Notes under the pieces: generated by a model
Database searches by the model: none
What the model saw: the letters and a program-made list of their open reading frames with translations, nothing else
Told to the model about the DNA's origin: nothing
Shown here: piece after piece, positions 1-64,000 of the stretch
How the letters are laid out: each line of letters opens with the position of its first letter
Position numbering within the stretch: the first letter of the stretch is position 1
Made by a program: the position numbers and the translations under genes
IMG/VR virus record: IMGVR_UViG_2795385758_000004
Coordinates: 22,292-86,291 of that record
Length of the DNA stretch: 64,000 nt
Strand: one strand, 5' to 3'
Source: a virus
Taxonomy: Duplodnaviria > Heunggongvirae > Uroviricota > Caudoviricetes

Positions 1-1
1 G

Positions 2-397
2 CTGCGCCCGGCGCTGGTTGAACTCAAGGGCCATGGCGGCATCGTCGATGGGGAGTTGTCATGGGCTGAGCTGACGGTGCACCACACCGCCGATGCCAAC
101 GGCGACGCGTTCGAGGTCGTCGATGCCAGCGCCGATGATGTCACCAAGACGTTCACCATTGATTCTGGTGTCACGGAGTACACCGTGACCGCCGGCGCCG
201 ACACCACGGCCGCTATCACCACCAAGACCGCGACGGCGCTCCGCAATGCCCTGCGCGCGCTCGCGAGCGTGCAGGGGCTGCCCAGCCCCGGCGTGACCGT
301 GACCGGGCCCTCGGGAGGCCCGTTGGTGGCGGTGTTCACAGCCCCGATCACCCCGATCTCTGCGGCCGGCACCGGCGGCACCGTCACCGTCTCGTAG
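2..397 (+). CDS. C-terminal part of a virion structural protein, probably major tail subunit (5' end outside window)
   Basis: Reading frame is open from base 2, so the first M at 56 is internal. Thr/Ala/Val-rich Ig-like C-terminus. Sits immediately upstream of the tail chaperone pair, as major tail genes do in siphoviruses. Confidence 0.4.
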   Translation: MRPALVELKGHGGIVDGELSWAELTVHHTADANGDAFEVVDASADDVTKTFTIDSGVTEYTVTAGADTTAAITTKTATALRNALRALASVQGLPSPGVTVTGPSGGPLVAVFTAPITPISAAGTGGTVTVS

Positions 398-497
398 TCG
401 AAAAGCACTCGCCCCGGACGCGAACCGACTCCCGCGCCCGGGGCGGGGCACCACCTCAGCGAGTCGGCCCCTTTCCCCTGTAGCCAAGGAGTCGAAC

Positions 498-845
498 ATG
501 ACCGCACCACGTAAGAACATTCCCGCCGATGCCCCCAAACCGCAGGACCGCAAAGCCAAGAAGAGCGCGGCGGCACGCAAGGCCGAGGCAGAAGGATTCG
601 CCACCATCGAGCAGTGCGGCGTGACACTGCGATTCCCGACCAAGAACCTCCCCATGAAGGCCGTCCTGCGCTATCAGGGCCTCAACGATGATCTGACGCC
701 CATCGAGCCCAAGCAGATGATTCCGACGATGGGCCTACGGGAGCTGCTGGGCGCCGAACAGTGGTCGGCATTCCTGGCAAAGAACCCCACCATCGAAGAT
801 TTCGAGCAGGCCAGCGACAAGATAGGTGAAGTGCTGGGAAACTAG
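498..845 (+). CDS. tail assembly chaperone (G)
   Basis: 115 aa ORF directly upstream of the tape measure gene. Ends in the slippery heptamer GGGAAAC at 836-842 followed by TAG. Confidence 0.75.
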   Translation: MTAPRKNIPADAPKPQDRKAKKSAAARKAEAEGFATIEQCGVTLRFPTKNLPMKAVLRYQGLNDDLTPIEPKQMIPTMGLRELLGAEQWSAFLAKNPTIEDFEQASDKIGEVLGN

Positions 846-1225
846 TTAGCCTCTTTCGCCTGCTCGCCGAGCATGGCGATGAGATAGAGGCCGACCTAGC
901 GCAGTACTACAACGGACTCGAACTGACCGATTTGTACCGCGGCACCCTCTCTGTCCGCCGTCTGGGCGTGCTGATTCGTCAGCTGCCGCTGCGATCGCGG
1001 TTGGTGACCGCGCTCAACGGCGGTCGCCCCAAATGGACAACCATCGAGCATCTGCTCGCCGACATCTGGGCGGTGCTGGTCAAGCTGCTGGGCGACCCGG
1101 ACAAGGTGCCCGAGAACATCGACCATCCGGTACGTGCCGAGATGGCGGCAAATGAGAAATCCGAGCACAAGCGGGCGCTCAAGGAGCGCTACCTGAAACG
1201 CAAGTCTGACCGGAGACGTTCATGA
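498..1225 (+). CDS. tail assembly chaperone GT fusion via programmed -1 ribosomal frameshift at 836-842
   Basis: The -1 frame is open from GGG AAA (836) through to stop at 1225. The 932..1225 ORF in the track is its distal part. The T segment shares the IEADL...RG.L....L..L..QLP motif with the prophage B T segment. Confidence 0.6.
836..842 (+). promoter_or_regulatory. -1 frameshift slippery heptamer G_GGA_AAC
   Basis: Zero-frame codons are GGA AAC, giving the X_XXY_YYZ pattern. The -1 frame continues open across the G stop. Confidence 0.6.
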
Positions 1226-1250
1226 AACCTGTTGTGGAGGTGATACATAC

Positions 1251-3764
1251 GTGACGACCATCGGGTACGCGACACTCCAGATCATCCCGGCACTGCGGGG
1301 CGTGACCGAGGCGATCGACCAGCAGATTGACGGCAAGGTCGTCAACGTCTCTATCACGCCCAAGGTTGATCAGAAGGCCGCCGACACCGCGGGCAAGCAG
1401 GTCAAGGACACCATCGAGAAGCAGACCACCGATGTTGCGGTCAAGCCCAAGGTCGACCAGCCCGCCGCGGAGACCGCCGGCAAGCAGGCCAAAGAGACGG
1501 TCGAAAAGCACACCGGCGATGTCAAGGTCACCCCGAAAATCGAATCCGCGGCGATGGTCAACGCGGGCGCGGAGGCGGGCGCGCGGGCGGGCCGCGCCAT
1601 CGGCGAGCAGATCGCCAACACCATCCCGACCGGAATGGGCGGCATCGGTGGAACCGTCGGCAACGTGCTGCGTAGCGCTCTACCGGGCCTGGGGTCAGTG
1701 GTGGGCGCGGGCACCGGCGCGGCGATCGTGACGGCGATCCTCGATAAGGTCAGCAAAGGCAACTACACCAAGGCCGGTGAGTCCATCAAGCACAGCCTTG
1801 TTGGCGCGGTGGACAAGGCCAACGTCGGCGCCGATATTGCTGTCCGGCTGGGTAATTCGCTCTCTGGAGGCCTATCCAAGGCGTCCGACAAGATCACCGC
1901 CGTCACCGGCTCGATCACCGGCAGGATCAGTGAAGTCGGCAATGCGCTGACCACCACCAAGGAACTGATCGGCGGGGACGACGCCTGGGGTGCAGGGGCG
2001 ATCGACACACTGAACAACGCCCTGGGCACGGCAACCCCACTGCTGGAGGGGATGAACGCTGCCGCGGTGCTGGCCTCTGCTGGGGCGAACGCGATCGCGT
2101 TGGGCACCAAGGCCGCTGCTGCTGCGCAACGGTTGTGGAACCTAGCGATGACTGCCAACCCCATTGGCTTGGTGGTGACGGCTATTGCCGCATTGGCAGC
2201 TGGAATCATCTACGCGTACAACCACTCTGAAACCTTCCGCAAGATCGTTGACGCCGCCTGGGCGGCGATCAAGGTTGCCGCCGAGGCGGTCGTGAAATGG
2301 TTTATGGACACCGCATGGCCGCTGCTCAAGCGGGTGTGGGAAGGCATCGGCGAGGGCTGGAGTTGGCTGGTCACCAAGGCTGGCGAGGTCTGGACTGGCG
2401 TCAAGGAGAAGTTCACGGCGATAGTCGATTTCGTCAAAGGACTGCCGGGTGCTATCACCAACGCGGCCAAGGGTATGTGGGACGGGCTTAAGAACGGCCT
2501 GGTGGCGGTGCTCAACTGGATCGGCGATAAGTGGAATGCGGTCGCCGACACGCTGTCTATCGAGGTCGGTGGCACCAAGATCAGCGCGATACCACACATG
2601 CCCAAGTTCGACGGTGGCGGCTACACCGGCAACGTGCCGGCCCAGCAGATCGCGGGCGTGGTTCACGGCGACGAGTTCGTGATCAAGTCCAAGTCGCGCA
2701 AGGGGATTGAGAATGCCTACCCCGGCCTGCTGGACTACCTGAACAACCAGGGCAAGTTGCCCGGATATGCACAGGGCGGGTTGGTCAAGGGCACTGCCGA
2801 ACTCAGTGACATCATCTCGCAGCAGTTCAGACCGTCCGGCGGCATCGGCGGATATCGTTCTCCCGACGGCAAATTCAACGAGCACTCAACAGGCCGTGCC
2901 CTGGATGTAATGGTTGGCAACGACAAGGCCAAGGGTGATGCGGTCAAGGACTTCGTGTTATCGAATGCCGCGGCTATCGATCTGAAGTGGGCGATCTGGC
3001 GCCAACACCTGTACTACCCGGGTGGTGGCGGGTACGACATGGAGGATCGGGGCTCGCCGACCGATAACCATATGGATCACGTGCACATCTTCTCGGGTCC
3101 AGGTATCGCCAATGGCCTTCTCGGGTCGCTGCAGTCCAAGACCGCCGCGGCGGTTAACGCTGGGACTAAGGCTTCCGGCCCGCCAGTCGGTGATGCTCCC
3201 GGCGGTTCCCTTGGCGCGGAGGCGGTGAGCGCTGCCGCGCCGGGTGGTGGCTCGTCGTCCACCGGCGGCGGGTTCAATCTGCCGTCATCCCTCTCCGGGC
3301 TCTCGGGGATCGGGCTGGCCGGTATGGGCGTCACAACGCAGGTGCCCGGTCAGCCAGAGCGCACATTCGAGTTCGGCAACGCAGCTGCCGCGGCGGTCGG
3401 CGGACAGGTGTCCTCGGCGCTCGGAGTGCTCGGTGTTGGCGATTCGCCGGGCTGGCTCAAGGGAATCTCTCAATTCGTCAGCGGCATATCCGTCGGTGGT
3501 GGCGGTTCCGGTGGTGGCCTTGGCGGCGCACCCGAGGGAGCAGGCCCCGGCGCCAGATTCGGCGGCGCGACCCCCATTGCCGCGTCGGCCGCTGTGCCGG
3601 CGCCCGCAGCGCTTCCCGCGGGGGCGGCTCACGGCACGCAGGCCGGGGCACGGCCGGGGCCGGTGTTCAACACCACGATCAGCGCGTTCGACACCACTGA
3701 CGCGGTAGCGATGTGGGATCGCAGGAAAAACGAAATTGCGGCAGCGAGATTGGATAGGTACTGA
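1251..3764 (+). CDS. tape measure protein (837 aa) with embedded LAS/M15-like peptidase motif
   Basis: Long Ala/Gly-rich ORF between the chaperones and the minor tail genes. Contains a predicted hydrophobic segment. Carries NEHSTGRALD ... DHVHIF, the SxHxxGxAxD...HxH signature of zinc D-Ala-D-Ala/L-Ala-D-Glu peptidases. Confidence 0.85.
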   Translation: MTTIGYATLQIIPALRGVTEAIDQQIDGKVVNVSITPKVDQKAADTAGKQVKDTIEKQTTDVAVKPKVDQPAAETAGKQAKETVEKHTGDVKVTPKIESAAMVNAGAEAGARAGRAIGEQIANTIPTGMGGIGGTVGNVLRSALPGLGSVVGAGTGAAIVTAILDKVSKGNYTKAGESIKHSLVGAVDKANVGADIAVRLGNSLSGGLSKASDKITAVTGSITGRISEVGNALTTTKELIGGDDAWGAGAIDTLNNALGTATPLLEGMNAAAVLASAGANAIALGTKAAAAAQRLWNLAMTANPIGLVVTAIAALAAGIIYAYNHSETFRKIVDAAWAAIKVAAEAVVKWFMDTAWPLLKRVWEGIGEGWSWLVTKAGEVWTGVKEKFTAIVDFVKGLPGAITNAAKGMWDGLKNGLVAVLNWIGDKWNAVADTLSIEVGGTKISAIPHMPKFDGGGYTGNVPAQQIAGVVHGDEFVIKSKSRKGIENAYPGLLDYLNNQGKLPGYAQGGLVKGTAELSDIISQQFRPSGGIGGYRSPDGKFNEHSTGRALDVMVGNDKAKGDAVKDFVLSNAAAIDLKWAIWRQHLYYPGGGGYDMEDRGSPTDNHMDHVHIFSGPGIANGLLGSLQSKTAAAVNAGTKASGPPVGDAPGGSLGAEAVSAAAPGGGSSSTGGGFNLPSSLSGLSGIGLAGMGVTTQVPGQPERTFEFGNAAAAAVGGQVSSALGVLGVGDSPGWLKGISQFVSGISVGGGGSGGGLGGAPEGAGPGARFGGATPIAASAAVPAPAALPAGAAHGTQAGARPGPVFNTTISAFDTTDAVAMWDRRKNEIAAARLDRY

Positions 3765-5167
3765 TGGCGGTCGCGACGATCACGCTGGAATCGTCCAACG
3801 GTGACTCGGTGGTGGTGTCCGCACCCAACGATGAGTACCTGCTCGATGACATCGTGCTCGACACTGATCCGAAGGGTATGTACGACACCGGGTTTACGAT
3901 GCGCACCCAGTCGGGAGCATTCCAGCCCGGCGGGCGGCCGGTCGGCGAAGAGGTACCGATCCGCAATCCGATTCTGCCGTTCTGGCTGACCCCAGCGTCC
4001 CGCCCTCGGTTTCAAAAGCTCTGGGGCACTCCGTACAACCTGCGCAAGGTCAAGTGCACATGGGACGGACCTTCGGGCCCGCGTTTCCTGTATTTGAAGC
4101 TGGCCAAGGAGATTCAGTACACGACCGAGGATGGTTTCGACGCTGATATCGACAAGGTCTATCACGCGGTGGTCTCCGCGCACGCGTACAACCCGATGTA
4201 CGAGGGCGTCGAGGATGTTGCCGATTGGGTCAATCCGGGCAACTTCACCGTCTATCTCGCTGCCACATCTGGAACCTTCAAGCTGGGGTACGGCCCTGCC
4301 GGTGCGGCCGTCCTCACCGAGCCGATTCCATACGACGCTGACGCCGCAACCGTGCAAGCCGCACTGGAGGCGCTGTCAACCATCGGGGCCGGAAATGTCA
4401 CCGTGACCGGCGATCCCGGTCGCTGGACCGTTCGCACACCGGCAACCTGCCCCGGAATGCTCACGGTTGATGGGACATCACTTGCGCCGCTGTCGTTCTC
4501 CATCACCCTGGGCACCCTGTCCTACACGATCACCATCGGCGGCCAGACTACTGCGCCCATCGCATTCACTTCGTCAGCCTCGACGCTACGGCAAGCCATC
4601 GAGCAGCTTTCCAACATCGGCACCGGTGGGGTCACGGTGACCGCCACATTGTTCGGGTTCGCGCTGTCCTTCATGACCGGGCCGCTGAATGGATTCCTAG
4701 TCGCGTTGTTCACCGGGAAGTCCACGGCGGGCATCCACATCGCCCGCGTGGTGACCAACCCGAACACCGGGTATTTCGACGTATGGAACCCCACTGATCA
4801 AGACCTCTGGCCCGAATGGGAACTCGACCCCGCCATTCAGTGGCAGTTCCCAGACTTCGCGTTCGGGCAGGAACGTAAGTGGAACCGCCCGGTGGGCGCC
4901 GACGCGGCACGAATGATCGTCACTCCACAGCTGACCCAGATGCTGTCCGTGATGTCCGATCCGTTCATGGACACCTACCTCAGCGCCGATCTGTCGAATG
5001 CGGCGGGCCTGTTCAACGGGGTGGAACCGCTCTACCCGGTGCCCCAGTACACCGGCACCGCCGATGATCCGGTGGTGGTGCCGGTCGTGTGCCAGGGCCC
5101 TTCGGGAGCGAAGGCCACCTTGCGGCAGCGCCGTTTCTGGTCGGCGGAAAGCGGACTTGAGGCGTGA
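3764..5167 (+). CDS. minor tail protein (distal tail protein-like)
   Basis: Start ATG overlaps the TMP stop (ATGA). Homologous to the N-terminal region of the prophage B gene at 33359..35089. Confidence 0.6.
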   Translation: MAVATITLESSNGDSVVVSAPNDEYLLDDIVLDTDPKGMYDTGFTMRTQSGAFQPGGRPVGEEVPIRNPILPFWLTPASRPRFQKLWGTPYNLRKVKCTWDGPSGPRFLYLKLAKEIQYTTEDGFDADIDKVYHAVVSAHAYNPMYEGVEDVADWVNPGNFTVYLAATSGTFKLGYGPAGAAVLTEPIPYDADAATVQAALEALSTIGAGNVTVTGDPGRWTVRTPATCPGMLTVDGTSLAPLSFSITLGTLSYTITIGGQTTAPIAFTSSASTLRQAIEQLSNIGTGGVTVTATLFGFALSFMTGPLNGFLVALFTGKSTAGIHIARVVTNPNTGYFDVWNPTDQDLWPEWELDPAIQWQFPDFAFGQERKWNRPVGADAARMIVTPQLTQMLSVMSDPFMDTYLSADLSNAAGLFNGVEPLYPVPQYTGTADDPVVVPVVCQGPSGAKATLRQRRFWSAESGLEA

Positions 5168-5333
5168 GGGTCAACGCGGTCGCCTTGCACCTTGTGCCCG
5201 GCACACCCGAAACGGGACTGTGGTGCGAAATCTGCCTGCTGCCAAGCCGGTACGAGGTGGCGATATACGCGCTGGTCAGTGACAGCGCGCCGATCCACGT
5301 CGGCACCTTCAACGGCTGCGACGGGCACCAAGC

Positions 5334-7100
5334 ATGACCGTTGCAACTTTCGCCGAGCCGTTCACCGGCACCGATCACGACGACTTCGCGGCGTGGGCGC
5401 GGGAGGTGCGCGAGTATCGCATTGAGCGCGCCTACGACCCGCCGCACATCGAGCTCTACGACGGCGATTGGGTCTATCGCGGCACGGTGCGCGGCGAGCT
5501 AGGCGGGCGGGTCAATCCGATCGTCAACCAGACCGGCACCATCACGTTGCGCCTACCTATCGACCTGGACGACCGGCGCGGCACGTGGCCGGCGTTCTGG
5601 GCGCTCGACGAAGAGGCTCGCGGTACCAGCAACATCCACGTGATCGTCGAGACCATGGGCGCCCGCATCGGCGGCCGGATGAAGGCCAAAGACGGTGTGC
5701 ATATTGAGCGTGGGCCCACCGGAGACGTGGTGGTCATCGACTTCCTGGACGACATCGAAGAGCTGAAATTCGTTCACACAGCCGGCAATCCGTTCCTACC
5801 GTTGTCACTAATCCAGCAGCCGAAGGCGTGGATGCTGCTCGCGCAGGCTGATCACGGGATCTTGCTGACAATGGCGGCGAATCTACTTCGGTTGCAGCTG
5901 ACCAACATTGACATCGGCACCCTGTTCAAACTGCTCGACCCGGCCAACTGGAACATTCCCGAGCTGGTCGACACATTCCTCAACATCTGGCAGCAGTCGC
6001 AAATCGTCATCGTGCCACGCACGTTCGGCGATTCGGTGGCCCCGCTGTCGCTGGTCGTCGGCAGCATCAAGACATCGATCTTCGACGTGGCCGCGCCGAT
6101 CATGGAAGACGCAGAGCTGCAATGGGATCTGAGGCGCTGGAAGACCGGCGACCCCGAACCGTGGCCTGGCGCAGGCACCAACTGGCGCAACGGCACCCTG
6201 TTCGTCCGCATCGTCGACAAGTCAGGGTTCCGCACCGGCACATCCATCGGCGGCAACCTGGCCACGGGCCTGACCCGAACAATCGCCGATGTGCTGTCCA
6301 ACCACGTCGAGGACAGCTACAACCTGTTCACCGGGGAGACCATCGACGAGACCGGCTACCGGCTGCCCGGCATCCTCGGCACGCAGGCCGCGCACCCCTA
6401 CGTGGTGTACCGGGACGGCGATATCACCGGCATTCAAACATCGAACTTCTCGCGTTCGCCCGGTGGTGCGGGTCGCATTACCGTGGGCGGCCAGTCCATG
6501 CCCGGTGTCAACGAATTGATCAGTGCCGCAATCCAATATGGCGGTGACGTTCTTGGGGACAACATCTCTGCAACCATCAGTCTCGCCGTCGGTTTCAATA
6601 TCAGTGTCGGCTCGCTCGGTGGTGCGATCGATTCGTTCCTCAACCCGATCTACCGAGATTCGATCCTGGCGCACATGTCGGTTCCGCTGCTACTGCGGAC
6701 AAGCCGTCAGGGGTGGGGTCATTACCTGGAGACCACCAGCACCAACGTCACCCAGGCATTCACCGCGGCGAGCGTGATGGACCTGCGCAGGCGCCGGCGT
6801 GAGACCGACCCTGACACCTCGTTCACGCTGACCGTCGCCAACGCTGCGCCGTGGCTGATCGGCGACAACGGCTTTGGGCACTGGTGGAACGGTGATCGGG
6901 TCGGCGGCACCAGCAAGTACCTCATGCCGCGGGTATTCGTGCGCCGCTGCCGCTCCCTGGACATCACCTGGGGTCAGGGCAGGGCGCTGGCAGTCGAGGG
7001 CACATTCGGGGACACCCGCCAGGAAAAGGACGCGATCGAGCGTATGGCCGAACTGATGAGCCGCACCATGAGCGGCCTGCAACAGATAGGACTGTGGTGA
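5334..7100 (+). CDS. minor tail protein
   Basis: 588 aa. Homolog of the prophage B gene at 31612..33318, sharing the W.L..W..GDP.P motif. Lies inside the tail operon. Confidence 0.6.
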   Translation: MTVATFAEPFTGTDHDDFAAWAREVREYRIERAYDPPHIELYDGDWVYRGTVRGELGGRVNPIVNQTGTITLRLPIDLDDRRGTWPAFWALDEEARGTSNIHVIVETMGARIGGRMKAKDGVHIERGPTGDVVVIDFLDDIEELKFVHTAGNPFLPLSLIQQPKAWMLLAQADHGILLTMAANLLRLQLTNIDIGTLFKLLDPANWNIPELVDTFLNIWQQSQIVIVPRTFGDSVAPLSLVVGSIKTSIFDVAAPIMEDAELQWDLRRWKTGDPEPWPGAGTNWRNGTLFVRIVDKSGFRTGTSIGGNLATGLTRTIADVLSNHVEDSYNLFTGETIDETGYRLPGILGTQAAHPYVVYRDGDITGIQTSNFSRSPGGAGRITVGGQSMPGVNELISAAIQYGGDVLGDNISATISLAVGFNISVGSLGGAIDSFLNPIYRDSILAHMSVPLLLRTSRQGWGHYLETTSTNVTQAFTAASVMDLRRRRRETDPDTSFTLTVANAAPWLIGDNGFGHWWNGDRVGGTSKYLMPRVFVRRCRSLDITWGQGRALAVEGTFGDTRQEKDAIERMAELMSRTMSGLQQIGLW

Positions 7101-7513
7101 CAGAGGGTATCTCGCCCGAAGAGGCAAAAGCGCTGGCCGACAAGGTTGTCGAGTCCGAGTTCATCCCGAAGAAGATCCCGGCCGCCGACGACATCGACGC
7201 GCAGACCAAGGCTGTTGGTGGCGCGCTGGCCTCGGCATTGCTGACCGCGACGGAAATGCCGCTGCATGTGTTGCAACCGTGGGTCGCTGACTTGTCGGCC
7301 CAGCTGGTAGCACTCGGAATCCGCCAGACCGAGCATGTCGACCCCACCGCGGTGCACGCGCCGGCCTGGATCACCGATGGGGTACGCCAGGAATCGATCA
7401 AGCTGCCCGAGCAACCCCAGCACACCGAAGCCGATCCGCATGTGGAGATGACCGCCACCGCGCCCAAGTGCCCCAAGCGCATACCCAAGGCAGCCCGGGC
7501 GGTACGGCGGTGA
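7094..7513 (+). CDS. hypothetical tail-associated protein
   Basis: GTG start overlaps the upstream stop (GTGA). 139 aa within the tail operon. Confidence 0.4.
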   Translation: MVTEGISPEEAKALADKVVESEFIPKKIPAADDIDAQTKAVGGALASALLTATEMPLHVLQPWVADLSAQLVALGIRQTEHVDPTAVHAPAWITDGVRQESIKLPEQPQHTEADPHVEMTATAPKCPKRIPKAARAVRR

Positions 7514-10194
7514 CCACACCCGGCGGTGTGTCCAACCTTCCCGCTGGCGCACTGACAGTCGAGACTCTGGCCGAGAAGCTGCAGAACTTGACACCCTCAG
7601 CGATGCGCAACCGCGCCGCCGAACGCATGCCCGGCACGTTCCACAGCTCCACCGGCGGTGACCCGCTGCAAGACCTGACGCCGTTCGGGATCTTGACGAA
7701 GCTGTTCGCCGGATTCAATTCCCACGTCGCCAACGCCGACCCGAACGATATTCAGGGCCCCGAAGACCTGCCCGGCCTGCTGCTCGACTTCATCGAGAGC
7801 CTGCCCGTTGTCGGCCAGTTCGTCGGCCTGGCCGAGGCGATCATGGGCACCTACGACGGCGACGACGAAACGCTGCTGGCGATTCAACAGATCTTCATGC
7901 CGATACGCCGACTGCTCCAGCTCGCCTCGGGACAGGACGTTGGCTGGCCCACCCTAGAAGAGATTGAAGAGGGTTGGGGCAACCTGTTCGCGGCTATCGC
8001 CAAGGCGGTCAGCCAGTTCTTCAAGGGCGTTATTCCCGCGGCGTGGGTTGCTGATGTCCAGAAGGATCTCACCGACGGTGCCGGCGGATTCACCGACCCG
8101 TCGGTGGTCGACGATAACCCGGACTGGCACTACGACGCCGCGCAGAACGGGCACCTGTCGGGCAAGTCGATCTACGTCAACGCCGACGGCCATCTGTACG
8201 TGATCAGCGTCAAAGACCCTTTCGAGGTGGCACCGGGTCAGACCGTGGACATGGGCGCCTCGGCGATGTGGCAGGGCCTCGCGGCCACGGCGGGGTCCAA
8301 TCCGATTCGGTTGTGCATCACGCCGTTCGGCCCGGACGGCACCAAGCTGCCCGATATCGTCATCAAGCAGATACAGCCGGTGGCCGCGGACTCGGCATGG
8401 GTGCGTGCCAGTCTGACTGGCTCATGGACCGTCCCGGCCGATGGTTCGATCAAGTGGGCAACGGTGACATTGGTGGTCACCGAGGGCGCCTCGGGTGGGC
8501 CGGTCCATTTCTCGAACGTCGCTTCGGTGATGTCAAACCTGGGACCGGTGCTGGGTAAGTTCAGATCGTTCTTCGATGCCATTGGTGGACAAGCCAACTC
8601 GGGTATCGTGCAGTTCGAGCAGCGATTCGCCGCGATCACCGCCGACGGCAAGATCACCGCCTCGGAACTGTTGGGCCTAATCGGCCTGGGCAACATTCCG
8701 ACGTTGCCCCAGGTCAAGATCCAAGACCTGCAAACCACGTTCAATCAGTTGGGTGACATCTACAACGGCTTGGTGGTAACGCCGATCAACGGATTTGTCG
8801 CGGCCATCGCAACGTGGTTCGGGGCCAACAAGGACAAGACCCAGAAACTCACCAGCGGCGGAACCCTGTCCGTCGGAGATGTCGTCGGTAATTTCGATAT
8901 GAGCCGGGTCGACGATCTTGTCGATAACCTCGGCAACATTCTGTCTGGGGTCAAGGACGGCGCCGACGGTGTGGGCACCGGCACCACGGGCGCTATCGGG
9001 GACCGCATCAATCAGGCCAAGGACTCGCTACTGGCGCTGCTGGGCCTGTCTCAAGATGCGCTCAAAAGCGCTATCGCCGCACAGACCACGTTGCAAGAGC
9101 AGGAGACCGAGCAGAACACCGGCGACGGCAATAGCTACAGTTTCGTGTTCTCCGGGGCCGACGGTGCCGCACTGAATGCGACCGATTGGACCACCGGCCC
9201 CACGCCCGGCGATATCACCATTCGGGGCGACTCGGGATATGCGGGCGTCAAGAACGGCAACCCTGACGGTTACTTTTTCGCCAGCCCCAACTACACCTAT
9301 GCCAGCGACGGACAGTCGGCCTCATTCGTGCTCGGCAACACCCAAAACGGAAACTACTACTCCGGGGTGTTCATTCGCTGCAACGCCGATCGCACCACGG
9401 GCGCCTACTGCCTGGCCAAAGAGGGCGAGGTCCGCGTCGGCAAGTTCACCCGCTCAGGTACCAGCTGGACGTTCGCTACACCGATGACCTTTCAAGGCGG
9501 GCTCTCGTCAGTCAAACAGGGTGCCCGTATCGAAATTCGTTGCAGCGGCAACAACTTCTTTGTTCGCGTGAACGGCAAGCCGGTCACCTCCGCGACCGAT
9601 GTCGCGGGCACCATCGCCGCCGGGCCGGACTATCGATACGCCATGTTCTGTGTTCAGCGCGCAACGTCGTGGTTCACCTACGACTCCTACCGCATCGCAG
9701 CATTCGCCATGTCCGATTACAGCCCCTCGGGAGGTAGTGCCACCTTGTCGAACGCGTGGAGCCTAACCCGCTCGTCCACTTCAGGTTTCATCTACACCGA
9801 CCCCATCACCTCAGCGGGCCAGCTACCGGCGTCGTTCTTCACCTTCACCGACTACGCCAATGGCGCCACCATCACCGACCTTGGCCGAGGCGCGGTGACC
9901 GTGGACCAAGCCGGGCTCTACAAGCTGGCGACCACCTGCCGCCCATACTCGGCCAAGGGGCCGGTCACCCCGCATTGGTGCCTGTACCGCAACGACGTTC
10001 AGGTCACCGGAGCCATCGGCCCCGGCGCCGAATTCGAGATCCTGCTCAACGCGGGCGACAAGATCCAACCCGCCCTGATCGTCGTCGATTACGACGTGCG
10101 CTCAAACGGCTCCACCGGCTCGGAAACCGTTGTCTCGCGCACCATCACCCAAGTATTCGGCGTGGCCTCCTTCACCGGCCGAAAACTCATCTAA
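7510..10194 (+). CDS. large minor tail protein (putative receptor-binding / fibre protein)
   Basis: GTG at 7510 overlaps the upstream stop (GTGA). The track's start at 7468 would overlap the previous gene. Central region is 70-80% identical to prophage B 28313..30760 (AWVADV...GGAGGFTDP...AAQNGHLSGKSIY...SNPIRLCITPF). C-terminus is lectin-like. Confidence 0.65.
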   Translation: MTTPGGVSNLPAGALTVETLAEKLQNLTPSAMRNRAAERMPGTFHSSTGGDPLQDLTPFGILTKLFAGFNSHVANADPNDIQGPEDLPGLLLDFIESLPVVGQFVGLAEAIMGTYDGDDETLLAIQQIFMPIRRLLQLASGQDVGWPTLEEIEEGWGNLFAAIAKAVSQFFKGVIPAAWVADVQKDLTDGAGGFTDPSVVDDNPDWHYDAAQNGHLSGKSIYVNADGHLYVISVKDPFEVAPGQTVDMGASAMWQGLAATAGSNPIRLCITPFGPDGTKLPDIVIKQIQPVAADSAWVRASLTGSWTVPADGSIKWATVTLVVTEGASGGPVHFSNVASVMSNLGPVLGKFRSFFDAIGGQANSGIVQFEQRFAAITADGKITASELLGLIGLGNIPTLPQVKIQDLQTTFNQLGDIYNGLVVTPINGFVAAIATWFGANKDKTQKLTSGGTLSVGDVVGNFDMSRVDDLVDNLGNILSGVKDGADGVGTGTTGAIGDRINQAKDSLLALLGLSQDALKSAIAAQTTLQEQETEQNTGDGNSYSFVFSGADGAALNATDWTTGPTPGDITIRGDSGYAGVKNGNPDGYFFASPNYTYASDGQSASFVLGNTQNGNYYSGVFIRCNADRTTGAYCLAKEGEVRVGKFTRSGTSWTFATPMTFQGGLSSVKQGARIEIRCSGNNFFVRVNGKPVTSATDVAGTIAAGPDYRYAMFCVQRATSWFTYDSYRIAAFAMSDYSPSGGSATLSNAWSLTRSSTSGFIYTDPITSAGQLPASFFTFTDYANGATITDLGRGAVTVDQAGLYKLATTCRPYSAKGPVTPHWCLYRNDVQVTGAIGPGAEFEILLNAGDKIQPALIVVDYDVRSNGSTGSETVVSRTITQVFGVASFTGRKLI

Positions 10195-10216
10195 CACACC
10201 ACAGGAGAACTCACCC

Positions 10217-10522
10217 ATGACCACGCCCGAAGCACCAGCCACCGTCGATGACAACGAGGATCTGACAGACCCCCCGGCCCCCTCGCCCACCCCGGATCCA
10301 CCCGCGCCAGAACTGCCGCAAGAACCGCCCACGCCACCCCAGGCGGCGCAGATCCCCGAGCCGAGCACCACGTTCACCATGCCCGAGCTGCCCGGAATCA
10401 CCTTCGCTGTCGTGCGTGGCGGCTTGGACATCGACGGCAAGCTCAACCCGTCTTGGATTCAGATCACCGGCACTGACAGCGAGGGTGCGATAGTGTCCCG
10501 CATAGGATTCGCCGGGCCCTAA
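10217..10522 (+). CDS. Pro-rich hypothetical protein
   Basis: ATG with AGGAGA ribosome binding site at 10217. PAPSPTPDPPAPELPQEPPTPP tract. No counterpart in prophage B. Confidence 0.4.
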   Translation: MTTPEAPATVDDNEDLTDPPAPSPTPDPPAPELPQEPPTPPQAAQIPEPSTTFTMPELPGITFAVVRGGLDIDGKLNPSWIQITGTDSEGAIVSRIGFAGP

Positions 10523-10523
10523 C

Positions 10524-11678
10524 GTGCCCTGGTCCACCAGCCCGACCGTTGCCGCCACGCGGTCGGGCGGTAAGTGGTCGGTCAATCCGGCCGTGCCAGC
10601 TCCCGCACCAAACGGCCGGTGGCACGCCATCATCGGGATCGATGCCGCACTGGCAGTGATGTGTGTCGGCGAGGTTGAGCTGACCGCCATGCAGGCCATG
10701 GGCGTGGTCTTGTCGGTACACCTTGACCGCGAGCTGGCGTTGGCCGCGGTGTACCAGCTGGCCGCGCAACGCTCGATCCTGATCACTCGCAACCTTGCGC
10801 TACAGGCCACATTCCAACAAGACCTCGCGCTGGCCGTCACCATGGAACGGGCGCTGTTCCTGGCCAAGGTGATCGGCATCGACCTAGCCAACGCGCTGGA
10901 GATGACCGGCACCATCGGCCTGCAACGCGTGGCCGCAATCGATCTGACGTGCAACCTGACGGCGCCGCGCTCGATCGGTTTCGACAAGCTGCTGCCCGTC
11001 GACCTGACACGCACCGTCTCGATGTCCTCGGCGCTGGTGATCGAGCGCGTCGCCAAGATCGACGCCGCACTGACGGTCACCACGGCCCGCGCCTGCACCC
11101 TCGGCTATCCGCCGGGCGGTTTGCCTGTCCTGGCCAGCTACACCACCGCCGGTGCGTTCACTCACAACATCGTGCGCAACTGCGACTTCATGGACTGCGT
11201 TGGGTGCGGTGCCGGAGGCGGCGGGGGTGGCGGTGACGGCGGCCTGGGCAGCACCGGACAGGGCGGCCGTAAAGGCGCATGGAACGCGCGCACCGTCGCC
11301 CGCAACAGCGAGATCCCCGGCTCCGCATTGACCCTGACCGGCATGGTGGGCGCGCCCGGAGCCGCGGGAGCCAAGGAGAAAGGCGGCGGCGCCGGCGGTG
11401 ACACCACATTCCTGATCAACGGAATCACCACCACGTGTGCCGGTGGCGCCGGCGGTAAAGGCGCCTACGCCGGCAACGGACTCAACCAGCCCGGCGAGGC
11501 TGCGGGCAACACCACCCTCAACGGCCAGACCTACACCGGCGGCGCACAAGCGGGCACCAACACCAACGGCAACTCACCCGGCGGCGGCGGCGGGGCCGGC
11601 TCGGGCGGCGCGTTCGGCTTCGCCAATCCCGGACGCCTCGGCGGAACGGGCATAGCACATATCCGGTCCTACCAATAG
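10524..11678 (+). CDS. glycine-rich minor tail protein
   Basis: The C-terminal GGGGGGGDGG...GAGGKGAY...GGGGGAGSGG tract is typical of mycobacteriophage minor tail proteins. Homolog of 27258..28313; both begin MPWST. Confidence 0.7.
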   Translation: MPWSTSPTVAATRSGGKWSVNPAVPAPAPNGRWHAIIGIDAALAVMCVGEVELTAMQAMGVVLSVHLDRELALAAVYQLAAQRSILITRNLALQATFQQDLALAVTMERALFLAKVIGIDLANALEMTGTIGLQRVAAIDLTCNLTAPRSIGFDKLLPVDLTRTVSMSSALVIERVAKIDAALTVTTARACTLGYPPGGLPVLASYTTAGAFTHNIVRNCDFMDCVGCGAGGGGGGGDGGLGSTGQGGRKGAWNARTVARNSEIPGSALTLTGMVGAPGAAGAKEKGGGAGGDTTFLINGITTTCAGGAGGKGAYAGNGLNQPGEAAGNTTLNGQTYTGGAQAGTNTNGNSPGGGGGAGSGGAFGFANPGRLGGTGIAHIRSYQ

Positions 11679-11692
11679 AAGGGAAAACCATT

Positions 11693-12076
11693 ATGGCATG
11701 GGGCATTTCGGCCTACCTGGCGAACAAGATTCTCGATCACATCTGCCGCAACGTGGCCTACACACCACCGGCAACCGTGTACGCCAAGATGCACACCGGC
11801 GATCCCGGCGCGAACGGAACGGCTAACGCATCCTCGGTGGCCACCCGCTACGCCTGCGCGTTCAACGCGGCGGCAGCCGGGTCGATCAGCCAATCCAACA
11901 CCCCCGAGCACACTCTCGGCGCCATGGAAAACATTGCCGGGGTGTCATTCTGGGATCACCCAACGGCCGGGAACTTCTTGTGGTCATCGCAGGCCGCCGC
12001 CTCCAAGTCCGGTGCCAGCGGCGACATCATCCGCATCAACACCGACACCCTCGCACTCGGCCCGCTGGCGGCATGA
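11693..12076 (+). CDS. hypothetical protein (tail/lysis boundary)
   Basis: 127 aa ORF with a ribosome binding site. Position-equivalent to 26398..26760 in prophage B. Confidence 0.45.
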   Translation: MAWGISAYLANKILDHICRNVAYTPPATVYAKMHTGDPGANGTANASSVATRYACAFNAAAAGSISQSNTPEHTLGAMENIAGVSFWDHPTAGNFLWSSQAAASKSGASGDIIRINTDTLALGPLAA

Positions 12077-12219
12077 TGCGCCGCCAGCTGCTCATCTATC
12101 CGGCCCTCTACCTCGCCGTGTTCGCCGTCGCGTTCCGCCTCGGCTGGTGGGCATCGGACCAGCTTTCGTCCTACGCCCAAGAAATCGACCCACGTATCGA
12201 AAAGGAGTACACCCGATGA
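12073..12219 (+). CDS. small single-TM membrane protein preceding lysin A
   Basis: ATGATG start overlaps the upstream TGA, and its stop overlaps the lysA ATG (ATGA). 48 aa with hydrophobic core LLIYPALYLAVFAVAF. 47-aa homolog at 26252..26395. Confidence 0.4.
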   Translation: MMRRQLLIYPALYLAVFAVAFRLGWWASDQLSSYAQEIDPRIEKEYTR

Positions 12220-12872
12220 GCTTTCGCACTGTTAACGGCAACACCCATACCGAGGACGGCTGGCGGTGCTGCAATCGGGATGAATGCGACATCGTGCGCA
12301 TACCCGAGCTGTACCTCGTCGATACCGCACCGCTGCGCAAGGGCGCTCCGCTGACCATCCTCGGCGCCTGGCTGTACTGGTATGACCGCAACGTCGAAGA
12401 GATCACCTCCCCGGTCTGGGGGTGGTCTGCCACTAACGATGTCCTCGGCACTCCGGGTCGTAACGACGGCTCTAATCACTTGTCGGGTACCGCTGTTGAC
12501 GTGATGGCACCCAAGTACCCATGGCAGCAGTACACGATGAACGCCGCCACACAGGCCAAGGTCCGCAAGGGCCTGGCGCTGTTCGAGGGCTCGGTGTTTT
12601 GGGGACGTGACTGGTCGCGCCCCGACGAGATGCACTACCAGATGGCCTGGCCCGAGGGCGACAAACGCAATGACGCGTTCGCCGACAAGCTGCGCGCCGG
12701 ATACCTCGGCATCTACGCCCCCGCACAGCCTCCAGCGCCCGTGCAGAAACGTTTCCCGCAAGACCTTTCCGACCGCGAGCTGCTGGAGTACATCGCCGAA
12801 CAACTCGGACCAGGACACCCTGACTGGGCATCCAAGGGCATGACGCTGCGCGACAAGGTGTGGTCCAAGTGA
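12216..12872 (+). CDS. lysA: lysin A, single-domain peptidase M15-like endolysin
   Basis: ATG at 12216 with AAGGAG ribosome binding site. The longer upstream extension in the track overlaps the preceding gene in another frame and was not used. SNHLSGTAVD ... DEMHY matches the SxHxxGxAxD / DxxH LAS-peptidase signature. Sits immediately upstream of lysB. Confidence 0.7.
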   Translation: MSFRTVNGNTHTEDGWRCCNRDECDIVRIPELYLVDTAPLRKGAPLTILGAWLYWYDRNVEEITSPVWGWSATNDVLGTPGRNDGSNHLSGTAVDVMAPKYPWQQYTMNAATQAKVRKGLALFEGSVFWGRDWSRPDEMHYQMAWPEGDKRNDAFADKLRAGYLGIYAPAQPPAPVQKRFPQDLSDRELLEYIAEQLGPGHPDWASKGMTLRDKVWSK

Positions 12873-14044
12873 TCCGCATCGGCGACCGCAACCAAGCCGT
12901 CCGGCAGTGGCGCGCCGTGATGAACGACCGATACGGGCCGCTCTACACCCGGCTACTGGGACCGCTGCCCCGCGACACCGACGAATTCGGTCCCCGCGCC
13001 GCGTCCTGGGCAGCCGAGTACCAGCGCCGCACCGGCCAGATCCCCACCGGGCAGGTGTCCGATAACGACCTGCGCGCACTGGGCATCACGCCCCCGGCCC
13101 CGCCCGCCAACCGGCACCTCGGGCTGATGTTCCGGGGCACCGGAGGCATCATCGGCCAGGACTACGTATCTCGCGTCATGCAGGCCGTGGCCAACCTCGT
13201 TGAAGAGGTACACCCCGAATTCGCCGCAACCATGGGCGGGCTGCCGGTCGGCGCCGCGGGCGGCCCGGGCGACATATCGATGGCCAAGGCCGTCGACATC
13301 GCCGAGGCCGACGCACAACGCATCTTCACCGAGCGCTACCGCGCCAACCCCAACATCAAGGTCGTCATCGGCGGATACTCGGCCGGCGCGGTCGCGGGCG
13401 CCCGGTTCCGCGCGTGGCTGCTGGAGCACTACCCGAACAACTACCTGTGCTCATTCAGCATCGGCGATCCCACCCGCCCGTACGGTGGCAGCTACTACGG
13501 CGGTCCCGTCCTTGCTGGACAGGGCATTTCGTCGTGGCGGTTCGGCGATGTCAAGGACTACCGGCACTGCTGGCTCACCGACCCCGGCGACATGTACGGC
13601 AACATCCCCCTCGGTGTCGTCGGGGACATCATGGACGACTGTTTCGACATGGTGACCGCGTTTCAGCTCTCGGATCCGCTCGGGGCCGCTGGCGCCATCC
13701 TGCCGAAAATCCCCGAGATCGCCACCAAGGCCTTGGGTATCGAGCTGCCCGCCATATTCGGCGCCCTCTCTGGCGGCCCGGCCGGCATCGGAGCCATCGG
13801 CCTACCCATGGTGCTCGGCGGTCTACAGGGACTACTCGGCTGGGGCGATATCAACAAGCTCACCGGGCCCGCGGCCGCGGCGCAGGCCGCCTTGATCGCG
13901 CTGCGTTTCGTCACCACCAGCCCACCGACCGCCGCGCATATTCAATACGAATACCGCGAGGTCTGGCCCGGCCAAACCTATCTCGGCCTCGCCATCCAGC
14001 ACGTGCGCGACTGGGCCAGCCGCACCCCCGCCATAGCCGCGTAG
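12860..14044 (+). CDS. lysB: lysin B (mycolylarabinogalactan esterase) with N-terminal peptidoglycan-binding-like domain
   Basis: GGYSAGA matches the GxSxG serine esterase motif in a cutinase-like fold. GTG start at 12860, or alternatively GTG at 12869 overlapping the lysA TGA (GTGA). About 95% identical to 24436..25620. Confidence 0.85.
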   Translation: MVQVIRIGDRNQAVRQWRAVMNDRYGPLYTRLLGPLPRDTDEFGPRAASWAAEYQRRTGQIPTGQVSDNDLRALGITPPAPPANRHLGLMFRGTGGIIGQDYVSRVMQAVANLVEEVHPEFAATMGGLPVGAAGGPGDISMAKAVDIAEADAQRIFTERYRANPNIKVVIGGYSAGAVAGARFRAWLLEHYPNNYLCSFSIGDPTRPYGGSYYGGPVLAGQGISSWRFGDVKDYRHCWLTDPGDMYGNIPLGVVGDIMDDCFDMVTAFQLSDPLGAAGAILPKIPEIATKALGIELPAIFGALSGGPAGIGAIGLPMVLGGLQGLLGWGDINKLTGPAAAAQAALIALRFVTTSPPTAAHIQYEYREVWPGQTYLGLAIQHVRDWASRTPAIAA

Positions 14045-14177
14045 ATCAGTCCGCCCCCGCGCGAGGAGAGCGCGCTGGGACTCCCCACACCGTAGCGCTC
14101 CCTATCCATGGCGCCATCGAAAAAACTCCCCCTGAACTGCCCAAACCCTGTTATCCACAACCCCGAGAGGACCCGTC

Positions 14178-14405
14178 ATGCCCAACCCCATACCCCAAAA
14201 CGACACCACCCGCCTCATCGTCTACGCGGTCATGTTCATCGTCGTGTTCGCCGGAACCGTGGCCATGATCATCTCAGGGAAAATGGACGCCGCCAGCGGA
14301 CTGCAATGGGTGATTTCCATTGCCGGTCTCATCGGTACCGGCCTGCCGGGCCTCAAACTCGCCCAAGATATCCGCGGGAGCGGGCCGGACGGGTCGGCCG
14401 AGTGA
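14178..14405 (+). CDS. holin-like protein, two predicted TM helices
   Basis: 75 aa with GAGAGGA ribosome binding site. Two hydrophobic segments (LIVYAVMFIVVFAGTVAMII and WVISIAGLIGTGLPGL). Directly downstream of lysB. Confidence 0.55.
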   Translation: MPNPIPQNDTTRLIVYAVMFIVVFAGTVAMIISGKMDAASGLQWVISIAGLIGTGLPGLKLAQDIRGSGPDGSAE

Positions 14406-14653
14406 CCCCCGAGATAATCCAGGCGCTCGGCGTGGCCATCGCTGCGATTCTGACCGCGTGGCAAGCAATGACATCGCGGAAGGTTCGCGAACTCGAGGCC
14501 CGGATCAAGGCGGTCGAGAAGGAACGCGACCAGTTCCGCGACAAGCTCAGGGCCGCGGTGCGACACATCCGCGACTGGATGGGATGGGCCATGCACCACG
14601 CGCCCGGACAGGCCCCACCGCCGCTGCCGACAGAACTCGTCGACGAGGTGTAG
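14402..14653 (+). CDS. second lysis-cassette membrane protein (1 TM + coiled coil)
   Basis: GTG overlaps the upstream TGA (GTGA). One TM segment (ALGVAIAAILTAW) then a charged coiled-coil region. Homolog at 23753..24004. Confidence 0.5.
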   Translation: MTPEIIQALGVAIAAILTAWQAMTSRKVRELEARIKAVEKERDQFRDKLRAAVRHIRDWMGWAMHHAPGQAPPPLPTELVDEV

Positions 14654-14680
14654 CCCCCCGACTCGGAGTTAGACAGCTTG

Positions 14681-14727
14681 CCCAAAGGTGCCCCCGCTCA
14701 AACACACTGAGCGGGGGCACCTTTGGG
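14681..14727. terminator. bidirectional stem-loop terminator between convergent operons
   Basis: Perfect 20-bp inverted repeat cccaaaggtgcccccgctca / tgagcgggggcacctttggg around a 7-nt loop. Lies between the end of the + strand lysis genes and the end of the - strand toxin/immunity operon. Confidence 0.6.
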
Positions 14728-14733
14728 CGTTCG

Positions 14734-15006
14734 CTACTGCGAGTATCCGGGGCCGTAGGTGGTCGTCCCGGGTGGCACTATAGACTGCCCGATAGCCAGT
14801 ACTAGAATGAAGACCACAGATCCCGCCGCGGCGGCCAGCATCCCGATCGAGAAGGGGCGGGACTTCGGCGGTATGTAAGTTCCTATGCCGACTAGCACGA
14901 GAAGTACCGGCGTGAACATGTAGAGGTAGACCGCCAGGGAGAAAGCGGCAGACCCGGCCAGCAGACCGGCAATAGTCAGGTATCGGTTCATGTGATCGCC
15001 ACCCAA
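14734..15006 (-). CDS. small membrane protein (second immunity candidate)
   Basis: 90 aa with 2-3 hydrophobic helices. Lower GC than the surroundings. Last gene of the - strand toxin operon. Confidence 0.4.
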   Translation of the reverse strand: MGGDHMNRYLTIAGLLAGSAAFSLAVYLYMFTPVLLVLVGIGTYIPPKSRPFSIGMLAAAAGSVVFILVLAIGQSIVPPGTTTYGPGYSQ

Positions 15007-15269
15007 AATATGCCCAACAGGTACGTGATGGCACCCGGAAGCGGGGACAGCATTATCCCGCGTGCGTAGTCGCCCAATTGAGGGGACAGCGATTTCATCG
15101 CGAACCCGACAATCGGAAGAACGATGAACAGGCCGAGGATCGTCAAATAGATTGTGGTGCTTTCCAACCCGCCATGGGCCACGAAGAATGACGCGAGCGC
15201 GCCGTAGGCGACAGCAGACGCTATTGCTGCCGTGAAGACGACCCGCTTGTCACTACTGGTGTCATTCAT
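14988..15269 (-). CDS. membrane protein, candidate immunity protein for the adjacent toxin
   Basis: ATG lies 4 nt after the toxin stop. 93 aa with three hydrophobic segments. Lower GC than the surroundings. Confidence 0.45.
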   Translation of the reverse strand: MNDTSSDKRVVFTAAIASAVAYGALASFFVAHGGLESTTIYLTILGLFIVLPIVGFAMKSLSPQLGDYARGIMLSPLPGAITYLLGIFWVAIT

Positions 15270-15273
15270 CGAA

Positions 15274-16596
15274 TCACCCTACTGGGACTGTGGGAATGCG
15301 GTCAGTGGGTCCGAGCTGCGTTCCGGGGGTTGCGATCGGTATATCCCCTCGCGCGGCCGCAGTCGGTACGTGGAATTGGTTGACCAGTGACGCGTCGCCT
15401 TCCGAGTGCGACATGGGCAGTTGAAACAGCGGCCCGAATTCGTTGTGTCCCAGGCTTGGCATGTACTGAACCGCAGCCTGGTCGCCGTGGTAGATCTCCA
15501 GCGCAGGAAAGCTGGTGACCGTTCCGCCGACCTGAATGCCCGAATCGGTTGGCACTAGAGCTATATCGCCTTTCACGGTGTGAAATGACCCCTGGCCTGA
15601 TATCAGGCCGCCCGGTAGGAATCCATCCGCGGACTCGTATTGGATGTTGAGGGCATTACCCTTTTGCTTCACCGAGACATCAGGGTTGGTGCCTACTGCC
15701 ACTGCGCCAGTATCAGCATTGACCGACGGATTCTGGCGGTGGATCACCGCGCCGTTGTCGAAGTCTACGAGCATGCTCACGCGAGAGTGCTCGGGTGACG
15801 CATTCCGGTCGAAACCACGGTTATCGCCCCGGTCCTTGCCGAAGTTCCAGACCTTCTCACCGGGAATGAACGCGTTGATCTGCACCTGCCCTTTGCCCGG
15901 TTGCGGCTCAATCTTGGCAACCTTGATGTCGGACTCGACCCCCTTGTACTTAGGGTCATAGTTGTGCGCGTCCAGCATCGCCGCTGTGTGCCAGTCGGCG
16001 GGAGTTGTTGGCGCTCTTTTGAATACCTCTCGGAATGCAAACTCCTGGTTTTCGCGGGGCGACTTAATGCGGTCCAGCTCGCCGAGTATCCCGGTCATCG
16101 ACACCGGGAGTGACGATGGTTTCTCGTCACCGTCTGCGAGATTGACGGCGTGCGTCAGGGTGGCATCGGCGGCGTCACCGTCGGCCACGGCTCGCTTGAT
16201 CGCGTCGGTCAGCTCTGCCGCCTGCTGAGCCGCTTCCGGCTTGTCCGACAGCGGTTTTACCGCTCCGGTGGCGTAGTCGATCGAGAACTTGCCCCGTGCC
16301 TCGTTCTCGATCTTGCTCAGCTTGGCTTTGGCTGCCTCGAACTCGTCGGCCGCCTCGCGCATCTTGGCGGCCGCGGCCTGGCGCCCTTCGGAGTGGGTGC
16401 CGATGAGCTTGCCGAAGACTCCGAGCTCGGTGTCGGCGGTGGTGGCAGCGACCCCGGTCCAGTTGCCGACATGGGGCAGGTTGGGGAACGAGTTCTTGAT
16501 ATCGCTGAGCGAGGTCGCTTGCTTCTCCAGCGCCGCGGCGACATCGCGGATCATCTGGACGTCGACCTTCTTGAGATCCGCGGGGGTGAGTGACAT
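15274..16596 (-). CDS. polymorphic toxin with N-terminal WXG100-like (type VII secretion substrate) domain and an uncharacterised C-terminal domain
   Basis: 440 aa. N-terminal helical domain has NWTGVAAT, a W-x-G motif. Its start abuts the stop of the upstream WXG100 gene. The C-terminal roughly 250 aa matches nothing I recognise. Confidence 0.6.
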   Translation of the reverse strand: MSLTPADLKKVDVQMIRDVAAALEKQATSLSDIKNSFPNLPHVGNWTGVAATTADTELGVFGKLIGTHSEGRQAAAAKMREAADEFEAAKAKLSKIENEARGKFSIDYATGAVKPLSDKPEAAQQAAELTDAIKRAVADGDAADATLTHAVNLADGDEKPSSLPVSMTGILGELDRIKSPRENQEFAFREVFKRAPTTPADWHTAAMLDAHNYDPKYKGVESDIKVAKIEPQPGKGQVQINAFIPGEKVWNFGKDRGDNRGFDRNASPEHSRVSMLVDFDNGAVIHRQNPSVNADTGAVAVGTNPDVSVKQKGNALNIQYESADGFLPGGLISGQGSFHTVKGDIALVPTDSGIQVGGTVTSFPALEIYHGDQAAVQYMPSLGHNEFGPLFQLPMSHSEGDASLVNQFHVPTAAARGDIPIATPGTQLGPTDRIPTVPVG

Positions 16597-16917
16597 CTAC
16601 ATCACCGATGCGTCGGGATAGAGGCGAGTCTGAAAGATGTTGATCTTCGATTGCTCGTCGGTGGTCGTGAATGCATGCCCACAGGTGTCGAACGCGTCTC
16701 GATAGTGGGTCAGCTCGTTCTCGATATGCCGGGATTGCGCCGCCCAATCGGTCATCTTTGCCCGCAGCGCCGCAGCCGACGAGCCAACCCACCCGGTAGA
16801 CGCAGCCTCGATCGCTGCGTTGGTAGCCGCGTGGGTCTCGATGTGCTCAGCGCGGTGCATGTCCATGCGATCGGCTGACATCCGTAGACGCTCGGGCTCG
16901 ACGCTCATTGCGTCCAT
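16597..16917 (-). CDS. WXG100 (ESAT-6/CFP-10-like) family protein
   Basis: 106 aa helical protein carrying TGWVGSSAAAL, a W-x-G motif, at the expected position. Confidence 0.7.
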   Translation of the reverse strand: MDAMSVEPERLRMSADRMDMHRAEHIETHAATNAAIEAASTGWVGSSAAALRAKMTDWAAQSRHIENELTHYRDAFDTCGHAFTTTDEQSKINIFQTRLYPDASVM

Positions 16918-16965
16918 GTCGTACCCCCTCGGTGGTAGCTGAGTGGACTATACGATAGGCCGGTT

Positions 16966-17208
16966 CTAGCGGCCACGGGTTGCCAGCTCGGGGCATTCAG
17001 ACATGACTTCCCGATCGACGGCAGCTTTCGCGGCGGTGTAGTTGGGATAGATCGGCTGATCCTCTGAGAACGTCAGGGCTACGTCGACGGGCCCCATGCC
17101 AGGGTATTTGCGCAGCATGTCGCACACAATTCCAGTTGGCCGAGGGCTGGCGTGCGCAATTAGTGCGCACCCGAGGGTGATCATCACGGCCAGCATGAGC
17201 GCCCTCAT
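16966..17208 (-). CDS. small secreted protein (signal peptide)
   Basis: N-terminus MRALMLAVMITLGCALIAHA is signal-peptide like. 80 aa. Confidence 0.45.
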   Translation of the reverse strand: MRALMLAVMITLGCALIAHASPRPTGIVCDMLRKYPGMGPVDVALTFSEDQPIYPNYTAAKAAVDREVMSECPELATRGR

Positions 17209-17618
17209 TCGATGTGCCCCGGCTCGCCGTCAGGGATGGCGTCGGCCCAGACGATGTAGCGTTCCCGCTGGGTAACCGTGGTCGGGTCAGAGTAAGACGT
17301 GGATAGCTCGCAGCCATCGGCGTGGTAGCGGCCGTAGTCGTCGATCCGCCCCTGGCACTTAGTCCTATTGCCACCGATATGGGTGAAAGTGCGGTATCTC
17401 ACCCAAGCAATGTTGCCGCTGCCACTTACTTCCACCGGGCTGTCACATAGCTGACGGATGCTGGGATTCAGCCCGAGAATAGCGTCGCGCTGGCAGTGGA
17501 AGATCTCCGGTAGTCCCATATCGGAAGGGTCGCCGGGCGCCGCATTGGCGGGCGTGGCGAGCGCGATAGCAGCCAATGGAACCATGAGCGGCAATGCCCA
17601 CTTTCCGATTCGCATCAT
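17205..17618 (-). CDS. secreted Cys-containing protein
   Basis: Signal peptide MMRIGKWALPLMVPLAAIALATPANA. 137 aa with 4 Cys. ATGA overlap with the downstream gene. Confidence 0.45.
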   Translation of the reverse strand: MMRIGKWALPLMVPLAAIALATPANAAPGDPSDMGLPEIFHCQRDAILGLNPSIRQLCDSPVEVSGSGNIAWVRYRTFTHIGGNRTKCQGRIDDYGRYHADGCELSTSYSDPTTVTQRERYIVWADAIPDGEPGHIE

Positions 17619-17787
17619 GCGCGGATCGTACTTCGATCGGCTAGTTTCCGGCCAGGAATGCCACCAGCCGATCTACCTTGCCGATTCCGTCGAAATGACG
17701 CGGCGCGCGTGAAGTGTCCCGGCCGCCAGCCCACAGCACTACGCCCGTCTGGCTGTAGGCGACGCTGGCATAGGCGGGAGTGCCGGG

Positions 17788-17822
17788 CAGTCGATACACA
17801 CACTCACGGTGTGTATCGACTG
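17788..17822. repeat. perfect 14-bp inverted repeat hairpin 3' of integrase A
   Basis: cagtcgatacacac actcacg gtgtgtatcgactg. Located 87 bp beyond the integrase A stop. Possible terminator or protein-binding site. Confidence 0.5.
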
Positions 17823-17908
17823 CCCTGTCACCGTCATTGGAAATCCAGCCGTGCTGACGTGCAGCGGCGTCGACCTCGCGCTGGCCGGTCATCGCGCGAA
17901 CGGTTCGA

Positions 17909-18808
17909 TCATGTTGATTGCCTCTCGATTGCGCTGGCTGAACGCCGGCGGGTCGCTGCCTTCTTGGTTCGAGGTGAAGCGCACAGCCGTGACGCCAGTG
18001 CGTCAACGCCAACCGCACCGCGCCGCGTGTTGTAGCCGAGGTAAACCATTGTGGTAGCAAGGCTTTGGTGCCCAAGGGCTTCTTGGATATACCGGATATC
18101 GACGCCAAGCTCGTTGAGCGCGGTTGCGAAGCGGTGCCGCAACGTGTGCAGCGTGTACGGCAGCTTGAGGCCCGCCAAGAAGTCCGAAGACACCACCGAC
18201 ACGTAGTTCGGAGTCACCTGCCCTCCAAGCGGACGGCGGAACATCGGTCCAGCCTGGCTGAGCTGAATGGCCAGCCGTGCCTGTACCTCCGGCGGGACAC
18301 GAACGATGCGTTGCTTTCCACCCTTGCCATGCACGGTCAGGAACGCGCCGCCATTCTCATCGGGGCGAAAGTCGGTGCGAGACATCTGCGCGATCTCCCC
18401 AGCGCGCAGACCGCAGTATCCGGCCAGTAGTAGCCACGCGTGCATGTCTGAGCCGGCGGGGGCGGCCAGCAATGCCAGGCGTAGGTGATCCTCGGGAATG
18501 GGACGCGGCATCCGGCGTTTGAGCTTGGGCTGTACGAGGCTGGCGGTTGGGTCCTCGTCGATGAGCCTGCCGCGGTGAGCCCATCTGTAGAACGCGCAGA
18601 CGTGCGAGGTGTAGGTCTGAATACTAGAAGGGCACACTCGAAGCGACCGTTGCCATGCTTCGAGCTGCGCGGGGGTTGCATCTAGGAGGGGGGTATCACC
18701 GAGCCAGCGCGCGAGCCGGTCTATCTGGCCGAGCCTGTGCTCGATCGTCTTCGGGGTCATGTTGCGCAGACGCAGGTGTGCTGTGAACTCGCTGAGGGTG
18801 TTTTCCAT
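17909..18808 (-). CDS. int: tyrosine recombinase / phage integrase (Xer-like, 299 aa)
   Basis: N-terminal SAM-like core-binding domain. C-terminal catalytic motifs HTLRHRFAT and ALGHQSLATTMVYL carry the R..H..R..Y signature. About 75-80% identical to integrase B. Confidence 0.85.
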   Translation of the reverse strand: MENTLSEFTAHLRLRNMTPKTIEHRLGQIDRLARWLGDTPLLDATPAQLEAWQRSLRVCPSSIQTYTSHVCAFYRWAHRGRLIDEDPTASLVQPKLKRRMPRPIPEDHLRLALLAAPAGSDMHAWLLLAGYCGLRAGEIAQMSRTDFRPDENGGAFLTVHGKGGKQRIVRVPPEVQARLAIQLSQAGPMFRRPLGGQVTPNYVSVVSSDFLAGLKLPYTLHTLRHRFATALNELGVDIRYIQEALGHQSLATTMVYLGYNTRRGAVGVDALASRLCASPRTKKAATRRRSASAIERQST

Positions 18809-18846
18809 GGCAAATGAATAACGGCTACTTACTCGCGACCGCGGGG

Positions 18847-19012
18847 TTGTTGCAGGTCAGATGCTTTCCTGAGCGGAAAACGTGACCCGAACTCGCGCGA
18901 CGCCCGATGCGCTTATACGGTTCATACTCACGAGTATGAACCGTATAAGTCCGCGTTCCGGCGCGCCAGCTCAGGTCACGGTTTCCGCTCGGGGAAGCAA
19001 CTGACCTGCAAC
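18847..19012. repeat. large imperfect palindrome between divergent integrase genes with perfect 18-bp core inverted repeat (candidate shared att core / recombinase site)
   Basis: Outer arms ctgacctgcaacaa are identical on both sides. Inner arms are about 85% identical. The core cttatacggttcatactc ac gagtatgaaccgtataag (18912..18949) is a perfect inverted repeat. Confidence 0.55.
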
Positions 19013-19056
19013 AAGTCCACCCGTTCGGTTTCCTAGCAAAAGGACGGGCTGTACTT

Positions 19057-19947
19057 ATGTCACCTGTGAATAATGACACTGTCGTCTCAGAGTTTGCTCG
19101 TTATCTGAAGCTGAAGAACTTCACAGCTAAAACGATCGAGCACCGCTTGGGGCAGATTGCTAGATTAGCTAGATGGCTTGGGGAAACATCTTTGCTGGAG
19201 GCCACCCCGGAGCAGCTTGAGGCCTGGCAGGGTTCGTTGCGGGTGTGCCCGTCTAGCATCCAGACCTACACGTCGCATGTTTGCACCTTCTATCAGTGGG
19301 CCTACCGATGTGGGCGCACGAGCGAATACGTCGCAAAAGACTTGGTGCAACCGAAGATTCAGCGCCGTATGGCCCGGCCCATCCCCGAGGACCACTTGCG
19401 GATCGCGCTGACCGGCGCGCCTGTCGGGACTGACATCCATGCATGGCTGCTATTGGCCGGATACTGCGGTCTGCGCGCTGGGGAGATCGCGCAGATGTCA
19501 CGCAACGACTTTCGCCCCGATGAAGGCGGCGGCGCCTTCCTGACCGTGCACGGTAAGGGAGGGAAGCAACGCATCGTCCGAGTTGCCCCCGAGGTCATGC
19601 AACGTCTGGCAATTCAGCTGAGCCGACCCGGCACCATGTTCTGCCGTCCCCGCGGCGGGCCAGTCACACCCAACTACGTCTCGGTCGTGGGTGCGGAATT
19701 CCTAACCAATCTCGGGCTCCCGTACACGCTGCACACCCTGCGACACAGGTTCGCGACCGTGCTCGCCGACGAAGGCGCGGACCTCCGCGATATCCAGGAA
19801 TTGATGGGGCACGAGAGCCTGGCGACCACCATGCGGTACCTCGCTTACTCGACCCGACGTGGAGCGGCGTCCGTCGACTCGCTCGCGTCGCACTTGTGCC
19901 CCTCGCGGTCGTCGGCATCGAGAATGGAACAGCGCAGTCACAAGTAG
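19057..19947 (+). CDS. int: tyrosine recombinase / phage integrase (Xer-like, 296 aa)
   Basis: Homolog of integrase A with the same catalytic motifs (HTLRHRFAT, LMGHESLATTMRYL). Transcribed divergently from integrase A. Confidence 0.85.
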   Translation: MSPVNNDTVVSEFARYLKLKNFTAKTIEHRLGQIARLARWLGETSLLEATPEQLEAWQGSLRVCPSSIQTYTSHVCTFYQWAYRCGRTSEYVAKDLVQPKIQRRMARPIPEDHLRIALTGAPVGTDIHAWLLLAGYCGLRAGEIAQMSRNDFRPDEGGGAFLTVHGKGGKQRIVRVAPEVMQRLAIQLSRPGTMFCRPRGGPVTPNYVSVVGAEFLTNLGLPYTLHTLRHRFATVLADEGADLRDIQELMGHESLATTMRYLAYSTRRGAASVDSLASHLCPSRSSASRMEQRSHK

Positions 19948-20028
19948 GTGTCACATCTAGGAGGTCGGCCAGCGGGCACGAGGGGATGCCCATATGGTCT
20001 CCGAATGCCCGCTCGCCGGTCCCCCTGG

Positions 20029-20304
20029 ATGAATGAACGCGCCCAGTTGCTCGTGCGCTATCTCGCTGAGCAGCACGCCCTGAACATGACCGAGGCCATG
20101 GCGCGAGAGCGTATTTCGGCGAAAGTCGACCTGACCGCCGAGCTGATGGGCATCAGCCGGCAGTCGGCCAAGGCCTACGTCGATGAGGACTACGTGCGCC
20201 GGATGGCCGATAGCTTCGCGGCAGCGGTCCGAGACTTACAAGCTCGGTCACCGCGCCGTGGACTGAGAGCGGTGCCCGACCAGTCTGGAATCGCGACGGA
20301 ATAG
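20029..20304 (+). CDS. small hypothetical protein (possible regulator)
   Basis: ATG at 20029 follows the integrase. 91 aa, helical. No recognisable motif. Confidence 0.35.
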   Translation: MNERAQLLVRYLAEQHALNMTEAMARERISAKVDLTAELMGISRQSAKAYVDEDYVRRMADSFAAAVRDLQARSPRRGLRAVPDQSGIATE

Positions 20305-20401
20305 CAATAACCCTGCGCATGCCGCCGAAACGTGCAGGTCGGATGGGTATCGCTTCGCACTCCTATTGCGGTGGCAAACTCGGCGGCGATACCATCCGGC
20401 A

Positions 20402-20713
20402 ATGAGTGGAGGGGTCCTCGGGGTTTCGCCAGAAGAGTTGCAGCGGGTTTCGCGATTGGTCACCGCGACCGCAGGCGGTTTGGCGACGGAGCTGGATGCC
20501 CTCGACGCCGAGGTGTCGCGGTTTGTCGGCTCCGGTTGGTCTGGTGGGTCGGCGAGCGCGTTCACCACGCGGTGGTTCCAGTGGTACGAGGGCGCCAAGC
20601 TGGTACACCAGGGCCTTGCGCAGATGGGCAGCTTGTTGGCGAGCACCGGGGATGCGTTCGTGGGCCAGGATGCGGCCACCGCCGCCAACGTCAACGCCGC
20701 TGACGGAATGTAG
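20402..20713 (+). CDS. WXG100 family protein (EsxB/CFP-10-like)
   Basis: 103 aa carrying SGWSGGSASAF, a W-x-G motif. First gene of an Esx-like pair. Confidence 0.65.
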   Translation: MSGGVLGVSPEELQRVSRLVTATAGGLATELDALDAEVSRFVGSGWSGGSASAFTTRWFQWYEGAKLVHQGLAQMGSLLASTGDAFVGQDAATAANVNAADGM

Positions 20714-20722
20714 GGGGAGAAG

Positions 20723-21013
20723 ATGTCAGGTGAATTCGGCGTTGTGCCCGACGAGCTCATGCGGATCATCGAACGCATGGCAGAGGTTGAGCAGCGAGCC
20801 GAGGCGTCGATAGCGGCCATGGACACCGAGGTTCACAACCTGCACGCCACCTTCACAGGTGAAGCTGCCACGGCCCACACGCAGGCGCACGAGAAGTGGG
20901 CCAAGGGCGCCGAGCAGATGCGCGAAGCGCTCAAGGGCCTACGTAGCGCGAGCCACGCCGCGCACGGCAATTACACAGGCGCCGCTGCCAAGAACATGCA
21001 GAACTGGGCATAG
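20723..21013 (+). CDS. WXG100 family protein (EsxA/ESAT-6-like partner)
   Basis: 96 aa helical hairpin protein. Strong ribosome binding site GGGGGAGAAG. Carries KWAKG. Immediately downstream of the EsxB-like gene. Confidence 0.6.
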   Translation: MSGEFGVVPDELMRIIERMAEVEQRAEASIAAMDTEVHNLHATFTGEAATAHTQAHEKWAKGAEQMREALKGLRSASHAAHGNYTGAAAKNMQNWA

Positions 21014-21017
21014 CGCG

Positions 21018-22670
21018 ATGGCACCCCCGATTCATGTCGACCCGGTTGCCCTCGATGGCGCCGGTAGAACGGTCTCCAGCTCGGTGGGCGGGTGGGGCTC
21101 TGCGCTGTCGGCATTGCAGTCGGCGCTGTCGAGTTCGGCCGGTATGGGTGGGGATGACCCCGCCGGGATCGTGTTCGCGCGATCGTATGACTCGTCAGCC
21201 AAGGAACTCCTTGAGGCGATGGTGGACGTGTCCAACGGTGCCGGGCGGGCCGCTGACGGCATCCGGGCCTCGGCGACCAACTATTCGCGTGCCGAGGTGG
21301 CATCCAACATCGACGGCAAGGGCGGCGACCCACTGCCCGCCGCCTCACCCACTCCCGCGGTGAAGGCCGGGACCCCACCGTCTGCGGTGGGTAGCGATGT
21401 TGGCGACCCACCCGGTTGGTTCCTGGTGGAGCCGTTCATCGGAATGATTTGGCCCAATGGTGATTCGGCGAAGCTGCGCGCCGCTGGCGCCGCGTGGACG
21501 GCTGCCGGTGCGGCATTCACCGCTCAGCAGGCCGGACTAGCGGGGGCGCAGGCAACCGCGCAGGCCCAGCAGATCCCCGAAGGTCCCAAGATCGATAGCG
21601 CGTTCAAGACGATTGACGGTGCTGTCGGCGAGGTCGGCGGCATGTGCAGCACCATGGGCACCAAGCTCAACGACTACGCGGCCAAGATCGATACGGCGCA
21701 CGCATCGATACTGGACCTGTTGGCCCGCTTGGTAAATCCGCTGACCGGTGCCAAACAGGTCGTGGACTGGATTACCGGCGAAGACGACGACGAAATAAAG
21801 AAAATCGCCGCCGACATCCGCAACATCGTCAACCAGTTCAAGTCGGAAGTGCAGTCGCTCGCGCTGCTGCTGGCGCCGATCATCCAGGGCGCATCGATGG
21901 TCATCGACACCCTAAAGTCGTTGGTACAGATGCAGGTTGAGCTTTTCGGAAACGAGATATACAACACCGTGGCCCCGGTAGTGAACGCCACTGCATCCTT
22001 GGGGCAGGCCATGATCGACAACCCCGGCCAGACAATCCAGATGGCAGCTGGAGTCGGCATGATGGCGGTCGGCTACGACATGATGGCTGCGGCGGGCGTC
22101 GGTGAGGTCTTCACCGGTGGGGCCGCGACACCGGTCGCGGCGCCTGTCGCTGTTGCCGGGGCGGGCTTACTCGCTGGTGGCGCGGTCGTCGCCATACCGC
22201 CAGCCCTCGACCTCTCGAAAGAGGCTGCGGTCAACGGCGTGACGGTGATGGAGGCCCGGACTGGACGACCCGGCGAGGGCATCAACCGTGGCGACGACCG
22301 CGATTCCATCGGCACATTCACAGGCCGAGGCGGCACAGCCCGAGGATACGGTCGCCAACCAGAGGCAGAGGGTATCGATCGTTATCGGCGCGCTAACCCG
22401 GACGAATGGGTGAGCACTGAGCGTCGTAAGGCCAAGGTCGATGGGGTCGAGAATGGCCGCTACTACGATGGTTTGGCGCAGAAGTCAGACGGCACTTACA
22501 AAGGTATTGAGGTCAAATCCGGTGATGCCACACGCAATGCAGAGCAGCGAGCGTTCGACTCGGCCGTAACTCCAGAGAATCCGGCCTACGTTACGATCAC
22601 AAACAGGAGCGGGGAAGTCGAGACGGTGAAAGTCACTGAGGTAGAGGTAATTAAGGTGGCGGGCGAATGA
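21018..22670 (+). CDS. polymorphic toxin: N-terminal Esx/WXG-like secretion domain, Ala/Gly-rich linker, C-terminal putative PD-(D/E)xK-like nuclease domain
   Basis: ATG at 21018 lies 4 nt after the Esx gene stop. The track's upstream extension overlaps the Esx gene and was not used. The last roughly 120 aa are AT-richer and include SDGTYKGIEVKSGD, a D...ExK-like motif. The stop overlaps the start of the next gene. Confidence 0.6.
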   Translation: MAPPIHVDPVALDGAGRTVSSSVGGWGSALSALQSALSSSAGMGGDDPAGIVFARSYDSSAKELLEAMVDVSNGAGRAADGIRASATNYSRAEVASNIDGKGGDPLPAASPTPAVKAGTPPSAVGSDVGDPPGWFLVEPFIGMIWPNGDSAKLRAAGAAWTAAGAAFTAQQAGLAGAQATAQAQQIPEGPKIDSAFKTIDGAVGEVGGMCSTMGTKLNDYAAKIDTAHASILDLLARLVNPLTGAKQVVDWITGEDDDEIKKIAADIRNIVNQFKSEVQSLALLLAPIIQGASMVIDTLKSLVQMQVELFGNEIYNTVAPVVNATASLGQAMIDNPGQTIQMAAGVGMMAVGYDMMAAAGVGEVFTGGAATPVAAPVAVAGAGLLAGGAVVAIPPALDLSKEAAVNGVTVMEARTGRPGEGINRGDDRDSIGTFTGRGGTARGYGRQPEAEGIDRYRRANPDEWVSTERRKAKVDGVENGRYYDGLAQKSDGTYKGIEVKSGDATRNAEQRAFDSAVTPENPAYVTITNRSGEVETVKVTEVEVIKVAGE

Positions 22671-23167
22671 GTCTTGAGCGCAATGGTTTTCAGATGCATA
22701 CATACACTACCGACAAAGATTTCATTATGTGGATGGGCGCTGAGCCAGGGAAGGCGCACCGGCAGATCGAAATAAATATCAACTCGATCGGCGAAGATCG
22801 GGATGGTGTCGCAGACGTGGCGTTCTCGATCTATAAGGTCCCCGATGGCACTGAGTACGACGAGTTCCCATACCCTCATGAGTGGATTCAGACTTGCGGG
22901 GCCACCGCCGAGCGCCTGACCGTCGAAATCCGCCGGAAAGAGTCCGATGGCGTTCGGCGTATGTACACCATCGGACGGCCTTCTGCGGCAAATGAATCCG
23001 AGCAGTCAGAGACGGTCTACAACGGCGACAGTGAGTACCTGGTACGACCGTCAGAGGTCCTATCCGCCGCTGAAGCTATCGAGCTGTTCCAGCACTACTA
23101 CAACCACCTGGACGTTGCGCCGGGCTGGCACTTGCGCGAGCAACCCGAATTCGCCGACGCCGGGTAG
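22667..23167 (+). CDS. candidate immunity protein for the upstream toxin
   Basis: ATGA start/stop overlap with the toxin. 166 aa, acidic. Noticeably lower GC than the surroundings. Confidence 0.5.
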   Translation: MSLERNGFQMHTYTTDKDFIMWMGAEPGKAHRQIEININSIGEDRDGVADVAFSIYKVPDGTEYDEFPYPHEWIQTCGATAERLTVEIRRKESDGVRRMYTIGRPSAANESEQSETVYNGDSEYLVRPSEVLSAAEAIELFQHYYNHLDVAPGWHLREQPEFADAG

Positions 23168-23241
23168 GGGGCATGCCCGCCGCGATGTGAGCACTCCTGT
23201 AACCACTTCTGACCTGGGCGTGATCTTGTAATCTGCCGTCC

Positions 23242-23670
23242 ATGGCGAGAGAGATGGGCACCCCGGCGAAAGCGTTGTGGGTGTGTCTGGGGGTATTTGT
23301 CGGGCTGCTGGCGTTCATGGCGGCGTGCGCAATAGGGCTGTCGGGCCAATCCGGAAACGTTGGTGTGAGCGTTGAAGTGAGGCAAAAGTACGCGATCGAG
23401 ACATGCCAGTCCGCTCTCATGAAGCGCATGCGTGACCCTGAGAGTGCGAAGTTCGCCGATGAGGTGGCCCGTGAAGGCGTGGCGCATGGAGGTGGTCGCG
23501 ATCCCGAGTTGGACTACTCGCCCGACCGCGGTGATATTTACTTTACGGTGACGGGCAATGTCAACGCCAAGAACGCGTTTGGTGGTTACACGGGGATGCG
23601 TCCCTACACCTGCGATGCGGTGGTGGACAGAAACGGCACAACGCAAAGCCGGGCCCGCGTGCTGGATTAG
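23242..23670 (+). CDS. membrane-anchored / lipoprotein-like secreted protein
   Basis: N-terminal hydrophobic segment ending FMAAC looks like a lipobox. 142 aa. Last + strand gene before the convergent terminator. Confidence 0.4.
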   Translation: MAREMGTPAKALWVCLGVFVGLLAFMAACAIGLSGQSGNVGVSVEVRQKYAIETCQSALMKRMRDPESAKFADEVAREGVAHGGGRDPELDYSPDRGDIYFTVTGNVNAKNAFGGYTGMRPYTCDAVVDRNGTTQSRARVLD

Positions 23671-23690
23671 TGCACTAGAAACACGAATAG

Positions 23691-23730
23691 CGCCCCTCAC
23701 CGGGTCGGGGTGAGGGGCGTTATTTCGTTG
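23691..23730. terminator. stem-loop terminator (bidirectional) between convergent operons
   Basis: cgcccctcacc gggtcgg ggtgaggggcg followed by a T-rich tract. Confidence 0.55.
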
Positions 23731-23752
23731 GCCTGCAATCAGTGTGGGCTCT

Positions 23753-24004
23753 CTACACCTCGTCGACCAGCTCTGCTGGTAGTTCGGGTGTGGGCGTTTC
23801 GGGTCTGTGTTGTCGCGCCCAGCCCATCCATTCGCGGATGTGTCGGACGGCTGCGCGGAGTTTGTCACGATATTGGTCGCGCTGGCCTACGACGATGGCT
23901 AGTTGAGCTTCCAGGTCGCGGACTTTGCGCGAGGTGCGGGCTTGCCAGGCGCCCAGGATGGCGACGATGGCGCCGCCGACGGCTTGGATCTGGTCGGGGC
24001 TCAC
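23753..24004 (-). CDS. lysis-cassette membrane protein (1 TM + coiled coil), homolog of 14402..14653
   Basis: GTG overlaps the upstream TGA (GTGA). Contains AVGGAIVAILGAWQARTSRKVRDLEAQ. About 75% identical to the prophage A protein. Confidence 0.5.
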   Translation of the reverse strand: MSPDQIQAVGGAIVAILGAWQARTSRKVRDLEAQLAIVVGQRDQYRDKLRAAVRHIREWMGWARQHRPETPTPELPAELVDEV

Positions 24005-24297
24005 CGGCCGCTGCCCGCCACGAGCTTGAACAGGCTGGACGGTACGACCGCCTTGGTGGCCGAGGCGGTACCGGATCGGCCCAGCTTGATCGATGCCGCA
24101 GAGAAGATGAGCGATACCGCCAGCGTCCCGGCGCCGACATTGATACCGCTCTGCCAATCGATCTCGGTCAGGGCTGCGTTCACCGCGGCGTCGGCCAGGT
24201 TGGCGCCGACGATGAAGCCACCCGCGAACGTCTTGATAGCGCGCTCGGCAGCGTCAACGGCGGCGTCCTTGAGCCAGGGCGGGATGGTGATGTGCAT
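24001..24297 (-). CDS. holin-like membrane protein, unrelated in sequence to the holin of prophage A
   Basis: ATG at 24297 has a GAGAGGA ribosome binding site at the same spacing as in prophage A. 98 aa with hydrophobic glycine-zipper segments (GGFIVGANLADAAV, GAGTLAVSLIFSAA). Confidence 0.5.
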   Translation of the reverse strand: MHITIPPWLKDAAVDAAERAIKTFAGGFIVGANLADAAVNAALTEIDWQSGINVGAGTLAVSLIFSAASIKLGRSGTASATKAVVPSSLFKLVAGSGR

Positions 24298-24435
24298 GAC
24301 GGTCCTCTCGGCGGTTGGGTTGTGGATAACTGCGTTTGGGCAGTTCAGGGGGAGTTTTTTCGATGGCGCCATGGATAGGGAACGCTACGGTGTGGGGAGT
24401 CCCTGCGCGCTCTCCTCGCGCGGGGGCGGACTGAT

Positions 24436-25620
24436 CTACGCGGCTATGGCGGGGGTGCGGCTGGCCCAGTCGCGCACGTGCTGGATGGCGAGGCCGAGAT
24501 AGGTTTGGCCGGGCCAGACCTCGCGGTATTCGTATTGAATATGCGCGGCGGTCGGTGGGCTGGTGGTGACGAAACGCAGCGCGATCAAGGCGGCCTGCGC
24601 CGCGGCCGCGGGCCCGGTGAGCTTGTTGATATCGCCCCAGCCGAGTAGTCCCTGTAGACCGCCGAGCACCATGGGTAGGCCGAGCGCGGCGATACCGTTG
24701 GGGCCACCAGTGAGCGCGCCGAATATGGCGGGCAGCTCGACACCCAATGCCTTGGCGGCGATTTCGGGGATTTTGGGCAGGATGGCACCAGCGGCCCCGA
24801 GTGGGTCAGTGATCTGGAATGCGGTCACCATGTCGAAACAGTCGTCCATGATGTCCCCGACCACCCCGAGGGGGATGTTGCCGTACATGTCGCCAGGGTC
24901 GGTGAGCCAGCAGTGCCGGTAGTCGGTGACATCGCCGAACCGCCACGATGAAATACCCTGTCCCGCCAGGATTGGGCCGCCGTAGTAGCTGCCACCGTGG
25001 GGCCGGGTGGGGTCACCAAAGCTGAATGAGCACAGGTAGTTGTCCGGGTAGTGCTCGGCCAGCCACGCGCGGAACCGGGCGCCCGCGACCGCGCCGGCCG
25101 AGTATCCGCCGATGACAACCTTGATGTTGGGGTTGGCGCGGTAGCGCTCGGCGAAGATGCGTTGTGCGTCGGCCACGGCGATGTCGACGGCCTTGGCCAT
25201 CGAAATGTCGTTGATGCTGCCCGCGGCGCCGACCGGGAGTCCGCCCATGGTTGCGGCGAATTCGGGGTGCACTTCCTCAACGAGGTTGGCCACGGCCTGC
25301 ATGACGCGAGATACGTAGTCTTGGCCGATGACTCCTCCGGTGCCCCGGAACATTAGGCCCAGGTGGCGGTTGGCGGGCGGGGCCGGGGGCGCAATGCCCA
25401 GCGCGCGTAGGTCATCATCGGACACCTGCCCGGTGGGGATCTGGCCGGTGCGGCGCTGATATTCGGCGGCCCACAGGGCAGCGCGCGGCCCGAACTCGTC
25501 GGTGTCGCGGGGCAGCGGCCCCAGCAGCCGGGTGTACAGCGGCCCAAACCAGTCGTTCATCACGGCCCGCCACTGACGGACCGTTTCATTGCAGTCTCCG
25601 ATGCGGATCACTTGGACCAC
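24436..25620 (-). CDS. lysB: lysin B (mycolylarabinogalactan esterase)
   Basis: 394 aa with GGYSAGA, matching the GxSxG motif. About 95% identical to 12860..14044. Confidence 0.85.
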   Translation of the reverse strand: MVQVIRIGDCNETVRQWRAVMNDWFGPLYTRLLGPLPRDTDEFGPRAALWAAEYQRRTGQIPTGQVSDDDLRALGIAPPAPPANRHLGLMFRGTGGVIGQDYVSRVMQAVANLVEEVHPEFAATMGGLPVGAAGSINDISMAKAVDIAVADAQRIFAERYRANPNIKVVIGGYSAGAVAGARFRAWLAEHYPDNYLCSFSFGDPTRPHGGSYYGGPILAGQGISSWRFGDVTDYRHCWLTDPGDMYGNIPLGVVGDIMDDCFDMVTAFQITDPLGAAGAILPKIPEIAAKALGVELPAIFGALTGGPNGIAALGLPMVLGGLQGLLGWGDINKLTGPAAAAQAALIALRFVTTSPPTAAHIQYEYREVWPGQTYLGLAIQHVRDWASRTPAIAA

Positions 25621-26255
25621 ACCTTGTCGCGCAGCGTCATACCCTTCGATGCCCAGTCAGGATGTCCTGGCCCGAGTTGTTCGGCGATGTATTCAAGTAG
25701 CTTGCGGTCGGGAGCTTCTTGGACGAATTGCTGGTGTAGCACAATAGGATCGACCGCCGGGGGCTGCGCGGGCGCGTAGATGCCGAGGTATCCGGCGCGC
25801 AGCTTGGCGGCGAACGCGTCATTGCGCTTGTCGCCCTCGGGCCAGGCCATCTGGTAGTGCATCTCGTCGGGGCGCGACCAGTCGCGGCCCCAGAACACCG
25901 AGCCCTCGAACAGCGCCAGGCCCTTGCGGACCTTGGCCTGCGTGGCGGCATCCATCGTGTACCGCTGCCAGGGGTACTTGGGTGCCATCACGTCAACAGC
26001 GGTGCCTGCCAGGTGATTACTGTTGGCGACATCGTTTGTGGCCGACCAGCCCCACACGGGCGAGGTGATCTCTTCGACGTTGCGGTCATACCAGTACAGC
26101 CAGGCGCCCAGGATGGTCAGCGGGGCGCCCTTGCGCAGCGGTGCGGTATCGACGAGGTACAGCTCGTCGATGCGTACGATGTCGCATTCGTCCCGGTTGC
26201 ACATACGCCAACCGTTCTCGGACACCGTATTGCCGTATGCGGTGCGGAAACTCAT
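25608..26255 (-). CDS. lysA: lysin A, peptidase M15-like single-domain endolysin
   Basis: ATG at 26255 with AAAGGAAG ribosome binding site. SNHLAGTAVD ... DEMHY. About 90% identical to 12216..12872. Confidence 0.7.
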   Translation of the reverse strand: MSFRTAYGNTVSENGWRMCNRDECDIVRIDELYLVDTAPLRKGAPLTILGAWLYWYDRNVEEITSPVWGWSATNDVANSNHLAGTAVDVMAPKYPWQRYTMDAATQAKVRKGLALFEGSVFWGRDWSRPDEMHYQMAWPEGDKRNDAFAAKLRAGYLGIYAPAQPPAVDPIVLHQQFVQEAPDRKLLEYIAEQLGPGHPDWASKGMTLRDKVWSK

Positions 26256-26395
26256 CGGGTGTACTTCCTTTCGATGCGGGGGTCGATCTCTTGGGCGTAG
26301 GAGGACAGGCGGTCGGATGCCCACCAGCCCAGCCGGAATGAGATGGCGGCAAGTGCGGAGTAGAAGGCCGAGTGCTTGAGAAGCTGGCGGGCCAT
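26252..26395 (-). CDS. small single-TM membrane protein preceding lysin A
   Basis: 47 aa. MARQLLKHSAFYSALAAISFRLGWWASD is the homolog of 12073..12219. ATGA overlap with lysA. Confidence 0.4.
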   Translation of the reverse strand: MARQLLKHSAFYSALAAISFRLGWWASDRLSSYAQEIDPRIERKYTR

Positions 26396-26397
26396 GA

Positions 26398-26760
26398 CTA
26401 CACCCCCCAGAACTTGAATGTTGGTGTGACATCGACTTGTAACGGCTGCGATCCGTCGTTGACGGTCAGGGAGACCGGTAGTGCCTCGGTGCGCAGCAGG
26501 GTCGCGCCGTTGAACACGCCGTACCGGTTGATCACCGTGCCGTTGGCCACGGTGCCGCCAGGTACCGAGATGGTTACCAGCGAGCCGGTGGATGATGCCT
26601 TGTCGATGCCGGATTCGGTGACATCGACTGGGGTGGCCCAGGTGGTGTCGGCGTAGGCGGTGCCTACCCGGGTGGAACCGGCGAATAGCCCGATTCGGTT
26701 GCCGAGTGCGGTGATTGCGGCGCAGCAGGCGCGTCGGTGCGGTGCTTGGTATTCGGACAT
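26398..26760 (-). CDS. hypothetical protein (tail/lysis boundary)
   Basis: 120 aa ORF. Position-equivalent to 11693..12076. Confidence 0.4.
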   Translation of the reverse strand: MSEYQAPHRRACCAAITALGNRIGLFAGSTRVGTAYADTTWATPVDVTESGIDKASSTGSLVTISVPGGTVANGTVINRYGVFNGATLLRTEALPVSLTVNDGSQPLQVDVTPTFKFWGV

Positions 26761-26779
26761 GCGGGGGCCTTTCTGTTGG

Positions 26780-27235
26780 TTACGGGGTTTCCCAGGTGGT
26801 CCATCCGCTGATGCGCGGGGTGTATCCCAGCGCGACGTTGCGGGGTGATTCGGTCGTCCATTGGTGGTCTCTGTAAGGGGCGATGACGGATTTCAGGTAG
26901 GCGCATCCGAGTTGGCCCTCGATCATCAGGCCACCGAAGGGCTGGTAATCGCCTGTGATGACGTAGGTTTCGTTGACCTGGTACCAGAGGTAGCCCTCGG
27001 TGTTGGCCGGAAGGCTGCCGTCGTCAAAGTCTCAGATGGTGGTGTTGAGCTTGGGGACGTATTGCAGGAGGCATTCGCCGACGTTCGGGTCGTGTGGGGC
27101 CGCGTCGAGGTAGTAGTTTCCGTTGATCAGTCCGATTGCGCCGTCGTTCATGTAGATGTCGAAATAGGAGGTTTCGCGTCTGCTGTAGAAGTGGATTCGG
27201 AATGAGTAGTTGTCGATGTCGTTGGGGTTGGCCAT
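26780..27235 (-). pseudogene. hypothetical tail-region gene interrupted by an in-frame TGA (27032..27034)
   Basis: ATG at 27235 with GGAGGGA ribosome binding site. 67 codons then TGA. The same frame stays open for 83 more codons to TAA at 26780-26782. The distal part has no start codon of its own. Confidence 0.35.
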
Positions 27236-27257
27236 GTTTGGGTGATCCCTCCTGCGG

Positions 27258-28313
27258 TTACTGGTATGCGCGGCACCAGGCGCCGCCTGCGCCGCCGACG
27301 CCGCCGGGGCCGCCGAAGTTGGCACCGCCGGCACCGGCACCGCCGGGCGCGTAGCCCGTTCCGCCATCGGAGGTTTGCGTGGCACCACCCGGGTAGGTCA
27401 CGCCGTTGTAGGTCTTGTCGCCCGGGCCGGGGCCGTCGTTGGCGTTGATGCCGGTGGGGTGCCGCGGGCCACCAGCGCCGCCAGCAGCGGACAGGCCCGC
27501 CCACCCGTCGCCGATAGCGGTGGTTGCCGCACCTGGGCCACCCGCGGTTCCGGCGAAACCGCCGCTACCCTTTGCGCCGCCTGCGCCGATGACGAATGTC
27601 AGGGTTGTTGTGGTCCAGGGAATGTGGATGCCGCGCTCCAAAGTGGTGGTGGCCCAGGTTCCCGGGCTGCCGGGGAAGCCGCCGAGTAGGTAGAACGTGC
27701 CCGAGCTCGCACCGCCGCCGCCAGCGCCGACCAGCGCCAGATCGAGATAGCGGCACCACACCGGGATCGGGACCACGGTCGTGCCGACTGCGGTGATCGC
27801 GGTCAGCGCTGCCGGTTGCGGACTGAACCGGGCGGTGGCGGTATCGGTCCCGATGGCTTGACTGGCGCTGGAGGGAAGCCGAACCCGCGACAGCACCGCG
27901 ATATCGGCGGCCGTGGCGGCACCGACGGCGGCCCCGCGGGGGAGCATCTGCGCCATCTCGGCGGCCACGGCCGAATCAGTGGCGCGCACACCGGAGCGGG
28001 CCGAGTCGGCACCTATCCCGGCGTCTCGTGCAGCCACGCGCAGCTTCGCCCGCGCCAGGTCGGCGCCCCGGCCGGCATCACTGGCGCGTAGGCCCACTCC
28101 TGCGACGGCGAGGTCTGCGCTAACACCCTGATCGATGCCCGTGTGGGCCACCCGCAGCAGATGGGCCAGATCGGCGCCGACTGCCGAGTCCGCGACAGTG
28201 ACCCGTGGCATCCAGACCCACTTGCCCATGGATGGCGGCGAGGGCGGATCGGGCTTGGTCGACCACCTACTCGATTGCCCCGAGGGCGCAGACGGATTGG
28301 TGGACCAGGGCAT
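27258..28313 (-). CDS. glycine-rich minor tail protein
   Basis: Starts MPWSTNP. Gly-rich C-terminal half. Homolog of 10524..11678. Confidence 0.7.
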   Translation of the reverse strand: MPWSTNPSAPSGQSSRWSTKPDPPSPPSMGKWVWMPRVTVADSAVGADLAHLLRVAHTGIDQGVSADLAVAGVGLRASDAGRGADLARAKLRVAARDAGIGADSARSGVRATDSAVAAEMAQMLPRGAAVGAATAADIAVLSRVRLPSSASQAIGTDTATARFSPQPAALTAITAVGTTVVPIPVWCRYLDLALVGAGGGGASSGTFYLLGGFPGSPGTWATTTLERGIHIPWTTTTLTFVIGAGGAKGSGGFAGTAGGPGAATTAIGDGWAGLSAAGGAGGPRHPTGINANDGPGPGDKTYNGVTYPGGATQTSDGGTGYAPGGAGAGGANFGGPGGVGGAGGAWCRAYQ

Positions 28314-30760
28314 CAGACCGCCTTGATCGCGGCGTACCCCGCGGCACCCCAGCCGCCGGTACCGGCGCTGCCCCCGGTACCACCGGCACCGCCCGCGCCG
28401 CCGCCGCCGGGCCCGTTGCCCGGGGCTCCGTTGGCCGCACCTACCGACGCGCTGGGCGGGGTGTTCTGCCCGCCCTTGAACAGGCGCGCGGAGAACCCAA
28501 GATCGCCGGGGCCGTAGCCCACCGAGTCGCGGTTGTAGAAGCTGCCATAGGCCAGGCGCCCCAGTCGGCCACCAGCGCAGCGCAGAATTTCGCTGTTGTC
28601 GGTGCCGTTGCGGAACACGATGTCGTGGCCCGGCTTGCCGTCGGTCTCCTTGCTGCCGGGCTCGCCGCCAATACCTGTGGGTGAACCCACACGCTCGGAC
28701 TGCACCGTGATCTGAGTGACGGACACCGGGATGTCGACGCCGCGCTCCAGCCGTAGCGAGTTCCAGGAACCGCCGCCGCCACCCTCGCCGGGCTTGTTCC
28801 AGCCGCCGTCACCGCCGCCGCCCCCACCACCGCCACCGCAGCCCGCCAGGTACAGCACGGTGCTGGCGCTGGGGATGTCGTAGACGGACAGGGGCAGGTT
28901 CGCCCCGGTGGGTGAGTACTCGGTCCATTGATCTGCCAAGTTGGTCGACTCGCCCAGGGCGCCCCATACCGGCGTGAATTCCACGTGCCCGCCCACCAGG
29001 GTGGGCAGGGAGGTGTAGCCGGTGCCGCCGTCCTGGGTGAAGAACAGGGGGATGTTCTGCACGACTTCCAGCACGGTCGGCATGGCCGGTGTGGTGTAGA
29101 GGCCCTGCGGGTTGCCGACCTGCAGCACACCGATGAACGCGGTGTGGCCCTTGGGCACCGTCAATCCCGGCGACGGAATTGTCAGAGCTTGCACGCGGCT
29201 GGTGCCCGATAGCCGTGCCTTGACGTTCCCGAGGTCGACGGCCTTCTGAATTTGCAGCGACTCATTGATCCGGTACACGCCCACGTAGCACTGCGTCATG
29301 CCATTGCCGGTGATGGCGAATTTCACGGTTCGATACGTGCGCTCAACACCCGGCGTGATGGGGATGAACACCAGCTTTTGGTCGGCCGGCACGAATGTCG
29401 ACTGTGCATTGATGATGGGGAACGACACATCGTCGTTGATGCCTGTGGACATCCAGCGAGGGGTCAGTCGTGGCAGGTTCACAACGTCGGTGGCGTACAC
29501 CGCGGCCGCGTACGCGTCATCGGCCTTCTTCTTGAGGGCAGCGGTCGCGGTGGAAACATCGACAGGACCCCTGCCGCTAGATCCGTCCCCAAATACCGCG
29601 TTCCATAAGTTGTTCCACGTGTCCTTGAGGTCTTCTCCGATGTCGGTGCTGCCGATCGGGCTGTGCACCTTGGCCGGGGGCAGCTTCGGGATATTGCCCA
29701 ACCCGAGTAGCCCGATGATTTCCTCGGCGGTGATCTTGCCGTCGGCGGTGATCGCGGCGAATCGCTGCTCGAAATCGTCGATGTCCGAATTGGCTTTGCC
29801 GCCAAGGGTGTCAAAGAACGATCTCCACTTGCCGAGCAGCGGCCCGAGGTTCGACATGACCGAGGTGACGTTAGAGAAGTGGATGCGGCCGCCGCTGGCG
29901 CCCTCGGTGACCACCAGGGTCACTGTCGCGGACTTGACCGATCCGTCGGTCGGCACCGTCCACGAGCCAGTCAGGCTGGCACGTATCCAGGACGAATCCG
30001 CGGCCACGGGCTGAATTTTCTTGATGACGATATCGGGGAGCTTGGTGCCATCGGTGGCAAACGGGGTGATGCACAACCGGATCGGATTGGACCCCGCTGC
30101 AGCCGAGACGCCTTGCCACATCGCCGATGCGGAGATGTCCACCGCCTGGCCGGCAGCTACGTTGAACGGGTCTTTGATGCTGATCGCATGCAGCTGGCCA
30201 TCGGCGTTGAGGTAGATCGACTTGCCCGACAGGTGCCCGTTCTGGGCGGCGTCGAATCGCCAGTACGGGTTGTCCTCGACCATCTTCGGGTCGGTGAATC
30301 CGCCAGCGCCGCCCAGTAGGTCGTGGGCCACATCAGCCACCCACGACGCCGGTATAACGCCCTTGAGGAACTGGCCCGCCACCTTGGCGATAGCAGTCAG
30401 GATCGATTCGGGGTGGGCCAGATCGATGCCAGCCAGGGCGTTGCGGATACCGAGGGCCCATGTCCCTAAATCATTTTCGTCGCCGTCCTCGATCCCGGTC
30501 AGCAGCTCGACCAGATCGCCGAGACCAGGTTTGTCTTTGGCCCACTCGCGCAGCTGATCAAACGAACCCACACCGGGAATGAGGTGCCCCATGACCGCGA
30601 GCACCACGCGACCGAGGAACTGCTCAATGAACCCCTTGCCGAACTCCTGGAGCTCTTGGGCTGTGAACGGCCTCGTGAGACCGCCACCCTGCTCGCGGTG
30701 TACCGGGGCCGAGGGGACATCTCTTGCCCAATCGGGGATCTCGGGCAGGTTGTCGCTCAC
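28313..30760 (-). CDS. large minor tail protein (putative receptor-binding protein)
   Basis: GTG at 30760 overlaps the upstream TGA (GTGA). The longer extension in the track overlaps the previous gene. Homolog of 7510..10194. Contains a G(9) run. Confidence 0.65.
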   Translation of the reverse strand: MSDNLPEIPDWARDVPSAPVHREQGGGLTRPFTAQELQEFGKGFIEQFLGRVVLAVMGHLIPGVGSFDQLREWAKDKPGLGDLVELLTGIEDGDENDLGTWALGIRNALAGIDLAHPESILTAIAKVAGQFLKGVIPASWVADVAHDLLGGAGGFTDPKMVEDNPYWRFDAAQNGHLSGKSIYLNADGQLHAISIKDPFNVAAGQAVDISASAMWQGVSAAAGSNPIRLCITPFATDGTKLPDIVIKKIQPVAADSSWIRASLTGSWTVPTDGSVKSATVTLVVTEGASGGRIHFSNVTSVMSNLGPLLGKWRSFFDTLGGKANSDIDDFEQRFAAITADGKITAEEIIGLLGLGNIPKLPPAKVHSPIGSTDIGEDLKDTWNNLWNAVFGDGSSGRGPVDVSTATAALKKKADDAYAAAVYATDVVNLPRLTPRWMSTGINDDVSFPIINAQSTFVPADQKLVFIPITPGVERTYRTVKFAITGNGMTQCYVGVYRINESLQIQKAVDLGNVKARLSGTSRVQALTIPSPGLTVPKGHTAFIGVLQVGNPQGLYTTPAMPTVLEVVQNIPLFFTQDGGTGYTSLPTLVGGHVEFTPVWGALGESTNLADQWTEYSPTGANLPLSVYDIPSASTVLYLAGCGGGGGGGGGDGGWNKPGEGGGGGSWNSLRLERGVDIPVSVTQITVQSERVGSPTGIGGEPGSKETDGKPGHDIVFRNGTDNSEILRCAGGRLGRLAYGSFYNRDSVGYGPGDLGFSARLFKGGQNTPPSASVGAANGAPGNGPGGGGAGGAGGTGGSAGTGGWGAAGYAAIKAV

Positions 30761-31596
30761 AGCGGCCAGGCCTCTATGTTGAAGTGCGACATCGCGGCGG
30801 TGGCGGTGTACGTCGATGTGCCAGTTTGGCGCTCGCACCGGATGTGTACGGTGGCCGAGGTGCCAGCGGGAATGGTGTCGTAGTCGTCGGTGGTGCTGCC
30901 GGGGCCGATGGGCTTGCCCGGTGAGAACGCCAGCCGATCAGTCTGGGCGATGCCCACGCAGCGGCCCACGATGTTGCCGTTGGCCTCGCCGTTGATCCGG
31001 GCCAGCAGATTCACGCGCACGTCGGCCGCTTCGCCGGTAACGACCGTTTGGCCTTGCGCGCGGATACGCCGAGGCCACGGGCGGGGAGGGATGTCGATCG
31101 CGGCCATAGTCCCGTTCGCGTTGCCCGTACCGATGTTCTTGATCTCGCCCGGGTAGAACACCTCGGCAACCTTTTGCGGCACAAGCTCAAAACCGAGCAG
31201 GTCGGTTTTGACGGCCGGAATCCACCCCGCCTTGGGATTAGTCGACAGGTCCAGCGGATTCCAGCGTGTCGCGCCGTCTTTACCGGTCTTGCCGGTGTGT
31301 AGCGCCAGGTGCATCTTCCACCTGCCGGGCGTGTTGTCCGTTGGGGGAGTAATGAGTTCGAAAAATGCTGAATCGGGTGTCGCGTCTTCGGGGGCCAGTG
31401 GTGTCAGGTCGATCTTCTCGTCGAACTCGGCGTGCTTTCCGGGCGGGCCCTGCTCGACCCCGGACACCCCTCCCATGATTCCGCCGTCTTCGCGCAGCAG
31501 CACGTGCGCCACCCCGGTGCCGTCGACCGGGACCAGGGTGTAGCCCTGTCCCTGGTAGTAGCGTGCGCCGTTGAAATCGACGATAGGCCAAGCCAT
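30757..31596 (-). CDS. minor tail protein
   Basis: 279 aa within the tail operon. Confidence 0.5.
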   Translation of the reverse strand: MAWPIVDFNGARYYQGQGYTLVPVDGTGVAHVLLREDGGIMGGVSGVEQGPPGKHAEFDEKIDLTPLAPEDATPDSAFFELITPPTDNTPGRWKMHLALHTGKTGKDGATRWNPLDLSTNPKAGWIPAVKTDLLGFELVPQKVAEVFYPGEIKNIGTGNANGTMAAIDIPPRPWPRRIRAQGQTVVTGEAADVRVNLLARINGEANGNIVGRCVGIAQTDRLAFSPGKPIGPGSTTDDYDTIPAGTSATVHIRCERQTGTSTYTATAAMSHFNIEAWPL

Positions 31597-31611
31597 GTGG
31601 GTTACCTCCGG

Positions 31612-33318
31612 TTAGGACTGGGGGGCCAGTGTGATGACGTTGATGGCTTCGAATGCGCCAGTGATGAAGCGTTGAATCCTGCCCAAGGGGGCCTCGTCGC
31701 GGCGGCCGTCACCGAGCTGCACCAAGGTGGTCTGCTCGGTGGGGGTGATGCGCCACATGGTGTTTTCGATGTAGTCGGTGATCATCTTGGTTCGGCGGTG
31801 ATACACCAGCGACATCAGGCCGCCCTCGAAAATGTCTCGGCCCAAGGCATATTGGTCACCGTTGCGGAAAGTGACCTGCGCCGTGGTAGCACCTTGGGCA
31901 TCGAAAATCGCGTTGATGAACGCGAACATGGTTTCGATGTTGTACGGGGCGCTGGCGGTCGGGTAGAACCGCTCGATCGCCGGATGAAAAGGGCCCACCT
32001 CGTCGCGGACCTGGTACACCTGGACCATCTGGAACGCCAGGAAGCTGTTGTTCAGGAATCCCGAGAGCAGATCCGACGGGATGCCGGAGAACCCGACCAC
32101 GATCATCAGCGAATCGATCAACCATGCGAAGGTGGCATTCATTAAGTCGTTCAACCACTTTGGAGAACGGCCGCCGATGATGTGTTGCCAGCCCTCGGGG
32201 GTGTGGTCGGCGATTTCGCAGTTGATGATGTTGGAGTCCTCGCCCTCTTCGGGGGCGACGACGTAGGCGTAGGGCTGCTCGAAATCGACACCGAGCTTGG
32301 GGGCGTAGAACACCCCGTTCATACCGGGTACCTGCTGGATGACTGGCTTGAAGATGTCACCGAGTGATCCGCCGAGGTCGATCACCGTCTTGATCACCGA
32401 ATCGGCAACGGTTTTGGTGGGCCCCGAGATCTGCTGGCGGTCCCGGGTGGAAAACACGTAGGTGGGCGAATCGAGGTTGGCCCACTTGTCCGGTTGCGGG
32501 TCACCCGGGCGCCACAGGTCCATGCGGGTGTCCACACCGTAGGCGCGGGTGACATCCTTGATGACCGTTCCGCAGGTTTCCATGCGAACGGTCTTGGCGC
32601 ACATGGGCGATGTGTCCAGGAACGGGTTGGTGCGCTGCACATAGGTGGGGGTGCGCAGCATCTTGCCGAAGGTCTGCACCGAGAGCTTGTCGCGCTTGAG
32701 GGCTTGCAAGATGGTGCCCATCCATGCCCGGATGTCGCCGTTGAGTGACAGGCCGTTGTTGACGAACTCCAGCCACCCGGACTGGATGCGCAGCGCGCAT
32801 TCGGCGACCATGTTCTCCACGCAGGTCTGTAGCGCCCAGATGAAGATTGCGTGCGAAATGGGCTGGGCGGCAAGGGGAAGCCACCACGTCGGCCAGATCA
32901 CGTAGTAGTTCAGGATGTCCCAAATGCCGCGCATCTCGACATTGCCTGTCCACGCGCCCTTTTCGTAGCGGTAGCGGTGAACCTTGGTGTAGAAGTTCTG
33001 TCGGCTGCCGGCGGTCTCCATCTCGACCCCGACCAGGGTGTTGCGGCAGTCCATGAACATCTGGATCAGTGGCGAGCTGCCCTTGAGCATCAGCTTTCCG
33101 GTGGGGCAGTCGTTGCGCGGCCGGGCGCCCGAACCCTCCATCAGGTCAGAGCCCACCGAGGCCATCGGGGTCCACATCTTGTCGCAGACGGTGAACCGAT
33201 AGCTGGTGTCGACCTTCGAGTTTTTCTCGGTCAGGGCGCGGGCGGTGGTGGCGATCCGCGCGATATCGCCCGAGCGCTTGGCGGCCTCCCAGCGCTGCTC
33301 ATCGGATATGGGCATCAC
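31612..33318 (-). CDS. minor tail protein
   Basis: 568 aa. Homolog of 5334..7100. Confidence 0.6.
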   Translation of the reverse strand: MMPISDEQRWEAAKRSGDIARIATTARALTEKNSKVDTSYRFTVCDKMWTPMASVGSDLMEGSGARPRNDCPTGKLMLKGSSPLIQMFMDCRNTLVGVEMETAGSRQNFYTKVHRYRYEKGAWTGNVEMRGIWDILNYYVIWPTWWLPLAAQPISHAIFIWALQTCVENMVAECALRIQSGWLEFVNNGLSLNGDIRAWMGTILQALKRDKLSVQTFGKMLRTPTYVQRTNPFLDTSPMCAKTVRMETCGTVIKDVTRAYGVDTRMDLWRPGDPQPDKWANLDSPTYVFSTRDRQQISGPTKTVADSVIKTVIDLGGSLGDIFKPVIQQVPGMNGVFYAPKLGVDFEQPYAYVVAPEEGEDSNIINCEIADHTPEGWQHIIGGRSPKWLNDLMNATFAWLIDSLMIVVGFSGIPSDLLSGFLNNSFLAFQMVQVYQVRDEVGPFHPAIERFYPTASAPYNIETMFAFINAIFDAQGATTAQVTFRNGDQYALGRDIFEGGLMSLVYHRRTKMITDYIENTMWRITPTEQTTLVQLGDGRRDEAPLGRIQRFITGAFEAINVITLAPQS

Positions 33319-33358
33319 GAGATGGCCCCTGGATCGCAGGGGCGCAACGCATTGCGCA

Positions 33359-35089
33359 TTAGAGCGGGTATCTCCGTCGCGGCGTGCCCGAGGCGATGAT
33401 CTTGGAGTCGGCGTTGCCGCCCTCGATCGAGACCTTCACGAAATACGGCTGCGCGGGATTGCCCGGTGATTTCGGTGGTATCGCCGCGTTCTTGGAGAAG
33501 CGGCCCTTGAGGTACTTGTACAGCGGGCCTTGCGGCGGGGTGATGCCGAACTGCGACTTGATCTGATCGGCGAACGCCGTACCGTTCATGCCCGCAAAGC
33601 TCATGAACTTCTCGATCGCCTCCTGGAACAAATCGAGTTCCTGCGGTGAGGGCGGCACCGAGGTTAGGTCTTTCACCAAGGTGGTGTGCACGCGCGGATC
33701 GGTGCGCAAAAACACCACCTGATTGGGTAGCAGCGGCCCGAATTCGACATATTGGTCCGAGCCGGGCCCGTCGTAGATTTTGACCTTGGTGAACGGCCCG
33801 AACAGCACGTAGTCGTCGTACATGTCCTGATCACCGATGTTGATGCGCTTGAGGAACCCGGTTTGCGCCACGGCAGCGTTATCGCCCGCGGCCAGCTTGC
33901 GGATAGCGGACGGCGTTGCCTGGCTGATCACCGCACCGGCAGCGAACATGCCGTTGCCGACGCCCCGATGCGCTGCCCCCAGAGGCGAGCCCGTGCCGGT
34001 TTCGGTGACCGACAAGATCTCCATGTCGTTGCGCAGCACGCGGAACGTGCGCGGGTGATCCTCGGTGCCGCACACCAGTGTGAACTTCTCGCCCGGCAGC
34101 GGCCCGATGGGGATGGCCAGCGGCCAGCTGCGCAAGGTGGTCTCAACGAAGTTGATCGTGTAGTACAGGCGCAGGTATCCGGCGCCGTACTCGACGAACA
34201 CCCCGTCGCCCGCCCAGCTGCCGTCAGGATTGCGGTTCATGCGCGCGCCCAGGATGTTTCGGCCCGAGTCGGGCACCGACCACTCCTGAAATCCCCCGTG
34301 CACCTGGGAGACGACCTGGTTATCGGTATCGGTGGCGAAATCGGGCCAGGGCCCGTTGATGACCCGGCGCCATTGGGTGCCAAACCCGTGTTCGGGGTCG
34401 TCCCACCAACGCATTTGGTCGTTGTAGGACGTGCAGAACCCGCCGCCGGGGCCGCTGTAGCGCTGCGGAACCGCGCCGAGATCCTTGGTTTGGCGATGAT
34501 CGGTCGCGAAGGTGTCGGTAATCGCGTCGTAGGTGAACGCGAAGGAGTCCGCGTGGTCGAACGACTTCCAGGTGCCGGTGTCGGCCTGTAGCCGCAACGT
34601 GGCTTTCTGCGAGGTGCCCTTGCGCATAGCCGAAACCGGATCGGGTTGCCCGCCTTGGAACCAGCGCACGTCGGCCCACCAGTACCCGGCATCGTGATCG
34701 AAAAAGTCCAGCCGGGAACACTTGATGGCGTCCAGCGAATCGATCAGATGCCGATAGACCCGGCGCGTGCGCGCGGCGTTGCGGCCCCGGCACTTGACCG
34801 TGAGCTTGACCTCGACCGGATCCAAAAACGCGTCGATATGGTGAACGCCATCCTCGGTCGCACCCTTCTGGGTGACGTGCTTCCATGGCGCGATGAGGCC
34901 TTCGAGGTCGATCAAATGCACGGCTTCTGGCGCCGTGTACGGGTCGGGAATCGCGTATCCGCCGATCATGAACATCTCGACCGACCCGTCAAAGGCGGTC
35001 AGGCGCATCATGGGCTTTTCGCCGTTGACGAGGTGATACCAGCCATGGGGTGTGACGGGGTTGGCCGGATAGCGGATCGTCACGGTCAC
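33359..35089 (-). CDS. minor tail protein (distal tail protein-like)
   Basis: GTG at 35089 overlaps the TMP stop (GTGA). Homolog of 3764..5167. The longer N-terminal extension in the track overlaps the TMP and is rejected. Confidence 0.6.
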   Translation of the reverse strand: MTVTIRYPANPVTPHGWYHLVNGEKPMMRLTAFDGSVEMFMIGGYAIPDPYTAPEAVHLIDLEGLIAPWKHVTQKGATEDGVHHIDAFLDPVEVKLTVKCRGRNAARTRRVYRHLIDSLDAIKCSRLDFFDHDAGYWWADVRWFQGGQPDPVSAMRKGTSQKATLRLQADTGTWKSFDHADSFAFTYDAITDTFATDHRQTKDLGAVPQRYSGPGGGFCTSYNDQMRWWDDPEHGFGTQWRRVINGPWPDFATDTDNQVVSQVHGGFQEWSVPDSGRNILGARMNRNPDGSWAGDGVFVEYGAGYLRLYYTINFVETTLRSWPLAIPIGPLPGEKFTLVCGTEDHPRTFRVLRNDMEILSVTETGTGSPLGAAHRGVGNGMFAAGAVISQATPSAIRKLAAGDNAAVAQTGFLKRINIGDQDMYDDYVLFGPFTKVKIYDGPGSDQYVEFGPLLPNQVVFLRTDPRVHTTLVKDLTSVPPSPQELDLFQEAIEKFMSFAGMNGTAFADQIKSQFGITPPQGPLYKYLKGRFSKNAAIPPKSPGNPAQPYFVKVSIEGGNADSKIIASGTPRRRYPL

Positions 35090-38000
35090 ATCCCCGGCCC
35101 GGAGTTGCGGGCTTGCTGATGGAATGCGATATCGCGGCCGGTGCCGTCCTCGGTGGCGCGGTTGTTGGTGACGTGGATGTTTGTGTCGCCCGCCTTGACT
35201 GGGCCGCCTTGGGCGTTCGGGTCGCCCTGATTGGGGTTTGGTGGCGCGGTCGCCTTGCCGGCCACGTTCGGGATCGCCGGGGCAGCACCAGCGACACCAC
35301 CGAGGATCTTGGTCAGCCAGCTCTTGTTGGCCAGCTCCGAGCCCGCGGTCGGCAGCACCGTATCCATCAAGCCCTGCACCCCGATACCTGCGGCCTGTGC
35401 ACCGAACTGAATCGCCCTGTTGGCCAGCTTGATTCCGGTCTGCGCTGCCTGCCCGGCACCTGGGGCGAAGATGTCGGCCGCCGAGGCGGCCATCCCGATC
35501 GCGGTATCGATGGTGCCGCCGGGAGTGATACCGACCCCGCCTGCACCCGAACCGGTCGCCGGTTCCACACCACCAATGCGCGTCGATGACGGGCTCCACG
35601 CCTGCGCAGGCCCGGTAGCCCCACCCCACCCGCCGCCAGCGGCCGGAATACCCGCTGTCAGGGCAGGATTGGTCAACGTCGGATCGCTCATCACCGGATC
35701 GGTGACCGCTAAGCCAGGACCGGCCGTCTTGGGGTAGAGCGCCCGATAATCGACCGTGGGCCCGATCGGCTGCGGCGACGGTGCGCTCGACGTGCCCGAA
35801 CCAAGGGGCATGTAGTACTGCTTGGGGAACTGCTTATCGAGGGCACCGGCCGCCGAGCCTCCCAGCATCGGGCCGTGTCCTCCACCAGATTCGAAATTCA
35901 TGCCGTTGGGCAGCGTCGCGGCCATGTGGCCCTGCTGCCCCGGCAGGGGATTCACACCGACATTGAAGGCCCCCGGCTGATATCCGGGCAGGAAACCGAG
36001 CTTGGCAGCGCTGGCATCGGTGGCGAACGCAGTGGTATCGAACAGCCGTGCCGGTGAGGACTTCCCGTCGCGCAGCACCTCCACCAAATCCGAGACGGCA
36101 CCCGAGCAGTCGGCCAGCCCGTTCTGCAGATCAGATGCCGGAGCGTACTTTCCGCCACGCGCGGCCAATGCATACATCGCGGCGAGGTTGGGGGTTACAC
36201 CCTGTTGCAGCGCCATCGGCCCGATGCCCGCCATGGCAACGTCCTGGGCAACACCTGTGTACTGCGGCCCAAACACGCCCTGGGCGGCCAGGATGCCCAT
36301 AGCGCCGTATCCGCCCTTGGACGGGTTGAGTTGGCTGACCGCGCCGAGCTGGCCAAGGATCGGGGCCGCCGCCATATTGGCCAGGAACTTGGTCAGATTC
36401 TCGGCCAGCCCCGGCAGGCCCTTGGAGATCCCGAAATCCTTGTCTAGTGCGGCACCGATCTGGCCCATGCCGTCGGCGAGGCCCTGCGTAGAGCTCTCCA
36501 GCTTCTTCCACGTACCTTGCTGCGCCTCAGCCAGTTTCATCTGCGCCGAAACGTACGAGCGTTCGGCGTCGGCAACCTGGTTGCGCGCTCGCAGTAGTGC
36601 GTCCTGATCGGCGTTACCCTGCTGCTCCAGCCGGATCAACGCAATGCGGTCTTGCTCCAGAGAGTTCTTGGCCCGGATCGCCGACGACTCAGCGTCATAC
36701 ACCCGCATGGGGTCGACCTCGTAGCGACCGAGACCGGGCCCGCCCTTGGGAGACGAAACGAGCACCCCGGGCGCTGCGGTGGGCGCCGTGGCCAATCCTG
36801 GCGGCATGGCAACGGGCTTTGACTCCACCGACCAAAGACTCGGATCGATCGGGGCCTTGGTCTTGTCGTCGTCCCCGGCCGGTGCGATCGGCTTCCTGTC
36901 GCCTGCCTGCGGACCGTTATCGACAGCATTGCCGCGCTGGGCATCCGGCGGGGGCAGGGCGGTCCCGGGGGCGAGCGCGCTGCCGAGCAGTGTCCGTGCT
37001 GAGTTGTCGCCGGGTGCCGGAGGCAGGACGGTTGAGCCCGCGCCCGGCGCACCGGGAAGGGTGTTGGCCAGGATGTCGGTACCGGGATGCGTACCGCCGA
37101 GCGGTGCAGCGTATTGCGGCGGTGGCGGCGAGGAACTGAACAGATCCTTGATCATCGTCGGGATGTCCCTGATGACAGGCAGATCCACAAACCAATCCGA
37201 GATACTGGTCTTTAGGTCGGTGAACCACTGATCGACCGTCTTGGTTGCGCTTTCCCATTCGGACTTGAACGTCTCCGTCGCGGTCTTAGTCGATCGCTGC
37301 GAGGTGTCTTGCAGATCCTTGAACTGGTTTTTAGCCGGGTCGAGGTCGAGTTTGTTGACAGCATCGCCCATGTCCTCCCACTGCGTGCCGAAAAGGCGTT
37401 GCCACACAAGGGCTTGCTGAACCGGGTCATCTAGATTGCGTAGTCCGGTGAGCACCGCTGCAAATGCTTGGTGTGCTTGCTCGCCGCCTGCGGAGAAGCG
37501 CCGTCCCATCTCGTCGGCGTTGAACCCCAGCGCCTCGAAACCTTCCTTGGTTGACTTGCTGCCGTCGACCGCGCGGATGCTGAATTCCTTGAGGGAGTCG
37601 GCCACCTTGTCGGTGTCGCGGGCACCGCCCTCGATGCCTTGCTTGAGCAGCGTCATTGTCTCGCTGCCGGTCAGGCCGAGCTTGCGGAATTGCGTGGAGT
37701 ACTCGCCGATAGAGTCGAGCCAGTCGCCGGTTACGTCCAGGCCCTTCTGTGAGCCCGCGGTGATGATGTCGAGCGCTTCGGTGACGCTATTGGCAAGGCC
37801 GGTGCGCATGAGTTGGGTCGCGGAGTGCGCGAGCTCTTGCGGGGTCTTCTCGACGACCTGCGCCACACCTTGGAGCTGCTGAATCGTGTACTGAATTTCG
37901 TCATCGGGCGAGTTGGGCTTGATCAGGTTGTTGCGCAGGGCCGCTTGAGCGACGCTGAGGTTGTCCGCTACGGAGGCGCCGAAGTTGTTGGCGTAGGACT

Positions 38001-38712
38001 GACCGGCAGCCTTGGCGTAATTGCCCATCGAGGTGTCATCCAGACCCATGCGGCCCTGGAACAACTTGGTGGTGGCCGTGGTGGCCATACCTTCGGCAAT
38101 GGCGTTGGAGAGCCGACTTCCGACGAGGATGCCTACGGCGGTCAAACCCAACAGGGCCGCGCCGATTGGCCCGCCAGCGGTGCCGAGTCGGGCGATCGAG
38201 GCCGCGCTGCTCACCCCGTGGGTGAATCCGCCTGAGAACCCATTGCCCATGTCGCGGCCGAGCTGGGCGGCCTGGCCAGCCTGGGCGCGCATGCCGTCAA
38301 CAAGGTTGGTGTTGTTGCGTCGGCTCGCCTCGTCGGCAGCTTCTTGATACTCGCGGTATGCCCGCGTTGCGTCCCGGACAGCACGAGCCTCGGCGCGCCG
38401 CGCGTCGTTGACTTTCTCGGTCTGGCGGATGATCCGTGCGCCGTCGGCGTCGCGGTCGCGTAGCCGCTGTAGTTCGGATTCCTCGGACTTGAGTTTCCCG
38501 ACGGCCGATGCTGCCTTGTCGTAGGCATCAGAAGCCCTGTCGCCCATGCGCTTAAGGGACTTCTCGACATCCTTGGAGCTGCCCGCCAGCGCGTTGGCGA
38601 AATCGCGGCCGGCATCCTTACCCGCGTTGCCGAACGTGCGGGTGGCGTCATCGGCGACCCGCTTCCACGACCGATGATCAGCGGCGGCACCGATGGGTAT
38701 CTGCACGGACAT
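35086..38712 (-). CDS. tape measure protein (1208 aa)
   Basis: Very long ORF between the chaperones and the minor tails. Ala/Gln-rich coiled coil and glycine-rich hydrophobic segments. Confidence 0.85.
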   Translation of the reverse strand: MSVQIPIGAAADHRSWKRVADDATRTFGNAGKDAGRDFANALAGSSKDVEKSLKRMGDRASDAYDKAASAVGKLKSEESELQRLRDRDADGARIIRQTEKVNDARRAEARAVRDATRAYREYQEAADEASRRNNTNLVDGMRAQAGQAAQLGRDMGNGFSGGFTHGVSSAASIARLGTAGGPIGAALLGLTAVGILVGSRLSNAIAEGMATTATTKLFQGRMGLDDTSMGNYAKAAGQSYANNFGASVADNLSVAQAALRNNLIKPNSPDDEIQYTIQQLQGVAQVVEKTPQELAHSATQLMRTGLANSVTEALDIITAGSQKGLDVTGDWLDSIGEYSTQFRKLGLTGSETMTLLKQGIEGGARDTDKVADSLKEFSIRAVDGSKSTKEGFEALGFNADEMGRRFSAGGEQAHQAFAAVLTGLRNLDDPVQQALVWQRLFGTQWEDMGDAVNKLDLDPAKNQFKDLQDTSQRSTKTATETFKSEWESATKTVDQWFTDLKTSISDWFVDLPVIRDIPTMIKDLFSSSPPPPQYAAPLGGTHPGTDILANTLPGAPGAGSTVLPPAPGDNSARTLLGSALAPGTALPPPDAQRGNAVDNGPQAGDRKPIAPAGDDDKTKAPIDPSLWSVESKPVAMPPGLATAPTAAPGVLVSSPKGGPGLGRYEVDPMRVYDAESSAIRAKNSLEQDRIALIRLEQQGNADQDALLRARNQVADAERSYVSAQMKLAEAQQGTWKKLESSTQGLADGMGQIGAALDKDFGISKGLPGLAENLTKFLANMAAAPILGQLGAVSQLNPSKGGYGAMGILAAQGVFGPQYTGVAQDVAMAGIGPMALQQGVTPNLAAMYALAARGGKYAPASDLQNGLADCSGAVSDLVEVLRDGKSSPARLFDTTAFATDASAAKLGFLPGYQPGAFNVGVNPLPGQQGHMAATLPNGMNFESGGGHGPMLGGSAAGALDKQFPKQYYMPLGSGTSSAPSPQPIGPTVDYRALYPKTAGPGLAVTDPVMSDPTLTNPALTAGIPAAGGGWGGATGPAQAWSPSSTRIGGVEPATGSGAGGVGITPGGTIDTAIGMAASAADIFAPGAGQAAQTGIKLANRAIQFGAQAAGIGVQGLMDTVLPTAGSELANKSWLTKILGGVAGAAPAIPNVAGKATAPPNPNQGDPNAQGGPVKAGDTNIHVTNNRATEDGTGRDIAFHQQARNSGPGM

Positions 38713-38726
38713 GGTTCACCTCCTGA

Positions 38727-39597
38727 TCATTGGTCGCCAAATACGTCATCTAGCAACTCTTCTCGCGCCGACTCGATGAATTCGTTTTCAGCGGAGTCAA
38801 GTTCGTGCTGTCTGCGAGAATCCAGCGGCGATGAGTACTTGGTGTACATGTATTCGTGCGGGGTGCCCGCGTACTGGCTGGCCCGGTATGCCGCGAGCTC
38901 GTTGTGTGTCTCGGCGATGATCTTCTGCATGACCGTCCAGTCGCCGTCGCGCCCAAACGGCGGCGGCGCATGGGTTTTGAACTCTGAGTCTTCGGGCAGC
39001 TGGTGGATCAGCGACAGTAGTTGGCGGCTGGAAAGCACCAGGGCGCCGCGCTCATCGCGGGTGCCCTGGTGCCAATCAGCGATGCGCACACCGCGAAAAC
39101 GAAGATCGGCCTCGATCGCATTGGGCCAACGGCACCACAGCGCTACTGCCTCAATTACTTTTGGAGTCGATCTTTGTCCGCTCCTCCAGCTGGCGCTGCA
39201 TCACCTTCCAGTGCGTATCGATCTGGCCGGGAACACCGCCCGCGGCGAGGAACTTGGCGTAGATGTCCTCACCCATGAGTGCGATGCACAGCTGCTCGTC
39301 AGGGTCGTAATCCTTGCCGTCCTTGAGATACGGATAGACGTTCTGCTCGATGGTCTTGCCGTCGATGAAAGGATGATCGACGGTTTCCTTGTCGAGGGCT
39401 TTCATGTCCCGCTGGTAGTCGCGGTACCGCTTGCGCTGCTCGGTATCGAGAAACGCCGGGTTGGGAAGCTCCCACATCTCGCCGTCGCCGAGATCAAAGG
39501 GCACACCTGCCATGAATCCGAGGTGATCGGCGGCCTGCTCGCGTGCCTTTCTGGGGTCGACGGGGTGTAGAACGTCCTTGGTGTCTTCGGAGCTCAT
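38727..39597 (-). CDS. tail assembly chaperone GT fusion requiring a +1 (or -2) frameshift near 39157..39163
   Basis: The -1 frame is closed by TAA. The +1 frame is open from 39200 down to 38727. Its product aligns with the prophage A T segment, with IEADL at the identical distance (14 aa) from the slip-site Lys. Confidence 0.45.
39151..39597 (-). CDS. tail assembly chaperone (G)
   Basis: ATG at 39597 with GAAAGGAAC ribosome binding site. 148 aa immediately upstream of the TMP region. Ends ...TKIDSKSN*. Confidence 0.7.
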   Translation of the reverse strand: MSSEDTKDVLHPVDPRKAREQAADHLGFMAGVPFDLGDGEMWELPNPAFLDTEQRKRYRDYQRDMKALDKETVDHPFIDGKTIEQNVYPYLKDGKDYDPDEQLCIALMGEDIYAKFLAAGGVPGQIDTHWKVMQRQLEERTKIDSKSN

Positions 39598-39696
39598 GAT
39601 TGTTCCTTTCGGGCTGGTGGGCTTGGGGTTTCGGGCTGGAATGGGGGTGGGGCTCACCTGGCGGGCGCAGCCCGACGCCCGCCAGGTGAGGGTTCA

Positions 39697-40776
39697 TCAG
39701 GCGATGGTCGCGGCGGCAGACTTCGGGGTGTAGACCGAAGCGCCGTTGGTGCCGGTCACCTTCACGCGGAACTTGGTTGCACCGGCTGCCACCGTCTTGA
39801 CCTTGACCGTGGTGTTGCCACCGGACGAGACCGCGGGCCCATCGAGCTCGGCGGGCAGCCAGGTGGTCCCGTCATCGACGGTGCTTTCGGCGGCGAAGGT
39901 GAACGGATCGCCAGCGCCCGTGGGGTCGGCGAATACGATCGAGGCCTTACCGGCGGCACCGGGGGTGACCGTCGGCGGGGTGTTCGACACCTTGGGGGCG
40001 CCCTGAATCGTGGTCCAGCCCTTGCCGCCGACCCATTCGCCGTCCAGGCCGGGAATCAGGATGCCCGGGTTGCGCGGATCGGGGATCAGGAAGAACGGGT
40101 CAGGTTCGAGCGAGAACTCCAGCTCGTTGGCGTCGGCGTCTTCCGTGTCCATCTTGGCCGCGCCGATCTTGGTCAGCTTGCACAGGGGGATGGGTTCGAC
40201 GGTGTACAGCTTGCCGCCGGCCCGGGACCGTGCGCGCACCAAAAGCAGCTGGCGGGGAACGAAATCGGCTTCCAGCGGGGTGCCCACGAAATAGTCGCCT
40301 TGGCCCGGTTCTGCCACGAGCAGGTTGCCGTCCTCATCCTGCAGCGGAACGTTATTGCGCAGGGCCTTGACGACAGGGTTCAAGGTCTCGATCGGGGTGA
40401 ACTTCACCGTCTTTTCGATCTTGGTGATGTCCTTCTCGATCGGGTAATTCGACTGCAAGATCTCCAGCGGGCTGACATCAATGTTCGGCTCACGCTCGGG
40501 GCCGCCAGTCTTGGTGTTGGCGCCGAGGAACAGCCACCCCTGGTTGGGCTCGGGGTTGTTGACCCAGTACCCGCCGACCTTGCGGCGGGCGAACAGGTCC
40601 GCGCGCAGCTTGCCATCCTTGGCCAGCGGGTTGAAGAGATGCGGGCTGATATCAGTGGCCGCGCCGCGATAGTCGCGCGCTAATACGGCAACGAGCGGGC
40701 CTCGGATAGCGAAACGGCTATCGGTGTCGGTGAATCCGCCGACGCTCCAGTCAGCGCCGGTTTCGGGTTGCGTCAT
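39697..40776 (-). CDS. major tail protein
   Basis: 359 aa. Position immediately upstream of the chaperones. Ig-like C-terminal domain. Confidence 0.75.
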   Translation of the reverse strand: MTQPETGADWSVGGFTDTDSRFAIRGPLVAVLARDYRGAATDISPHLFNPLAKDGKLRADLFARRKVGGYWVNNPEPNQGWLFLGANTKTGGPEREPNIDVSPLEILQSNYPIEKDITKIEKTVKFTPIETLNPVVKALRNNVPLQDEDGNLLVAEPGQGDYFVGTPLEADFVPRQLLLVRARSRAGGKLYTVEPIPLCKLTKIGAAKMDTEDADANELEFSLEPDPFFLIPDPRNPGILIPGLDGEWVGGKGWTTIQGAPKVSNTPPTVTPGAAGKASIVFADPTGAGDPFTFAAESTVDDGTTWLPAELDGPAVSSGGNTTVKVKTVAAGATKFRVKVTGTNGASVYTPKSAAATIA

Positions 40777-40866
40777 GTGACGCTCCTTCCATGGGTGATG
40801 AACCGGAAAGGGTTCCGGCGATTGAGGTGCGGCGGATGCCGCGACGCGATCAGGGGACCGCGACGA

Positions 40867-41277
40867 TCAGTTGAACGACAGGCCGAGCTCGCAGATCGCC
40901 TTGAAGCGAAAGGCGTTGTCGGCCTTGTATTCGCGCAGCGTGGAGAGCTGCTGAAAGTCGATGTAGTCGACGTTGGCGGCCGTGCCATCGGGCATGGGCA
41001 CATCGACGATCTCGTCGCCGAGCCGCATGATCCGCTGATCGGTCTTGATGCCCTCGCGCTGCGCCTCGGTGATCGTCTTGCCGAAGGTGTGGATCGACAG
41101 GACAGCGGTGCAGTAGAACAGGTTTGCGTCGTAGGTGCCGTCAATCATGTTGACTTGGCGGAACGGCAGCGGATCGTCGGGCTTGCGTTCGATGTCGCAG
41201 GGGCCCAGCGGTGCGAGGTGGGCGAGCATCATCACGATCGCGTTGGGGGGCATCTGCTCATGCAGCGCGACGGTCAT
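40867..41277 (-). CDS. tail terminator / head-tail joining protein
   Basis: Small ORF in the head-tail connector block. Position-based call only. Confidence 0.4.
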   Translation of the reverse strand: MTVALHEQMPPNAIVMMLAHLAPLGPCDIERKPDDPLPFRQVNMIDGTYDANLFYCTAVLSIHTFGKTITEAQREGIKTDQRIMRLGDEIVDVPMPDGTAANVDYIDFQQLSTLREYKADNAFRFKAICELGLSFN

Positions 41278-41636
41278 CAGTCGGGCCTGTTGATGACATC
41301 GGCGGCGGTGCCGCCGAACGCGATGGCGGTGCGGGCCGCGACGGCGAACTCCGGTGTCGGGCTGGTGCCCCCGGTGCCGTCCTCGATCCAGTGGGCTTTG
41401 AAGTTGTCGTTGATGACCTTGGTGTCATCGTCACGGCCCTTGCCCTGCTGCACTTTCCACGCCGCGCCGTAGTCGCCGTGATCGACCGGCGAGATGGACT
41501 TGGCGTGTGCGGCCATCTCCTTGCCGACGCGCGCCTTCTCGGCTTTGGCTTGCGCCGAGATGTGGATCGCCTTGTCGATCTCGGACTGCGGCACACCCAA
41601 CGCGACCAGTGGGTTGGGTCTGCGATCTGCGGCCAT
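41277..41636 (-). CDS. head-tail connector protein
   Basis: Small ORF with overlapping start/stop in the head-tail block. Position-based. Confidence 0.4.
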   Translation of the reverse strand: MAADRRPNPLVALGVPQSEIDKAIHISAQAKAEKARVGKEMAAHAKSISPVDHGDYGAAWKVQQGKGRDDDTKVINDNFKAHWIEDGTGGTSPTPEFAVAARTAIAFGGTAADVINRPD

Positions 41637-42043
41637 CAGCCGACCCTGCGCTGGCAGGTACAGAACACATGATCTTCGCGGCCGTCGAGGTCGAATTCGA
41701 GCACCGCGTCACCGACCATGCTGTGATCGCGGTCCAGGTGGCGAATCCGGTGCGCCGATCGGATGTCGGCGACCGCGACCGGCGCGGCGGCACCACTGCC
41801 GTCAACAGCAGGTATGTGACCATCGATGACCGGCAGGAACGCCCACGATTGCTCAGTGGTTGTGGTGGTGATGGCCTGGTTGTCCTCGGCCGTCGACTGC
41901 ACCTCGAACAGGCAGTTATCGACCCACACAACGCGTTCGGTGACTTGCGGCTTGCGGTACTCGTCCAAGATCGGGTCGCCCTGCCCGTCGAGCACCGGCA
42001 CATCCCACACGATCGCGACCCGCTGCCCGCCCAGGGTGTCCAT
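41636..42043 (-). CDS. head-tail connector protein
   Basis: Small ORF with overlapping start/stop in the head-tail block. Position-based. Confidence 0.4.
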   Translation of the reverse strand: MDTLGGQRVAIVWDVPVLDGQGDPILDEYRKPQVTERVVWVDNCLFEVQSTAEDNQAITTTTTEQSWAFLPVIDGHIPAVDGSGAAAPVAVADIRSAHRIRHLDRDHSMVGDAVLEFDLDGREDHVFCTCQRRVG

Positions 42044-42405
42044 CAGTAGTCACCCCTGGGGAAGTGGCCGCGCGCCTTGGCCTGTAGCGCCAGGCCGAGC
42101 ATGCGGTAGTGGCGGCGTGCGATGAACTTCTCGACGGCTTCACGATCGATCGCAGCCTGTTTGGTGCGATGACCCACCGTCTTGGTGAACGATGAGACCG
42201 GGCCGAACTCGCCATACATCAGCGCGTCTCGGGTGACCTCGAATGTGACCACCTTGGCCGCCGGATCATCGTCGGCAATGGCCGGTTTCTTGTCGCGTAT
42301 CCAATCGGAGACGACCGTCAGTAGAGGCGCCGCCACCAGTTTCTCAGCTGCCGACAGCGGCCGGAACCTGGCGGCGAACGCCTCTACGTCAAGGAAGTCG
42401 GTCAC
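42043..42405 (-). CDS. head-to-tail adaptor
   Basis: 120 aa. Its position relative to the capsid gene is typical. Confidence 0.45.
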   Translation of the reverse strand: MTDFLDVEAFAARFRPLSAAEKLVAAPLLTVVSDWIRDKKPAIADDDPAAKVVTFEVTRDALMYGEFGPVSSFTKTVGHRTKQAAIDREAVEKFIARRHYRMLGLALQAKARGHFPRGDY

Positions 42406-42409
42406 GAAA

Positions 42410-42859
42410 CTAGTCCGTGGCCTCGATCAGCGCCCACAGGTCGTCCTTCTCCTGTGCCTCCAGCTCGTCACGGTCATACGTGCCGTTGGCCATCAGCCAG
42501 TCGACCAGGACGGCCTTGGTCGCGGCCTTGAGCGGCTTCTTACGGGGCGCATCACCTTCGGTACCGGTGGTCTGGCTCGGGCTCCCGGAATCGCCTGCGG
42601 TGGAGCTGGGATCGCCATCCCCACCGTCGCCGCTGTCGGTGTCGCCGTCATCGGTGGCATCCGCCTCGGCCGAGTCGCTTTCGGGATCGGTCGATTCGGC
42701 CGGCAGCTGGGCGCCGAGTGCACCGACGGCGAGGCCGCGCTGGACCTCTTCGTCGGTGAGCGTGACGAGCTCGCCGAAAAACGCGCGCCGCCGAGTGCCT
42801 GCGGGCGTGAGGTATTCCCATGTCGCCGCAGTCACCCGATGTTCTGTGACCTCGGGCAT
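42410..42859 (-). CDS. acidic hypothetical protein
   Basis: 149 aa with a D/E/S/G-rich middle region. Confidence 0.35.
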   Translation of the reverse strand: MPEVTEHRVTAATWEYLTPAGTRRRAFFGELVTLTDEEVQRGLAVGALGAQLPAESTDPESDSAEADATDDGDTDSGDGGDGDPSSTAGDSGSPSQTTGTEGDAPRKKPLKAATKAVLVDWLMANGTYDRDELEAQEKDDLWALIEATD

Positions 42860-43770
42860 TACGGGGCGCCCTTCAATCCGGTCACCTTCTTGACCGCGTA
42901 CGGGTCAGTGACGCCCATGATCGGCAGCACCGAAGACTGGACCCAGTTCTGCTTGGTCTTGGGCTCGCGCCAGGTCTCGGTCGAGAGCATCTGCTCGTAG
43001 TCCAGGAACCCGACACCGCCGCGTACACCCGCGTAGGCGCTGCCATTGGCGACGCGGTTGGACCGGAACATCGAGATATCGGCGTCGGCCAGGATCTGCG
43101 GCAAGTCCGGTCCGTAGGCGATGCGCAGGTCCGCGTACTGCACGGGGTTGACGACCCACACGTTGTAGACGTAGCCCAATTCCTCGACATCGGCGGCCAG
43201 CTGCGCGGCGATGATGTCGGCGAATGGCCGGGCGTTGTTCGGGGTCGGGTTGTTGCCGGTCAGGGTGACGTTGCCCCAGTCGTGTCCGGGGATGACACCC
43301 GCGCCGCCGAGACTGGCGATCACGGCCTCCAGCACGGCCACGGTGCGCTGATTGATCTTGCGCACCAGCGTGTTCGCCAGCTGTGTGGTCAGGCGGTCCA
43401 TCTGGGCGCGGTCGTTGCGCCGGATCGCCTCATCGGACATCCAGAACTTGCCACCCCAGTCCTCGGACTTGGCGACCTCGGGCTGCGTGCGCTCACCCTG
43501 CACGATCGTGTACTCATCGGACGGGCCGCGCTGTTCCACATCGTTCTTGGTGTACAGCTCGTTGATGCGGATCACGTCGTAGATGATCGCCCCGGCGGTG
43601 GTGCTCGCCCCCGAGGACGAAAACAGTTCCGGGGCAATGAACTTCTGCAGCGTCAGGTCCGAGAGCCGCTTGGTGATCCGGCCGGGCTGCTTATATGCCA
43701 GGTCGACCGAGATCTTGTTGTCATTGATGACCGGCGCACCCAGCGGGTACGCGACGGGAGATGTTGTCAT
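42859..43770 (-). CDS. major capsid protein
   Basis: ATG at 43770 with GGAAAGGG ribosome binding site. 303 aa. Follows the protease/scaffold and a small protein. Confidence 0.75.
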   Translation of the reverse strand: MTTSPVAYPLGAPVINDNKISVDLAYKQPGRITKRLSDLTLQKFIAPELFSSSGASTTAGAIIYDVIRINELYTKNDVEQRGPSDEYTIVQGERTQPEVAKSEDWGGKFWMSDEAIRRNDRAQMDRLTTQLANTLVRKINQRTVAVLEAVIASLGGAGVIPGHDWGNVTLTGNNPTPNNARPFADIIAAQLAADVEELGYVYNVWVVNPVQYADLRIAYGPDLPQILADADISMFRSNRVANGSAYAGVRGGVGFLDYEQMLSTETWREPKTKQNWVQSSVLPIMGVTDPYAVKKVTGLKGAP

Positions 43771-43786
43771 GGTGGGTAGCCCTTTC

Positions 43787-44164
43787 CTAGTAGAGGCTGA
43801 TCTCGGCGTCGGCGCCATCGGTGGCCGCGGACAGTGCGTAGCCAACGGCGACGCCGCTGGCGAACTTCTTGGCCTTGCCGGCCGTGCCGACCTCGACCTC
43901 ATCGAATGCGGCGAGCGCGCCGTCGGCGGTCACGTAGGTGACACGCGAATTGCCCCGCGCCACACCAACAATGTCGCCGCTGGCCGCGTCGTACTTGGAG
44001 ACGCCGCACACCCGGCCCGCCGCATCAGCAGGCGCCACGGCGATGTTGCCGGTGGCGGTGCGGTTGCCGCTGATCTTGAGGAACCGCTTACCGGTGACGG
44101 CAGCTGTGGCGCGGCCGGTGATATCGCGGCCGGGCTCGTAGACGCCCACGTTCTCGTTGGTCAT
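43787..44164 (-). CDS. small head protein (decoration or scaffold-associated)
   Basis: 125 aa ORF between the protease/scaffold and the capsid gene. Confidence 0.35.
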   Translation of the reverse strand: MTNENVGVYEPGRDITGRATAAVTGKRFLKISGNRTATGNIAVAPADAAGRVCGVSKYDAASGDIVGVARGNSRVTYVTADGALAAFDEVEVGTAGKAKKFASGVAVGYALSAATDGADAEISLY

Positions 44165-44167
44165 GAT

Positions 44168-45421
44168 CTATTCCTTCCCTTCCGAACTCGGCGCGGTGGG
44201 CGCGGAGTCAAACCAGCTCAGGTCATTGGGCACCGGACCGTCTGCGGGCTGCGTCGAATGCCCCGTCTCGGCGAGAGGGACCACCCCGGGTGCCAGCGCG
44301 GCCAGCACGGCGGTGTGGCCCTCGCGGTCGGCGGCGAGCGCCTGCAAGTGGTGCTCGCGACGCGCCGGGGCGACCTTGCCATCAGCGATGGCCTGATCGA
44401 CCACACGCTCGTCACCCTCGCGCAACTGCTGTGCGCGCGCCTCGGCACCCGCCTGCGCGGCCGCGACGGTGGCCTCGTACTGGGCCCGCTCGACGACCGT
44501 CATACCGGCCTTGGCGAGCGCCGCCGTGGCCTGCTCCAAAGTCGGTGCAGCGGGCGGGGTTTCGTCACTCTCCTGGCCGTCGTCAGCACGCTCTTCGAGC
44601 GCTTCGGCGGCAGCAGACAAAATGGTCTCGTCGTCGGCGTCGGCATCGATACCGAGCAGCTTGGCGAGGCCCTCATTCAGGGTTGCCACAATGGGCTCCT
44701 TTCCTCTGTTGACCTCGCCCTTCTCGGGCCGAGGGGTCTTGTTGTGCACCAGCGGAATTCGTGGCGCAGGCGCGGACTGGCGTCCGGCATAGCGGAACGC
44801 CGACAGATCGAACACCGATGCACGCGCGGCGGCCGACTTGGAGTCAGGCTCGGGTAGCTCGACGACACGATCGGCCAAACCGGCCTCGACCGCTTCGTCG
44901 GCGAGCAGCCAGGTTTCCTCAGCCATCACGTCGAGCCAGTCCTCGACGGTGCCCCCTGCCCGGTCGGCGTAGATCTGCGCAATGTTGCTGTTGTGCTGGG
45001 CCAGTCGCGCCGCGCTCTTCTCCATGGCGCGGGCATCTCCGACGCACGCCGCCCAGGCGTTGTGCACCATCATCTGGCTGTTGCGGTTCATCACGATCTC
45101 ATCGCCGGCCATCGCGATCACCGAGGCGATCGAGGCCGCGAGGCTGTCGACCACGACGGTCACCGTGGCGGGGTGATCACGTAGCGCGTTGAGAATGGCG
45201 ATGCCGTCGAACACCGAGCCGCCGGGGCTGTTGATGCGCACCGTGATGGCATCGTTGTCGATCGCGCTCAGGTCGCGGGCGAACTGTTCGGCGGAAATGC
45301 CGTACCACGAATCGATTTCGTCGTAGATCAGCAGCTCGGCCGGGCCGTCATCGGTCTTGGCGGCATTGCGGATGCTGTACCACGGGGGGCGTTGGCCCGC
45401 CGTGCGATTCTTGGTCACCAC
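44168..45421 (-). CDS. capsid maturation protease (ClpP-like serine protease) fused to scaffold-like C-terminal domain
   Basis: N-terminal half is ClpP/S14-like (SPGGSVFDGIAILNAL). C-terminal half is a charged coiled coil. Between the portal and capsid genes. Confidence 0.7.
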   Translation of the reverse strand: MVTKNRTAGQRPPWYSIRNAAKTDDGPAELLIYDEIDSWYGISAEQFARDLSAIDNDAITVRINSPGGSVFDGIAILNALRDHPATVTVVVDSLAASIASVIAMAGDEIVMNRNSQMMVHNAWAACVGDARAMEKSAARLAQHNSNIAQIYADRAGGTVEDWLDVMAEETWLLADEAVEAGLADRVVELPEPDSKSAAARASVFDLSAFRYAGRQSAPAPRIPLVHNKTPRPEKGEVNRGKEPIVATLNEGLAKLLGIDADADDETILSAAAEALEERADDGQESDETPPAAPTLEQATAALAKAGMTVVERAQYEATVAAAQAGAEARAQQLREGDERVVDQAIADGKVAPARREHHLQALAADREGHTAVLAALAPGVVPLAETGHSTQPADGPVPNDLSWFDSAPTAPSSEGKE

Positions 45422-46863
45422 AGCGTCGGGTCTCCGTTCCTCGTGGCCGTGCTGGCGCCACCGGGGCGCGCTCGGGTATGGGTGCGCACACGCACCGGCC
45501 CTCCGCTGTTGCGGGGCGCGGCGGCGGATTCGTCGTCGGGCTCCGGTTCGGCCTCGGGCGCGTTGGGATCGGGACCGGGTAGGCCAGTGGCCGAGCGGAT
45601 GAAGGCCTCAAGACGGGCGTCGGGTGTCAACAGTCCTGCGTTGACCAGCATTTGCAGTGCCGCGGCGGTAGCGTCCTGGCGCGAACCGATCTCATCGAAC
45701 ACCAGCAGCGGCGCCGGTTCGTCCTCGCCGAAATTGAGGTCGACCAGATCCTCGACGATGTGCGCCTGTGCGGTGTTGCGGATGTCTTCGGCGACCGTCT
45801 GGACCGACTGCACGAACGTGTCGGCTTGCACACTGGCCAGCGCGTACGAGCCGCCCTTGCCATCCAGATTCAGGAAGTGCGCCAACGCAACCAGGGCCAT
45901 CTGGTGGTCGTGGTACTCGATCGCACGGCGCGGGTCCATCGGGGTGCCCGATGGCGACATGATCCCGGCCTCTTGGCCCTCAGCCAGGGCCAGGCCGGAC
46001 GACTCGCCACCGCTGTACTTAGAGGCGACATCGAGCAGCGCGTCCATGCGCTCTTCGTCCTGAGAGTCGTTCTCGTTGCCCTTGATCCACGGGACGCCGA
46101 TGCCATGGCGGCGTGCTGCGGCGGCCTCGATGCGCATCAGCTCGTCTTTGAGCTTCCAGTGCTTGTAGGCAGGCCGCAGCAGGCTGTTGCCGATCCACAC
46201 ACCCGGATCGGGCTCGTACGCATACACGACCAGCCGGTTGATGGGAATGGTCGAATCCAGCGGCCCGCCAGCGGGTATCGCCACTCCGCTCGATGTCATG
46301 GTGAACCCGCTGGAGGGGTGTTGCTCGATCGAGATCAGACCGCCGTCGCGGTCGACGTTCCACTTGGCGATGGTCACCTGGGGACGCGGGGCGAGCTTGC
46401 GCAGCACGGCGCGTACGTTGGCGCCCTCGCCTTCGAGACGGTAGACCTGCTCAAATACCGAGTGCCCGTACCGCAATGCCATAAGGGCCTGCTGCAAGTG
46501 TTTGTCCCAGGAGAACCGGCCACGGGACCGCGCCTGGGGTTCGTCCTCGTCGGCGGCACCCTCGATGGGCAGACCCAGATTGCGGGCGATGAATTCGGTG
46601 ACCTCATCGCTGGCGCCGTTCTGCCGGATACGCCACGCGGTGCGGCGAATGGGCAGCCCAATTGCCCGCAGCACCGACGAGATTCGGGCGTCCTCGCGGA
46701 CCATGCGCGTGTAGGTCCACACCGACAGCGGCCAAATCAGGTCGGCAGTCTGCTCGAACTGATCGATAGGTCCACCCCAGCCGGTCGCGCCGGCCGAGCT
46801 GAGCACGTACCCCTGTTCGGTACGCGGGGCGGCGGTCTTCTTCGGTGCCTGCTGATCGGCCAT
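45415..46863 (-). CDS. portal protein
   Basis: 482 aa directly downstream of the terminase large subunit. Confidence 0.8.
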   Translation of the reverse strand: MADQQAPKKTAAPRTEQGYVLSSAGATGWGGPIDQFEQTADLIWPLSVWTYTRMVREDARISSVLRAIGLPIRRTAWRIRQNGASDEVTEFIARNLGLPIEGAADEDEPQARSRGRFSWDKHLQQALMALRYGHSVFEQVYRLEGEGANVRAVLRKLAPRPQVTIAKWNVDRDGGLISIEQHPSSGFTMTSSGVAIPAGGPLDSTIPINRLVVYAYEPDPGVWIGNSLLRPAYKHWKLKDELMRIEAAAARRHGIGVPWIKGNENDSQDEERMDALLDVASKYSGGESSGLALAEGQEAGIMSPSGTPMDPRRAIEYHDHQMALVALAHFLNLDGKGGSYALASVQADTFVQSVQTVAEDIRNTAQAHIVEDLVDLNFGEDEPAPLLVFDEIGSRQDATAAALQMLVNAGLLTPDARLEAFIRSATGLPGPDPNAPEAEPEPDDESAAAPRNSGGPVRVRTHTRARPGGASTATRNGDPTLW

Positions 46864-46877
46864 GCTCGCCCCCTTTC

Positions 46878-55504: not shown

Positions 55505-56707
55505 TTACGCCCTGGTGTTCCTCGGCCTCCCCGCTCGCACCGCGCGCACATCCCCAATGCGAACCATCTGGTGCCCGTGGGCGTCCCGGCCGCGTACCGG
55601 TACCCACCCGCGTCTAATCCACCGCTCGATGGTCGATTGTGGCACGTGTTCGTCGAGGCGGGGGAGCACCACGTCGACCAGCTCGCGCACGGTCGCGTTG
55701 CGGTCGTCGAGCTCGCCGAGGTTGCGTGCCAGCACGTCGGCCACCGAATGCGCGGTGTCGCACTGGGGGCACACGATTGAGCCGCTGTGGCTCGGTGCCA
55801 TGAGTGCGTACCCGCACCGGGTTGATTTGTCGCCCTTGCGTCCCCGCACGGCGAGTACTTCGTCGGGTGCCGGGTCGGTGATGCATGGCCCGATGATCAT
55901 GGGCTCGGGTGGGCGGTTCACCACGCGTGTGATTGACCGGTACACCTGCTCGATCTCGTCGCAGATCTCGGCGCCGTTCTCCTGGAGCGCGATGTTGGAC
56001 GCGTGCCGGTGCAGCCACTTGGCCATGCGCGCTGTCGTGGCGACTGAGTGCGTCTCGTCGCCGCGCCTTCCGGCGTAGGTCACGCGTAGGTCATCCGCGG
56101 GGGAGTCGTCGGCCGTGCACATCTCCGGGGCGCCGTCGCAGTCGTCGCACAGTGGCCCAGCCGCCGAGGTGGGCAGCGTGACGAAGCACCGTCGACACGA
56201 GCCCGCCCGGGCCGGCGGCGCCGAATCGAGGCTGAACCGATCTGCCGGCCGCCGTGCATCCGAGTCGACGACCACCGGCAGAGGCCTTGGCCGGGTGCGG
56301 AACTCGGGCACGTCCAGCCCGCGCGTCTCGCACATGTCGCGGATGGTCGTCGACAGTGCGTTGTGGATTCGGTCGAGCTCGTCGCTGGCGCGTCCGTTGA
56401 CCCGGCCGAGCGCCAGGGCATGCCACAGTGCCGCCTGGTGCCTGTCCCGGCGGTCCCTGTCGGTCGGGGTGGTGTCCTTGTCGCGGGGGAACGGCTCGAC
56501 GTGGCTCACGAGCGTGTCGTCGCCGTGCAACACGTCGCGGCGCTCGCCCTTGCGTGCACCGTCGCCCAGGTTCGCCTGCCCGACAGCGGTCTCGGTGAGC
56601 CGATCGATCCACCACGGCAGGTCGGCCAGGCGCTTGCGCAGCTCCGCGATGCAGGCCTTGCACACGAACAGATCGGTTGCGCGTTCGCACCGCTTGCACT
56701 TCGTCAA
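55505..56707 (-). CDS. Cys-rich hypothetical DNA-binding protein (zinc-ribbon N-terminus, HTH-like C-terminus)
   Basis: 400 aa. CKRCERATDLFVCKAC and CPQCDTAH zinc-ribbon-like motifs. C-terminus (TVRELVDVV...IERWIRRGWVP) looks like a MerR/excisionase-type HTH. Confidence 0.4.
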   Translation of the reverse strand: MTKCKRCERATDLFVCKACIAELRKRLADLPWWIDRLTETAVGQANLGDGARKGERRDVLHGDDTLVSHVEPFPRDKDTTPTDRDRRDRHQAALWHALALGRVNGRASDELDRIHNALSTTIRDMCETRGLDVPEFRTRPRPLPVVVDSDARRPADRFSLDSAPPARAGSCRRCFVTLPTSAAGPLCDDCDGAPEMCTADDSPADDLRVTYAGRRGDETHSVATTARMAKWLHRHASNIALQENGAEICDEIEQVYRSITRVVNRPPEPMIIGPCITDPAPDEVLAVRGRKGDKSTRCGYALMAPSHSGSIVCPQCDTAHSVADVLARNLGELDDRNATVRELVDVVLPRLDEHVPQSTIERWIRRGWVPVRGRDAHGHQMVRIGDVRAVRAGRPRNTRA

Positions 56708-57464
56708 CGGTTGAATCCCCTTACCATTTCGGCGAATTGGACATCGGTATCGTGCTGTTCGAGCCTGGTGAGGAACTGAATTTGCCAGGGCTGCAACGGC
56801 TTACCAGCATCGGAGCAGAGCTCGGCTATCCGGTCAGCGTCGCCGGGGCGCGTGCGCCTCATCGCCCGTCCCTCTTGGGTGGTGCGCACATCACCGCACC
56901 GGCTACCGGTCGCACGAAGGCGTCGCAGTCGCGGCAGCGCCGGTTTCCGTACTCGTCGCGGTAGTGGCGCTGGTTGTGTCGGCAGCGACGGATTTTCAGC
57001 ACCCGCCCATCGAGGTCGCGGTCTCTCATCACGCACCCCCGGCAGCAAACGCGGCGAAAGCTTCTGTGCTCGTGTCGAATCGGCACCAGGTCTCGTAGCC
57101 GACTGTCTGGCGCTTCTCGATGAGCCACCACTCGTCGTCGTCACACCGAATGCGCCAGGGCGCGGGTGGGCGGTTCGGCCAGAACGGCTCGCTGAATCCC
57201 GCACGGAACGGCCAGCAGTGGGGGTTGTACGTCGGGACTGGTGGCTCCGGCTCGGGCTTGCGCGGCTCGTCGTGTACCGCGCCGTCGTACCAGTACCCCT
57301 CGATCAGCGTGCCGTCGGTGAGCTGGATGGCCACGCGCCCGCCCTCTTCCAGCCCGGGGCAGGTAAAACCACTCGGGGTCTGTTTTCTGGGTCATCGTGT
57401 CTCCGTTCGCATATCGATTCCTGGGGCTGTGGTCGTCGCTGGCGGGTTTTCGGGCCGTTCGGGA

Positions 57465-58376
57465 CTATCCGGTCGCGGCGGGGGGATTTTCGAGCGCTGC
57501 GCGGGCTCTGGCGAGTCCGGCTCTGGCGGTGGCCGAGCGGTCGACGTGATCGCAGACGGAGAGGCCGTTGTAGCCGTCCTGGTCGCACAGGCGGCACGCG
57601 GCGATGGCCTGGCGCTTGGCATCTCGCTCGCCCCGGTGTTGTGCGCGCTGCTCGGCGGCGGCGAGAGCCGCGTCGTCTGCGGCCCACTGGGAGTACTGCA
57701 CCCGGTAGCGCTGGCAGGCGCGGCACGGGTCCTCGGTGCCGCCAGGATGCTTGGGGCAGAACTCGGGGGGCGGCGCGCAGCGCTCCCCAACTTGAGTACT
57801 TACCAACGTAAGTTCCCTTACCCCTACCCTTACCCTTTCCCTAGAGGGTTCGGGCAGGGTGCCGTCAGGGTTCACGGTTCCGGCAGGGTTCTCGCACCCT
57901 TCGGGCACGGTGCCGTCAGGGTTCTCGCACGGTTCCGTCACGGTGTCATCGGGGTCAGGGTCAGACGGGTCAATCTCATCGGCGACCTTGGTCGCCTCGG
58001 GCTTGCGCAGGCGACGTAGCTCGACCGCCAACTCATGGCGCAGCTTAGGCGAGGCCACCATGACGGCGCATTTCAAGGCGCTCTTGAGGTACTGCGGATA
58101 CCGGGTGACCTCGGTGGTGCGCATGTAGGCGCGCACGAACAGTTCGTCAGTGTCCTCGTCGTAGAACACGAACCGTTCACGCTCCAGCTCGTCGAGGTCG
58201 GCCTGTAGGTCTTCGACGGACATCTCGTTGCACCCCTTGGCCCACTTGGTGATTTGAAGTGGTTGCATCCCGGCGCGGTCGAGATCCTTTTGACTGAGCA
58301 GCTGCGCGTAGGTGCATTGCGCGGTGCGTGTGAGCGCTCGGAAATGGCCGTCGCGCCAGATTGATTCCTTGAGCAT
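57465..58376 (-). CDS. hypothetical early protein containing a tandem peptide repeat
   Basis: Start uncertain (ATG 58376, or upstream at 58502). Contains PDGTVPEGCENPAGTVNPDGTLPEP, encoded by the DNA tandem repeat at 57790..57960. Confidence 0.35.
   Translation of the reverse strand: MLKESIWRDGHFRALTRTAQCTYAQLLSQKDLDRAGMQPLQITKWAKGCNEMSVEDLQADLDELERERFVFYDEDTDELFVRAYMRTTEVTRYPQYLKSALKCAVMVASPKLRHELAVELRRLRKPEATKVADEIDPSDPDPDDTVTEPCENPDGTVPEGCENPAGTVNPDGTLPEPSRERVRVGVRELTLVSTQVGERCAPPPEFCPKHPGGTEDPCRACQRYRVQYSQWAADDAALAAAEQRAQHRGERDAKRQAIAACRLCDQDGYNGLSVCDHVDRSATARAGLARARAALENPPAATG
57790..57960. repeat. imperfect tandem direct repeats (~27 nt units) inside a coding region
   Basis: gcacggtgccgtcagggttctcgcac and close variants are repeated head-to-tail. 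Confidence 0.5.
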
Positions 58377-58455
58377 TCCGGCCGAGTTAGCCACGGTGTT
58401 CCTTTCTCTGATTCGCGTGCATGTATTCAGACTGCGGCACGTTCGGCACTCCTTC

Positions 58456-58824
58456 TCACCCCAAAATCTCGGGGCCGAACATCGGGTCCATCTGTGCCTC
58501 AAGAGCCGCCGTGCGGGCCCGCTGGCGCGTCTGCGCGTGGTGCTCTAGGTCGTAGTGCAGGTGGCAGCCCTGGCACATGGCGCGCAGGTTCTCATCGCGG
58601 CAGTCCTCGGGTGTGTGGTTCAGGTGCGCCACGGTCAGCACGACGCGGCTGCCGGTGCCGTATGCGGGCTGTCCGTTGACGTTCGTGCAGCGGTCGAGGT
58701 GTGTACCCCGCAGGCACTCGCCCTCGCACTCACAGCGGCCTTGGGCGCGCTCGAACCGGATGCGGCGCGAGATCTCGGGCCAGTCCTTGGGGTAGCGGTC
58801 GCGGTTCTCCGGACGGATGGGCAC
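58456..58824 (-). CDS. HNH endonuclease
   Basis: CECEGEC ... AHLNHTPEDCRDENLRAMCQGCHLHYD carries HNH-type Cys/His motifs. Confidence 0.55.
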   Translation of the reverse strand: MPIRPENRDRYPKDWPEISRRIRFERAQGRCECEGECLRGTHLDRCTNVNGQPAYGTGSRVVLTVAHLNHTPEDCRDENLRAMCQGCHLHYDLEHHAQTRQRARTAALEAQMDPMFGPEILG

Positions 58825-59243
58825 TACGTCACTGCCTGGAGACGTGCGAGGATGTCAGCGGGCGGGGTCCAGAGGCCGAGCGCCCCGCGGCAACGCGGTT
58901 GTGTATTCAGTGGAATCGGGCGCGGGTTGGCCAACACGAGGTGGTACCCGCCCCAGAGCAGCTCTCCCCAGTCGCTCCCGCAGCAGAACGGCGCCGACTG
59001 GTGCACCTCAACCAGATCGACCACGCCGAGAATGACGCCATAGTCGAATACCCGTGGTGCGGTTACCCATCCGGGCGCATGCATCGGCAGTCGCGCCAAT
59101 GCTGCCTCGTCGGCCTTGAGCGCGGCGCGTATCGCAACTGGGCCACGGTACTTCCCGGCTATGTTGCGCGTGCGGTTCTCAATGTCCTTGCCCTGATTGA
59201 TGATCTGCCACGCCCACGGCTGGCGAACGGTGATCGCTCGCAT
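58824..59243 (-). CDS. ASCH domain protein
   Basis: MRAITVRQPWAWQII matches the ASCH N-terminal signature. Confidence 0.5.
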   Translation of the reverse strand: MRAITVRQPWAWQIINQGKDIENRTRNIAGKYRGPVAIRAALKADEAALARLPMHAPGWVTAPRVFDYGVILGVVDLVEVHQSAPFCCGSDWGELLWGGYHLVLANPRPIPLNTQPRCRGALGLWTPPADILARLQAVT

Positions 59244-59368
59244 CTACTCACCCCTTCTGAATTTCGTATGGCACTTCTCGCACCTCGGCCGACCGGCGCT
59301 GTGCGGCTCGGTCTTGCAGTCCACGCACAGACCGGCCTGGTATGCCTTGGTGCTCTCGGGGGTGCGGG

Positions 59369-60019
59369 TCACGAAATGCACCCCCACGATGCGCACCCCG
59401 GGGCGCCGCATAGGCGCGCGCAGTCGCTCGGCCGAGCTGGGTTGTGCCCGCCGTTGGGCGGGGGCTGTCGCGCCTGGTCGATTGCCGCCAGCGCCTTGCG
59501 CACCAACACCCAAGGTCCGTCGCCGTATCGGTGCTTGACGGTGACCGTGTGCCAGGCACCGTCGCATTTAGCCTTTACGACGTAGTTGTTCACGTCGTCG
59601 GGATGCGGGCGGCCCGGCGTCGTGCGCTGGATAGTCATGCCCTCGTGGATCGATTGGCCGTTGACGTGCAGATCGAAATGGAGCGTCATGGCATCGGCCA
59701 ATCGGCGATTTCGGTCGTCGGCGTTCGGGCCCGGGTTGCCCCGGCCGCTGTAGTAGCTGTCACCAAGGTTGAGCCAGAGTGTTCCGTCGTCGGCGAGCAC
59801 GCGGCGCAGCTCGGCGAACAGCGCGCGCATATTCTCGACGTACTGGGCTGGCGAGTCCTCCAGCCCATACTGGCCGGGCTCGCCGTAGTCGCGAAGGCCG
59901 AAGTAGGGCGGGCTGGTGACGATGCAATCGGCCCCGCCGGCGGGCAGTGCCTTGGCCACGTCGAGGGCGTCGCCGTGGTGCAGGCTGACCGATTCGTCTT
60001 GGTAGTAGGGCGTGATCAT
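59369..60019 (-). CDS. DNA methyltransferase-like protein (N6A/N4C family motif IV only)
   Basis: ATG at 60019 overlaps the upstream stop (ATGA). IVTSPPYFGLRDYG is a DPPY-type motif. No clear C-terminal FxGxG motif. Confidence 0.4.
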   Translation of the reverse strand: MITPYYQDESVSLHHGDALDVAKALPAGGADCIVTSPPYFGLRDYGEPGQYGLEDSPAQYVENMRALFAELRRVLADDGTLWLNLGDSYYSGRGNPGPNADDRNRRLADAMTLHFDLHVNGQSIHEGMTIQRTTPGRPHPDDVNNYVVKAKCDGAWHTVTVKHRYGDGPWVLVRKALAAIDQARQPPPNGGHNPARPSDCARLCGAPGCASWGCIS

Positions 60020-60540
60020 GCGCTGACTCCGAACAGCTCCAGCTGTCCGACCGGCTCGTCCTCGGCGGTGAACCCGAGTGCGCGGTCGAGCAAGTCGTCG
60101 GTCCAGTCCTGGCAGCGCCAGAACTCGGCCTTGGCGTCGGCTTCCTGCTGCTCGGTCGGCGGGCAAATGCGGTCGCCCATGTACGCGTACCCGCACGGTT
60201 CGCTCCCGCAGTGGCAGAACTGGTGGCGAAGTAAGTTATTGCGCTGCGCGGCGGTGGCGCACCCGCGCATCTCGGCGACAAGCTCGACTGGCAGGGAGCG
60301 TGCGAACTTGTTCAGCTGCGCGGTGGTCACGGTGACGACGGGGATGCCCCTCGACACGATCTTGCCGTGTCCGCACTCAAATCCCTTGAGGTGAGACGGA
60401 TATCCGTCGGTAGGCAGGCGGGTGCCGCCGTAGCAGGATTGCATCAAACGGGTGACACCTGCGGGACCGATGAGGCAGTCGCGCATTTCCCACCCGCCGA
60501 CCATCCGCAATAGCCAGCGTTGATCTTCGGTGAGCATCAT
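60016..60540 (-). CDS. hypothetical Cys-rich protein
   Basis: 174 aa ORF with start/stop overlaps on both sides. Confidence 0.35.
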   Translation of the reverse strand: MMLTEDQRWLLRMVGGWEMRDCLIGPAGVTRLMQSCYGGTRLPTDGYPSHLKGFECGHGKIVSRGIPVVTVTTAQLNKFARSLPVELVAEMRGCATAAQRNNLLRHQFCHCGSEPCGYAYMGDRICPPTEQQEADAKAEFWRCQDWTDDLLDRALGFTAEDEPVGQLELFGVSA

Positions 60541-61037
60541 GCAGGTGCCTTGGCTTTCTCGCGTTCCTCGCGGGCCAGCTCATACAGCAGCGCAGACGGC
60601 TGGAAACCATTGCGCCGTAACTGTTCCGACATGGAGTTGTAGGTGATGCCCATTTCGCGCGCAGCCGCATGGTCGGGTACGCCGATGTACACGTATTCGG
60701 ACCATTTGAGTACGAACGGTTTTCCCGTCTCGGGAGGTAGTTCGGGGTCCATCCACATCACGTAGTCGCGGGTGGAGGGGGCACAGGTTTGTTGGCCGCG
60801 AAGGATCTGGCGCAGAGTGGTGACGAGCTTTCCCGGGTGGCCGTTGGCGGCCGCGATGGCGTTGATGGTCCAGCCGATCGACTGCAGCTTCTCCAGGTGC
60901 TCGCGCACGGGGGTGGCGTCGATGTAGCGACGGGAGATGGACGGGGCGGTCATAGGGTCACATCCGCGTAGAAGTCGCGCAGCTTCACGAATGCTTTGGC
61001 GGTTGCCTCGGCGTCGCCGAGTGCCGAATGTGGGCAA
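60537..61037 (-). CDS. hypothetical protein (possible HTH DNA-binding)
   Basis: 166 aa ORF. Confidence 0.3.
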   Translation of the reverse strand: MPTFGTRRRRGNRQSIREAARLLRGCDPMTAPSISRRYIDATPVREHLEKLQSIGWTINAIAAANGHPGKLVTTLRQILRGQQTCAPSTRDYVMWMDPELPPETGKPFVLKWSEYVYIGVPDHAAAREMGITYNSMSEQLRRNGFQPSALLYELAREEREKAKAPA

Positions 61038-61474
61038 CGGTTCTCGATCTTGAGGGCGTCGAGCACGTCGGCCAGTCCCGGCAGCTCGGACGGGTCACGG
61101 CCGAGTGCTGGGGCCGCGTAGGCGGCGAGGTCGGCCAGGCGGTAGTGCCAGTGCGTGCCGACCTTGCGTGCGACCATGGCTGCGTCGAATGTCGGGTTCG
61201 ATCCGGCAAAGGTGTTGCCGCTCAGGATGTCGGCAAGGTCACTCCACGCTGTGATGGTGTCGTCGGGATTGAGCATTACGTCATAGACGCCGCGTTCGAA
61301 ATAGCGGTTGATGGCGAAGGCCTGGGGCTCGATCGAGACCTTGGACAGGTCGACGTACGGCACGAATTCGAGTGTTTCTCCGGTGTCGACGTTGATGGCC
61401 GCAACCTCGATCGGCGCGCACTGCGGGCCGAGGCCGGTTGTTTCCAGGTCTACGACGATGAGGTTGCGGGACAT
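60950..61474 (-). CDS. DnaQ-like 3'-5' exonuclease (DEDD family)
   Basis: ATG at 61474 with GAGGAG ribosome binding site. Exo I motif VVDLETTGL. Later ...HSALGDAEAT, an Exo III-like H..D. Confidence 0.6.
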   Translation of the reverse strand: MSRNLIVVDLETTGLGPQCAPIEVAAINVDTGETLEFVPYVDLSKVSIEPQAFAINRYFERGVYDVMLNPDDTITAWSDLADILSGNTFAGSNPTFDAAMVARKVGTHWHYRLADLAAYAAPALGRDPSELPGLADVLDALKIENRCPHSALGDAEATAKAFVKLRDFYADVTL

Positions 61475-61484
61475 CAGGTCTCCT

Positions 61485-62348
61485 CTACTTGGTGGGGATG
61501 GTGGGCATGACGGGGGTGGGCCAGCACAGCAGCGCGAGGCCCTTCTCGCGGGCGATGTCCAGGCACTTGGAGACCAGGACGTTGGGGTCATGTGAGACCG
61601 AGCCCGCCAGCTCGCCGTTGGCCTTGGCCTGCTCCACGGCCGTTTTCTTGGCCTGCTCGGCGACGGCTGTCGCGGCGCGTTCCTGGTTGAGCTGGTTGAT
61701 CTTCTGCTCGGTGCCGTCGTCGTAGTCGATGGTCGGCACTGCCACATCCAAGATTTCGACTTGATCGCCGACCTTGGCGGCCAGGATCACCTTCGCCTTC
61801 TCCGAGAGTTCGGGCAGCGGCGAGCGGTCGAGGTTCTGCGGCGCCAACGGATCGAATGAGGCGAACACCTCATTGAGTGCGACTTGCAGATTCCGGGTGA
61901 CCAGGTTGGACCGCACGTTGTCGAACGTCTTGTACTGCACGAACAGATCAGGCGTTGCGTCCGGCTTGATCTGCCAGCGCACCGAGACATCAGCGTCCGC
62001 GGTGGAGCTGTTGCCCAGTCGTACCTTGATTCGGTGATCGCCTGTGTGCTGGTCGATCTGCACGGCGCCATCCATCTCGGTGACCTCCGTCCATGGCGCC
62101 TTGAGGTGCAGACCGTTGGTCAGCGTGGTGCCGGTCGGACGGCTGAACGTCGTCTCGATACCGATCTGGCGAGTGCCGACCACAGTGGTCGAGGCGAACA
62201 CCAGGAAAACCAGCGCGAACAGGAACACCACACCCGCGCCGCCGAAACAGATTCGTTTGTCGGCGCCGCGCTGCATGAACAGCCCGACAATCACCGCGAT
62301 CACGGCGATGACGACCAAGATCAGGAAGAACCACATGGATACTGGCAT
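61485..62348 (-). CDS. SPFH / band-7 (prohibitin-like) membrane protein
   Basis: ATG at 62348 with AAGGGGA ribosome binding site. N-terminal TM helix, SPFH-like core, and an Ala/Glu/Lys-rich C-terminal helix. Confidence 0.55.
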   Translation of the reverse strand: MPVSMWFFLILVVIAVIAVIVGLFMQRGADKRICFGGAGVVFLFALVFLVFASTTVVGTRQIGIETTFSRPTGTTLTNGLHLKAPWTEVTEMDGAVQIDQHTGDHRIKVRLGNSSTADADVSVRWQIKPDATPDLFVQYKTFDNVRSNLVTRNLQVALNEVFASFDPLAPQNLDRSPLPELSEKAKVILAAKVGDQVEILDVAVPTIDYDDGTEQKINQLNQERAATAVAEQAKKTAVEQAKANGELAGSVSHDPNVLVSKCLDIAREKGLALLCWPTPVMPTIPTK

Positions 62349-62359
62349 CGTTGGTCCCC

Positions 62360-63196
62360 TTACTTGCCGAGGTTGGCGGCGTAGACGGGCACCCCGAGTG
62401 CTTCGGACAGCTCGCCGGTTACGTGCGTCCATGCATCGCGCACGAGGTGCTGATAGGGCTGTGGGAACAGTCCGAGCCCCAGTTGGCCCTGCGAGATGTT
62501 CAGGCGCAACCAGCACCGAACCTCGATGACCGGGTAGTCCTCGAATGGTCGGGCCGACAAGGTGATTTCGCGCGGTATCTCAAGTTGCCGAGTTGCGGTG
62601 CCCGCCTTGGCCGATACTTCCTCGCTGTAGGTCAGGTTCACGCTGCTGGTGGCGCGCTTGATTCCTGACTCGAATGATCCCTTGCTCGATGCTCGGATGC
62701 TGTCGATGATCTCCATGACATCGGCGGCCTGGTGCGAGGTGATCAGGTGCCCGGCCTGCTCGATCAGGTCGCCGAAATCCAGCTGAGAGTGGAACTTGCC
62801 GTCAGCGGCATTGAACAGGGTGGCCCAATCGGGGTCGGCGACGAATTGCAAGGCGAGCACGTCATTTCGACGGGTGTAGTCCGCCGTCGCGTCCGTCCCG
62901 AGTTCGTTGTAGATCACGCTGACCTGGCCCTTGTCCCGGTTCCCCCAGACGGTCGAGAGGCCTTGGAGTAGTGGCCGGCGCGTGACCTCGGCAAGGAATG
63001 AGGCCGTGTCGGTGACGGTTCGGCGCTCGGGTGTGCGCGGCGGGAACGCGGCGGGCACCTTGCCCCGTACGTCGACAACCTCGGTCTGGAGGCCGTTCTC
63101 GCCGTTGGCGGTGACGAGGTACAGCGAGGTGTCGGCGTCGGGCTCGTCGATCAGATCGGCGTCATGCTTGGGTAGTGCAATGGTGTTGTCGGACAT
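62360..63196 (-). CDS. hypothetical early-region protein
   Basis: 278 aa ORF. Confidence 0.35.
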   Translation of the reverse strand: MSDNTIALPKHDADLIDEPDADTSLYLVTANGENGLQTEVVDVRGKVPAAFPPRTPERRTVTDTASFLAEVTRRPLLQGLSTVWGNRDKGQVSVIYNELGTDATADYTRRNDVLALQFVADPDWATLFNAADGKFHSQLDFGDLIEQAGHLITSHQAADVMEIIDSIRASSKGSFESGIKRATSSVNLTYSEEVSAKAGTATRQLEIPREITLSARPFEDYPVIEVRCWLRLNISQGQLGLGLFPQPYQHLVRDAWTHVTGELSEALGVPVYAANLGK

Positions 63197-63254
63197 GGGT
63201 GTTACTCCTTCGGGCGGGTTGGGTTACTTGGTGCCGTAGAACATGGCGGCGTTG

Positions 63255-63566
63255 TCACGGGACAGACCCCCCCTCGCCGTCGGCGAAGAAAATCGTTCCG
63301 GCAGGGTCCTTGGCGGGGGCGCTGACGACATCGGGGACAAGGCACACCGCCCCGGACTCGCGGGGCTCGACCTTGATCTTGAGCGTGACGCAACCGCCCT
63401 TCTTGCCGGTTGCCATTGCCGCCTCGACACATTCGTGCAGCGCCTTGGTTGCAGCGGTTTGCGTGCGGCCCTTGTCGAGCTGCGTCAGCACGACGATGAA
63501 CTCGGTGATGTCACCTGGCGCGAGTTCGGTGCCTTCCTCTTTCTTCTCGGTGTCGTTGTCGGACAC
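63255..63566 (-). CDS. hypothetical protein
   Basis: 103 aa ORF. Confidence 0.3.
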   Translation of the reverse strand: MSDNDTEKKEEGTELAPGDITEFIVVLTQLDKGRTQTAATKALHECVEAAMATGKKGGCVTLKIKVEPRESGAVCLVPDVVSAPAKDPAGTIFFADGEGGSVP

Positions 63567-63569
63567 GGT

Positions 63570-64000
63570 TATTCATTCCCTTCTGTTGTGGTGGGTTGTT
63601 CTGCGCGGTCGCTTTCGAGAATGTCGATCAGGGTGGTGGCCTCGGTCTTGGTGAGATCCCTGGTGCTGACCACAGGGCTGTCGGTCCTGCTCAGTGCCGA
63701 CGAGATCCACGCCAGGGCAGCGTCTTTGTCTTCGAGGCCGCGCTCCCGAAGTAGGGCGTACAGCTTGCGCGACTGGGCCGGGGTGATCAGTTCGACGGCG
63801 GGCGCTTCCGGGGTGGGCTCGCTGGGCGAGGGCGCCTCAGCGTCGACCGTCTCCGTCTTGATTCCCAGCGCGGCTGCGACGCCCTGAACGCCTCGGTCGG
63901 CGCGCTCAGCGCGGACTCGGACGGGTTCGACCTCGCCGTCGATAACCTGATGACGGTCGAACTCGGCGGGCTCGTAGACCCCGGCGAAGTCCTGGGGGAA
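63570..64000 (-). CDS. hypothetical protein (3' part; gene continues beyond window end)
   Basis: - strand frame is open from the window end to stop TAA at 63570..63572. Confidence 0.3.

Follow-up and report, generated by a model that had tools for sequence, protein, structure and literature searches.

Two Mycobacterium (Mycobacteroides) abscessus prophages, lying tail-to-tail, contribute their right parts to the 64,000-nt stretch of viral DNA analysed here (the window), and their lysis modules share a lysA-lysB block whose similarity ends at the start codon of the next gene. From this ATG onward, the slot after lysB is filled in the two prophages by members of what appear to be two unrelated families, both of holin type, with a putative function. 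We hold the explanation as a whole to be very likely, namely that these are lysis modules with unrelated holin families, a joint at the ATG, later homogenisation of the DNA beside it, and functions assigned by analogy.

The prophages are known from published strains (PMC8092301; PMC9934374), the one on the left (arm A) as prophi62-3 and prophi108-1 of cluster MabN and the one on the right (arm B) as prophiGD51-1 and prophiCCUG48898T-1 of cluster MabC. Positions 13400-14760 of arm A are 100% identical to the GenBank records of prophi62-3 and prophi108-1 (megablast), as are positions 23650-25080 of arm B to prophiGD51-1 and prophiCCUG48898T-1. Likewise, GenBank records MW584177 and MW584186 match arm A at 100%, and MW584163 matches arm B at 100% across the lysis end. 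The sole mismatches between arm A and the last 10.5 kb of prophi62-3 are four bases within the att core, and the identity of arm B to prophiGD51-1 is 99.7% across 11.2 kb. The assignment of prophi62-3 to MabN and of prophiGD51-1 to MabC, both with attB-13, is that of Dedrick et al. (2021, PMC8092301). In the published strains each prophage lies alone at attB-13, whereas here the two are fused, inverted, at the att core.

The annotation is the same in both published prophages (lysin A, lysin B, holin or membrane protein), and the GenBank gene order in both arms is small protein, lysin A, lysin B, small membrane protein and 83-aa protein, followed by a leftward polymorphic toxin/immunity cassette and a tyrosine integrase. 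Coordinates are collected in Table 1. Outside the lysis modules, similarity between the arms is confined to a minor-tail segment (80%) and the integrase/att region (70%); to the right of the 83-aa gene the arms are unrelated apart from the integrase and att region.

Table 1. Features of the two lysis modules and of the prophage junction (window coordinates).
Feature	Position	Strand	Assignment or basis
Arm A	up to about 18930	+	prophi62-3, cluster MabN
Arm B	from about 18931	-	prophiGD51-1-like, cluster MabC
Arm A small membrane protein upstream of lysA	12076..12219	+	prophi62-3 gene 56, phrog_27408
Arm B small membrane protein upstream of lysA, 47 aa	26252..26395	-	phrog_27408
Arm A lysin A, 218 aa	12216..12872	+	Peptidase_M15_4 PF13539 E=1.9e-9; phrog_1512 endolysin E=7e-82; MW584177 annotation
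Arm B lysin A, 215 aa	25608..26255	-	Peptidase_M15_4 found in identical copies elsewhere
Arm A lysin B, 391 aa	12869..14044	+	phrog_102 endolysin E=1.2e-90; annotated lysin B
Arm B lysin B, 391 aa	24436..25611	-	annotation, family matches
Identical tract, 279 nt	13797-14075 = 24683-24405		longest exact match in base-level alignment
Arm A lysB-holin intergenic region, 133 nt, MabC-like	14045..14177	+	GAGAGGA ribosome binding site 14165-14171
Arm B lysB-holin intergenic region, 138 nt	24298..24435	-	GAGAGGA ribosome binding site 24309-24303
Arm A 75-aa holin-like protein	14178..14405	+	prophi62-3 gene 59, phrog_22367; joint at its ATG(C)
Arm B 98-aa holin, Phage_r1t_holin family	24001..24297	-	PF16945; annotated holin in MW584163
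Arm A 83-aa partner	14402..14653	+	phrog_17237; GTG start overlaps holin stop (GTGA)
Arm B 83-aa partner	23753..24004	-	phrog_17237; same GTGA overlap
Prophage-prophage junction, near-palindromic att core	18912..18949		18-nt perfect palindrome arms around central AC

The two lysA-lysB blocks were aligned with blastn, which gave 88.1% identity over 2132 columns (12081-14194 against the reverse complement of 26390-24281) and bore out the claim of an initial annotation of the window that these blocks are conserved between the arms. Homology starts at 12081, and between 14194 and 14395 the same search found no match across the arms. On annotation and family matches, LysA would be an M15 peptidase and LysB an esterase that detaches the mycolic-acid outer layer. 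Arm A lysin B has a GYSAG lipase-type motif and weak matches to cutinase and lipase Pfam families; a search with LysB gave no PDB sequence match. The left edge of the shared block is formed in both arms by the 47-aa phrog_27408 gene, which lies directly upstream of lysA and overlaps it; a hydrophobic segment is clear in the arm A copy, and the arm B copy scores under the hydropathy threshold applied.

Identity within the block is not uniform. With an average of 88% over the block, the 3′ end of lysB and the first 31 nt of the intergenic region form a perfectly identical tract of 279 nt. This perfect tract is particular to the GD51-1 lineage, other MabC members being only 92-93% identical to arm A over the last 300 nt of lysB, and it thus indicates a later homologous exchange, whose recent footprint it would be, between the prophi62-3 and GD51-1 lineages.

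The similarity ends abruptly at the start codon of the following gene (14178 in arm A, 24297 in arm B). In a 50-column sliding window, identity is 96-100% from ~13796 to 14120 and only 20-45% from ~14190, the latter being background for this G+C; taken together, it is 99% across the 350 nt before the joint and at background after it. At base level, only two mismatches follow the 279-nt tract up to 14146, and the 32 nt before the ATG hold two substitutions, a 5-nt indel and a 1-nt indel as well as the GAGAGGA ribosome binding site. From codon 2 onward the two sequences are unrelated. The earlier proposal that homology stops at the holin ATG, and does so abruptly and not gradually, is borne out by both the sliding-window profile and the base-level alignment, in which the gagagga site is indeed common to the two arms (Table 1) as part of a shared cGAGAGGACC(C)GTCATG. 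The coordinates and lengths first assigned to the 75-aa, 98-aa and two 83-aa genes were also right.

In order to map the joint, eight prophages were compared over the 45 nt that precede the start codon. To the left of 14178, arm A agrees with arm B and other MabC prophages (the leader 5′ of its gene is GAGAGGACCCGTC). From the second codon on it resembles prophi79-1 and prophi91-1, and what lies 5′ of the gene in those two (agaagggatctcgaaATG in prophi79-1 and aagaaggagaccgctATG in prophi91-1) is unrelated to the arm A leader. This three-way comparison places the joint within ATG(C), 14178-14181, and the megablast match between arm A and prophi79-1 begins at query position 779, which is window position 14178. 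The sequence ATGC is all that the two sides of the joint have in common. Their relatives differ as well, being MabC prophages on the left and prophi79-1 (MabQ), MabB prophages and prophi91-1 on the right; prophi79-1 is a 76-kb prophage in which the pair of 75-aa and 83-aa genes lies near the left end, after a gene for endonuclease VII. Hence the marks of a mosaic joint are all present: an abrupt change, its coincidence with a start codon, and different relatives on each side. A joint a few bases 5′ of the ATG, with subsequent convergence on the ribosome binding site, is possible because two small indels and two substitutions fall within the 32 nt before the ATG.

The products of the two first genes both have two hydrophobic segments (Kyte-Doolittle) and show no detectable relationship to one another. 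BLASTP gave no match between them, and a comparison of profiles of the two families, built from 20 and 21 sequences, gave an hhalign probability of 0.2% (E=0.31). The family assignments differ as well, so the description of the first holins as non-homologous was well founded.

The arm A protein matches phrog_22367, a family of unknown function, end to end, and has no curated family: no Pfam or NCBIfam family was matched, and no NCBIfam names were found for the small lysis-module proteins. Its homologues come from Mycobacteroides and a few unclassified Mycobacterium metagenome bins. A profile search of 1.84 billion representative proteins placed this family (A-type) in only six clusters at 50% identity and linked it to no named holin family; likewise, tblastn against 50,697 phage records matched only M. 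abscessus phages and prophages. Although the prophi62-3 copy (gene 59) is annotated "membrane protein", copies 61-89% identical to it are annotated "holin" in many M. abscessus prophage records, and relatives at 79-89% identity occur in unrelated contexts, with homology starting at the ATG.

Class II holins are about 65-95 aa long, with two transmembrane domains and a charged, usually basic C-terminus, and are encoded beside endolysin genes. The 75-aa protein fits this layout, with a gene 133 nt after lysB and hydrophobic peaks at residues ~12-34 (2.6) and ~41-59 (1.5); its initial description as a two-TM protein agrees with these putative segments, which come from a Kyte-Doolittle scan and not from a dedicated topology predictor. 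However, its C-terminus is atypical in not being basic, the last 16 residues (KLAQDIRGSGPDGSAE) having two basic and three acidic residues and a net charge of about -1.

The arm B protein is, by contrast with the arm A protein, a member of Phage_r1t_holin (PF16945), which it matches over 64 of the 72 profile positions with 27.1 bits, just above the gathering threshold of 26.9. It also matches the holin family phrog_443 (E=4.6e-13), and all 27 of its 27 database homologues carry PF16945. Like these homologues, it has the conserved ERAxKTFA motif and a GTASxT tail. As to the glycine zipper named in the initial annotation, GxxxG-like motifs are present, but the invariant small residues of the family are mostly Ser and Gly.

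The conserved intergenic DNA was also considered as a regulatory or RNA element, and this was rejected, since its folding was not significant (z = 0.12 and -0.93 for structured RNA) and a promoter/terminator scan of the region gave no match. Its perfect conservation is instead attributed to recency, because the neighbouring coding sequence is equally identical. An ATG at 14108 in arm A and at 24372 in arm B opens "MAPSKKLPLNCPN..." within this DNA. In arm B it is in frame with the holin and would give a 123-aa form, which is the holin CDS of the phiGD57-1 record; in arm A its frame is that of gene 60 and not of gene 59. A longer holin was rejected because this conserved stretch would not read into gene 59 there; the extension is very unlikely to be coding and the longer phiGD57-1 annotation is probably wrong.

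Similarity between the arms returns at the GTGA stop/start overlap and ends at the stop codon of the 83-aa gene. At the protein level the two copies are 67% identical, each with an N-terminal hydrophobic segment followed by a charged, coiled-coil-like region, and the overlap suggests that the gene is translationally coupled to the one before it. In the DNA the identity is 70.6% (14395-14653 against 24010-23753, blastn), which is the same divergence as separates this gene from its counterparts in most other M. abscessus prophage clusters. Homology does resume in the second small gene, as the initial annotation had it, but at a level well short of the 88-100% of the lysA-lysB block. Similarly, its reading of a single-gene replacement inside an otherwise conserved operon is right about a non-homologous swap at a gene boundary and not about the downstream gene, whose divergence is older. 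The ATG is thus the right-hand edge of the shared lysA-lysB block and not the flank of a one-gene cassette.

The 83-aa protein (phrog_17237) has homologues in 42 phage records and is far wider in distribution among M. abscessus prophage clusters than either holin type. It is found after several different upstream "holins", and its identity does not track the holin type: in prophi79-1 the holin is 89% identical to that of arm A, and the partner is 64% identical to that of arm A and 76% to that of arm B. In the 50,697 phage records, tblastn matches to this protein were M. abscessus phages and prophages, Mycobacterium phage Maddy2 (57%), and, at 33-36%, the M. smegmatis phages Fredward and Phillis and one Rhodococcus phage.

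Related prophages reveal what else has occupied the same slot. In prophi91-1 (MabC), an A-type gene (~74% identity) lies between a lysB end 94% identical to that of arm B (94-96% in the comparison with prophiGD51-1) and an 83-aa gene 96% identical to that of arm B and prophiGD51-1. Compared with prophiGD51-1, it is the intergenic region and the holin that are swapped, one joint lying 5 nt past the lysB stop and the other on the GTG that opens the next gene. In prophi52-1 (MabC) the r1t holin of prophiGD51-1 is kept (99%) and an unrelated 126-aa gene replaces the 83-aa gene, between flanks of 99-100% identity and with joints at GTGA and within 10 nt of the stop. Clean one-gene replacements are, on this evidence, found in these two pairs and not between arms A and B. 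Furthermore, in phiT45-1 and prophiGD53-3 the spacer is 26 nt long, the A-type genes are distant ones, and a 120-aa or 98-aa gene comes next. Taken together, these comparisons indicate that exchange among the distal lysis genes proceeds gene by gene and that the joints lie on gene borders.

A separate insertion was observed in phiGD57-1 and prophi52-1, which carry ~197 extra nucleotides directly after the lysB stop, corresponding to window position ~14044/14045 (L012 2146-2340 and L013 2146-2340). A degenerate repeat of the 3′ end of lysB (GCACC..CGCC..TAGAT) bounds the insert, in which a short ORF is annotated and the reverse strand shows a motif resembling a T-arm. A tRNA remnant or known RNA was considered and rejected, ARAGORN and Rfam both being negative.

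A recombinant was found in a public read-set assembly (Logan SRR30795574_50, here L007), where the prophage is integrated normally beside host genes. Its tail genes, lysA and 5′ lysB are of MabC type, and to the right of the crossover it is 100% of prophi62-3 type, with the 75-aa gene, toxin cassette and integrase. Across 259 informative sites, the switch from B-type to A-type alleles falls between 13018 and 13021, inside lysB. This pattern marks L007 as a natural chimeric prophage and indicates that homologous recombination acts within the shared lysin block. The reciprocal type, an arm A left side with the arm B holin, was absent from the 10 genomic contexts of the exact r1t holin. The intergenic region is followed by the r1t holin in many MabC prophages and by the A-type gene only in the prophi62-3 lineage and L007, which makes the arm A arrangement probably the derived one, the direction being given by parsimony only.

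We propose that, in the ancestry of arm A, a cassette of A-type holin and partner, prophi79-1-like or MabB-like, was joined to a MabC-type block of lysA, lysB and intergenic region. The join would have been non-homologous or by microhomology, as suggested by the ATGC that is all the two sides share, and would have landed on the start codon. Selection may then have kept only joints that left a ribosome binding site and an intact reading frame, and survival of such joints alone would place the joint at a gene boundary. The last ~350 nt to the left of the joint would later have been homogenised by homologous exchange with a GD51-1-like phage.

The 75-aa and 98-aa proteins could instead be orthologues that have diverged past recognition, with no replacement at all. 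Both are small, have two hydrophobic segments, occupy the same slot and are coupled to homologous 83-aa partners. We find this scarcely credible, since a few bases suffice for DNA identity to drop from 99% to background, next to flanking genes that are 88-100% identical, the lengths differ, and the profile comparison found next to nothing in common. Moreover, the A-type gene has close relatives in unrelated contexts, with homology beginning at its ATG, and both holin types are present among otherwise near-identical MabC prophages. A different possibility is that targeted homologous recombination took place at a short conserved linker of ribosome binding site and start codon, such as the stretch that the arms share at this point; several joints in this prophage group do lie on GTGA or ATG motifs. 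However, the A-type carriers prophi79-1 and prophi91-1 differ upstream, so that no conserved linker accompanies the cassette, and the common sequence amounts to four nucleotides, which makes a linker unlikely here.

The sharp left flank and the 279-nt tract might also reflect gene conversion between the co-resident prophages of this very genome, where the lysis blocks, as inverted copies of 2.1 kb lying ~10 kb from each other on one chromosome, are a favourable substrate. Against this, the alleles are identical over the whole 1.36-1.43 kb tested in strains with a single prophage beside host genes (prophi62-3 and prophi108-1 for arm A, prophiGD51-1 and prophiCCUG48898T-1 for arm B), so the tract is older than this genome. 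Formally, these single lysogens could descend from a double lysogen; conversion within this genome is nevertheless very unlikely. Non-homologous or microhomology joining followed by homogenisation is the reading that we retain.

The prophages themselves are joined right end to right end (18847-19014, core 18912-18949), inverted and with no host DNA between them, and both use attB-13. The palindrome at the junction sits in a 56-nt, 86% inverted repeat made by the two phage arms, and the integrases, 70% identical, face apart (17909-18808 on the minus strand and 19057-19947 on the plus strand). In normal single-prophage attR sites the att core is near-palindromic, reading GTTCATACTC-GT-GAGTA(A/T)GAAC. 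The same inverted junction is present in GCA_900136365.1 (L020 5751-6000) with another partner prophage, which has a 304-aa integrase. The junction likely arose when a second phage integrated in reverse orientation into the attR of a resident prophage. Direct tandem prophages are described in PMC9934374; inverted ones were not found there. The inverted double prophage may outrank the holin swap in interest.

The inverted repeat of the two lysA-lysB blocks, 2.1 kb with its 279-nt perfect core, ends at both holin start codons and brackets both holins, the partner genes, the polymorphic-toxin cassettes, the integrases and the fused att core. It is conceivable, though we regard it as doubtful, that recombination between the lysA-lysB repeats would invert the ~10-kb segment between them and swap complete right arms with neither prophage damaged. 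The homology edge at the ATG would then be, beyond a historical scar, the functional boundary of an invertible segment, and double lysogens could be the natural birthplace of chimeras such as L007, with its MabC left side and prophi62-3 right arm.

In gene order the two modules resemble that of mycobacteriophage Ms6, gp1-lysA-lysB-gp4-gp5, in which a two-component holin of Gp4 (two TMDs) and Gp5 (one TMD) jointly sets lysis timing (PMC6116114). In the arms as in Ms6, a two-segment protein of roughly 75-100 aa is followed by a one-segment protein with a charged C-terminal part, and the two downstream genes are adjacent and coupled, here by the GTGA overlap. LysA is here a short M15 peptidase, whereas that of Ms6 is an amidase. 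The product of Ms6 gp1 is a LysA export chaperone. The 47-aa phrog_27408 gene occupies the position of gp1, although its product, unlike that of Ms6, has a hydrophobic segment. Ms6 was absent from the tblastn matches of the 75-aa and 83-aa proteins among the 50,697 phage records, a set in which its presence is unconfirmed. By analogy with Gp4 and Gp5, the two-segment protein and its 83-aa partner probably work together as two-component holin and timer of lysis. A link of the swap to different lysis timing or to adaptation to the host envelope, put forward in the initial annotation, would be conjectural.

Module boundaries at gene boundaries are standard phage biology, for which conserved linkers, or illegitimate recombination followed by selection, have been put forward (PMC3233612, PMC3029335). 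The difference between arms A and B is textbook gene-by-gene mosaicism, clean but ordinary. As in the Hendrix/Hatfull model for (myco)bacteriophages, identity is lost abruptly at a start or stop codon, relatives of each module turn up in phages that are otherwise unrelated, and no conserved boundary sequence extends beyond the 4-nt microhomology. Nothing essential differs; what the present case adds is the 279-nt identical flank and the recombinant L007, and these show that ordinary homologous recombination acts in the shared block beside the joint. The word holin has 0 occurrences in the M. abscessus prophage paper PMC8092301, so the holin swap appears undescribed, yet it is a fresh example of a known phenomenon in already deposited sequences.

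The two arms illustrate, at good resolution, how temperate phages that share a host exchange lysis genes singly, with joints on gene borders at codon precision. Members of at least two unrelated holin-type families can fill the slot behind lysB, and the gene after it varies independently, being of 83 or 126 aa after r1t-type holins and of 98 or 120 aa after distant A-type holins. This free variation of the slot and the following gene suggests that lysis timing, if the assigned function is correct, is a readily exchangeable trait, and these lysis genes may be natural candidates for engineering therapeutic M. abscessus phages.

Follow-up and report, generated by a model that had tools for sequence, protein, structure and literature searches.

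Prophages of Mycobacterium abscessus carry cassettes of a class named PT-Imm or PEST, the latter for phage-encoded ESX-secreted toxin (Dedrick et al. 2021, PMC8092301; mSystems 2023, PMC10654092). Traits of the class are prophage expression in lysogens and export by ESX-3 or ESX-4. Related prophage cassettes were found to be expressed in lysogens (PMC8092301), and those of prophiGD43A-6 and prophiGD17-1 were toxic in M. smegmatis without the immunity gene (PMC10654092). A second described system is that of EatA, an ESX-4-dependent M. abscessus toxin that kills other mycobacteria (Nat Commun 2026, PMC13444075). In the survey reported there, 47% of such toxins had no predicted function, and toxins predicted to act extracellularly came with transmembrane or lipoprotein immunities (PMC13444075).

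We analysed a stretch of viral DNA of 64,000 nucleotides, here called the window. It is 100% identical to Mycobacterium phage prophi62-3 (MW584177), an M. abscessus prophage, and the cassette of interest corresponds to its genes 61-64. These lie 1 kb from the tyrosine integrase, adjoining the attachment end near the right end of MW584177, and are transcribed leftward, in agreement with the prophage origin given in a preliminary description of this DNA. In the GenBank entry gp64 is labeled "WXG motif protein", gp63 "polymorphic toxin protein", gp62 "polymorphic toxin immunity protein" and gp61 "membrane protein". Because it is identical to annotated prophi62-3 genes and its class has been published as PT-Imm / PEST, we count the cassette as known; both the GenBank annotation and published work (PMC8092301, PMC10654092) already carry the interpretation reached in the preliminary description. 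As a kind, then, this deposited and annotated prophage ESX-toxin cassette brings nothing new. What we add is the family of its C-terminal domain, the variety of delivery domains to which that domain is joined, and the consistent pair of membrane ORFs that accompanies it.

Positions 14734-16917 of the window hold, on the - strand, four translationally coupled genes, encoding a WXG100 protein (106 aa), a 440-aa protein and two small membrane proteins (93 and 85 aa). All four ORFs were found where the preliminary description had placed them. The features are as follows.

16966..18808, - strand: upstream co-travelling block of gp65, gp66, gp67 and tyrosine integrase; context, outside the cassette proper
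16597..16917, - strand: gp64, small WXG100 (ESAT-6-like) partner, 106 aa, with W52-V-G
15274-16596, - strand: gp63, whole putative toxin, 440 aa, containing NWTGVAAT
16126..16596, - strand: gp63 N-terminal helical domain, putatively for secretion, residues 1-157, with W46-T-G
16063..16125, - strand: gp63 linker, residues 158-178, predicted disordered
15277..16053, - strand: gp63 C-terminal domain, residues 182-440, two conserved helices, then beta-rich
14988..15269, - strand: gp62, 93-aa polytopic (3 TM) membrane protein, first immunity candidate
14734..14991, - strand: gp61, 85-aa membrane protein (2-3 TM), second conserved partner

In the sequence itself, the gp64 stop TAG abuts the gp63 ATG; the gap of 4 nt reported between the gp63 stop and the 93-aa gene is there, reading TGA, TTCG, then ATG; and the gp62 TGA overlaps the gp61 ATG as ATGA. 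A gp61 start at an upstream TTG (14734-15006, 90 aa) was considered and replaced by the ATG start (14734-14991, 85 aa). The ATG is the likelier of the two because it is used by GenBank and by independent gene calls in six other assemblies, and the last gene therefore most likely starts at the ATG overlapping the gp62 stop. All four genes are kept as a block in one Mycolicibacterium chromosome, and the last three (gp63, gp62 and gp61) are conserved across dozens of Mycobacteriales genomes; this conservation shows that they are real genes rather than chance ORFs. The whole block from integrase to gp61 is unchanged in six further M. abscessus assemblies, beside different lysis cassettes. The same module also occurs outside a prophage, between helY and a 5'-3' exonuclease gene of a Mycolicibacterium chromosome.

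Judged from its sequence, the cassette is a member of the PEST / PT-Imm class. It shares with published members an adjacent gene for a WXG100 protein of ~100 aa, a toxin-like protein with a WXG100-like helical N-terminus and a variable C-terminus, a downstream immunity candidate, a prophage position on the integrase and attachment side, and leftward transcription. It differs in two ways. Published cassettes have three genes (or four genes, with two WXG genes) and one immunity gene, whereas this one has a second small membrane gene, gp61; and its C-terminal domain has no assigned toxin motif.

gp64, which contains TGWVG, had been described as a WXG100 protein, and it scored above the gathering cutoff of the Pfam WXG100 family (E 2.5e-9, 37.7 bits vs a cutoff of 27.3) and matched NCBIfam TIGR03930 (E 8.8e-11). 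At the position of the YxxxD/E export motif it reads F-T-T-T-D-E (FxxxD), where its Mycolicibacterium homologue reads Y-S-D-I-D; no clear YxxxD/E motif was found in the gp63 N-terminus. A gp64-like partner lies upstream in 7 of 80 genomic loci of the gp63 family, which rules it out as a constant family feature; at many loci the upstream side carries different small helical genes or lacks them altogether. The scarcity of this partner and the FxxxD in place of YxxxD/E are both points against the reading that we favour below.

The N-terminus of gp63, described earlier as having a WXG motif of its own, is an Esx/PPE-like helical domain, and a PDB sequence search with it returned Esx proteins. The linker that follows had pLDDT < 50 in the full-length AF2 model, and there the alignments of relatives lose register.

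The remainder of gp63 had been called unrecognisable, with remote homology and structure prediction proposed as checks. Searches of Pfam (including the Ntox and Tox families), NCBIfam and PHROG with residues 182-440 gave no family match. Searches of PDB sequences with three profiles yielded, for the domain, chance matches only (NEDD1, designed Ig proteins), and a Foldseek comparison with PDB structures turned up nothing meaningful (TM ~0.1). A Pfam scan of 93 full-length relatives matched their N-terminal domains and never the C-terminal domain. The toxin of cassette B in the same window (20859-22670, + strand), taken earlier to be unrelated to gp63, is indeed unrelated to it (BLASTP E > 1).

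The domain nonetheless defines a family, seen so far only in actinomycetes, mainly Mycobacteriales, and comprising 282 clusters at 50% identity, with a median identity of 54% in the domain. Its AF2 model has ~15 beta-strands after two short helices and no hydrophobic stretch; the fold prediction was graded confident. Five motifs are invariant (N-x-F-I-P, G-D-N-R-G-F, P-E-x-x-R, D-x-x-N-G and R-Q-N-P-S-V), as is a polar cluster of D258, N259, R260, E269, R272, D278, R287, Q288, N289 and E367. No catalytic or pore-forming signature was recognisable in the domain, and the idea that its conserved R, S, E and D residues mark an ADP-ribosyltransferase, a nuclease or a glycoside hydrolase had no fold or profile support. 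The only structural neighbour is BAS0735 of Bacillus anthracis (PDB 3c5p), 15-16% identical to the domain, a likeness that neither sequence profiles nor Foldseek detect; a literature search on BAS0735 / 3C5P returned nothing relevant.

Polymorphic toxins, in the sense of Zhang et al. 2012, have varied N-terminal trafficking domains before the same C-terminal domain, an immunity gene directly downstream that tracks the toxin domain, and a recognised toxin family. The first of these was plain among the 93 full-length relatives, in which the gp63 C-terminal domain is fused to WXG100, PPE, EspA/EspE, EspB-PPE, DUF4226, T7SS_signal and Hydro_N_hd N-termini. It also stands behind signal-peptide-like N-termini (P0085, P0132) and, in P0158, behind an RHS core end (TIGR03696, E 7e-5); P0158 being a fragment, the latter score falls short of the curated cutoff. 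Identities of the two halves are uncoupled: P0105 is 70% identical to gp63 at the N-terminus and 36% at the C-terminus, and P0014 31% and 67%. The polymorphic-toxin architecture suggested earlier is thus borne out by independent shuffling of N- and C-terminal domains, and shuffling among unrelated delivery domains, the RHS core end included, is characteristic of toxin payloads. The candidate membrane ORFs answer to the downstream immunity gene. No match to a recognised toxin family in Pfam, NCBIfam or PHROG was found for gp63 or for the 93 relatives.

The two downstream proteins are indeed small multi-TM proteins: a simple Kyte-Doolittle hydropathy scan gave 3 hydrophobic spans in gp62 (93 aa) and 2-3 in gp61 (85 aa). 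Neither matched Pfam, PHROGs or NCBIfam. Their genes had been described as richer in AT than their surroundings, which is so for gp62 (GC 0.564, against 0.640 for the window) and only marginally so for gp61 (0.601). Since GC3 is 0.71-0.73 in the membrane genes, nearly that of the toxin gene (0.75), the lower GC comes mostly from codons for hydrophobic residues, and we reject a separate origin of these genes on this ground.

A pair of small ORFs, each with at least 2 TM spans, lies downstream of the domain in 55 of the 80 genomic loci, and in 53 of those 55 the first ORF begins no more than 30 nt past the toxin stop. Single membrane ORFs follow in 9 of the 80 and none in 10, and such loci count against the favoured reading. 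Homologues of gp62 come directly after the toxin in 42 loci and homologues of gp61 second in 45; a gp61-like gene is present wherever a gp62-like gene occurs, so that the two families stand together in 42. By this measure gp61 is as conserved a partner of the toxin as gp62, the annotated immunity gene. The two families are distinct, and paralogy of gp62 and gp61 was unsupported (hhalign probability 2%). Both co-diverge with the C-terminal domain (Spearman 0.54-0.56); compared with their Mycolicibacterium counterparts, gp62 is 32% identical and gp61 38% (E 9e-14). Pairs from Nocardia, Gordonia and Rhodococcus have the same architecture with weak sequence likeness (probability 66% for the first-position proteins). 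Downstream of the RHS-linked and signal-peptide-linked versions of the domain, too, comes a small polytopic membrane ORF. That small polytopic ORFs trail the domain whatever its delivery domain fits the proposal that they are immunity candidates; the membrane partners go with the payload and not with the delivery domain, a point in favour of the reading that follows.

With moderate confidence we read the cassette as a prophage-borne source of an ESX-exported polymorphic toxin that acts at the membrane or envelope, with a two-protein membrane immunity made of gp62 and gp61. gp64 would pair with the helical, Esx/PPE-like domain at the N-terminus of gp63 to form a composite export signal for the host ESX system. 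The payload would be the C-terminal 260 residues, the beta-rich domain of the unnamed actinomycete (mainly Mycobacteriales) family. gp62 and gp61, small inner-membrane proteins almost without soluble loops, would be translated together with the toxin and protect the lysogen. The payload may target the cytoplasmic membrane or membrane-bound envelope precursors, by permeabilisation or by attack on a lipid-linked substrate. Action at the membrane or envelope is the most likely because proteins of the gp62/gp61 type meet their partners only in or at the membrane; a cytoplasmic target is probably not the case.

Comparison with the EatA-TapA1/A2-EatI locus, also of M. abscessus, shows one or more small helical accessory genes, an elongated helical toxin N-terminus and a downstream protective gene (here a candidate) as shared features. 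The payload of gp63 differs in not being GH183, with no glycoside hydrolase match in sequence or fold. There is one WXG100 partner here rather than two Tap proteins, and there are two polytopic membrane candidates rather than the secreted lipoprotein inhibitor EatI.

Membrane-acting toxins with polytopic immunity proteins include TspA-TsaI and TelE-TipE of T7SSb and the pore-forming colicins with Cei/Cai-type immunity. The domains of TspA, TelE and the pore-forming colicins consist of helices and contain hydrophobic hairpins or glycine zippers. Like TspA, TelE and colicin E1, gp63 is followed immediately by genes for small, nearly all-TM proteins of immunity type, which implies the cytoplasmic membrane as the site of action. 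In contrast to these toxins, its domain is beta-rich, without a hydrophobic segment and without a helical hairpin or glycine zipper, and it is accompanied by two distinct genes of immunity type where those toxins have one. Neither sequence nor fold searches linked it to the TspA, TelE or colicin toxins.

Four properties of the payload weigh against our reading. As noted, it shows neither a catalytic nor a pore-forming signature; it is beta-rich with no hydrophobic segment, in contrast to the helical membrane-depolarising toxins that usually go with polytopic immunity; its invariant D, N, R, E and Q cluster is more reminiscent of a ligand or enzyme site; and its sole structural neighbour, BAS0735, has no known function. 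The polar cluster, set within a beta-sandwich-like domain, is also what speaks for the best-surviving alternative. Here cassette and export are the same, and the payload would be a cell-envelope enzyme, not a permeabiliser, that might act on arabinogalactan, peptidoglycan or a lipid-linked precursor (lipid II or a decaprenyl-phosphate sugar, for example), while gp62 and gp61 would shield or alter the membrane-bound substrate or sequester the enzyme at the membrane. EatA, an ESX-4-dependent arabinanase toxin of M. abscessus, is a precedent (PMC13444075), and the signal-peptide-like versions of the domain suggest a function outside the cytoplasm. The inhibitors of known toxins of this sort, however, are soluble proteins or lipoproteins (EatI, for example) rather than polytopic proteins whose loops are minimal, and neither sequence nor fold matched a glycoside hydrolase, lyase, amidase or phosphatase family. 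We consider such an enzyme unlikely, if worth keeping in mind.

It is improbable that gp63 is no antibacterial toxin at all but an ESX-secreted effector or envelope protein, perhaps one aimed at the host, as CpnT/TNT is, or a beta-protein of the surface or outer membrane, which gp62 and gp61 would help to anchor, insert or export. The module is fairly conserved (the median given above) in many Mycobacteriales chromosomes, including non-phage contexts, and the roles of PEST systems are explicitly described in print as unresolved (PMC10654092). Against this, the domain moves among unrelated delivery domains, as far as an RHS core end; tightly coupled small downstream genes are the classic immunity arrangement; and the membrane ORFs accompany the payload even where another N-terminus replaces the ESX type, which argues against a role for them in ESX export.

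A prophage defence against superinfecting phages, by abortive infection or exclusion, in which gp63 kills and the membrane proteins restrain it, is very improbable: the cassette does adjoin the integrase/attachment junction, the usual place of lysogen-expressed mycobacteriophage defence genes (PMC8092301), and defence has been named as a possible PEST role (PMC10654092), but the same module is found in non-prophage chromosomes and across genera, and secretion-type N-termini with a WXG100 partner would be pointless for an abortive-infection effector working inside the cell.

Returning to the ESX-exported membrane or envelope toxin, we propose a more specific version of it tentatively, as a conjecture that we would sooner doubt than adopt. 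The C-terminal domain would found a toxin family confined to actinomycetes (mainly Mycobacteriales), with a beta fold like that of BAS0735 and the signature G-D-N-R-G-F / R-Q-N-P-S-V; it would attack the plasma membrane of mycobacteria, or an envelope precursor bound to it, by a mechanism without parallel among other secreted toxins, and immunity would require gp62 and gp61 as a two-subunit membrane complex in place of a single protein. Prophage ESX-toxin cassettes are thought to shape competition in M. abscessus, and perhaps virulence, and one enzyme toxin has been shown to kill between mycobacteria in an ESX-dependent way (PMC13444075). A toxin of a new family directed at the membrane or envelope, if real, would reveal a further vulnerable target in the mycobacterial envelope. 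The value of this lead lies in a widespread actinomycete payload family without an assigned activity, with a confidently predicted fold and an unusually consistent pair of tiny membrane proteins.

Of the genes that travel with the cassette on its upstream side, gp65 encodes an 80-aa protein with an N-terminal hydrophobic signal-like segment, and gp66 has a signal-like N-terminus and a CDGP domain (Pfam E 1.1e-8). The tyrosine integrase beyond them matched Pfam Phage_integrase (E 7e-18).

The 14500-17700 segment of the window matches Mycobacterium phage prophi62-3 (MW584177), from host M. abscessus GD62, at 100% identity, and prophi108-1 matches it equally well. The toxin cassette within it, with the MW584177 annotations, reads:

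Genes of the cassette
16597-16917, - strand: gp64, WXG100 gene, 106 aa, with TGWVG; gene 64, annotated 'WXG motif protein'
15274-16596, - strand: gp63, toxin gene, 440 aa, with NWTGVAAT; gene 63, 'polymorphic toxin protein with WXG motif'
14988-15269, - strand: gp62, 93 aa; gene 62, 'polymorphic toxin immunity protein'
14734-14991, - strand: gp61 from its ATG start, 85 aa; gene 61, 'membrane protein'
14734-15006, - strand: gp61 ORF from a TTG start, 90 aa

The preliminary description had placed four ORFs on the - strand, and all are present at exactly these positions. Reading the junctions directly shows the four genes to be translationally coupled: the toxin ATG directly follows the TAG of the WXG100 gene, the 93-aa gene starts 4 nt past the toxin stop as described (TGA, TTCG, ATG), and an ATG overlaps the stop of the 93-aa gene as ATGA. 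gp61 more probably begins at this ATG than at the TTG; it is the start chosen in GenBank and by independent gene callers. The two small proteins are predicted to be multi-TM as described, a Kyte-Doolittle scan giving 3 hydrophobic spans for the 93-aa protein and 2-3 for the 85-aa protein. That their genes are AT-richer holds for the 93-aa gene, with GC 0.564 where the window as a whole has 0.640, but only marginally for the 85-aa gene (0.601). A separate origin for these genes was considered and ruled out; their third-position GC is 0.71-0.73, vs 0.75 for the toxin, so the difference reflects codons for hydrophobic residues.

In MW584177 a tyrosine integrase and attachment end lie 1-2 kb beyond the cassette, and the integrase-to-gp61 block recurs beside different lysis cassettes in other M. 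abscessus assemblies. Such cassettes are a published class. As PT-Imm they were described in 21 arrangements, adjoining attachment junctions and expressed lysogenically, with export presumed to be via ESX-3 or ESX-4 (PMC8092301). The class was later named PEST, and for two of its other cassettes toxicity and immunity were shown in M. smegmatis (PMC10654092). Killing between mycobacteria was shown in 2026 for EatA, an ESX-4-dependent arabinanase toxin accompanied by accessory proteins and a lipoprotein inhibitor; the survey in that work found 47% of such M. abscessus toxins without predicted function, and predicted extracellular-acting toxins going with transmembrane or lipoprotein immunities (PMC13444075). 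The earlier reading, a WXG100-linked polymorphic toxin cassette with membrane immunity candidates, agrees with both the MW584177 annotation and this class, and is therefore correct and already public. The cassette is real; both its class and its exact sequence were already on record.

For delivery the cassette encodes an Esx/PPE-like domain and, paired with it, a WXG100 protein. The 106-aa protein is a WXG100 protein as proposed (Pfam E 2.5e-9, above threshold; TIGR03930 E 8.8e-11). The toxin N-terminus alone matches WXG100 weakly (E 0.7 and 0.01), and a profile of 93 relatives matched EsxB at E 1.2e-4; gp63 residues 158-178 are predicted disordered. Where the C-terminal YxxxD/E type VII export motif is expected, gp64 residues 84-89 read F-T-T-T-D-E; the Mycolicibacterium gp64 homolog (L002 3693-4001) carries Y-S-D-I-D at that position.

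Many of the toxin's chromosomal relatives lack a small WXG100-type gene immediately upstream (loci L004, L006, L015, L018, L043), and in Nocardia and Gordonia the relatives are accompanied by another kind of small helical gene (about 106-129 aa); conservation of the partner protein is far below that of the membrane pair downstream. In a few M. abscessus assemblies (P0211 and P0212, of the window toxin's protein cluster), gene calls cover just the C-terminal 274-276 residues of the toxin, with the WXG, gp62 and gp61 genes intact. This may mean either a disrupted N-terminal secretion domain in those strains or only a gene-calling difference.

The payload, gp63 residues 182-440, had been called unrecognizable, and it found no match among Pfam, PHROG or NCBIfam models or PDB sequences. 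A word-indexed protein search gave only 13 relatives. Searching 1.84 billion cluster representatives with a profile gave 282 clusters at E ≤ 1e-3, 124 of them at E ≤ 1e-30, and a genome scan gave 114 payload loci, of which 80 were kept for locus counts. These 80 fall in Mycobacterium, Mycolicibacterium, Mycobacteroides, Nocardia, Gordonia, Rhodococcus, Williamsia and unclassified actinomycete metagenome bins; members from Actinosynnema and Pseudonocardiaceae came from a second protein search. Invariant or near-invariant motifs are N-x-F-I-P, G-D-N-R-G-F, P-E-x-x-R, D-x-x-N-G, R-Q-N-P-S-V and F-P-x-x-E-x-Y. Structure prediction, proposed for this domain, gave a confident AF2 model of the payload alone (pLDDT 82.4, pTM 0.84), with two short helices and then about fifteen beta-strands. 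The predicted fold is beta-rich, resembles that of the Bacillus anthracis protein BAS0735, of which a literature search found no mention, and differs from that of every characterized toxin.

Payload N-termini among 93 full-length relatives are of WXG100, PPE, EspA/EspE, EspB-PPE, DUF4226, T7SS_signal and Hydro_N_hd types. Two relatives (P0085, P0132) have signal-peptide-like N-termini with low-complexity linkers, and in one metagenomic fragment the payload directly follows an RHS core end (TIGR03696 E 7e-5; motif NNPMTKSDPTG). N-terminal and C-terminal identities to the window protein are uncoupled: respectively 70% and 36% in P0105, 82% and 49% in P0026, 31% and 67% in P0014, and 35% and 58% in P0004. 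Independent assortment of halves is the defining behavior of polymorphic toxin domains, and judged by these comparisons the payload behaves as one.

The membrane genes accompany the payload. A non-prophage module in a Mycolicibacterium chromosome, flanked by helY and a 5'-3' exonuclease gene, has the order WXG100 (102 aa), toxin (434 aa), membrane protein (91 aa, beginning 4 nt past the toxin stop, 32% identical to gp62) and membrane ORF (87 aa, 38% identical to gp61). A pair of small ORFs, each with at least 2 TM spans, follows the toxin gene at 55 of the 80 loci, and in 53 of these 55 no more than 30 nt separate the toxin stop from the start of the first ORF. Nine loci have one small membrane ORF and ten have none; the other six reach a contig edge or gave no ORF. 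Iterative searches resolved separate, co-occurring families, gp62-like in first position (42 loci) and gp61-like in second (45 loci), with no relationship detectable by profile comparison. The pairs of Nocardia, Gordonia and Rhodococcus share this architecture, their first protein linked only weakly by profile. gp61, although its annotation says no more than 'membrane protein', accompanies the payload as constantly as does gp62, the gene annotated for immunity. The membrane proteins diverge faster than the payload (median identities 34% and 39%, vs 54%) and co-diverge with it (Spearman 0.54-0.56, for pairs that are not independent). A small polytopic membrane ORF also lies downstream of RHS-linked and signal-peptide-linked payloads; it is therefore the payload, not the ESX delivery domain, that the membrane genes follow, which favors a role in immunity over one in export.

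In the mechanism we propose, gp64 and the gp63 N-terminus would form an ESX export signal, the payload would be toxic, and gp62 and gp61 would protect the producer. These two have almost no soluble loops, so they would meet a partner only in or at the membrane, which favors the cytoplasmic membrane, or envelope precursors bound to the membrane, as the payload's target. The payload may be an enzyme on a lipid-linked or wall substrate, as its invariant D, N, R, E, Q cluster would fit, but envelope-enzyme toxins are usually paired with soluble or lipoprotein inhibitors. Alternatively it may permeabilize the membrane, the usual activity opposed by polytopic immunity proteins, but the toxins so opposed are helical and hydrophobic, unlike the predicted payload. 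It is less likely that gp63 is an ESX effector or envelope protein with no antibacterial role and with gp62 and gp61 as its membrane partners, or that the cassette is a prophage defense module. What remains of interest is an unnamed payload family widespread in actinomycetes, mainly Mycobacteriales, along with its BAS0735-like fold and the apparent bipartite membrane immunity; these are leads for experiment, not findings.

Several features lie beyond the cassette:

Features around the prophage junction
16966-17618, - strand: gp65 and gp66, small, signal-like N-termini, between integrase and toxin cassette
17909-18808, - strand, and 19057-19947, + strand: related tyrosine integrase genes, diverging from the junction
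20366-23167, + strand: second toxin cassette, prophage B side
20366-20713 and 20723-21013, + strand: its small WXG100-type genes
20859-22670, + strand: its toxin, frame up to 603 aa
22667-23167, + strand: its downstream protein, soluble, 166 aa

gp66 (137 aa) has a Pfam CDGP domain (E 1.1e-8), and the N-terminus of gp65 (80 aa) is hydrophobic and includes ...TLGC..., which may be a lipobox. In other M. abscessus assemblies both are part of a single block that also holds the integrase and the cassette and lies beside different lysis genes. Two different prophages abut head-to-head at 18847-19014 (center about 18930): a prophi62-3-like element terminates at about 18942, and, oppositely oriented to it, a prophiCCUG48898T-1 / prophiGD51-1-like element (100% identity) begins at about 18920. 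A perfect 18-nt palindrome, CTTATACGGTTCATACTC / GAGTATGAACCGTATAAG (18912-18949), forms the junction and is nested within a 56-nt inverted repeat of 86% (18847-18902 / 18959-19014), with no tRNA gene at 18847-19014. Back-to-back fusion of two attR-type ends is not expected from ordinary integration; it could be an artefact of assembly, or related prophage ends may have recombined or undergone an inversion. GenBank names the prophage B side toxin a polymorphic toxin with WXG100 motif and the 166-aa protein its immunity protein. The toxins of the two cassettes are unrelated, as first noted. The C-terminal end of the B side toxin (...YDGL...GIEVKSG...) may be a restriction-endonuclease-type nuclease motif, which it resembles.

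Follow-up and report, generated by a model that had tools for sequence, protein, structure and literature searches.

A probable head-to-head pair of prophages at the palindromic attB-13 site of M. abscessus

How do two homologous phage integrase genes come to be transcribed away from each other across a long palindrome, and what does that palindrome record? The question arises in the window analysed here, a whole stretch of 64,000 nucleotides of viral DNA. ORF calls place divergent reading frames at 17909-18808 (minus strand, 299 aa) and 19057-19947 (plus strand, 296 aa) around an imperfect palindrome, and both are intact and carry integrase domains, as a sequence-only reading of the locus had proposed for two Xer-like integrases. 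At the core is a perfect inverted repeat with arms of 18 nt each (18912-18929 and 18932-18949) and the spacer AC, which that reading had also described, while the outer arms (18847-18902 and 18959-19014; 56 nt) are 86% complementary, close to the figure of about 85% that it gave. Since the outer arms span 18847-19014, the palindrome is 168 bp long and not 164 bp as first put forward. Its centre lies at 18930.5 and the midpoint of the two integrase start codons at 18932.5, in keeping with the earlier remark that the start codons are symmetric about position ~18930. Folded as single-stranded DNA, the palindrome reaches -75.4 kcal/mol, compared with -30.6 +/- 3.3 kcal/mol for shuffled sequences (z = -13.6; 0 of 200 shuffles equalled it), and thus far exceeds chance.

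Table 1. Features of the window around and on either side of the integrase-to-integrase junction
Feature	Position	Strand	Basis or remark
MabN-cluster prophage, right-hand 18.9 kb (tail, lysis, toxin cassette, integrase, P arm)	1-18941	+	99.98% identical to and collinear with prophi62-3 (MW584177) 23701-42641
Lysis cassette, left prophage	12081-14195		88% identical, inverted, to 24281-26390 of the right prophage
Immunity gene of the MabN toxin	14988-15269		MW584177 annotation
WXG100 protein and 440-aa polymorphic toxin, MabN cargo	15274-16917	-	MW584177 genes 62-64
int1, 299-aa Xer-like tyrosine integrase of the MabN prophage, no arm-binding domain	17909-18808	-	PF00589 (7e-18) and SAM-like N-domain; tyrosine integrase in MW584177
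MabN repressor 3' remnant, viral-form C-terminal tail EYEPYKRIGRRASSGHVFRSGKHLTCNNPAVASK then stop, left palindrome arm	18825-18929	-	Equals tail of 133-aa full-length P0003
Imperfect palindrome, 168 bp	18847-19014	none	Inverted-repeat analysis and folding
Junction Y, perfect 18-2-18 palindrome	18912-18949		P-type half-sites GGTTCATACTC (18919-18929) and GAGTATGAACC (18932-18942), centre AC (18930-18931)
MabC-cluster prophage, ~45 kb, reversed relative to its partner	18920-64000	-	OQ417974 match
MabC repressor 3' remnant, EYEPYKSAFRRASSGHGFRSGKQLTCNKSTRSVS then stop, right palindrome arm	18932-19036	+	Equals tail of 129-aa full-length P0039 and P0040
int2, 296-aa Xer-like tyrosine integrase of the MabC prophage	19057-19947	+	PF00589 (3e-21); tyrosine integrase in OQ417974
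Two WXG100 proteins, 550-aa polymorphic toxin and immunity protein, MabC cargo	20402-23167	+	OQ417974 genes 67-70
550-aa polymorphic toxin of the MabC prophage	21018-22670	+	OQ417974 annotation

Judged by sequence match, the window consists of parts of two known M. abscessus prophages, one of MabN type and one, reversed against it, of MabC type (Table 1). The MabN part keeps the attL-to-attR orientation of the MW584177 record, with its repressor end ~23.7 kb to the left of the window. On the other side, 18920-49885 is 99.3% identical to prophiCCUG48898T-1 (OQ417974) 49664-18699 on the opposite strand; past 49885 the match stays collinear with OQ417974 and is mosaic, the right end of the window (54023-64000) is 99.93% identical to locus L033, and the MabC repressor end lies ~5 kb past the right edge. 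Cluster and attB-13 assignments of the reference prophages are taken from published work (PMC8092301, PMC9934374), and near-identity to described MabN and MabC members (99.98%; 99.3-99.9%), together with the attB-13 of those members, places each half in its cluster. The two matches overlap solely in a 22-bp core (18920-18941), and within the window nothing but a hybrid att junction, with one arm from each, lies between the two different prophages. The lysis cassettes of the two prophages form a large inverted repeat that brackets this junction. The WXG100 gene 70 of OQ417974 maps to 20402-20713, where the longest ORF begins at 20366. A plasmid origin was rejected, there being no PLSDB match.

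In the hybrid junction, here called Y, the P arm of the MabN phage (phage 1) is followed by the core and then by the P arm of the MabC phage (phage 2) as its reverse complement (rc). Its core reads GGTTCATACTC-AC-GAGTATGAACC, and the 24-mer GGTTCATACTCRYGAGTATGAACC marks it; an ordinary attR reads GGTTCATACTC-GT-GAGTAAGAACT and an empty attB AGTTCTTACTC-GT-GAGTAAGAACT. In 39 attR, 25 attL and 7 empty attB loci taken together, AGTTCTTACTC serves as B, B' and P' half-site and GGTTCATACTC as P half-site, and the centre is always GT in the direction of MAB_3947, of whose GTG start codon it forms the first two bases. The empty attB-13 is a perfect 11-2-11 palindrome but for this central GT, and orientation within it can be set by the central dinucleotide alone. 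A correctly aligned exchange cannot join two P half-sites; a P-P junction needs an exchange in the wrong orientation. The palindrome is a pair of attP arms fused across the att core, and these are the integrase-proximal P arms rather than the P' arms originally suggested. A core that is merely a host tRNA or terminator, which would have undone the sequence-only reading, was also rejected, because the core is attB-13, a real attB used by both phage clusters. Among the matches listed in a degenerate-core scan of the genome collection were, besides chance matches, empty attB sites in other Mycobacteroides species, but not the M. abscessus representative.

In integration-dependent immunity, rep and int form one leftward operon, with attP inside rep. 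The arms of the palindrome follow this plan, in that the 86%-identical stretches are coding sequence for the C-terminal tails of viral-form repressors, cut off from the 5' part of the gene by integration; in MW584177 itself, 42525-42626 is labelled as the immunity repressor's 3' part. The coding of these tails explains why the arms are conserved in blocks; the identical outer 14-mer ctgacctgcaacaa, for example, codes for L-T-C-N. Conserved binding sites for integrases or regulators, to which the blocks were at first ascribed, are not needed to explain them. In both phages attP lies inside the repressor ORF, the prophage repressor is without the viral-form tail and stops at a TAA inside the B-type half-site, and the rep remnant sits next to int in the same direction, each tail stopping 16-20 nt before its integrase gene begins (18825 to 18808; 19036 to 19057). 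Both repressors cross the core in one and the same frame, reading TVLTHE and then YEPYK. In MabC and MabN, where ssrA-like tags are absent, the tails are only presumed to be degradation signals (PMC8092301).

Pfam finds in each integrase a Phage_integrase domain plus an N-terminal SAM-like domain, and no extra DNA-binding domain in either. The catalytic motifs are readable (GLRAGE, KGGKQR, HTLRHRF and GH(Q/E)SLATTM(V/R)Y). At 70% amino acid identity (209/297), the two proteins are less alike than the 75-80% of the initial estimate; nucleotide identity is ~75% across the conserved part. Their NCBIfam equivalog scores are 113-115 bits for TIGR02224 (cut-off 335) and 83-93 bits for TIGR02225 (cut-off 330), and int1 scores far under the cut-offs of the XerC/XerD/XerA models, on which grounds we rejected XerC/XerD orthology for the pair. 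Elsewhere the two genes mostly occur alone. Of 47 contigs read for int1 and the toxin of its phage, 46 have the integrase singly beside MAB_3947, and in the remaining one it follows a 303-aa integrase at another attB; int2 is single and adjoins MAB_3947 in 20 of 24. Where the outer flank falls within the locus, the neighbour of an integrase is always MAB_3947 or another integrase, and that of a THE-type repressor always the attL-side adh_short gene.

From these observations we consider it very probable that a head-to-head double prophage occupies attB-13, with this region as its inner seam. The sequence-only reading had envisaged two attP arms joined in inverted orientation across a shared core, perhaps because a second phage had entered the att junction of a resident, related one in reverse orientation, and its outline has held up, since both phages have been identified, the junction is P-P and the reciprocal junction exists in related strains. 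In the scheme we favor, a MabN phage would have been resident first, in the normal orientation and with a repressor activated by loss of its C-terminal tail on integration. A heteroimmune MabC phage would then have superinfected the lysogen, and its attP would have recombined with the resident attR (P1-GT-B') in an antiparallel, 'wrong' alignment that mismatches at the two central base pairs only. Small Xer-like integrases such as these would act on simple core sites. Integrases of integration-dependent-immunity phages integrate and excise without an RDF, and arm-type sites have been viewed as a later addition to such switches (PMC3694055). The predicted products are Y (P1-AC-rcP2), which is the palindrome of the window, and a reciprocal junction X' (rcP2'-GT-B') beside MAB_3947. 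The flipped repressor would still meet a TAA stop because B' has the same GAGTAAGAAC half-site as B; it would thus be truncated and end in TRE instead of THE, with the resident repressor unchanged. A direct tandem, by comparison, would fuse one repressor to the tail of the other phage and restore an unstable viral form.

Predicted ends of this kind occur in related strains. The protein collection contains MabC repressors that end in TRE, and these have three sequence backgrounds. In all 8 contigs read, the TRE-ending repressor overlaps the MAB_3947 start through rcP2'-GT-B', and the genes that follow from this junction are MAB_3947 (adh_short, 295 aa), then Glyoxalase, PHO4 and others; the THE-ending MabC repressor stands at a normal attL in 24 of 24 contigs. 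The X' junction, GCACAGTTCTTACTCGTGAGTAAGAACTCG, lies outside the window and was found at 5 loci of related strains. One assembly, GCA_900138995.1, carries both outer junctions, with the MabN repressor (rep1) at a normal attL (L241) and a flipped MabC repressor (rep2) at MAB_3947 (L287). Two flipped prophage ends, L288 and L289, are 99.92-99.93% identical to L033, from which they differ by 3 mismatches, and these would have to include the flipped central dinucleotide. Both ends stop in a shared RecE region, and L022 ends 58 nt beyond the core. IMG/VR proviruses end at gene edges and hence come without host flanks; from the related assemblies we infer that MabC is the flipped phage in this strain and that the host flanks are otherwise collinear.

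The arrangement is not confined to this pair. A second head-to-head pair joins MabC to a phage with a 304-aa integrase, and is present in at least 3 assemblies (one of them on a 2.46-Mb contig) and in a 91.8-kb IMG/VR provirus. The far-end MabC repressor of this pair ends in THE (L170), by which the partner phage, rather than MabC, seems to be the flipped one there. In the far part of the flipped phage (IMG/VR UViG_2802429052), the DnaQ, MabN-repressor and DUF7239 profiles gave no match. Contigs read by way of int1, int2, the two toxins or an early protein (at most 24 for each) lacked the MabN-MabC junction itself, none of the contigs read held Y together with X', and no contig showed an inverted isoform of the prophage segment. 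Direct tandems at attB-13 also exist (L032, L302), and the 129-aa repressors, found on 11+9 contigs, go with them.

The same end structure could have been reached by another history, which we regard as improbable though worth some weight. Y alone cannot order the events, direct tandems do occur at attB-13, and the THE-ending repressor of the second pair points to a flipped partner phage there. A phage might have integrated backward into the empty palindromic attB, with the second entering normally into the resulting B-O-rcP pseudo-attB; this would take two mismatched exchanges to arrive at the centres GT at attL1, AC at Y and GT at X', and no flipped single lysogen was seen among the loci read. 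Alternatively, one prophage of a normal direct tandem may later have been inverted by Int, or MabN rather than MabC may have been the phage that flipped in this strain. The last variant, in which the second pair's flipped partner would find a parallel, is countered by the protein collection, from which the flipped-MabN marker of this immunity type (rep1-TRE) is absent, whereas rep2-TRE is present on the sequence background of the phage in the window.

Other accounts do without a second arrival at one site. MabC phages use both attB-12 and attB-13, whose cores are related (PMC8092301), and the prophages have inverted homologous segments in common, so a large chromosomal inversion between prophages at different loci, by Int or by homologous recombination, can be imagined. 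We hold it to be very unlikely: an aligned Int exchange joins P to B' or P' and never P to P, leaving a wrong-alignment event still to be required, homologous recombination would not cross over at precisely the core's dyad centre, and the outer junctions of GCA_900138995.1 (L241, L287) have ordinary attB-13 flanks in ordinary synteny. A symmetric core between two divergent Xer-like recombinase genes also invites comparison with a dif-like or invertible site dedicated to recombination by a cooperating pair, the alternative that the sequence-only reading had offered, and the opposite central polarity of Y and X' means that Int could in principle invert the flipped prophage. This idea fits poorly with integrases that each belong to a separate complete prophage and normally sit singly at attR by MAB_3947, with XerC/XerD equivalog scores of ~114 against cut-offs of 330-335, and with palindrome arms that are repressor coding remnants, and we give it very little credence. 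Hardly credible at all is an assembly artefact, either a chimeric join of two attR contigs or a fold-back. It is true that short-read assemblies break at palindromes and repeated prophage modules, and L022, L288 and L289 end at such places; the two arms, however, come from different phages, which speaks against a fold-back, the junction string CATACTCACGAGTATG is in neither parental attR, with parents sharing words of no more than ~6 nt in the inverted sense, the same architecture recurs in independent assemblies that include the 2.46-Mb contig, and the reciprocal X' junction exists as well.

Backward integration into a resident attR, as we propose it, is best seen against related systems. One is the pair prophiT36-2a (MabN) and prophiT36-2b (MabB) at attB-2 of M. 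abscessus T36, T38 and T48, likewise two different integration-dependent-immunity prophages at one attB; this tandem is thought to have been formed by integrase, from an incoming attP and a resident attL or attR, and Amarh et al. 2023 discuss the repressor reading frame as a constraint on workable arrangements (PMC9934374). That tandem is direct, head-to-tail and at a tRNA-Thr site, and works because its two repressors cross the core in different frames (PMC9934374). The pair in the window, in contrast, has a non-tRNA palindromic attB, same-frame repressors, an integrase-to-integrase inversion and a P-P junction. Prophages of MabC and MabN type that stand alone at attB-13 (PMC8092301; Broussard et al. 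2013, as summarised in PMC3694055) agree with the pair in the phages themselves, in integrases and core, in the host site upstream of MAB_3947, in the splitting of the repressor gene and in a WXG100 polymorphic-toxin cargo. Those described are single and in one orientation, and go without mention of a head-to-head pair, P-P or rcP'-B' junctions or a TRE variant; the terms 'tandem', 'inverted' and 'palindrom' have 0 occurrences in PMC8092301, and a literature search for head-to-head or inverted prophages at an attB found nothing relevant.

Among recombination systems at large, attB-13 resembles the sites of Bxb1, phiC31, Cre and FLP in having symmetric half-sites around a short asymmetric centre. 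In Bxb1/phiC31 serine integrases and in Cre-lox and FLP-FRT with symmetric spacers, polarity is set by that short centre, and for simple-site recombinases a symmetric centre or a tolerated mismatch permits either orientation. The difference is that attB-13 is served by tyrosine integrases of natural prophages and its GT is asymmetric, so that the flipped event needs 2 bp of heterology; of the two products of the exchange, one would contain G.T/T.G mispairs and the other A.C/C.A. Xer/dif and IMEX systems are alike in their small two-domain recombinases without an arm-binding domain, half-sites of ~11 bp, short centre and lack of an RDF. By contrast, int1 and int2 are phage-encoded and are not XerC/XerD orthologues, and attB-13 is a host promoter and start-codon region whose role here is lysogeny and not dimer resolution.

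Why an inverted pair should persist may follow from the shared reading frame. If the tails are degradation signals, the inverted arrangement would be kept in heteroimmune pairs because a direct tandem leaves one repressor in the viral form. We put forward tentatively, as a conjecture that could well prove wrong, that attB-13 is a two-way dock: for heteroimmune phages with same-frame repressors, backward integration into the resident attR would truncate and activate both repressors, and head-to-head pairs would be selected rather than accidental. Centres of GT at attL, AC at Y and GT at X' might moreover surround each prophage with sites of opposite polarity, in which case Int would invert a single prophage rather than excise it and the pair would be locked, while the outer sites would be matched for excision of the 92-kb composite.

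The head-to-head arrangement seems to be rare and undescribed, and all of its component parts are known; it is a new arrangement of known elements and not a new kind of system. It suggests that a tyrosine integrase system whose attB is symmetric but for two bases can take up a phage backwards, with Int as the likely catalyst, and the TRE signature on at least three sequence backgrounds together with the second phage pair points to backward integration as recurrent. For M. abscessus genomes, a TRE-ending repressor over the MAB_3947 start, along with the 24-mer of Y, provides a sequence signature. For prophage calling, a 92-kb 'provirus' may in fact consist of two phages, whose shared inverted modules are points where assemblies break. 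The arrangement also bears on how inducible prophages with a cargo of ESX-secreted polymorphic toxins are predicted to be in a clinical pathogen targeted by phage therapy, and suggests a rule for how phages with integration-dependent immunity may come to occupy one attB together.

The window is M. abscessus prophage DNA over nearly its whole length, and it comes from two phages. Positions 1-18941 match the right-hand 18.9 kb of the MabN-cluster prophage prophi62-3 collinearly at 99.98% identity, and positions 18920-64000 are collinear with the opposite strand of prophiCCUG48898T-1 (cluster MabC), at 99.3% identity across the first 31 kb and as a mosaic beyond; the two matches share only a 22-bp core. 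Previous work has shown that both clusters insert at attB-13, upstream of MAB_3947, and that both have integration-dependent immunity, in which rep shares a transcript with int and has attP inside it, and the repressor loses its C-terminal tail on integration (PMC8092301, PMC9934374). The integrase in such systems integrates and excises without a directionality factor (PMC3694055). The MabN and MabC repressors, rep1 and rep2, are 41% identical, the common part being mainly the tail, and the phages are thus probably heteroimmune.

The sequence-only reading had proposed an inverted join of related prophages at a shared core, which is essentially right: the two phages can be named, their integrase-proximal (P) arms are joined at a P-P junction, and the reciprocal junction also exists in related assemblies. 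The two divergent integrases around a palindrome are likewise present, with their ORFs, domains and inverted repeat. Neither the MabN-side integrase (int1) nor the MabC-side integrase (int2) has any further domain, and their protein identity, first put at 75-80%, is somewhat lower at 70%. When the two halves are aligned, the entire 2-kb region is an inverted duplication centred on 18930/18931, and the single-stranded fold of the palindrome is 13.6 standard deviations better than that of shuffled sequences.

Features of the head-to-head junction in the window, and two loci of a related assembly that carry outer junctions
Feature	Position or assembly	Strand	Description
int1 ORF	17909-18808	-	299 aa; Phage_integrase catalytic domain and N-terminal SAM-like core-binding domain
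int2 ORF	19057-19947	+	296 aa; Phage_integrase catalytic domain and N-terminal SAM-like core-binding domain
Perfect inverted repeat	18912-18929 / 18932-18949		18 nt per arm, 2-nt spacer
Outer palindrome arms	18847-18902 / 18959-19014		56 nt, 86% complementary; enclose the 18-nt repeat
L241	GCA_900138995.1		MabN repressor at ordinary attL, beside adh_short-276
L287	GCA_900138995.1		flipped MabC-type repressor at MAB_3947

The palindrome arms are repressor tails. The left arm translates on the minus strand to EYEPYKRIGRRASSGHVFRSGKHLTCNNPAVASK and a stop, the right arm on the plus strand to EYEPYKSAFRRASSGHGFRSGKQLTCNKSTRSVS and a stop, and these are the exact C-terminal tails of the full-length repressors P0003 (133 aa) and P0039/P0040 (129 aa). 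Judged by these translations, the block pattern arises because the two repressor tails are homologous and conserved as coding sequence: the identical 14-mer of the earlier reading codes for L-T-C-N, while its 'diverged segment' amounts to codons for RIG versus SAF. An integrase gene begins 16-20 nt beyond each tail. Prophage-form repressors terminate in TVLTHE, their TAA stop coming from the B-type (chromosomal) half-site GAGTAAGAAC, where the P half-site has TAT instead. An 84-aa ORF (18825-19079, minus strand) starts in the int2 antisense strand, crosses the junction and ends in the tail of the MabN repressor. This ORF is a by-product of the fusion; related contigs have no called gene at that place.

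We rebuilt the four att sites from deposited prophage ends together with 39 attR, 25 attL and 7 empty sites from public genomes. attB-13 reads AC-AGTTCTTACTC-GT-GAGTAAGAACT-CG, a perfect 11-2-11 palindrome save for the central GT; attP is GGTTCATACTC-GT-GAGTAAGAACT, and attL is a perfect 13-2-13 palindrome. Every normal site has a central GT when read toward MAB_3947 (adh_short, 295 aa), and this GT is bases 1-2 of the called GTG start of that gene. Other Mycobacteroides species, M. chelonae and M. franklinii among them, have kept the empty palindrome; two divergent adh_short genes flank it, and it resembles a host operator or translation-initiation element targeted by the phages. These empty sites read ACAGTTCTTACTC-GT-GAGTAAGAACT (L082 5109-5130 in M. 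chelonae, L113 5494-5515 in M. franklinii, and L105, L119, L122, L143 and L149), with the centre overlapping the MAB_3947 orthologue at its GTG start. The junction in the window, Y, is GGTTCATACTC-AC-GAGTATGAACC: the MabN P half-site, the centre, and the reverse complement of the MabC P half-site. When its sites are correctly aligned, a tyrosine recombinase always links a left arm with a right one, so by site geometry a P-P junction would need an exchange in antiparallel alignment.

If a MabC phage lay backward between a resident P arm and the chromosomal arm B', its repressor end should adjoin MAB_3947, and provided that the centre there still read GT toward that gene, the repressor should end in TRE, not THE. 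Hypothetical TRE-ending sequences, looked up in the protein collection, were present for three backgrounds of the MabC repressor, while for the MabN repressor no such variant was found there. The TRE repressor overlaps the MAB_3947 start by 8 nt in 8 of 8 contigs, and the THE repressor stands at normal attL in 24 of 24. Contigs that are long enough continue beyond this reciprocal junction, GCAC-AGTTCTTACTC-GT-GAGTAAGAACT-CGTTCGG, into Glyoxalase, PHO4 and the remaining normal right flank of attB-13. Over ~4 kb, two flipped prophage ends (L288, L289) have 3 mismatches to L033, whose orientation is normal; given the site sequences, the two central bases must be among these mismatches. The last 10 kb of the window and L033 are 99.93% identical. 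One assembly, GCA_900138995.1, has both outer junctions; as its repressors point outward on either side, the integrase ends must face each other inside, as they do in the window. Where the prophage is flipped, the stop of its repressor gene (CGT GAG TAA) shares these 8 nt with the MAB_3947 start (GTG AGT AA; L287 10284-10291, also L288, L290 and L291). MAB_3947 is there directly downstream of the repressor gene on the same strand, so the repressor promoter could also drive this host gene, perhaps with translational coupling.

In a second head-to-head junction, across an 11-2-11 palindrome, the same MabC integrase faces another partner, a MabN-like phage whose integrase has 304 aa and whose P arm differs. 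It is found in FSIP01000001.1 (a 2.46-Mb contig), FVNY01000001.1 and further similar contigs (4 of the 24 contigs examined for int2), and in a 91,844-bp IMG/VR provirus. The far-end MabC repressor of the provirus ends in THE, so by the TRE/THE rule MabC would be normally oriented here and its partner flipped. The partner phage (L233 1-9750 in FSIP01000001.1; L155, L306 in IMGVR_UViG_2802429052_000001) has an integrase to which deposited phage records offer no near match, at 85% or better. Its Tox-REase-5 toxin cassette is 96-97% identical to that of MabC prophages and, by this identity, is another toxin-cassette exchange. In L228 (ERR5414122_564, 2236-5823) the left prophage's WXG100 and 440-aa toxin cassette and CDGP gene follow a different integrase, of 303 aa, which sits elsewhere in the chromosome with TetR, acetyltransferase and AHSA1 genes as its neighbours, an arrangement that we read as integrase-module swapping. 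Direct tandems at attB-13 also exist, and both of those examined are MabC-type copies: in L032 (FVAN01000001.1, 2893-15344) and L302 (FVDG01000002.1, 1630-2930), int2 leads into an attP-like junction, P2-GT-P2', and then a repressor of the full 129 aa. The downstream copy in L032 is internally deleted, with the methyltransferase gene joined to a 147-aa integrase fragment beside a normal attR. In all, 11+9 chromosomal contigs have such full-length 129-aa repressors. Head-to-head pairs are probably under-counted in public assemblies, since short-read assemblies of strains with these pairs break just beyond the junction or within RecE/RecT, a region common to both phages (L022 1-190; the locus starts of L288 and L289; the contig end of L241).

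An assembly artefact is unlikely, as the arms belong to different phages, the junction string occurs in neither parental site, and the architecture recurs in independent assemblies, as does the reciprocal junction. There is no support for the earlier alternative, a dedicated site of dif-like or invertible type: int1 and int2 are each normally found alone at attR, and their Xer equivalog scores reach one third of the cut-offs. A large inversion between two loci is very improbable; it, too, would require a wrong-alignment exchange, and it conflicts with the ordinary flanks in GCA_900138995.1. Another order of events, or the other phage having been flipped in this strain, would yield the same structure as the window; we consider this somewhat unlikely.

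We favor a scenario in which a MabC phage superinfected a MabN lysogen and its attP was recombined by Int with the resident attR in antiparallel alignment. Wrong alignment mismatches just two bp, because the central dinucleotide is the sole asymmetry in the 24-bp palindrome. The centres are complementary, AC in Y and GT in the reciprocal junction, which would fit a heteroduplex overlap with products segregating at replication. Both repressors traverse the core in the same frame (TVLTHE/YEPYK). A direct tandem formed via attR would fuse the incoming repressor to the resident's tail, giving the viral form, and one formed via attL would re-tag the resident repressor; in a backward insertion into attR, B' would supply TAA to the incomer and the resident repressor would be untouched. 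The inverted arrangement would thus survive because both repressors end truncated, whereas a direct tandem would leave one with a tail. The only described M. abscessus tandem, at attB-2, is in direct orientation, which its authors explain by two repressors in different frames (PMC9934374); the attB-13 pair, in contrast, is inverted with its repressors in the same frame.

All the components are already described: phage clusters, attB-13, split repressor, Xer-like integrases and toxin cargo. Neither the M. abscessus prophage catalogues (PMC8092301, PMC9934374) nor a full-text literature search yielded the inverted integrase-to-integrase double prophage, attB-13 as a palindrome perfect but for its centre, the TRE mark of flipped integration, or the reading-frame argument for why inversion suits integration-dependent immunity. 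Each prophage has a lysis cassette (window 12081-14195 and 24281-26390); the two are 88% identical, lie inverted, and enclose ~10 kb with the junction and the integrases and toxin cassettes of both phages. Homologous recombination between these cassettes would flip the enclosed block, exchanging integrase and toxin modules between the phages.

Follow-up and report, generated by a model that had tools for sequence, protein, structure and literature searches.

A polymorphic toxin–immunity cassette of a Mycobacterium abscessus prophage with a predicted PD-(D/E)xK nuclease domain at the toxin tip

We analysed a 64,000-nucleotide stretch of viral DNA (Caudoviricetes; IMG/VR record IMGVR_UViG_2795385758_000004, positions 22,292 to 86,291), here called the window. 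Its positions 20402–23167 hold two WXG100 genes, a gene for a 550-residue toxin and a gene for an acidic protein of 166 residues (Table 1). The segment is 100% identical at the nucleotide level to genes 70–67 of Mycobacterium phage prophiCCUG48898T-1 (OQ417974), which are labelled in GenBank as WXG100 proteins, a polymorphic toxin and an immunity protein. The cassette is already known, having been deposited, annotated and published. It is treated in PMC9934374 (Fig 6), including its swap between MabC and MabD prophages, and PMC8092301 describes such M. abscessus prophage cassettes in general, with their lysogenic expression. The polymorphic toxin–immunity cassettes of these papers are the identical object, with the same gene order and the same site, flanked by the lysis cassette and the integrase/att end. 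[quoted passage not shown] The cassette type corresponds to configurations t/u, listed in Table S3 of PMC8092301 without a domain name, and the portions of text available from PMC8092301 and PMC9934374 assign a fold neither to the toxin C-terminal domain nor to the immunity protein. The locus is a textbook case of the polymorphic toxin loci that the Hatfull laboratory has catalogued in prophages, and the exact 550-residue toxin occurs in 358 indexed blocks of public assemblies.

Table 1. Features of the toxin–immunity cassette and its flanks, in window coordinates.
Feature	Position	Strand	Basis
Tyrosine integrase, MabC prophage gene 72 ('integrase B' of the preliminary description)	19057..19947	+	Pfam Phage_integrase E 2.8e-21; GenBank
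Gene 71, small protein with an HTH DNA-binding annotation; a GTG at 19948 is an alternative start	20005..20304	+	GenBank
WXG100 partner protein 1, gene 70, EsxB-like, 103 aa	20402..20713	+	Pfam WXG100 E 4e-16; TIGR03930 E 2.2e-12; GenBank 'WXG100 protein'
WXG100 partner protein 2, gene 69, EsxA/EspC-like, 96 aa	20723..21013	+	Pfam WXG100 E 2.9e-11; T7SS_ESX_EspC E 2.9e-5; GenBank
Polymorphic toxin, gene 68, 550 aa plus stop	21018..22670	+	ORF; 100% identity to OQ417974 gene 68, 'polymorphic toxin protein with WXG100 motif'
Toxin aa 1-100, putative Esx-like helical hairpin with YxxxE export motif Y89-S-R-A-E93 (nt 21282-21296)	21018..21317	+	Motif scan
Toxin aa 142-236, WXG100_2 domain (PF25547)	21441..21725	+	E 2.5e-7; 31.2 bits (cut-off 27)
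Toxin aa ~372-397, hydrophobic Gly/Ala-rich segment AAPVAVAGAGLLAGGAVVAIPPAL	22131..22208	+	Kyte-Doolittle 19-residue mean up to 2.0
Toxin aa 411-445, conserved low-confidence linker RPGEGI.RGD.RD..G.FTGRGG	22248..22352	+	pLDDT <50, model residues 1-33
Toxin aa 446-550, predicted PD-(D/E)xK (restriction-endonuclease-fold) domain	22353..22667	+	AlphaFold model; family conservation
Candidate catalytic residues	E449 22362-22364; D484 22467-22469; E498 22509-22511; K500 22515-22517; Q510 22545-22547	+	
Allelic divergence island, nuclease domain and immunity gene	22370..23150	+	Sliding identity; protein alignments
Cognate immunity protein, gene 67, 166 aa, DddI-like fold	22667..23167	+	ATGA overlap; composition; homologue adjacency
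Gene 66, 142 aa, hydrophobic segment at N-terminus	23242..23670	+	phrog_2320; hydropathy

On the flanks, the product of gene 71 matched no Pfam or NCBIfam model. Gene 66 is kept in MabC prophages regardless of the cassette type and therefore lies outside the swapped module. A consensus scan of positions 19900–23900 returned no promoter-like sites, and terminator-like sites in the same interval were no more frequent than in shuffled sequence. An exact search for the palindromic prophage junction gave no match in IMG/VR or among the GTDB representative genomes; the same junction core was later located by a protein-based look-up. The head-to-head junction falls at window positions 18850–19000, with a counterpart in GCA_900136365.1, and may represent either an inverted double lysogen or an artefact of assembly.

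Two WXG100-family partner genes are encoded with the toxin, as expected of a T7SS (ESX) substrate with such partners, and their Pfam matches agree with the initial reading of an EsxB-like WXG100 gene followed by an EsxA-like partner. At the TIGR03930 cut-off of 44.85 bits, gene 70 passes with 47.0 bits and gene 69 falls just under it with 42.9. A motif scan found a single literal WxG in the whole cassette, W46-S-G48, within the GSGWSGG of the gene 70 product; the gene 69 product contains neither a literal WxG nor YxxxD/E, and the toxin lacks a literal WxG. By their motifs, the WSG of gene 70 (aa 46–48) and the YSRAE of the toxin (aa 89–93) would together make up a composite export signal.

The N-terminal part of the toxin resembles a trafficking module. 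The Esx-like character proposed for the N-terminus of this 550-residue protein is upheld by the YxxxE motif and by the PF25547 match, which exceeds the gathering score; in addition, a protein 93% identical to the toxin (P0092) gives a weak WXG100 match at aa 5–93. The trafficking region (aa 1 to ~400) is common to toxins with other C-termini, namely ADP-ribosyltransferase (ART; PF03496/PF01129), Stv (PF21527), Imm61-like and unassigned domains, and some of the N-terminal homologues carry the name CpnT. A conserved N-terminus joined to alternative, unrelated C-terminal domains is what defines a polymorphic toxin in the sense of Zhang et al. 2012. The hydrophobic segment that follows may interact with membranes or take part in translocation, and P0004 and P0007 carry a comparable stretch ahead of the toxin domain. 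In the linker beyond it, R428 and G432 are conserved in at least 90% of 77 family members.

The C-terminal domain differs from this region in composition: the GC fraction is 0.652 for toxin aa 1–452, 0.556 for aa 453–550 and 0.569 for the immunity gene, in keeping with the AT-richer toxin end noted at the outset. The motif string SDGTYKGIEVKSGD is found in this end. The preliminary description had read a D...E-V-K motif here, of which the string and the ExK were borne out but not the choice of Asp, placed 7 residues too far downstream. The catalytic Asp candidate is instead D484 (RYYDG), which is invariant in the family and sits at the canonical strand, and not the Asp of the SDGT(Y) hairpin turn. 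In an alignment of 77 diverse members, D484, E498 and Q510 never vary, and conservation is at least 90% for E449, R481, K500 and D514. The domain family comprises 360 cluster representatives, among which E449, D484, E498-x-K500 and Q510 are invariant or nearly so. The domain sits at the C-terminus in nearly all of the 150 family representatives listed, and it recurs after T7SS_signal, WXG100_2, PPE, EspA/E, Rhs and Hint modules. A short D...ExK motif on its own would be at chance level; its invariance across the family, combined with a fold match, raises it above chance.

The core of the AlphaFold model has pLDDT values above 90 and the canonical element order, and the α-β-β-β-α-β core of the PD-(D/E)xK superfamily is present. 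D484 lies just ahead of the strand at model residues 74–77, E498-x-K500 in the strand 83–90, E449 in the helix 35–48 and Q510 in the helix 97–105. The model thus places the catalytic signature on its canonical elements, with an Asp at the start of β2, (D/E)xK in β3 and an acidic residue in α1. Structure prediction, which had been suggested as a check on the toxin C-terminus, yielded a confident model with a nuclease-like fold, and together with the family-wide E...D...ExK...Q pattern it sustains the proposal of a restriction-endonuclease-fold C-terminus.

Curated libraries do not cover this domain. The last ~105 residues matched nothing in Pfam, NCBIfam or PHROGs, even when the 140-residue C-terminus was searched against Pfam at E values up to 10, and none of the 77 family members matched a Tox-REase or other Pfam family at E up to 0.01. 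The toxin C-terminus thus matches none of the Pfam profiles Tox-REase-2, -3, -5, -7 and -9. Searches of PDB sequences with phmmer/hmmsearch assigned neither the toxin C-terminus nor the immunity protein, and Foldseek against the PDB returned nothing significant. The earlier view that neither the C-terminal domain nor its partner has an assignment holds for Pfam, NCBIfam and PHROGs. From its sequence conservation and model, the toxin tip looks like a nuclease-fold domain beyond the coverage of the curated libraries.

Many NCBI nr and UniRef records name this protein an NAD(+)--arginine ADP-ribosyltransferase (Mav-like), including source records in the toxin's own 90% cluster and in neighbouring clusters. 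We consider it highly improbable that the C-terminal domain is an ART. No ART model of Pfam (PF01129/PF03496, with an R-S-E type active site) matches the toxin or any of the 77 family members, and the fold search of the C-terminal domain returned no ART. True ART carriers with the same N-terminus, which are proteins of 666–684 residues, do match PF03496 and PF01129 at aa ~516–669. The ART name therefore seems to have been transferred via the shared N-terminal domain.

The fold and delivery of the nuclease-like domain recall the Tox-REase families (Zhang et al. 2012, PMC3482391), which likewise have a restriction-endonuclease fold, lie at the C-terminus and are delivered through T7SS (WXG), Rhs or HINT modules. 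The E, D, ExK, Q signature is the one listed there for Tox-REase-1 and, with an extra Y, for Tox-REase-6. In contrast, the immunity proteins listed for those two families are Imm-PA2201 and Imm49, and the immunity protein of the cassette differs from both. The Tox-REase-5 toxins of sister MabC prophages likewise carry a domain distinct from that of the cassette.

The immunity gene begins at the ATG in ...GAATGAGT..., overlapping the toxin stop by 4 nt (ATGA). Its product has a pI of 4.67, with 30 D+E against 15 K+R, and is indeed the small acidic protein that had been described as starting inside the toxin stop. A hydropathy scan found no hydrophobic segment in it, which is why we read it as cytoplasmic. 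The protein matched no Pfam model (Imm models included) or NCBIfam model, nor did a profile search against PDB sequences give any meaningful match, but it shares the fold of DddI, the neutralizer of DddA in the T6SS of Burkholderia cenocepacia (PDB 6u08), to which it is only 8% identical in sequence and relative to which it carries an N-terminal extension of ~45 residues. DddA itself is a deaminase delivered by a T6SS, whereas the cassette toxin carries a predicted PD-(D/E)xK domain and would be delivered by a T7SS.

Homologues of the immunity protein lie directly downstream of the same toxin domain, again with a 4-nt overlap, in a Patulibacter Hint protein locus and a metagenomic Rhs protein locus, and hhalign of gene 67 against these downstream genes gave 98% with E values of 6e-15 and 5e-14. 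Such homologues also directly follow the toxin domain in mycobacterial loci. The immunity gene thus tracks the toxin domain rather than the trafficking domain, as in other polymorphic toxin systems. P0019, considered as an orphan M. abscessus immunity gene, proved to be another prophage allele and was rejected.

The DddI-like fold also bears on the substrate. The same cassette and fold could belong to an RNase, such as a tRNase, instead of a DNase. We regard this as unlikely, given that the full E...D...ExK...Q metal signature is that of DNA-cleaving members and of predicted DNase Tox-REase families (PMC3482391), and that DddI neutralizes a DNA-acting toxin; neither point is decisive. Much less likely is an intracellular addiction or abortive-infection toxin–antitoxin module that serves the lysogen without export. 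The tight coupling of toxin and antidote, the prophage location and the cytoplasmic immunity protein would fit such a module. However, the ~445-residue N-terminal region with its Esx-like domain, the two WXG100 genes and the YxxxE motif would be superfluous inside the cell, and the same toxin domain is elsewhere fused to Rhs and Hint export modules. We conclude that the cassette is probably a prophage-borne, ESX (type VII)-exported polymorphic toxin–immunity module of the Cluster MabC M. abscessus prophage prophiCCUG48898T-1, with a toxin tip predicted to be a PD-(D/E)xK nuclease.

Protein alignments show the toxin alleles of different prophages to be ~99% identical up to aa 452 and to diverge beyond it, across the nuclease domain and on through the immunity gene. 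Three allele types are distinguished: that of the window and GD51-1, that of GD13-2 and GD17-1, and that of GD44-1. Across this island, nucleotide identity to other MabC/MabD prophage cassettes is 42–80%, compared with mostly 94–100% in the upstream flank. Since sharp allelic differences are restricted to these two parts, the prophages probably fall into separate toxin–immunity specificity groups, which fits antagonism between M. abscessus strains.

The closest experimental parallel in layout is the Eat locus of M. abscessus subsp. massiliense GO 06 (TapA1/TapA2/EatA/EatI), which likewise encodes two small helical partners, a toxin with a long helical N-terminus and an immunity protein, and for which ESX-4-dependent export and mycobacterial killing were demonstrated experimentally (PMC13444075). 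The likeness is one of gene layout: EatA bears a GH183 arabinanase whose site of action is the cell envelope, and a secreted lipoprotein inhibits it, whereas the cassette encodes a predicted nuclease and a cytoplasmic immunity protein. With such a payload and partner, the cassette toxin must reach the target cytoplasm, and the entry route of cytoplasm-targeting T7SS toxins is named as an open problem in PMC13444075. CpnT/TNT of M. tuberculosis and the Mav-type ART toxins share with the cassette toxin a homologous WXG100_2 N-terminal region and a modular C-terminal toxin, and their export is ESX-dependent, as is predicted for the cassette toxin; their C-terminus is an NAD+ glycohydrolase (TNT) or an ART, where the cassette toxin has a nuclease fold.

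These comparisons suggest how the module might work. The resident prophage would express the cassette, as RNA-seq has shown for sister cassettes (PMC8092301). The immunity protein, translated by coupling to the toxin stop, would bind the toxin C-terminal domain and shield the producer, as its DddI-like fold and conserved adjacency lead us to infer. The helical N-terminal region of the toxin (aa 1 to ~330, with YxxxE at 89–93) may assemble with the two WXG100 proteins into an Esx-like helical bundle, in which gene 70 would supply the WxG and the composite signal would be recognized by the EccC ATPase. By analogy with EatA and CpnT, ESX-4 is the likeliest export system. After export and entry into a target cell, the ~105-residue PD-(D/E)xK domain is predicted to cut nucleic acid, using a metal site that the model would build from E449, D484, E498 and K500, with Q510 on the next helix. 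Allele-specific nuclease/immunity pairs could then mediate strain antagonism in M. abscessus.

A different target is conceivable. The module might chiefly serve infection of human or amoebal hosts, as the CpnT TNT does by acting on eukaryotic cells, rather than the killing of rivals. PMC8092301 proposes a role in virulence and in vivo growth and cites a requirement for ESX-4 in intracellular growth of M. abscessus, and homologues of the toxin N-terminus include proteins named CpnT. We nonetheless judge this reading improbable. The pair also occurs in soil Actinobacteria, in Rhs and Hint toxins and in environmental Mycolicibacterium, whose chromosomal loci hold additional immunity paralogues, which is the pattern of an interbacterial weapon; the sharp allelic co-divergence of toxin and immunity points to selection by kin discrimination; and the similarly organized Eat locus has been shown to mediate killing between mycobacteria (PMC13444075).

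Antagonism between strains remains our preferred reading, and from it we tentatively advance a broader possibility. The ~105-residue domain may found a nuclease-toxin family outside Pfam, NCBIfam and PHROGs (~360 cluster representatives, mostly actinobacterial and mostly T7SS-delivered), paired with a DddI-fold immunity family. The at least three co-diverged alleles on attB-13 prophages could act as strain-incompatibility groups, with ESX-4 as the route of delivery to the cytoplasm of competing mycobacteria.

The 2026 EatA study (PMC13444075) established that loci of this kind serve M. abscessus, via ESX-4, against other mycobacteria. Our analysis adds a very widespread toxin allele whose predicted PD-(D/E)xK fold is missing from curated libraries, an immunity protein with a DddI fold, and a database ART name that is almost certainly wrong for this toxin. 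It also shows that prophage alleles diverge solely in the nuclease and immunity parts, from which separate immunity groups are predicted. For work on cytoplasm-targeting T7SS toxins in mycobacteria, E449, D484, E498 and K500 are concrete candidate residues. If the strain-incompatibility reading is true, the cassette would be a driver of competition among clinical M. abscessus lineages and would offer a handle on how a T7SS toxin crosses the mycobacterial envelope.

The cassette at 20402–23167 consists of four tightly spaced open reading frames in one direction, and it is already known: deposited, annotated and published. In a megablast search of GenBank phage records, 19900–23700 matched prophiCCUG48898T-1 (OQ417974), a Cluster MabC prophage of Mycobacterium abscessus subsp. 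massiliense CCUG 48898T, at 100% identity over the full length, with prophiGD51-1 (99.9%) and prophi104-2 (96.3%) as runners-up. An index look-up placed the exact 550-aa protein in 358 blocks of public assemblies. In OQ417974, genes 70 and 69 are annotated as "WXG100 protein", gene 68 as "polymorphic toxin protein with WXG100 motif" and gene 67 as "polymorphic toxin immunity protein". One figure of Amarh et al. 2023 deals with exactly these genes, and recent cassette exchange between the M. abscessus prophage clusters MabC and MabD was concluded there (PMC9934374). Dedrick et al. 2021 described 19–21 configurations of such cassettes adjoining att junctions, a class that is lysogenically expressed and predicted to be exported via ESX-3 or ESX-4 (PMC8092301); Table S3 of that paper lists the cassette type found here as configurations t and u.

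Features of the cassette and of the neighbouring prophage DNA (window coordinates)
Feature	Coordinates	Strand	Observation
Gene 70 product, 103 aa	20402–20713	+	Pfam WXG100, E 4e-16; passes NCBIfam TIGR03930
Gene 69 product, 96 aa	20723–21013	+	Pfam WXG100, E 2.9e-11
Toxin (gene 68), 550 aa	21018–22670	+	WXG100_2 (PF25547) at aa 142–236, above gathering score
Toxin linker motif, aa 417–439	22266–22334		RPGEGI.RGD.RD..G.FTGRGG
Immunity protein (gene 67), 166 aa	22667–23167	+	start ATG inside toxin stop, …GAATGAGT…
Gene 66 product, 142 aa	23242–23670		N-terminal hydrophobic segment; phrog_2320
Second toxin cassette (MabN prophage)	14734–16917	-	unrelated to 20402–23167
WXG100 gene of MabN cassette	16597–16917	-	
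Toxin of MabN cassette, 440 aa	15274–16596	-	equal-length product at same position in related loci: no Pfam on record
Small hydrophobic proteins of MabN cassette	14988–15269, 14734–15006	-	
137-aa protein beside MabN integrase	17205–17618	-	signal-like N-terminal sequence; equal-length product at its position in related loci: Pfam CDGP (PF24238)
Palindrome at prophage junction	18913–18950		CTTATACGGTTCATACTC-AC-GAGTATGAACCGTATAAG; region 18907–18952, junction core 18920–18943

The preliminary description had called this a type VII-secreted polymorphic toxin–immunity cassette, and its sequence-level statements are all correct. Gene order and the translational coupling of toxin to immunity gene are read directly from the sequence. 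Pfam recognizes the two WXG100 genes ahead of the toxin as well as a WXG100_2 domain at toxin residues 142–236, and the GC content falls from 0.652 over toxin residues 1–452 to 0.556 over residues 453–550 (0.569 in gene 67), in keeping with the AT-richer C-terminus it described. The small protein starting in the toxin stop codon is indeed acidic (pI 4.67). Within the cassette, a motif scan found WxG only in gene 70, and toxin residues 89–93 read YxxxE. The location between lysis genes and att site also holds: in OQ417974, holin, lysin B and lysin A lie on one side of the cassette, opposite a tyrosine integrase and an HTH gene. The WXG100 partners, the annotation of the identical GenBank record and the exchangeable C-termini behind a common N-terminus bear out the assignment as a whole; the interpretation was essentially right, and its object is ordinary and published.

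The C-terminal domain of the toxin had been described as apparently unassigned, and the last 140 residues gave no match in Pfam (E up to 10), NCBIfam, PHROGs or PDB sequences. A word-indexed search yielded 11 relatives of the C-terminus, whose alignment shows D, E-x-K, Q and F-D without variation, and a profile search run over 1.84 billion representatives found 360 proteins sharing the domain at E ≤ 1e-3. Of the 150 matches listed, nearly all carry the domain at the C-terminus, and the proteins reach 2158 aa in length. Among 77 long members, for which N-terminal families and conservation were counted, the N-terminal part matches T7SS_signal in 20, WXG100_2 in 11, WXG100 in 6, EspA/EspE in 5, PPE in 3 and RHS repeats in 3; no Pfam toxin model matched any of the 77. 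In one short relative, an intein/Hint C-terminal splicing motif precedes the domain.

D484, E498 and Q510 are invariant in the 77 members, and E449, R481, K500 and D514 reach at least 90% conservation. From the family alignment, AlphaFold gave a model whose pLDDT exceeds 90 at residues 35–139 of the 139 submitted, with the element order α(35–48), β, β(60–63), β(74–77), β(83–90), α(97–105), β(112–117), β(123–136). E449 lies in helix 1, D484 at the start of strand 74–77, E498-x-K500 in the following strand and Q510 in the helix after it: the canonical PD-(D/E)xK arrangement. The predicted restriction-endonuclease fold and the placement of these residues thus indicate that the nuclease guess was right at the level of fold and active site, with activity a prediction. 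The proposed D...E-V-K motif stands in its ExK part (E498-x-K500); on the model, the candidate catalytic aspartate is D484 in RYYDG rather than that of the SDGT turn. The signature resembles those that Zhang et al. 2012 list for Tox-REase-1 (E, D, ExK, Q) and Tox-REase-6 (the same plus Y).

Just upstream of the nuclease domain, the linker motif at residues 417–439 is predicted to be disordered (pLDDT <50), with R428 and G432 at least 90% conserved in the 77 members; it recurs in part in P0010, a relative with Hint context. One possibility is that it serves as a processing or translocation signal. A hydrophobic Gly/Ala-rich stretch lies further upstream (residues ~372–397).

Searches with the immunity protein returned no match in Pfam (E up to 10), NCBIfam, PHROGs or PDB sequences, and none of its 80 homologues, the named ones almost all mycobacterial, carries a Pfam domain. 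Its very confident model (pLDDT 92.9) shows a protein resembling DddI, the immunity protein of Burkholderia cenocepacia DddA; free of hydrophobic segments, it is predicted to be cytoplasmic. Genomic linkage independently supports the pairing, because the toxin domain is followed by an immunity homologue overlapping the toxin stop by 4 nt both in a Patulibacter genome, where a Hint motif precedes the domain, and on a metagenomic contig, where the domain ends a 2158-aa Rhs protein (hhalign probability 98% to the window's immunity protein, E 6e-15 and 5e-14, respectively). This shows that toxin domain and immunity gene are inherited together. The whole four-gene cassette also occurs, apparently outside a prophage, in the chromosome of Mycolicibacterium sp. 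HS_4_1 (L030:3694–7293) and, with no obvious prophage around it, in an environmental mycobacterium (L031:295–3894). Both loci have another small gene directly after the immunity gene, a layout typical of orphan or poly-immunity arrays; that of HS_4_1 (185 aa) appears, from its length and source genome, to encode a second immunity homologue, P0086.

Homologues of the first 400 toxin residues end in an ADP-ribosyltransferase (PF03496/PF01129), Stv or Imm61-like domain, or in nothing recognisable. Many nr and UniRef entries name the toxin and its close relatives 'NAD(+)--arginine ADP-ribosyltransferase' or 'Mav domain protein'. We rejected the former assignment: no ART model of Pfam matches the protein or any of the 77 family members, and since ART-carrying relatives share only the N-terminal trafficking region, the name looks like a mis-annotation spread through that region.

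The toxins of prophiGD13-2, GD17-1 and GD44-1 are ~99% identical to the window's up to residue 452 and diverge over the last 98 residues, with the catalytic residues retained; identity of the immunity proteins is only 56–57%, and they differ mainly in the N-terminal half. Nucleotide identity to these other prophage alleles is mostly 94–100% up to ~22300 (90–92% in one 100-nt window at 22102), 42–80% over ~22370–23150 and, for GD13-2, again 95–100% beyond. Such a drop over nuclease domain and immunity gene is the signature expected from sequence if toxin–immunity specificity is diversifying. Gene 66 is 97–99% conserved in MabC prophages with entirely different toxin cassettes; the swappable module thus has a fixed boundary on its right, marked by this gene.

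The window holds two prophages, head to head. Positions 1–18941 have virtually the same sequence as the right part of prophi62-3 and prophi108-1, both MabN prophages, and from ~18919 onward the sequence is the reverse complement of the MabC prophage. Both clusters use attB-13. A near-perfect palindrome joins the integrase-side arms, and the two integrases diverge from it. In ordinary lysogens a host short-chain dehydrogenase gene adjoins each integrase, and for both phages the usual attR junction has the host half-site GAGTTCTTACTC in place of the inverted junction. Integration of a second phage into a resident attR in reverse orientation would fit this arrangement; the palindrome could also mark an assembly artefact. 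The same inverted core junction is present in an independent contig of M. abscessus (2.46 Mb; GCA_900136365.1, L035:2251–2500), where the left-hand prophage differs. In a 1.58-Mb contig (GCA_900131685.1, L006:7630–8930), the MabC integrase is preceded not by host DNA but by other phage genes and a 129-aa gene that probably encodes the repressor at full length; this attP-like junction inside a chromosome suggests tandem prophage copies.

The MabN prophage has its own toxin cassette, whose small hydrophobic products look, by sequence, like membrane immunity proteins, suggesting an envelope or membrane target. The 137-aa protein beside the MabN integrase is possibly an accessory protein of the prophage that is secreted.

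The modular architecture of the toxin–immunity module and the WXG100 membership of both partners are established from sequence. The helical toxin N-terminus would bundle with the two WXG100 proteins and present a composite signal to an ESX ATPase. ESX-4 would be the likeliest export system because TapA1/TapA2/EatA/EatI, a locus of similar organisation in M. abscessus subsp. massiliense, is ESX-4-dependent; that dependence and the killing of mycobacteria were established by experiment (PMC13444075). In the producer, the immunity protein would block the nuclease, which would then attack DNA or RNA in a recipient that may be a bacterium or a host cell. The EatA paper (PMC13444075) poses as an open question by what route toxins with a cytoplasmic target pass the envelope of the recipient; speculatively, the Gly/Ala-rich stretch and the disordered motif of the toxin are candidates for this step. 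As annotation of this cassette, the assigned folds, the correction to the catalytic residue, the misnaming and the structure of the alleles are useful, without amounting to a discovery.

Follow-up and report, generated by a model that had tools for sequence, protein, structure and literature searches.

Tail assembly chaperone genes G and T of a prophage of M. abscessus are probably joined by a +1 frameshift at AAA AGU, a site shared with many mycobacteriophages

Results

The window, by which we mean the whole stretch of 64,000 nucleotides that was analysed (positions 22,292 to 86,291 of IMG/VR record IMGVR_UViG_2795385758_000004), carries tail genes of two prophages, A and B. In prophage B the genes on the minus strand follow each other in the order major tail protein, G, T and tape measure protein, with G and T as overlapping open reading frames in between. 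The upstream neighbour of G (40776-39697, minus strand) matched the major tail protein profile phrog_476 (E 1.5e-72), and the downstream neighbour of T (38712-35086, minus strand) matched the tape measure profile phrog_2337 (E 4e-294). Gene G itself (39597-39151, minus strand), delimited by its open reading frame and translation, encodes a short tail assembly chaperone of 148 aa; it begins with ATG 39597, downstream of the RBS-like sequence GAAAGGAA, and ends at TGA 39153-39151 with the C-terminus ...KIDSKSN*. Among the PHROG profiles, G matched the tail assembly chaperone family phrog_621 (E 1.1e-43) and phrog_978 (E 8.4e-27). The T segment (39158-38727, minus strand; stop 38729-38727) lies in the +1 frame relative to G and comprises 143 aa, VIEAVALWCRWPNAIEADL...FGDQ, with matches to phrog_978 (E 4e-34) and to further families of tail assembly chaperones. 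The profile of phrog_978 has 288 positions, the first half of which is covered by G and the second half by T; the predicted fusion GT would have 146 + 143 = 289 aa. Pfam gave no match for any of the four proteins, G and T of both prophages. The G-T region is 99.3-99.5% identical to that of the M. abscessus prophages prophiGD43A-3, prophiGD33-1, prophiCCUG48898T-1, prophi104-2 and prophiGD51-1, and 90% identical to that of phiGD57-1. Taken together, the sequence supports reading the two frames as a G/GT pair of tail assembly chaperones from an M. abscessus prophage, in which T would have to be entered by a +1 (equivalent to -2) change of frame.

The last codons of G are GAC (39168-66), TCC (39165-63), AAA (39162-60), AGT (39159-57), AAT (39156-54) and TGA (39153-51). 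An earlier note on this DNA had stated that the -1 frame is closed at once and the +1 frame open, and both observations held: the -1 frame at the junction, CAA AAG TAA, meets its stop at TAA 39157-39155, while the +1 frame runs on to TGA 38729-38727. The length of the open +1 frame, given there as 155 codons, is 157; it begins after TGA 39203-39201 (minus strand), which sets the 5' limit of the shift window in prophage B; of its codons, 16 precede the G stop and 141 follow it. A scan of this frame between the stop at 39203-39201 and GTG 39089 found no ATG, GTG or TTG, and GTG 39089, its first possible start, sits downstream of the conserved segment ALWCRWPNAIEADL. In an alignment of relatives, conservation with a period of three in the +1 frame starts right after the G stop. 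No heptamer of the form X_XXY_YYZ is present at the junction of prophage B, where the -1 frame is closed. The proposed +1 shift site is AAA AGU (39162-39157, minus strand), with an A4 run at 39162-39159; the next codon in the new frame would be GUA (39158-56).

For comparison, 75 related loci were gathered from IMG/VR, GTDB genomes and GenBank phages, with identities of G to the window down to about 40%. All but one of them (74) have T in the +1 frame, and in none is T in frame with G or missing. In five relatives (L041, L043, L044, L066 and L067) the +1 frame opens just 7 codons before the G stop, and the shift must therefore be confined to the last 7 or so codons of G. The 75 loci represent 52 distinct junction regions, 48 of which contain AAA AGT NNN TGA. 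Across these 52 regions the codons before the site vary freely at their wobble positions (GAC/GAT, then TCC/TCG/CCC/CCG), and NNN occurs in at least 10 forms. A_AAA followed by GU is the sole conserved element inside the 7-codon shift window that is prone to slippage. The slip site cc-AAA-AGU named in the earlier note is thus supported by the 7-codon window, by the 48 of 52 junctions and by the rarity of AGU, which the same note had called a rare codon: in the genes of the window AGT occurs 3.2 times per 1000 codons and is the rarest Ser codon and the sixth rarest sense codon overall. Among the approximately 12,900 codons of the window, AAA AGT occurs in frame once, at the G site. Outside the junction, AAA makes up 17% of the Lys codons and AGT 4.8% of the Ser codons in the genes of the family.

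Four junctions depart from the common pattern. L069 has AAA AGC. In L058 (CCC TTT CGT) and L073 (CAG TTT CCT) the A run is replaced by UUU_C with the length of the junction kept, and the codons that would stand in the A site, CGT and CCT, are rare and end in U. L071 is 2 nt shorter, carries the canonical -1 heptamer C_CCA_AAA at the same place, and has T in the -1 frame. The GU of AGU also begins a conserved Val codon of the +1 frame, and the conservation of these two bases is therefore not purely a shift signal. The UGA that ends G two codons after the slip Lys (39153-39151, minus strand) is invariant in an alignment of 25 sequences, although its T is the wobble position of a variable +1-frame codon. 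A UGA adjoining the slip site is a feature of one sub-family only, and the proposed mechanism does not depend on it.

We also searched the junction for stimulatory elements. RNAalifold, applied to 25 diverse junctions, returned 0 conserved pairs; folding the junction of the window as a single sequence gave a z of -0.21 and was no better than for shuffled sequences, and the search of the junction against Rfam yielded only a chance miRNA match (E 0.94). RNA structure is usually absent at +1 sites. A terminator-like match at 39117-39104 was rejected; it lies inside the coding sequence of IEADLRFR, is not conserved and occurs at the rate expected by chance. The SD-like sequence GGAGGAG was also considered as a stimulator and discarded, as its end lies 18 nt away from AAA on the 5' side and relatives do not keep it (GAACGG in L054, GCGAAG in L042). 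No conserved SD-like element was found near the slip site in the window or in the related junctions.

The tail chaperone site AAA AGU with T in the +1 frame is already known and ordinary, and is annotated in hundreds of mycobacteriophages. The geometry, which the earlier note had considered rare and striking, is neither: other M. abscessus prophages carry the identical motif, as do phages that we place in clusters F, I, J, N and O. Brujita, Babsiella and QueenHazel are presumably members of cluster I, and Che9c, Sbash and phiGD57-1 are their relatives. A protein homology search with the fused GT gave 15 matches with no annotated fusion among them, and the fusions in GenBank were retrieved by exact-sequence look-up of modelled junction variants. 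The records of phiGD57-1, QueenHazel and Sbash carry joined tail assembly chaperone CDS whose span is 1 modulo 3, as either a +1 or a -2 shift would give. The fusions of Babsiella (AER48392.1) and Sbash (YP_009124667.1), joined at the site Lys, are written as +1 (...DSK|V...), and those of QueenHazel (QFG15023.1) and phiGD57-1 (QPO17253.1) as -2 (...DSKK|V...), as is that of Xula, judged by its length of 331 aa. In Tweety, GAC TCG AAA AGT stands 54 nt before the end of the G gene, ahead of a T read in the +1 frame. The fusion in GenBank (ABQ86081.1) is the +1 version, with the join directly behind the site Lys; it belongs to a 90% protein cluster of 211 members, among which 311-aa fusions of cluster F phages are numerous.

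The literature uses both wordings. In the Tweety paper of 2007 (PMC2884959) a "-2" frameshift is put about 50 bp short of the gene end, at the position of the motif. The event was called -2 in Fulbright of cluster N (PMC7975880) and +1 in Karhdo of cluster F1 (PMC10793310). The sections of the PRFect paper that were consulted do not tally forward against backward shifts in tail chaperones. The T domain occurs in roughly 680 phage records, and other groups of phages with it were sampled by tblastn. The same motif, GAC TCN AAA AGT with T in the +1 frame, was found in prophiGD90-1 and in Firecracker, Jamie19 and Baka, which we take to belong to clusters O, N and J, respectively; Inca, presumably of cluster E, has the -1 site C_CCA_AAC at the equivalent D-P-N position. 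The exact GT fusion of prophage B, in its +1 or its -2 form, is absent among approximately 15 billion proteins. The only local novelty is this fusion of prophage B's own, which is annotated nowhere.

Prophage A has its tail genes on the plus strand. Its gene G (498-845) encodes 115 aa, ends with CTG GGA AAC TAG and matched phrog_17338 and phrog_10551, tail assembly chaperone families. The canonical -1 site GGGAAAC that had been described for this prophage was confirmed as the heptamer G_GGA_AAC at 836-842 (plus strand), in the X_XXY_YYZ register. The -1 frame opens at 830, 6 nt 5' of the heptamer, and the stop of G is at 843-845, which leaves a shift window of 16 nt. The T segment in the -1 frame (843-1225, plus strand) starts LVSLFRLLAEHGDEIEADL... 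with the first -1 codon after the heptamer and matched phrog_5813 (E 6.4e-31) and phrog_978 (E 1.1e-11); it is followed by the tape measure gene (1251-3764, plus strand), identified by matches to tape measure profiles. The G-T region is 100% identical to that of prophi62-3 and prophi108-1, both of which annotate two tail assembly chaperone CDS.

Comparing the two prophages, the equal spacing of IEADL reported in the earlier note was borne out, as the motif starts 15 residues past the residue at the slip position in both, with 14 residues intervening. That the shift occurs at an equivalent Lys codon in both was not: the zero-frame codons of prophage A are Gly-Asn, and its product has Asn at this position because tRNA-Asn slips from AAC to AAA. 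The T segments had been described as clearly homologous. They share PHROG families 978, 5813 and 393 and can be aligned by motif, but pairwise BLASTP between them was not significant (E 0.068); their homology is detectable in the sequences at the level of profiles only, along with the motif alignment. Pairwise BLASTP between the two G proteins was not significant either and gave no detectable relation, and the G parts fall in different PHROG families.

Discussion

In prophage B most ribosomes would finish G at UGA and produce the 148-aa chaperone, and a minority would switch frame at CC-AAA-AGU and produce the 289-aa GT (...KIDSK|VIEAVALW...). The tRNA-Lys(UUU) would stand in the P site on AAA 39162-60 while the rare AGU in the A site is slowly decoded; the peptidyl-tRNA-Lys would re-pair one nucleotide downstream on the identical AAA 39161-59 of the A4 run, and after the slip Val-tRNA would decode GUA 39158-56. 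By analogy with gpG and gpGT of lambda, the GT protein would act in tail assembly as the link between the tape measure and major tail proteins. Cognate re-pairing at +1 is possible at the A4 run (AAA to AAA) and at the two variant junctions (UUU to UUC in L058 and L073), where the tRNA-Phe gains a G:C pair by the move. The slippage of tRNA-Lys from the P site by +1, with AGU in the A site, is in our view the most likely mechanism, as the earlier note had proposed, and the sequence comparison makes it a good deal more probable than not. What the sequences show is the arrangement of frames and genes, the families of G and T, the lack of a separate start for T and the nucleotide conservation of the site; that the shift is made by the ribosome, in the +1 rather than the -2 direction, and that it leaves GT the lesser product, we infer. 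AGU, which would occupy the A site, is the rarest of the Ser codons here, and the variants CGT and CCT stand in its place in two relatives, yet the tRNA for AGU is that of the common AGC, which is the codon found in L069. AGU and AGC are read by the same tRNA, and the role of AGU as a slow codon is therefore one that we infer. Protein-level evidence for the G/GT family of prophage B was not found in the searchable literature.

The same reading frame would be reached by a -2 ribosomal shift on the A4 run, in which Lys would be decoded twice to give ...DSKK|VIEAV, and a -2 shift was reportedly described by Xu, Hendrix and Duda in 2004 for the tail chaperone of phage Mu. The GenBank fusions of phiGD57-1 (QPO17253.1) and QueenHazel (QFG15023.1) fit a -2 shift after AAA exactly, the fusion of Xula is equally 331 aa long, and the papers on Tweety (PMC2884959) and Fulbright (PMC7975880) are worded accordingly. 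Against this, the fusions of Babsiella and Sbash, that of Tweety and many 311-aa fusions of cluster F are annotated as +1 at the same site; as one site carries both kinds of record, the annotation is inconsistent. Moving back by two nucleotides, the tRNA-Lys would land on CCA or CGA, and in the variant junctions the tRNA-Phe would land on CCU or AGU, with at most 1 base pairing. The run consists of four A's only and the codon 5' of it varies between TCC, TCG, CCC and CCG; since the two bases before the run (CC, CG or similar) vary, the -2 shift lacks support from re-pairing, and we consider it unlikely. A +1 shift could also take place at the stop codon itself, in the manner of prfB or antizyme, with UGA as the A-site codon and the variable one before it in the P site, giving ...DSKSN|EAV. 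The invariance of the UGA two codons past AAA within the close family, despite the free wobble T in the +1 frame, would fit such a shift. The codons that would then occupy the P site (AAT, GAT, ACT, CGT, TCA, AGC, CGA, TCT and CTT) have no re-pairing in common, however, no SD-like element lies close upstream, and Tweety, Firecracker, Jamie19, Baka and prophiGD90-1 keep AAA AGT with the stop 13-17 codons later. The variable codon before UGA and the distant stop in these other phage groups make a shift at the stop codon very unlikely. The suggestion of the earlier note that the nearby stop might sit in the A site fails on the same variability and distance and on the spacing, since with UGA two codons past AAA the stop is not in the A site when the Lys-tRNA is in the P site.

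Two further explanations place the event outside translation or dispense with it. Slippage of the polymerase on the A run, by which one A would be dropped or two added and G and T brought into frame, would give the same protein as the +1 shift, and the site is indeed a homopolymer. Known transcriptional slippage sites need about 6-9 identical bases. The run here has 4 nt, and L058 and L073 have just 3 T's, so that slippage during transcription is unlikely; the conserved rare codon in the A site would, moreover, have no role in it. We regard the chance of this explanation as slight in the extreme. No recoding would be required if T were made independently from the internal GTG (39089-39087, minus strand), as a protein of 120 aa, or if the break between the frames were a sequencing error or the mark of a pseudogene. 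Gene 52 of prophiCCUG48898T-1 and many PGAP records call the 120-aa protein from GTG 39089, annotated as a hypothetical protein in near-identical prophage and host records, and under independent initiation no peptide from VIEAVALWCRWPNAIEADLR would be expected. GTG 39089 is probably no real start, however: it is not conserved, with ATC, GTC, CTC, ACC or ACG in relatives, and about 23 strongly conserved +1-frame codons (VxEAxALWxRWPxEIExDL) lie upstream of it without a start codon, which excludes an independent start of T. The earlier note had raised a 1-nt homopolymer error as a concern and advised resequencing. This is unnecessary: independent assemblies by the dozen, and isolated phages (Brujita, Che9c, Sbash and Tweety among them), show the same geometry and the same A4 run, by which a sequencing error is excluded; a pseudogene is likewise rejected on comparative evidence. 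An account of T without recoding is about as improbable as slippage of the polymerase.

The +1 shift at AAA AGU may extend beyond prophage B. On the sequences at hand we lean towards the view that GA(C/T)-(T/C)CN-AAA-AGU is a true +1 ribosomal signal at a sense codon (a "hungry codon"), conserved among M. abscessus prophages and among phages that we place in at least 5 clusters of mycobacteriophages (F, I, J, N and O), and that it apparently interconverts with -1 C_CCA_AAA/C at the same position through indels of 1-2 nt. If this is true, the papers and the part of GenBank that speak of "-2" would be mistaken, and the site would be among the most widespread natural +1 sites of bacteria that need neither a stop codon nor an SD-like stimulator. 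Records and papers are split over +1 and -2 for what is a very common mycobacteriophage site, and the comparative data favour +1. A defined +1 signal in mycobacteria would be of interest to recoding specialists and useful to phage annotators; the view of tail assembly itself would stay unchanged. For annotation, the product of 120 aa that near-identical records start at GTG 39089 and name "hypothetical protein" or "Gp14" is almost certainly the T part of the 289-aa GT and should be corrected.

Among the known systems, the pair gp12/gp13 of Tweety (cluster F, genus Cheoctovirus) resembles prophage B in the motif GAC TC(N) AAA AGT, in T in the +1 frame and in the homologous junction K|V-M-E-A-x-W; it differs in that G runs on for 17 codons past the site instead of 2, in that the body of G is only remotely similar, and in that its paper speaks of -2. 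The cluster I-type phages together with Che9c, Sbash and phiGD57-1 share with prophage B the family of G (40-90% identity), the end ...DSKS-x-UGA and the +1-frame T, and nothing essential is different, apart from records that are split over +1 and -2. With gpG/gpGT of lambda and with prophage A, prophage B has in common the position of the genes and the combination of a short and a C-terminally extended chaperone, and with prophage A also the T PHROG profiles and an equal distance from the shift to the EIEADL motif; both of these systems shift by -1 through tandem slippage on X_XXY_YYZ, a heptamer that prophage B lacks.

Sites at which a slow codon in the A site drives a +1 shift are known from yeast Ty1 (CUU-AGG-C) and Ty3 (GCG-AGU-U) and from E. 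coli prfB (CUU-UGA-C). In Ty1 and prfB the P-site tRNA can re-pair at +1 as at the site of prophage B, Ty3 likewise places the rare AGU in the A site, with a Val codon (GUN) next in the +1 frame, and none of the three is known to need downstream structure. Unlike Ty1 and Ty3, the predicted site of prophage B stands in a bacterial phage; unlike prfB, it presents a sense codon to the A site and lacks an SD-like stimulator 3 nt upstream. The shift of phage Mu reportedly brings the same net change of frame as in prophage B, where the tRNA would find no pairing 2 nt upstream; it has probably set the precedent for speaking of "-2" in mycobacteriophages.

Arrangement of the two prophages

The two prophages of the window lie in opposite orientations and meet directly at their right ends, and host DNA is absent between them. 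[quoted passage not shown] The centre of this overlap is occupied by a palindrome whose two 18-bp arms (18912-18929 and 18932-18949) match perfectly and are separated by a spacer of 2 nt; the junction between the prophages was placed at 18912-18949. It is adjoined on either side by a tyrosine integrase gene (product of about 297 aa), at 17909-18808 on the minus strand and at 19057-19947 on the plus strand; these genes form inverted repeats with 73% identity. A palindromic att junction is common to two different prophages.

The lysis cassettes of prophages A and B (12076-14653 and 23753-26395) are likewise inverted repeats, made up of five blocks with 74-93% identity, the longest of which covers 1405 nt at 92% identity. 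The endolysin-family proteins (phrog_102, 394 aa) of the two prophages are 93% identical. Inversion of DNA or exchange between prophages A and B could take place at these repeats.

Between lysis cassette and integrase, both prophages carry a stretch (15274-16596 on the minus strand and 20859-22670 on the plus strand) for which the records of matching prophages annotate WXG100/polymorphic toxin and immunity cassettes. A PHROG search returned no matches for the two long open reading frames at these positions.

A hairpin upstream of G

In the gap between the stop of the major tail gene and G, the minus strand contains at about 39653-39690 a GC-rich hairpin whose stem of 16 bp is perfectly paired and whose loop has 6 nt. 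Its predicted free energy is -38.3 kcal/mol (z = -3.5 compared to shuffled sequences), and it is not followed by a U tract. The hairpin may adjust the amount of major tail protein relative to the products of the downstream genes, by attenuation or by an effect on mRNA stability.

Deviating and mislabelled G-T junctions

Among the 75 related loci compared at the junction of G and its extension T, one (L071, MAG contig CAZASR010000244.1, labelled uncultured Devosia) encodes a homologue that belongs to the family of prophage B's G, with T in the -1 frame after a canonical C_CCA_AAA TAG near locus position 520-535. Since this junction is 2 nt shorter than in the relatives, L071 looks like a natural conversion from +1 to -1, seen on a contig of only 4085 bp with low coverage (6.5x). 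The Devosia label is doubtful, as every other relative is mycobacterial.

In P0001, an NCBI protein of 276 aa labelled Aduncisulcus paluster and encoded on a 1050-bp contig, G and T are fused in frame. It shares 67% identity with the GT fusion of prophage B, but some 45 residues are missing from it at the junction (...FLAAGGVP|VRIADWHQG...), a loss that is probably due to a deletion or an assembly artefact. The protein itself probably stems from contamination of a eukaryote assembly with a mycobacterial prophage.

In the GenBank entries of the phages mika (OR464709.1) and ridax (OR464711.1), this same tail chaperone junction bears the label 'Frameshift due to deletion around ...'; here the programmed shift is mistaken for a mutation. 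Their matches to the window are about as good as those of Brujita and QueenHazel.
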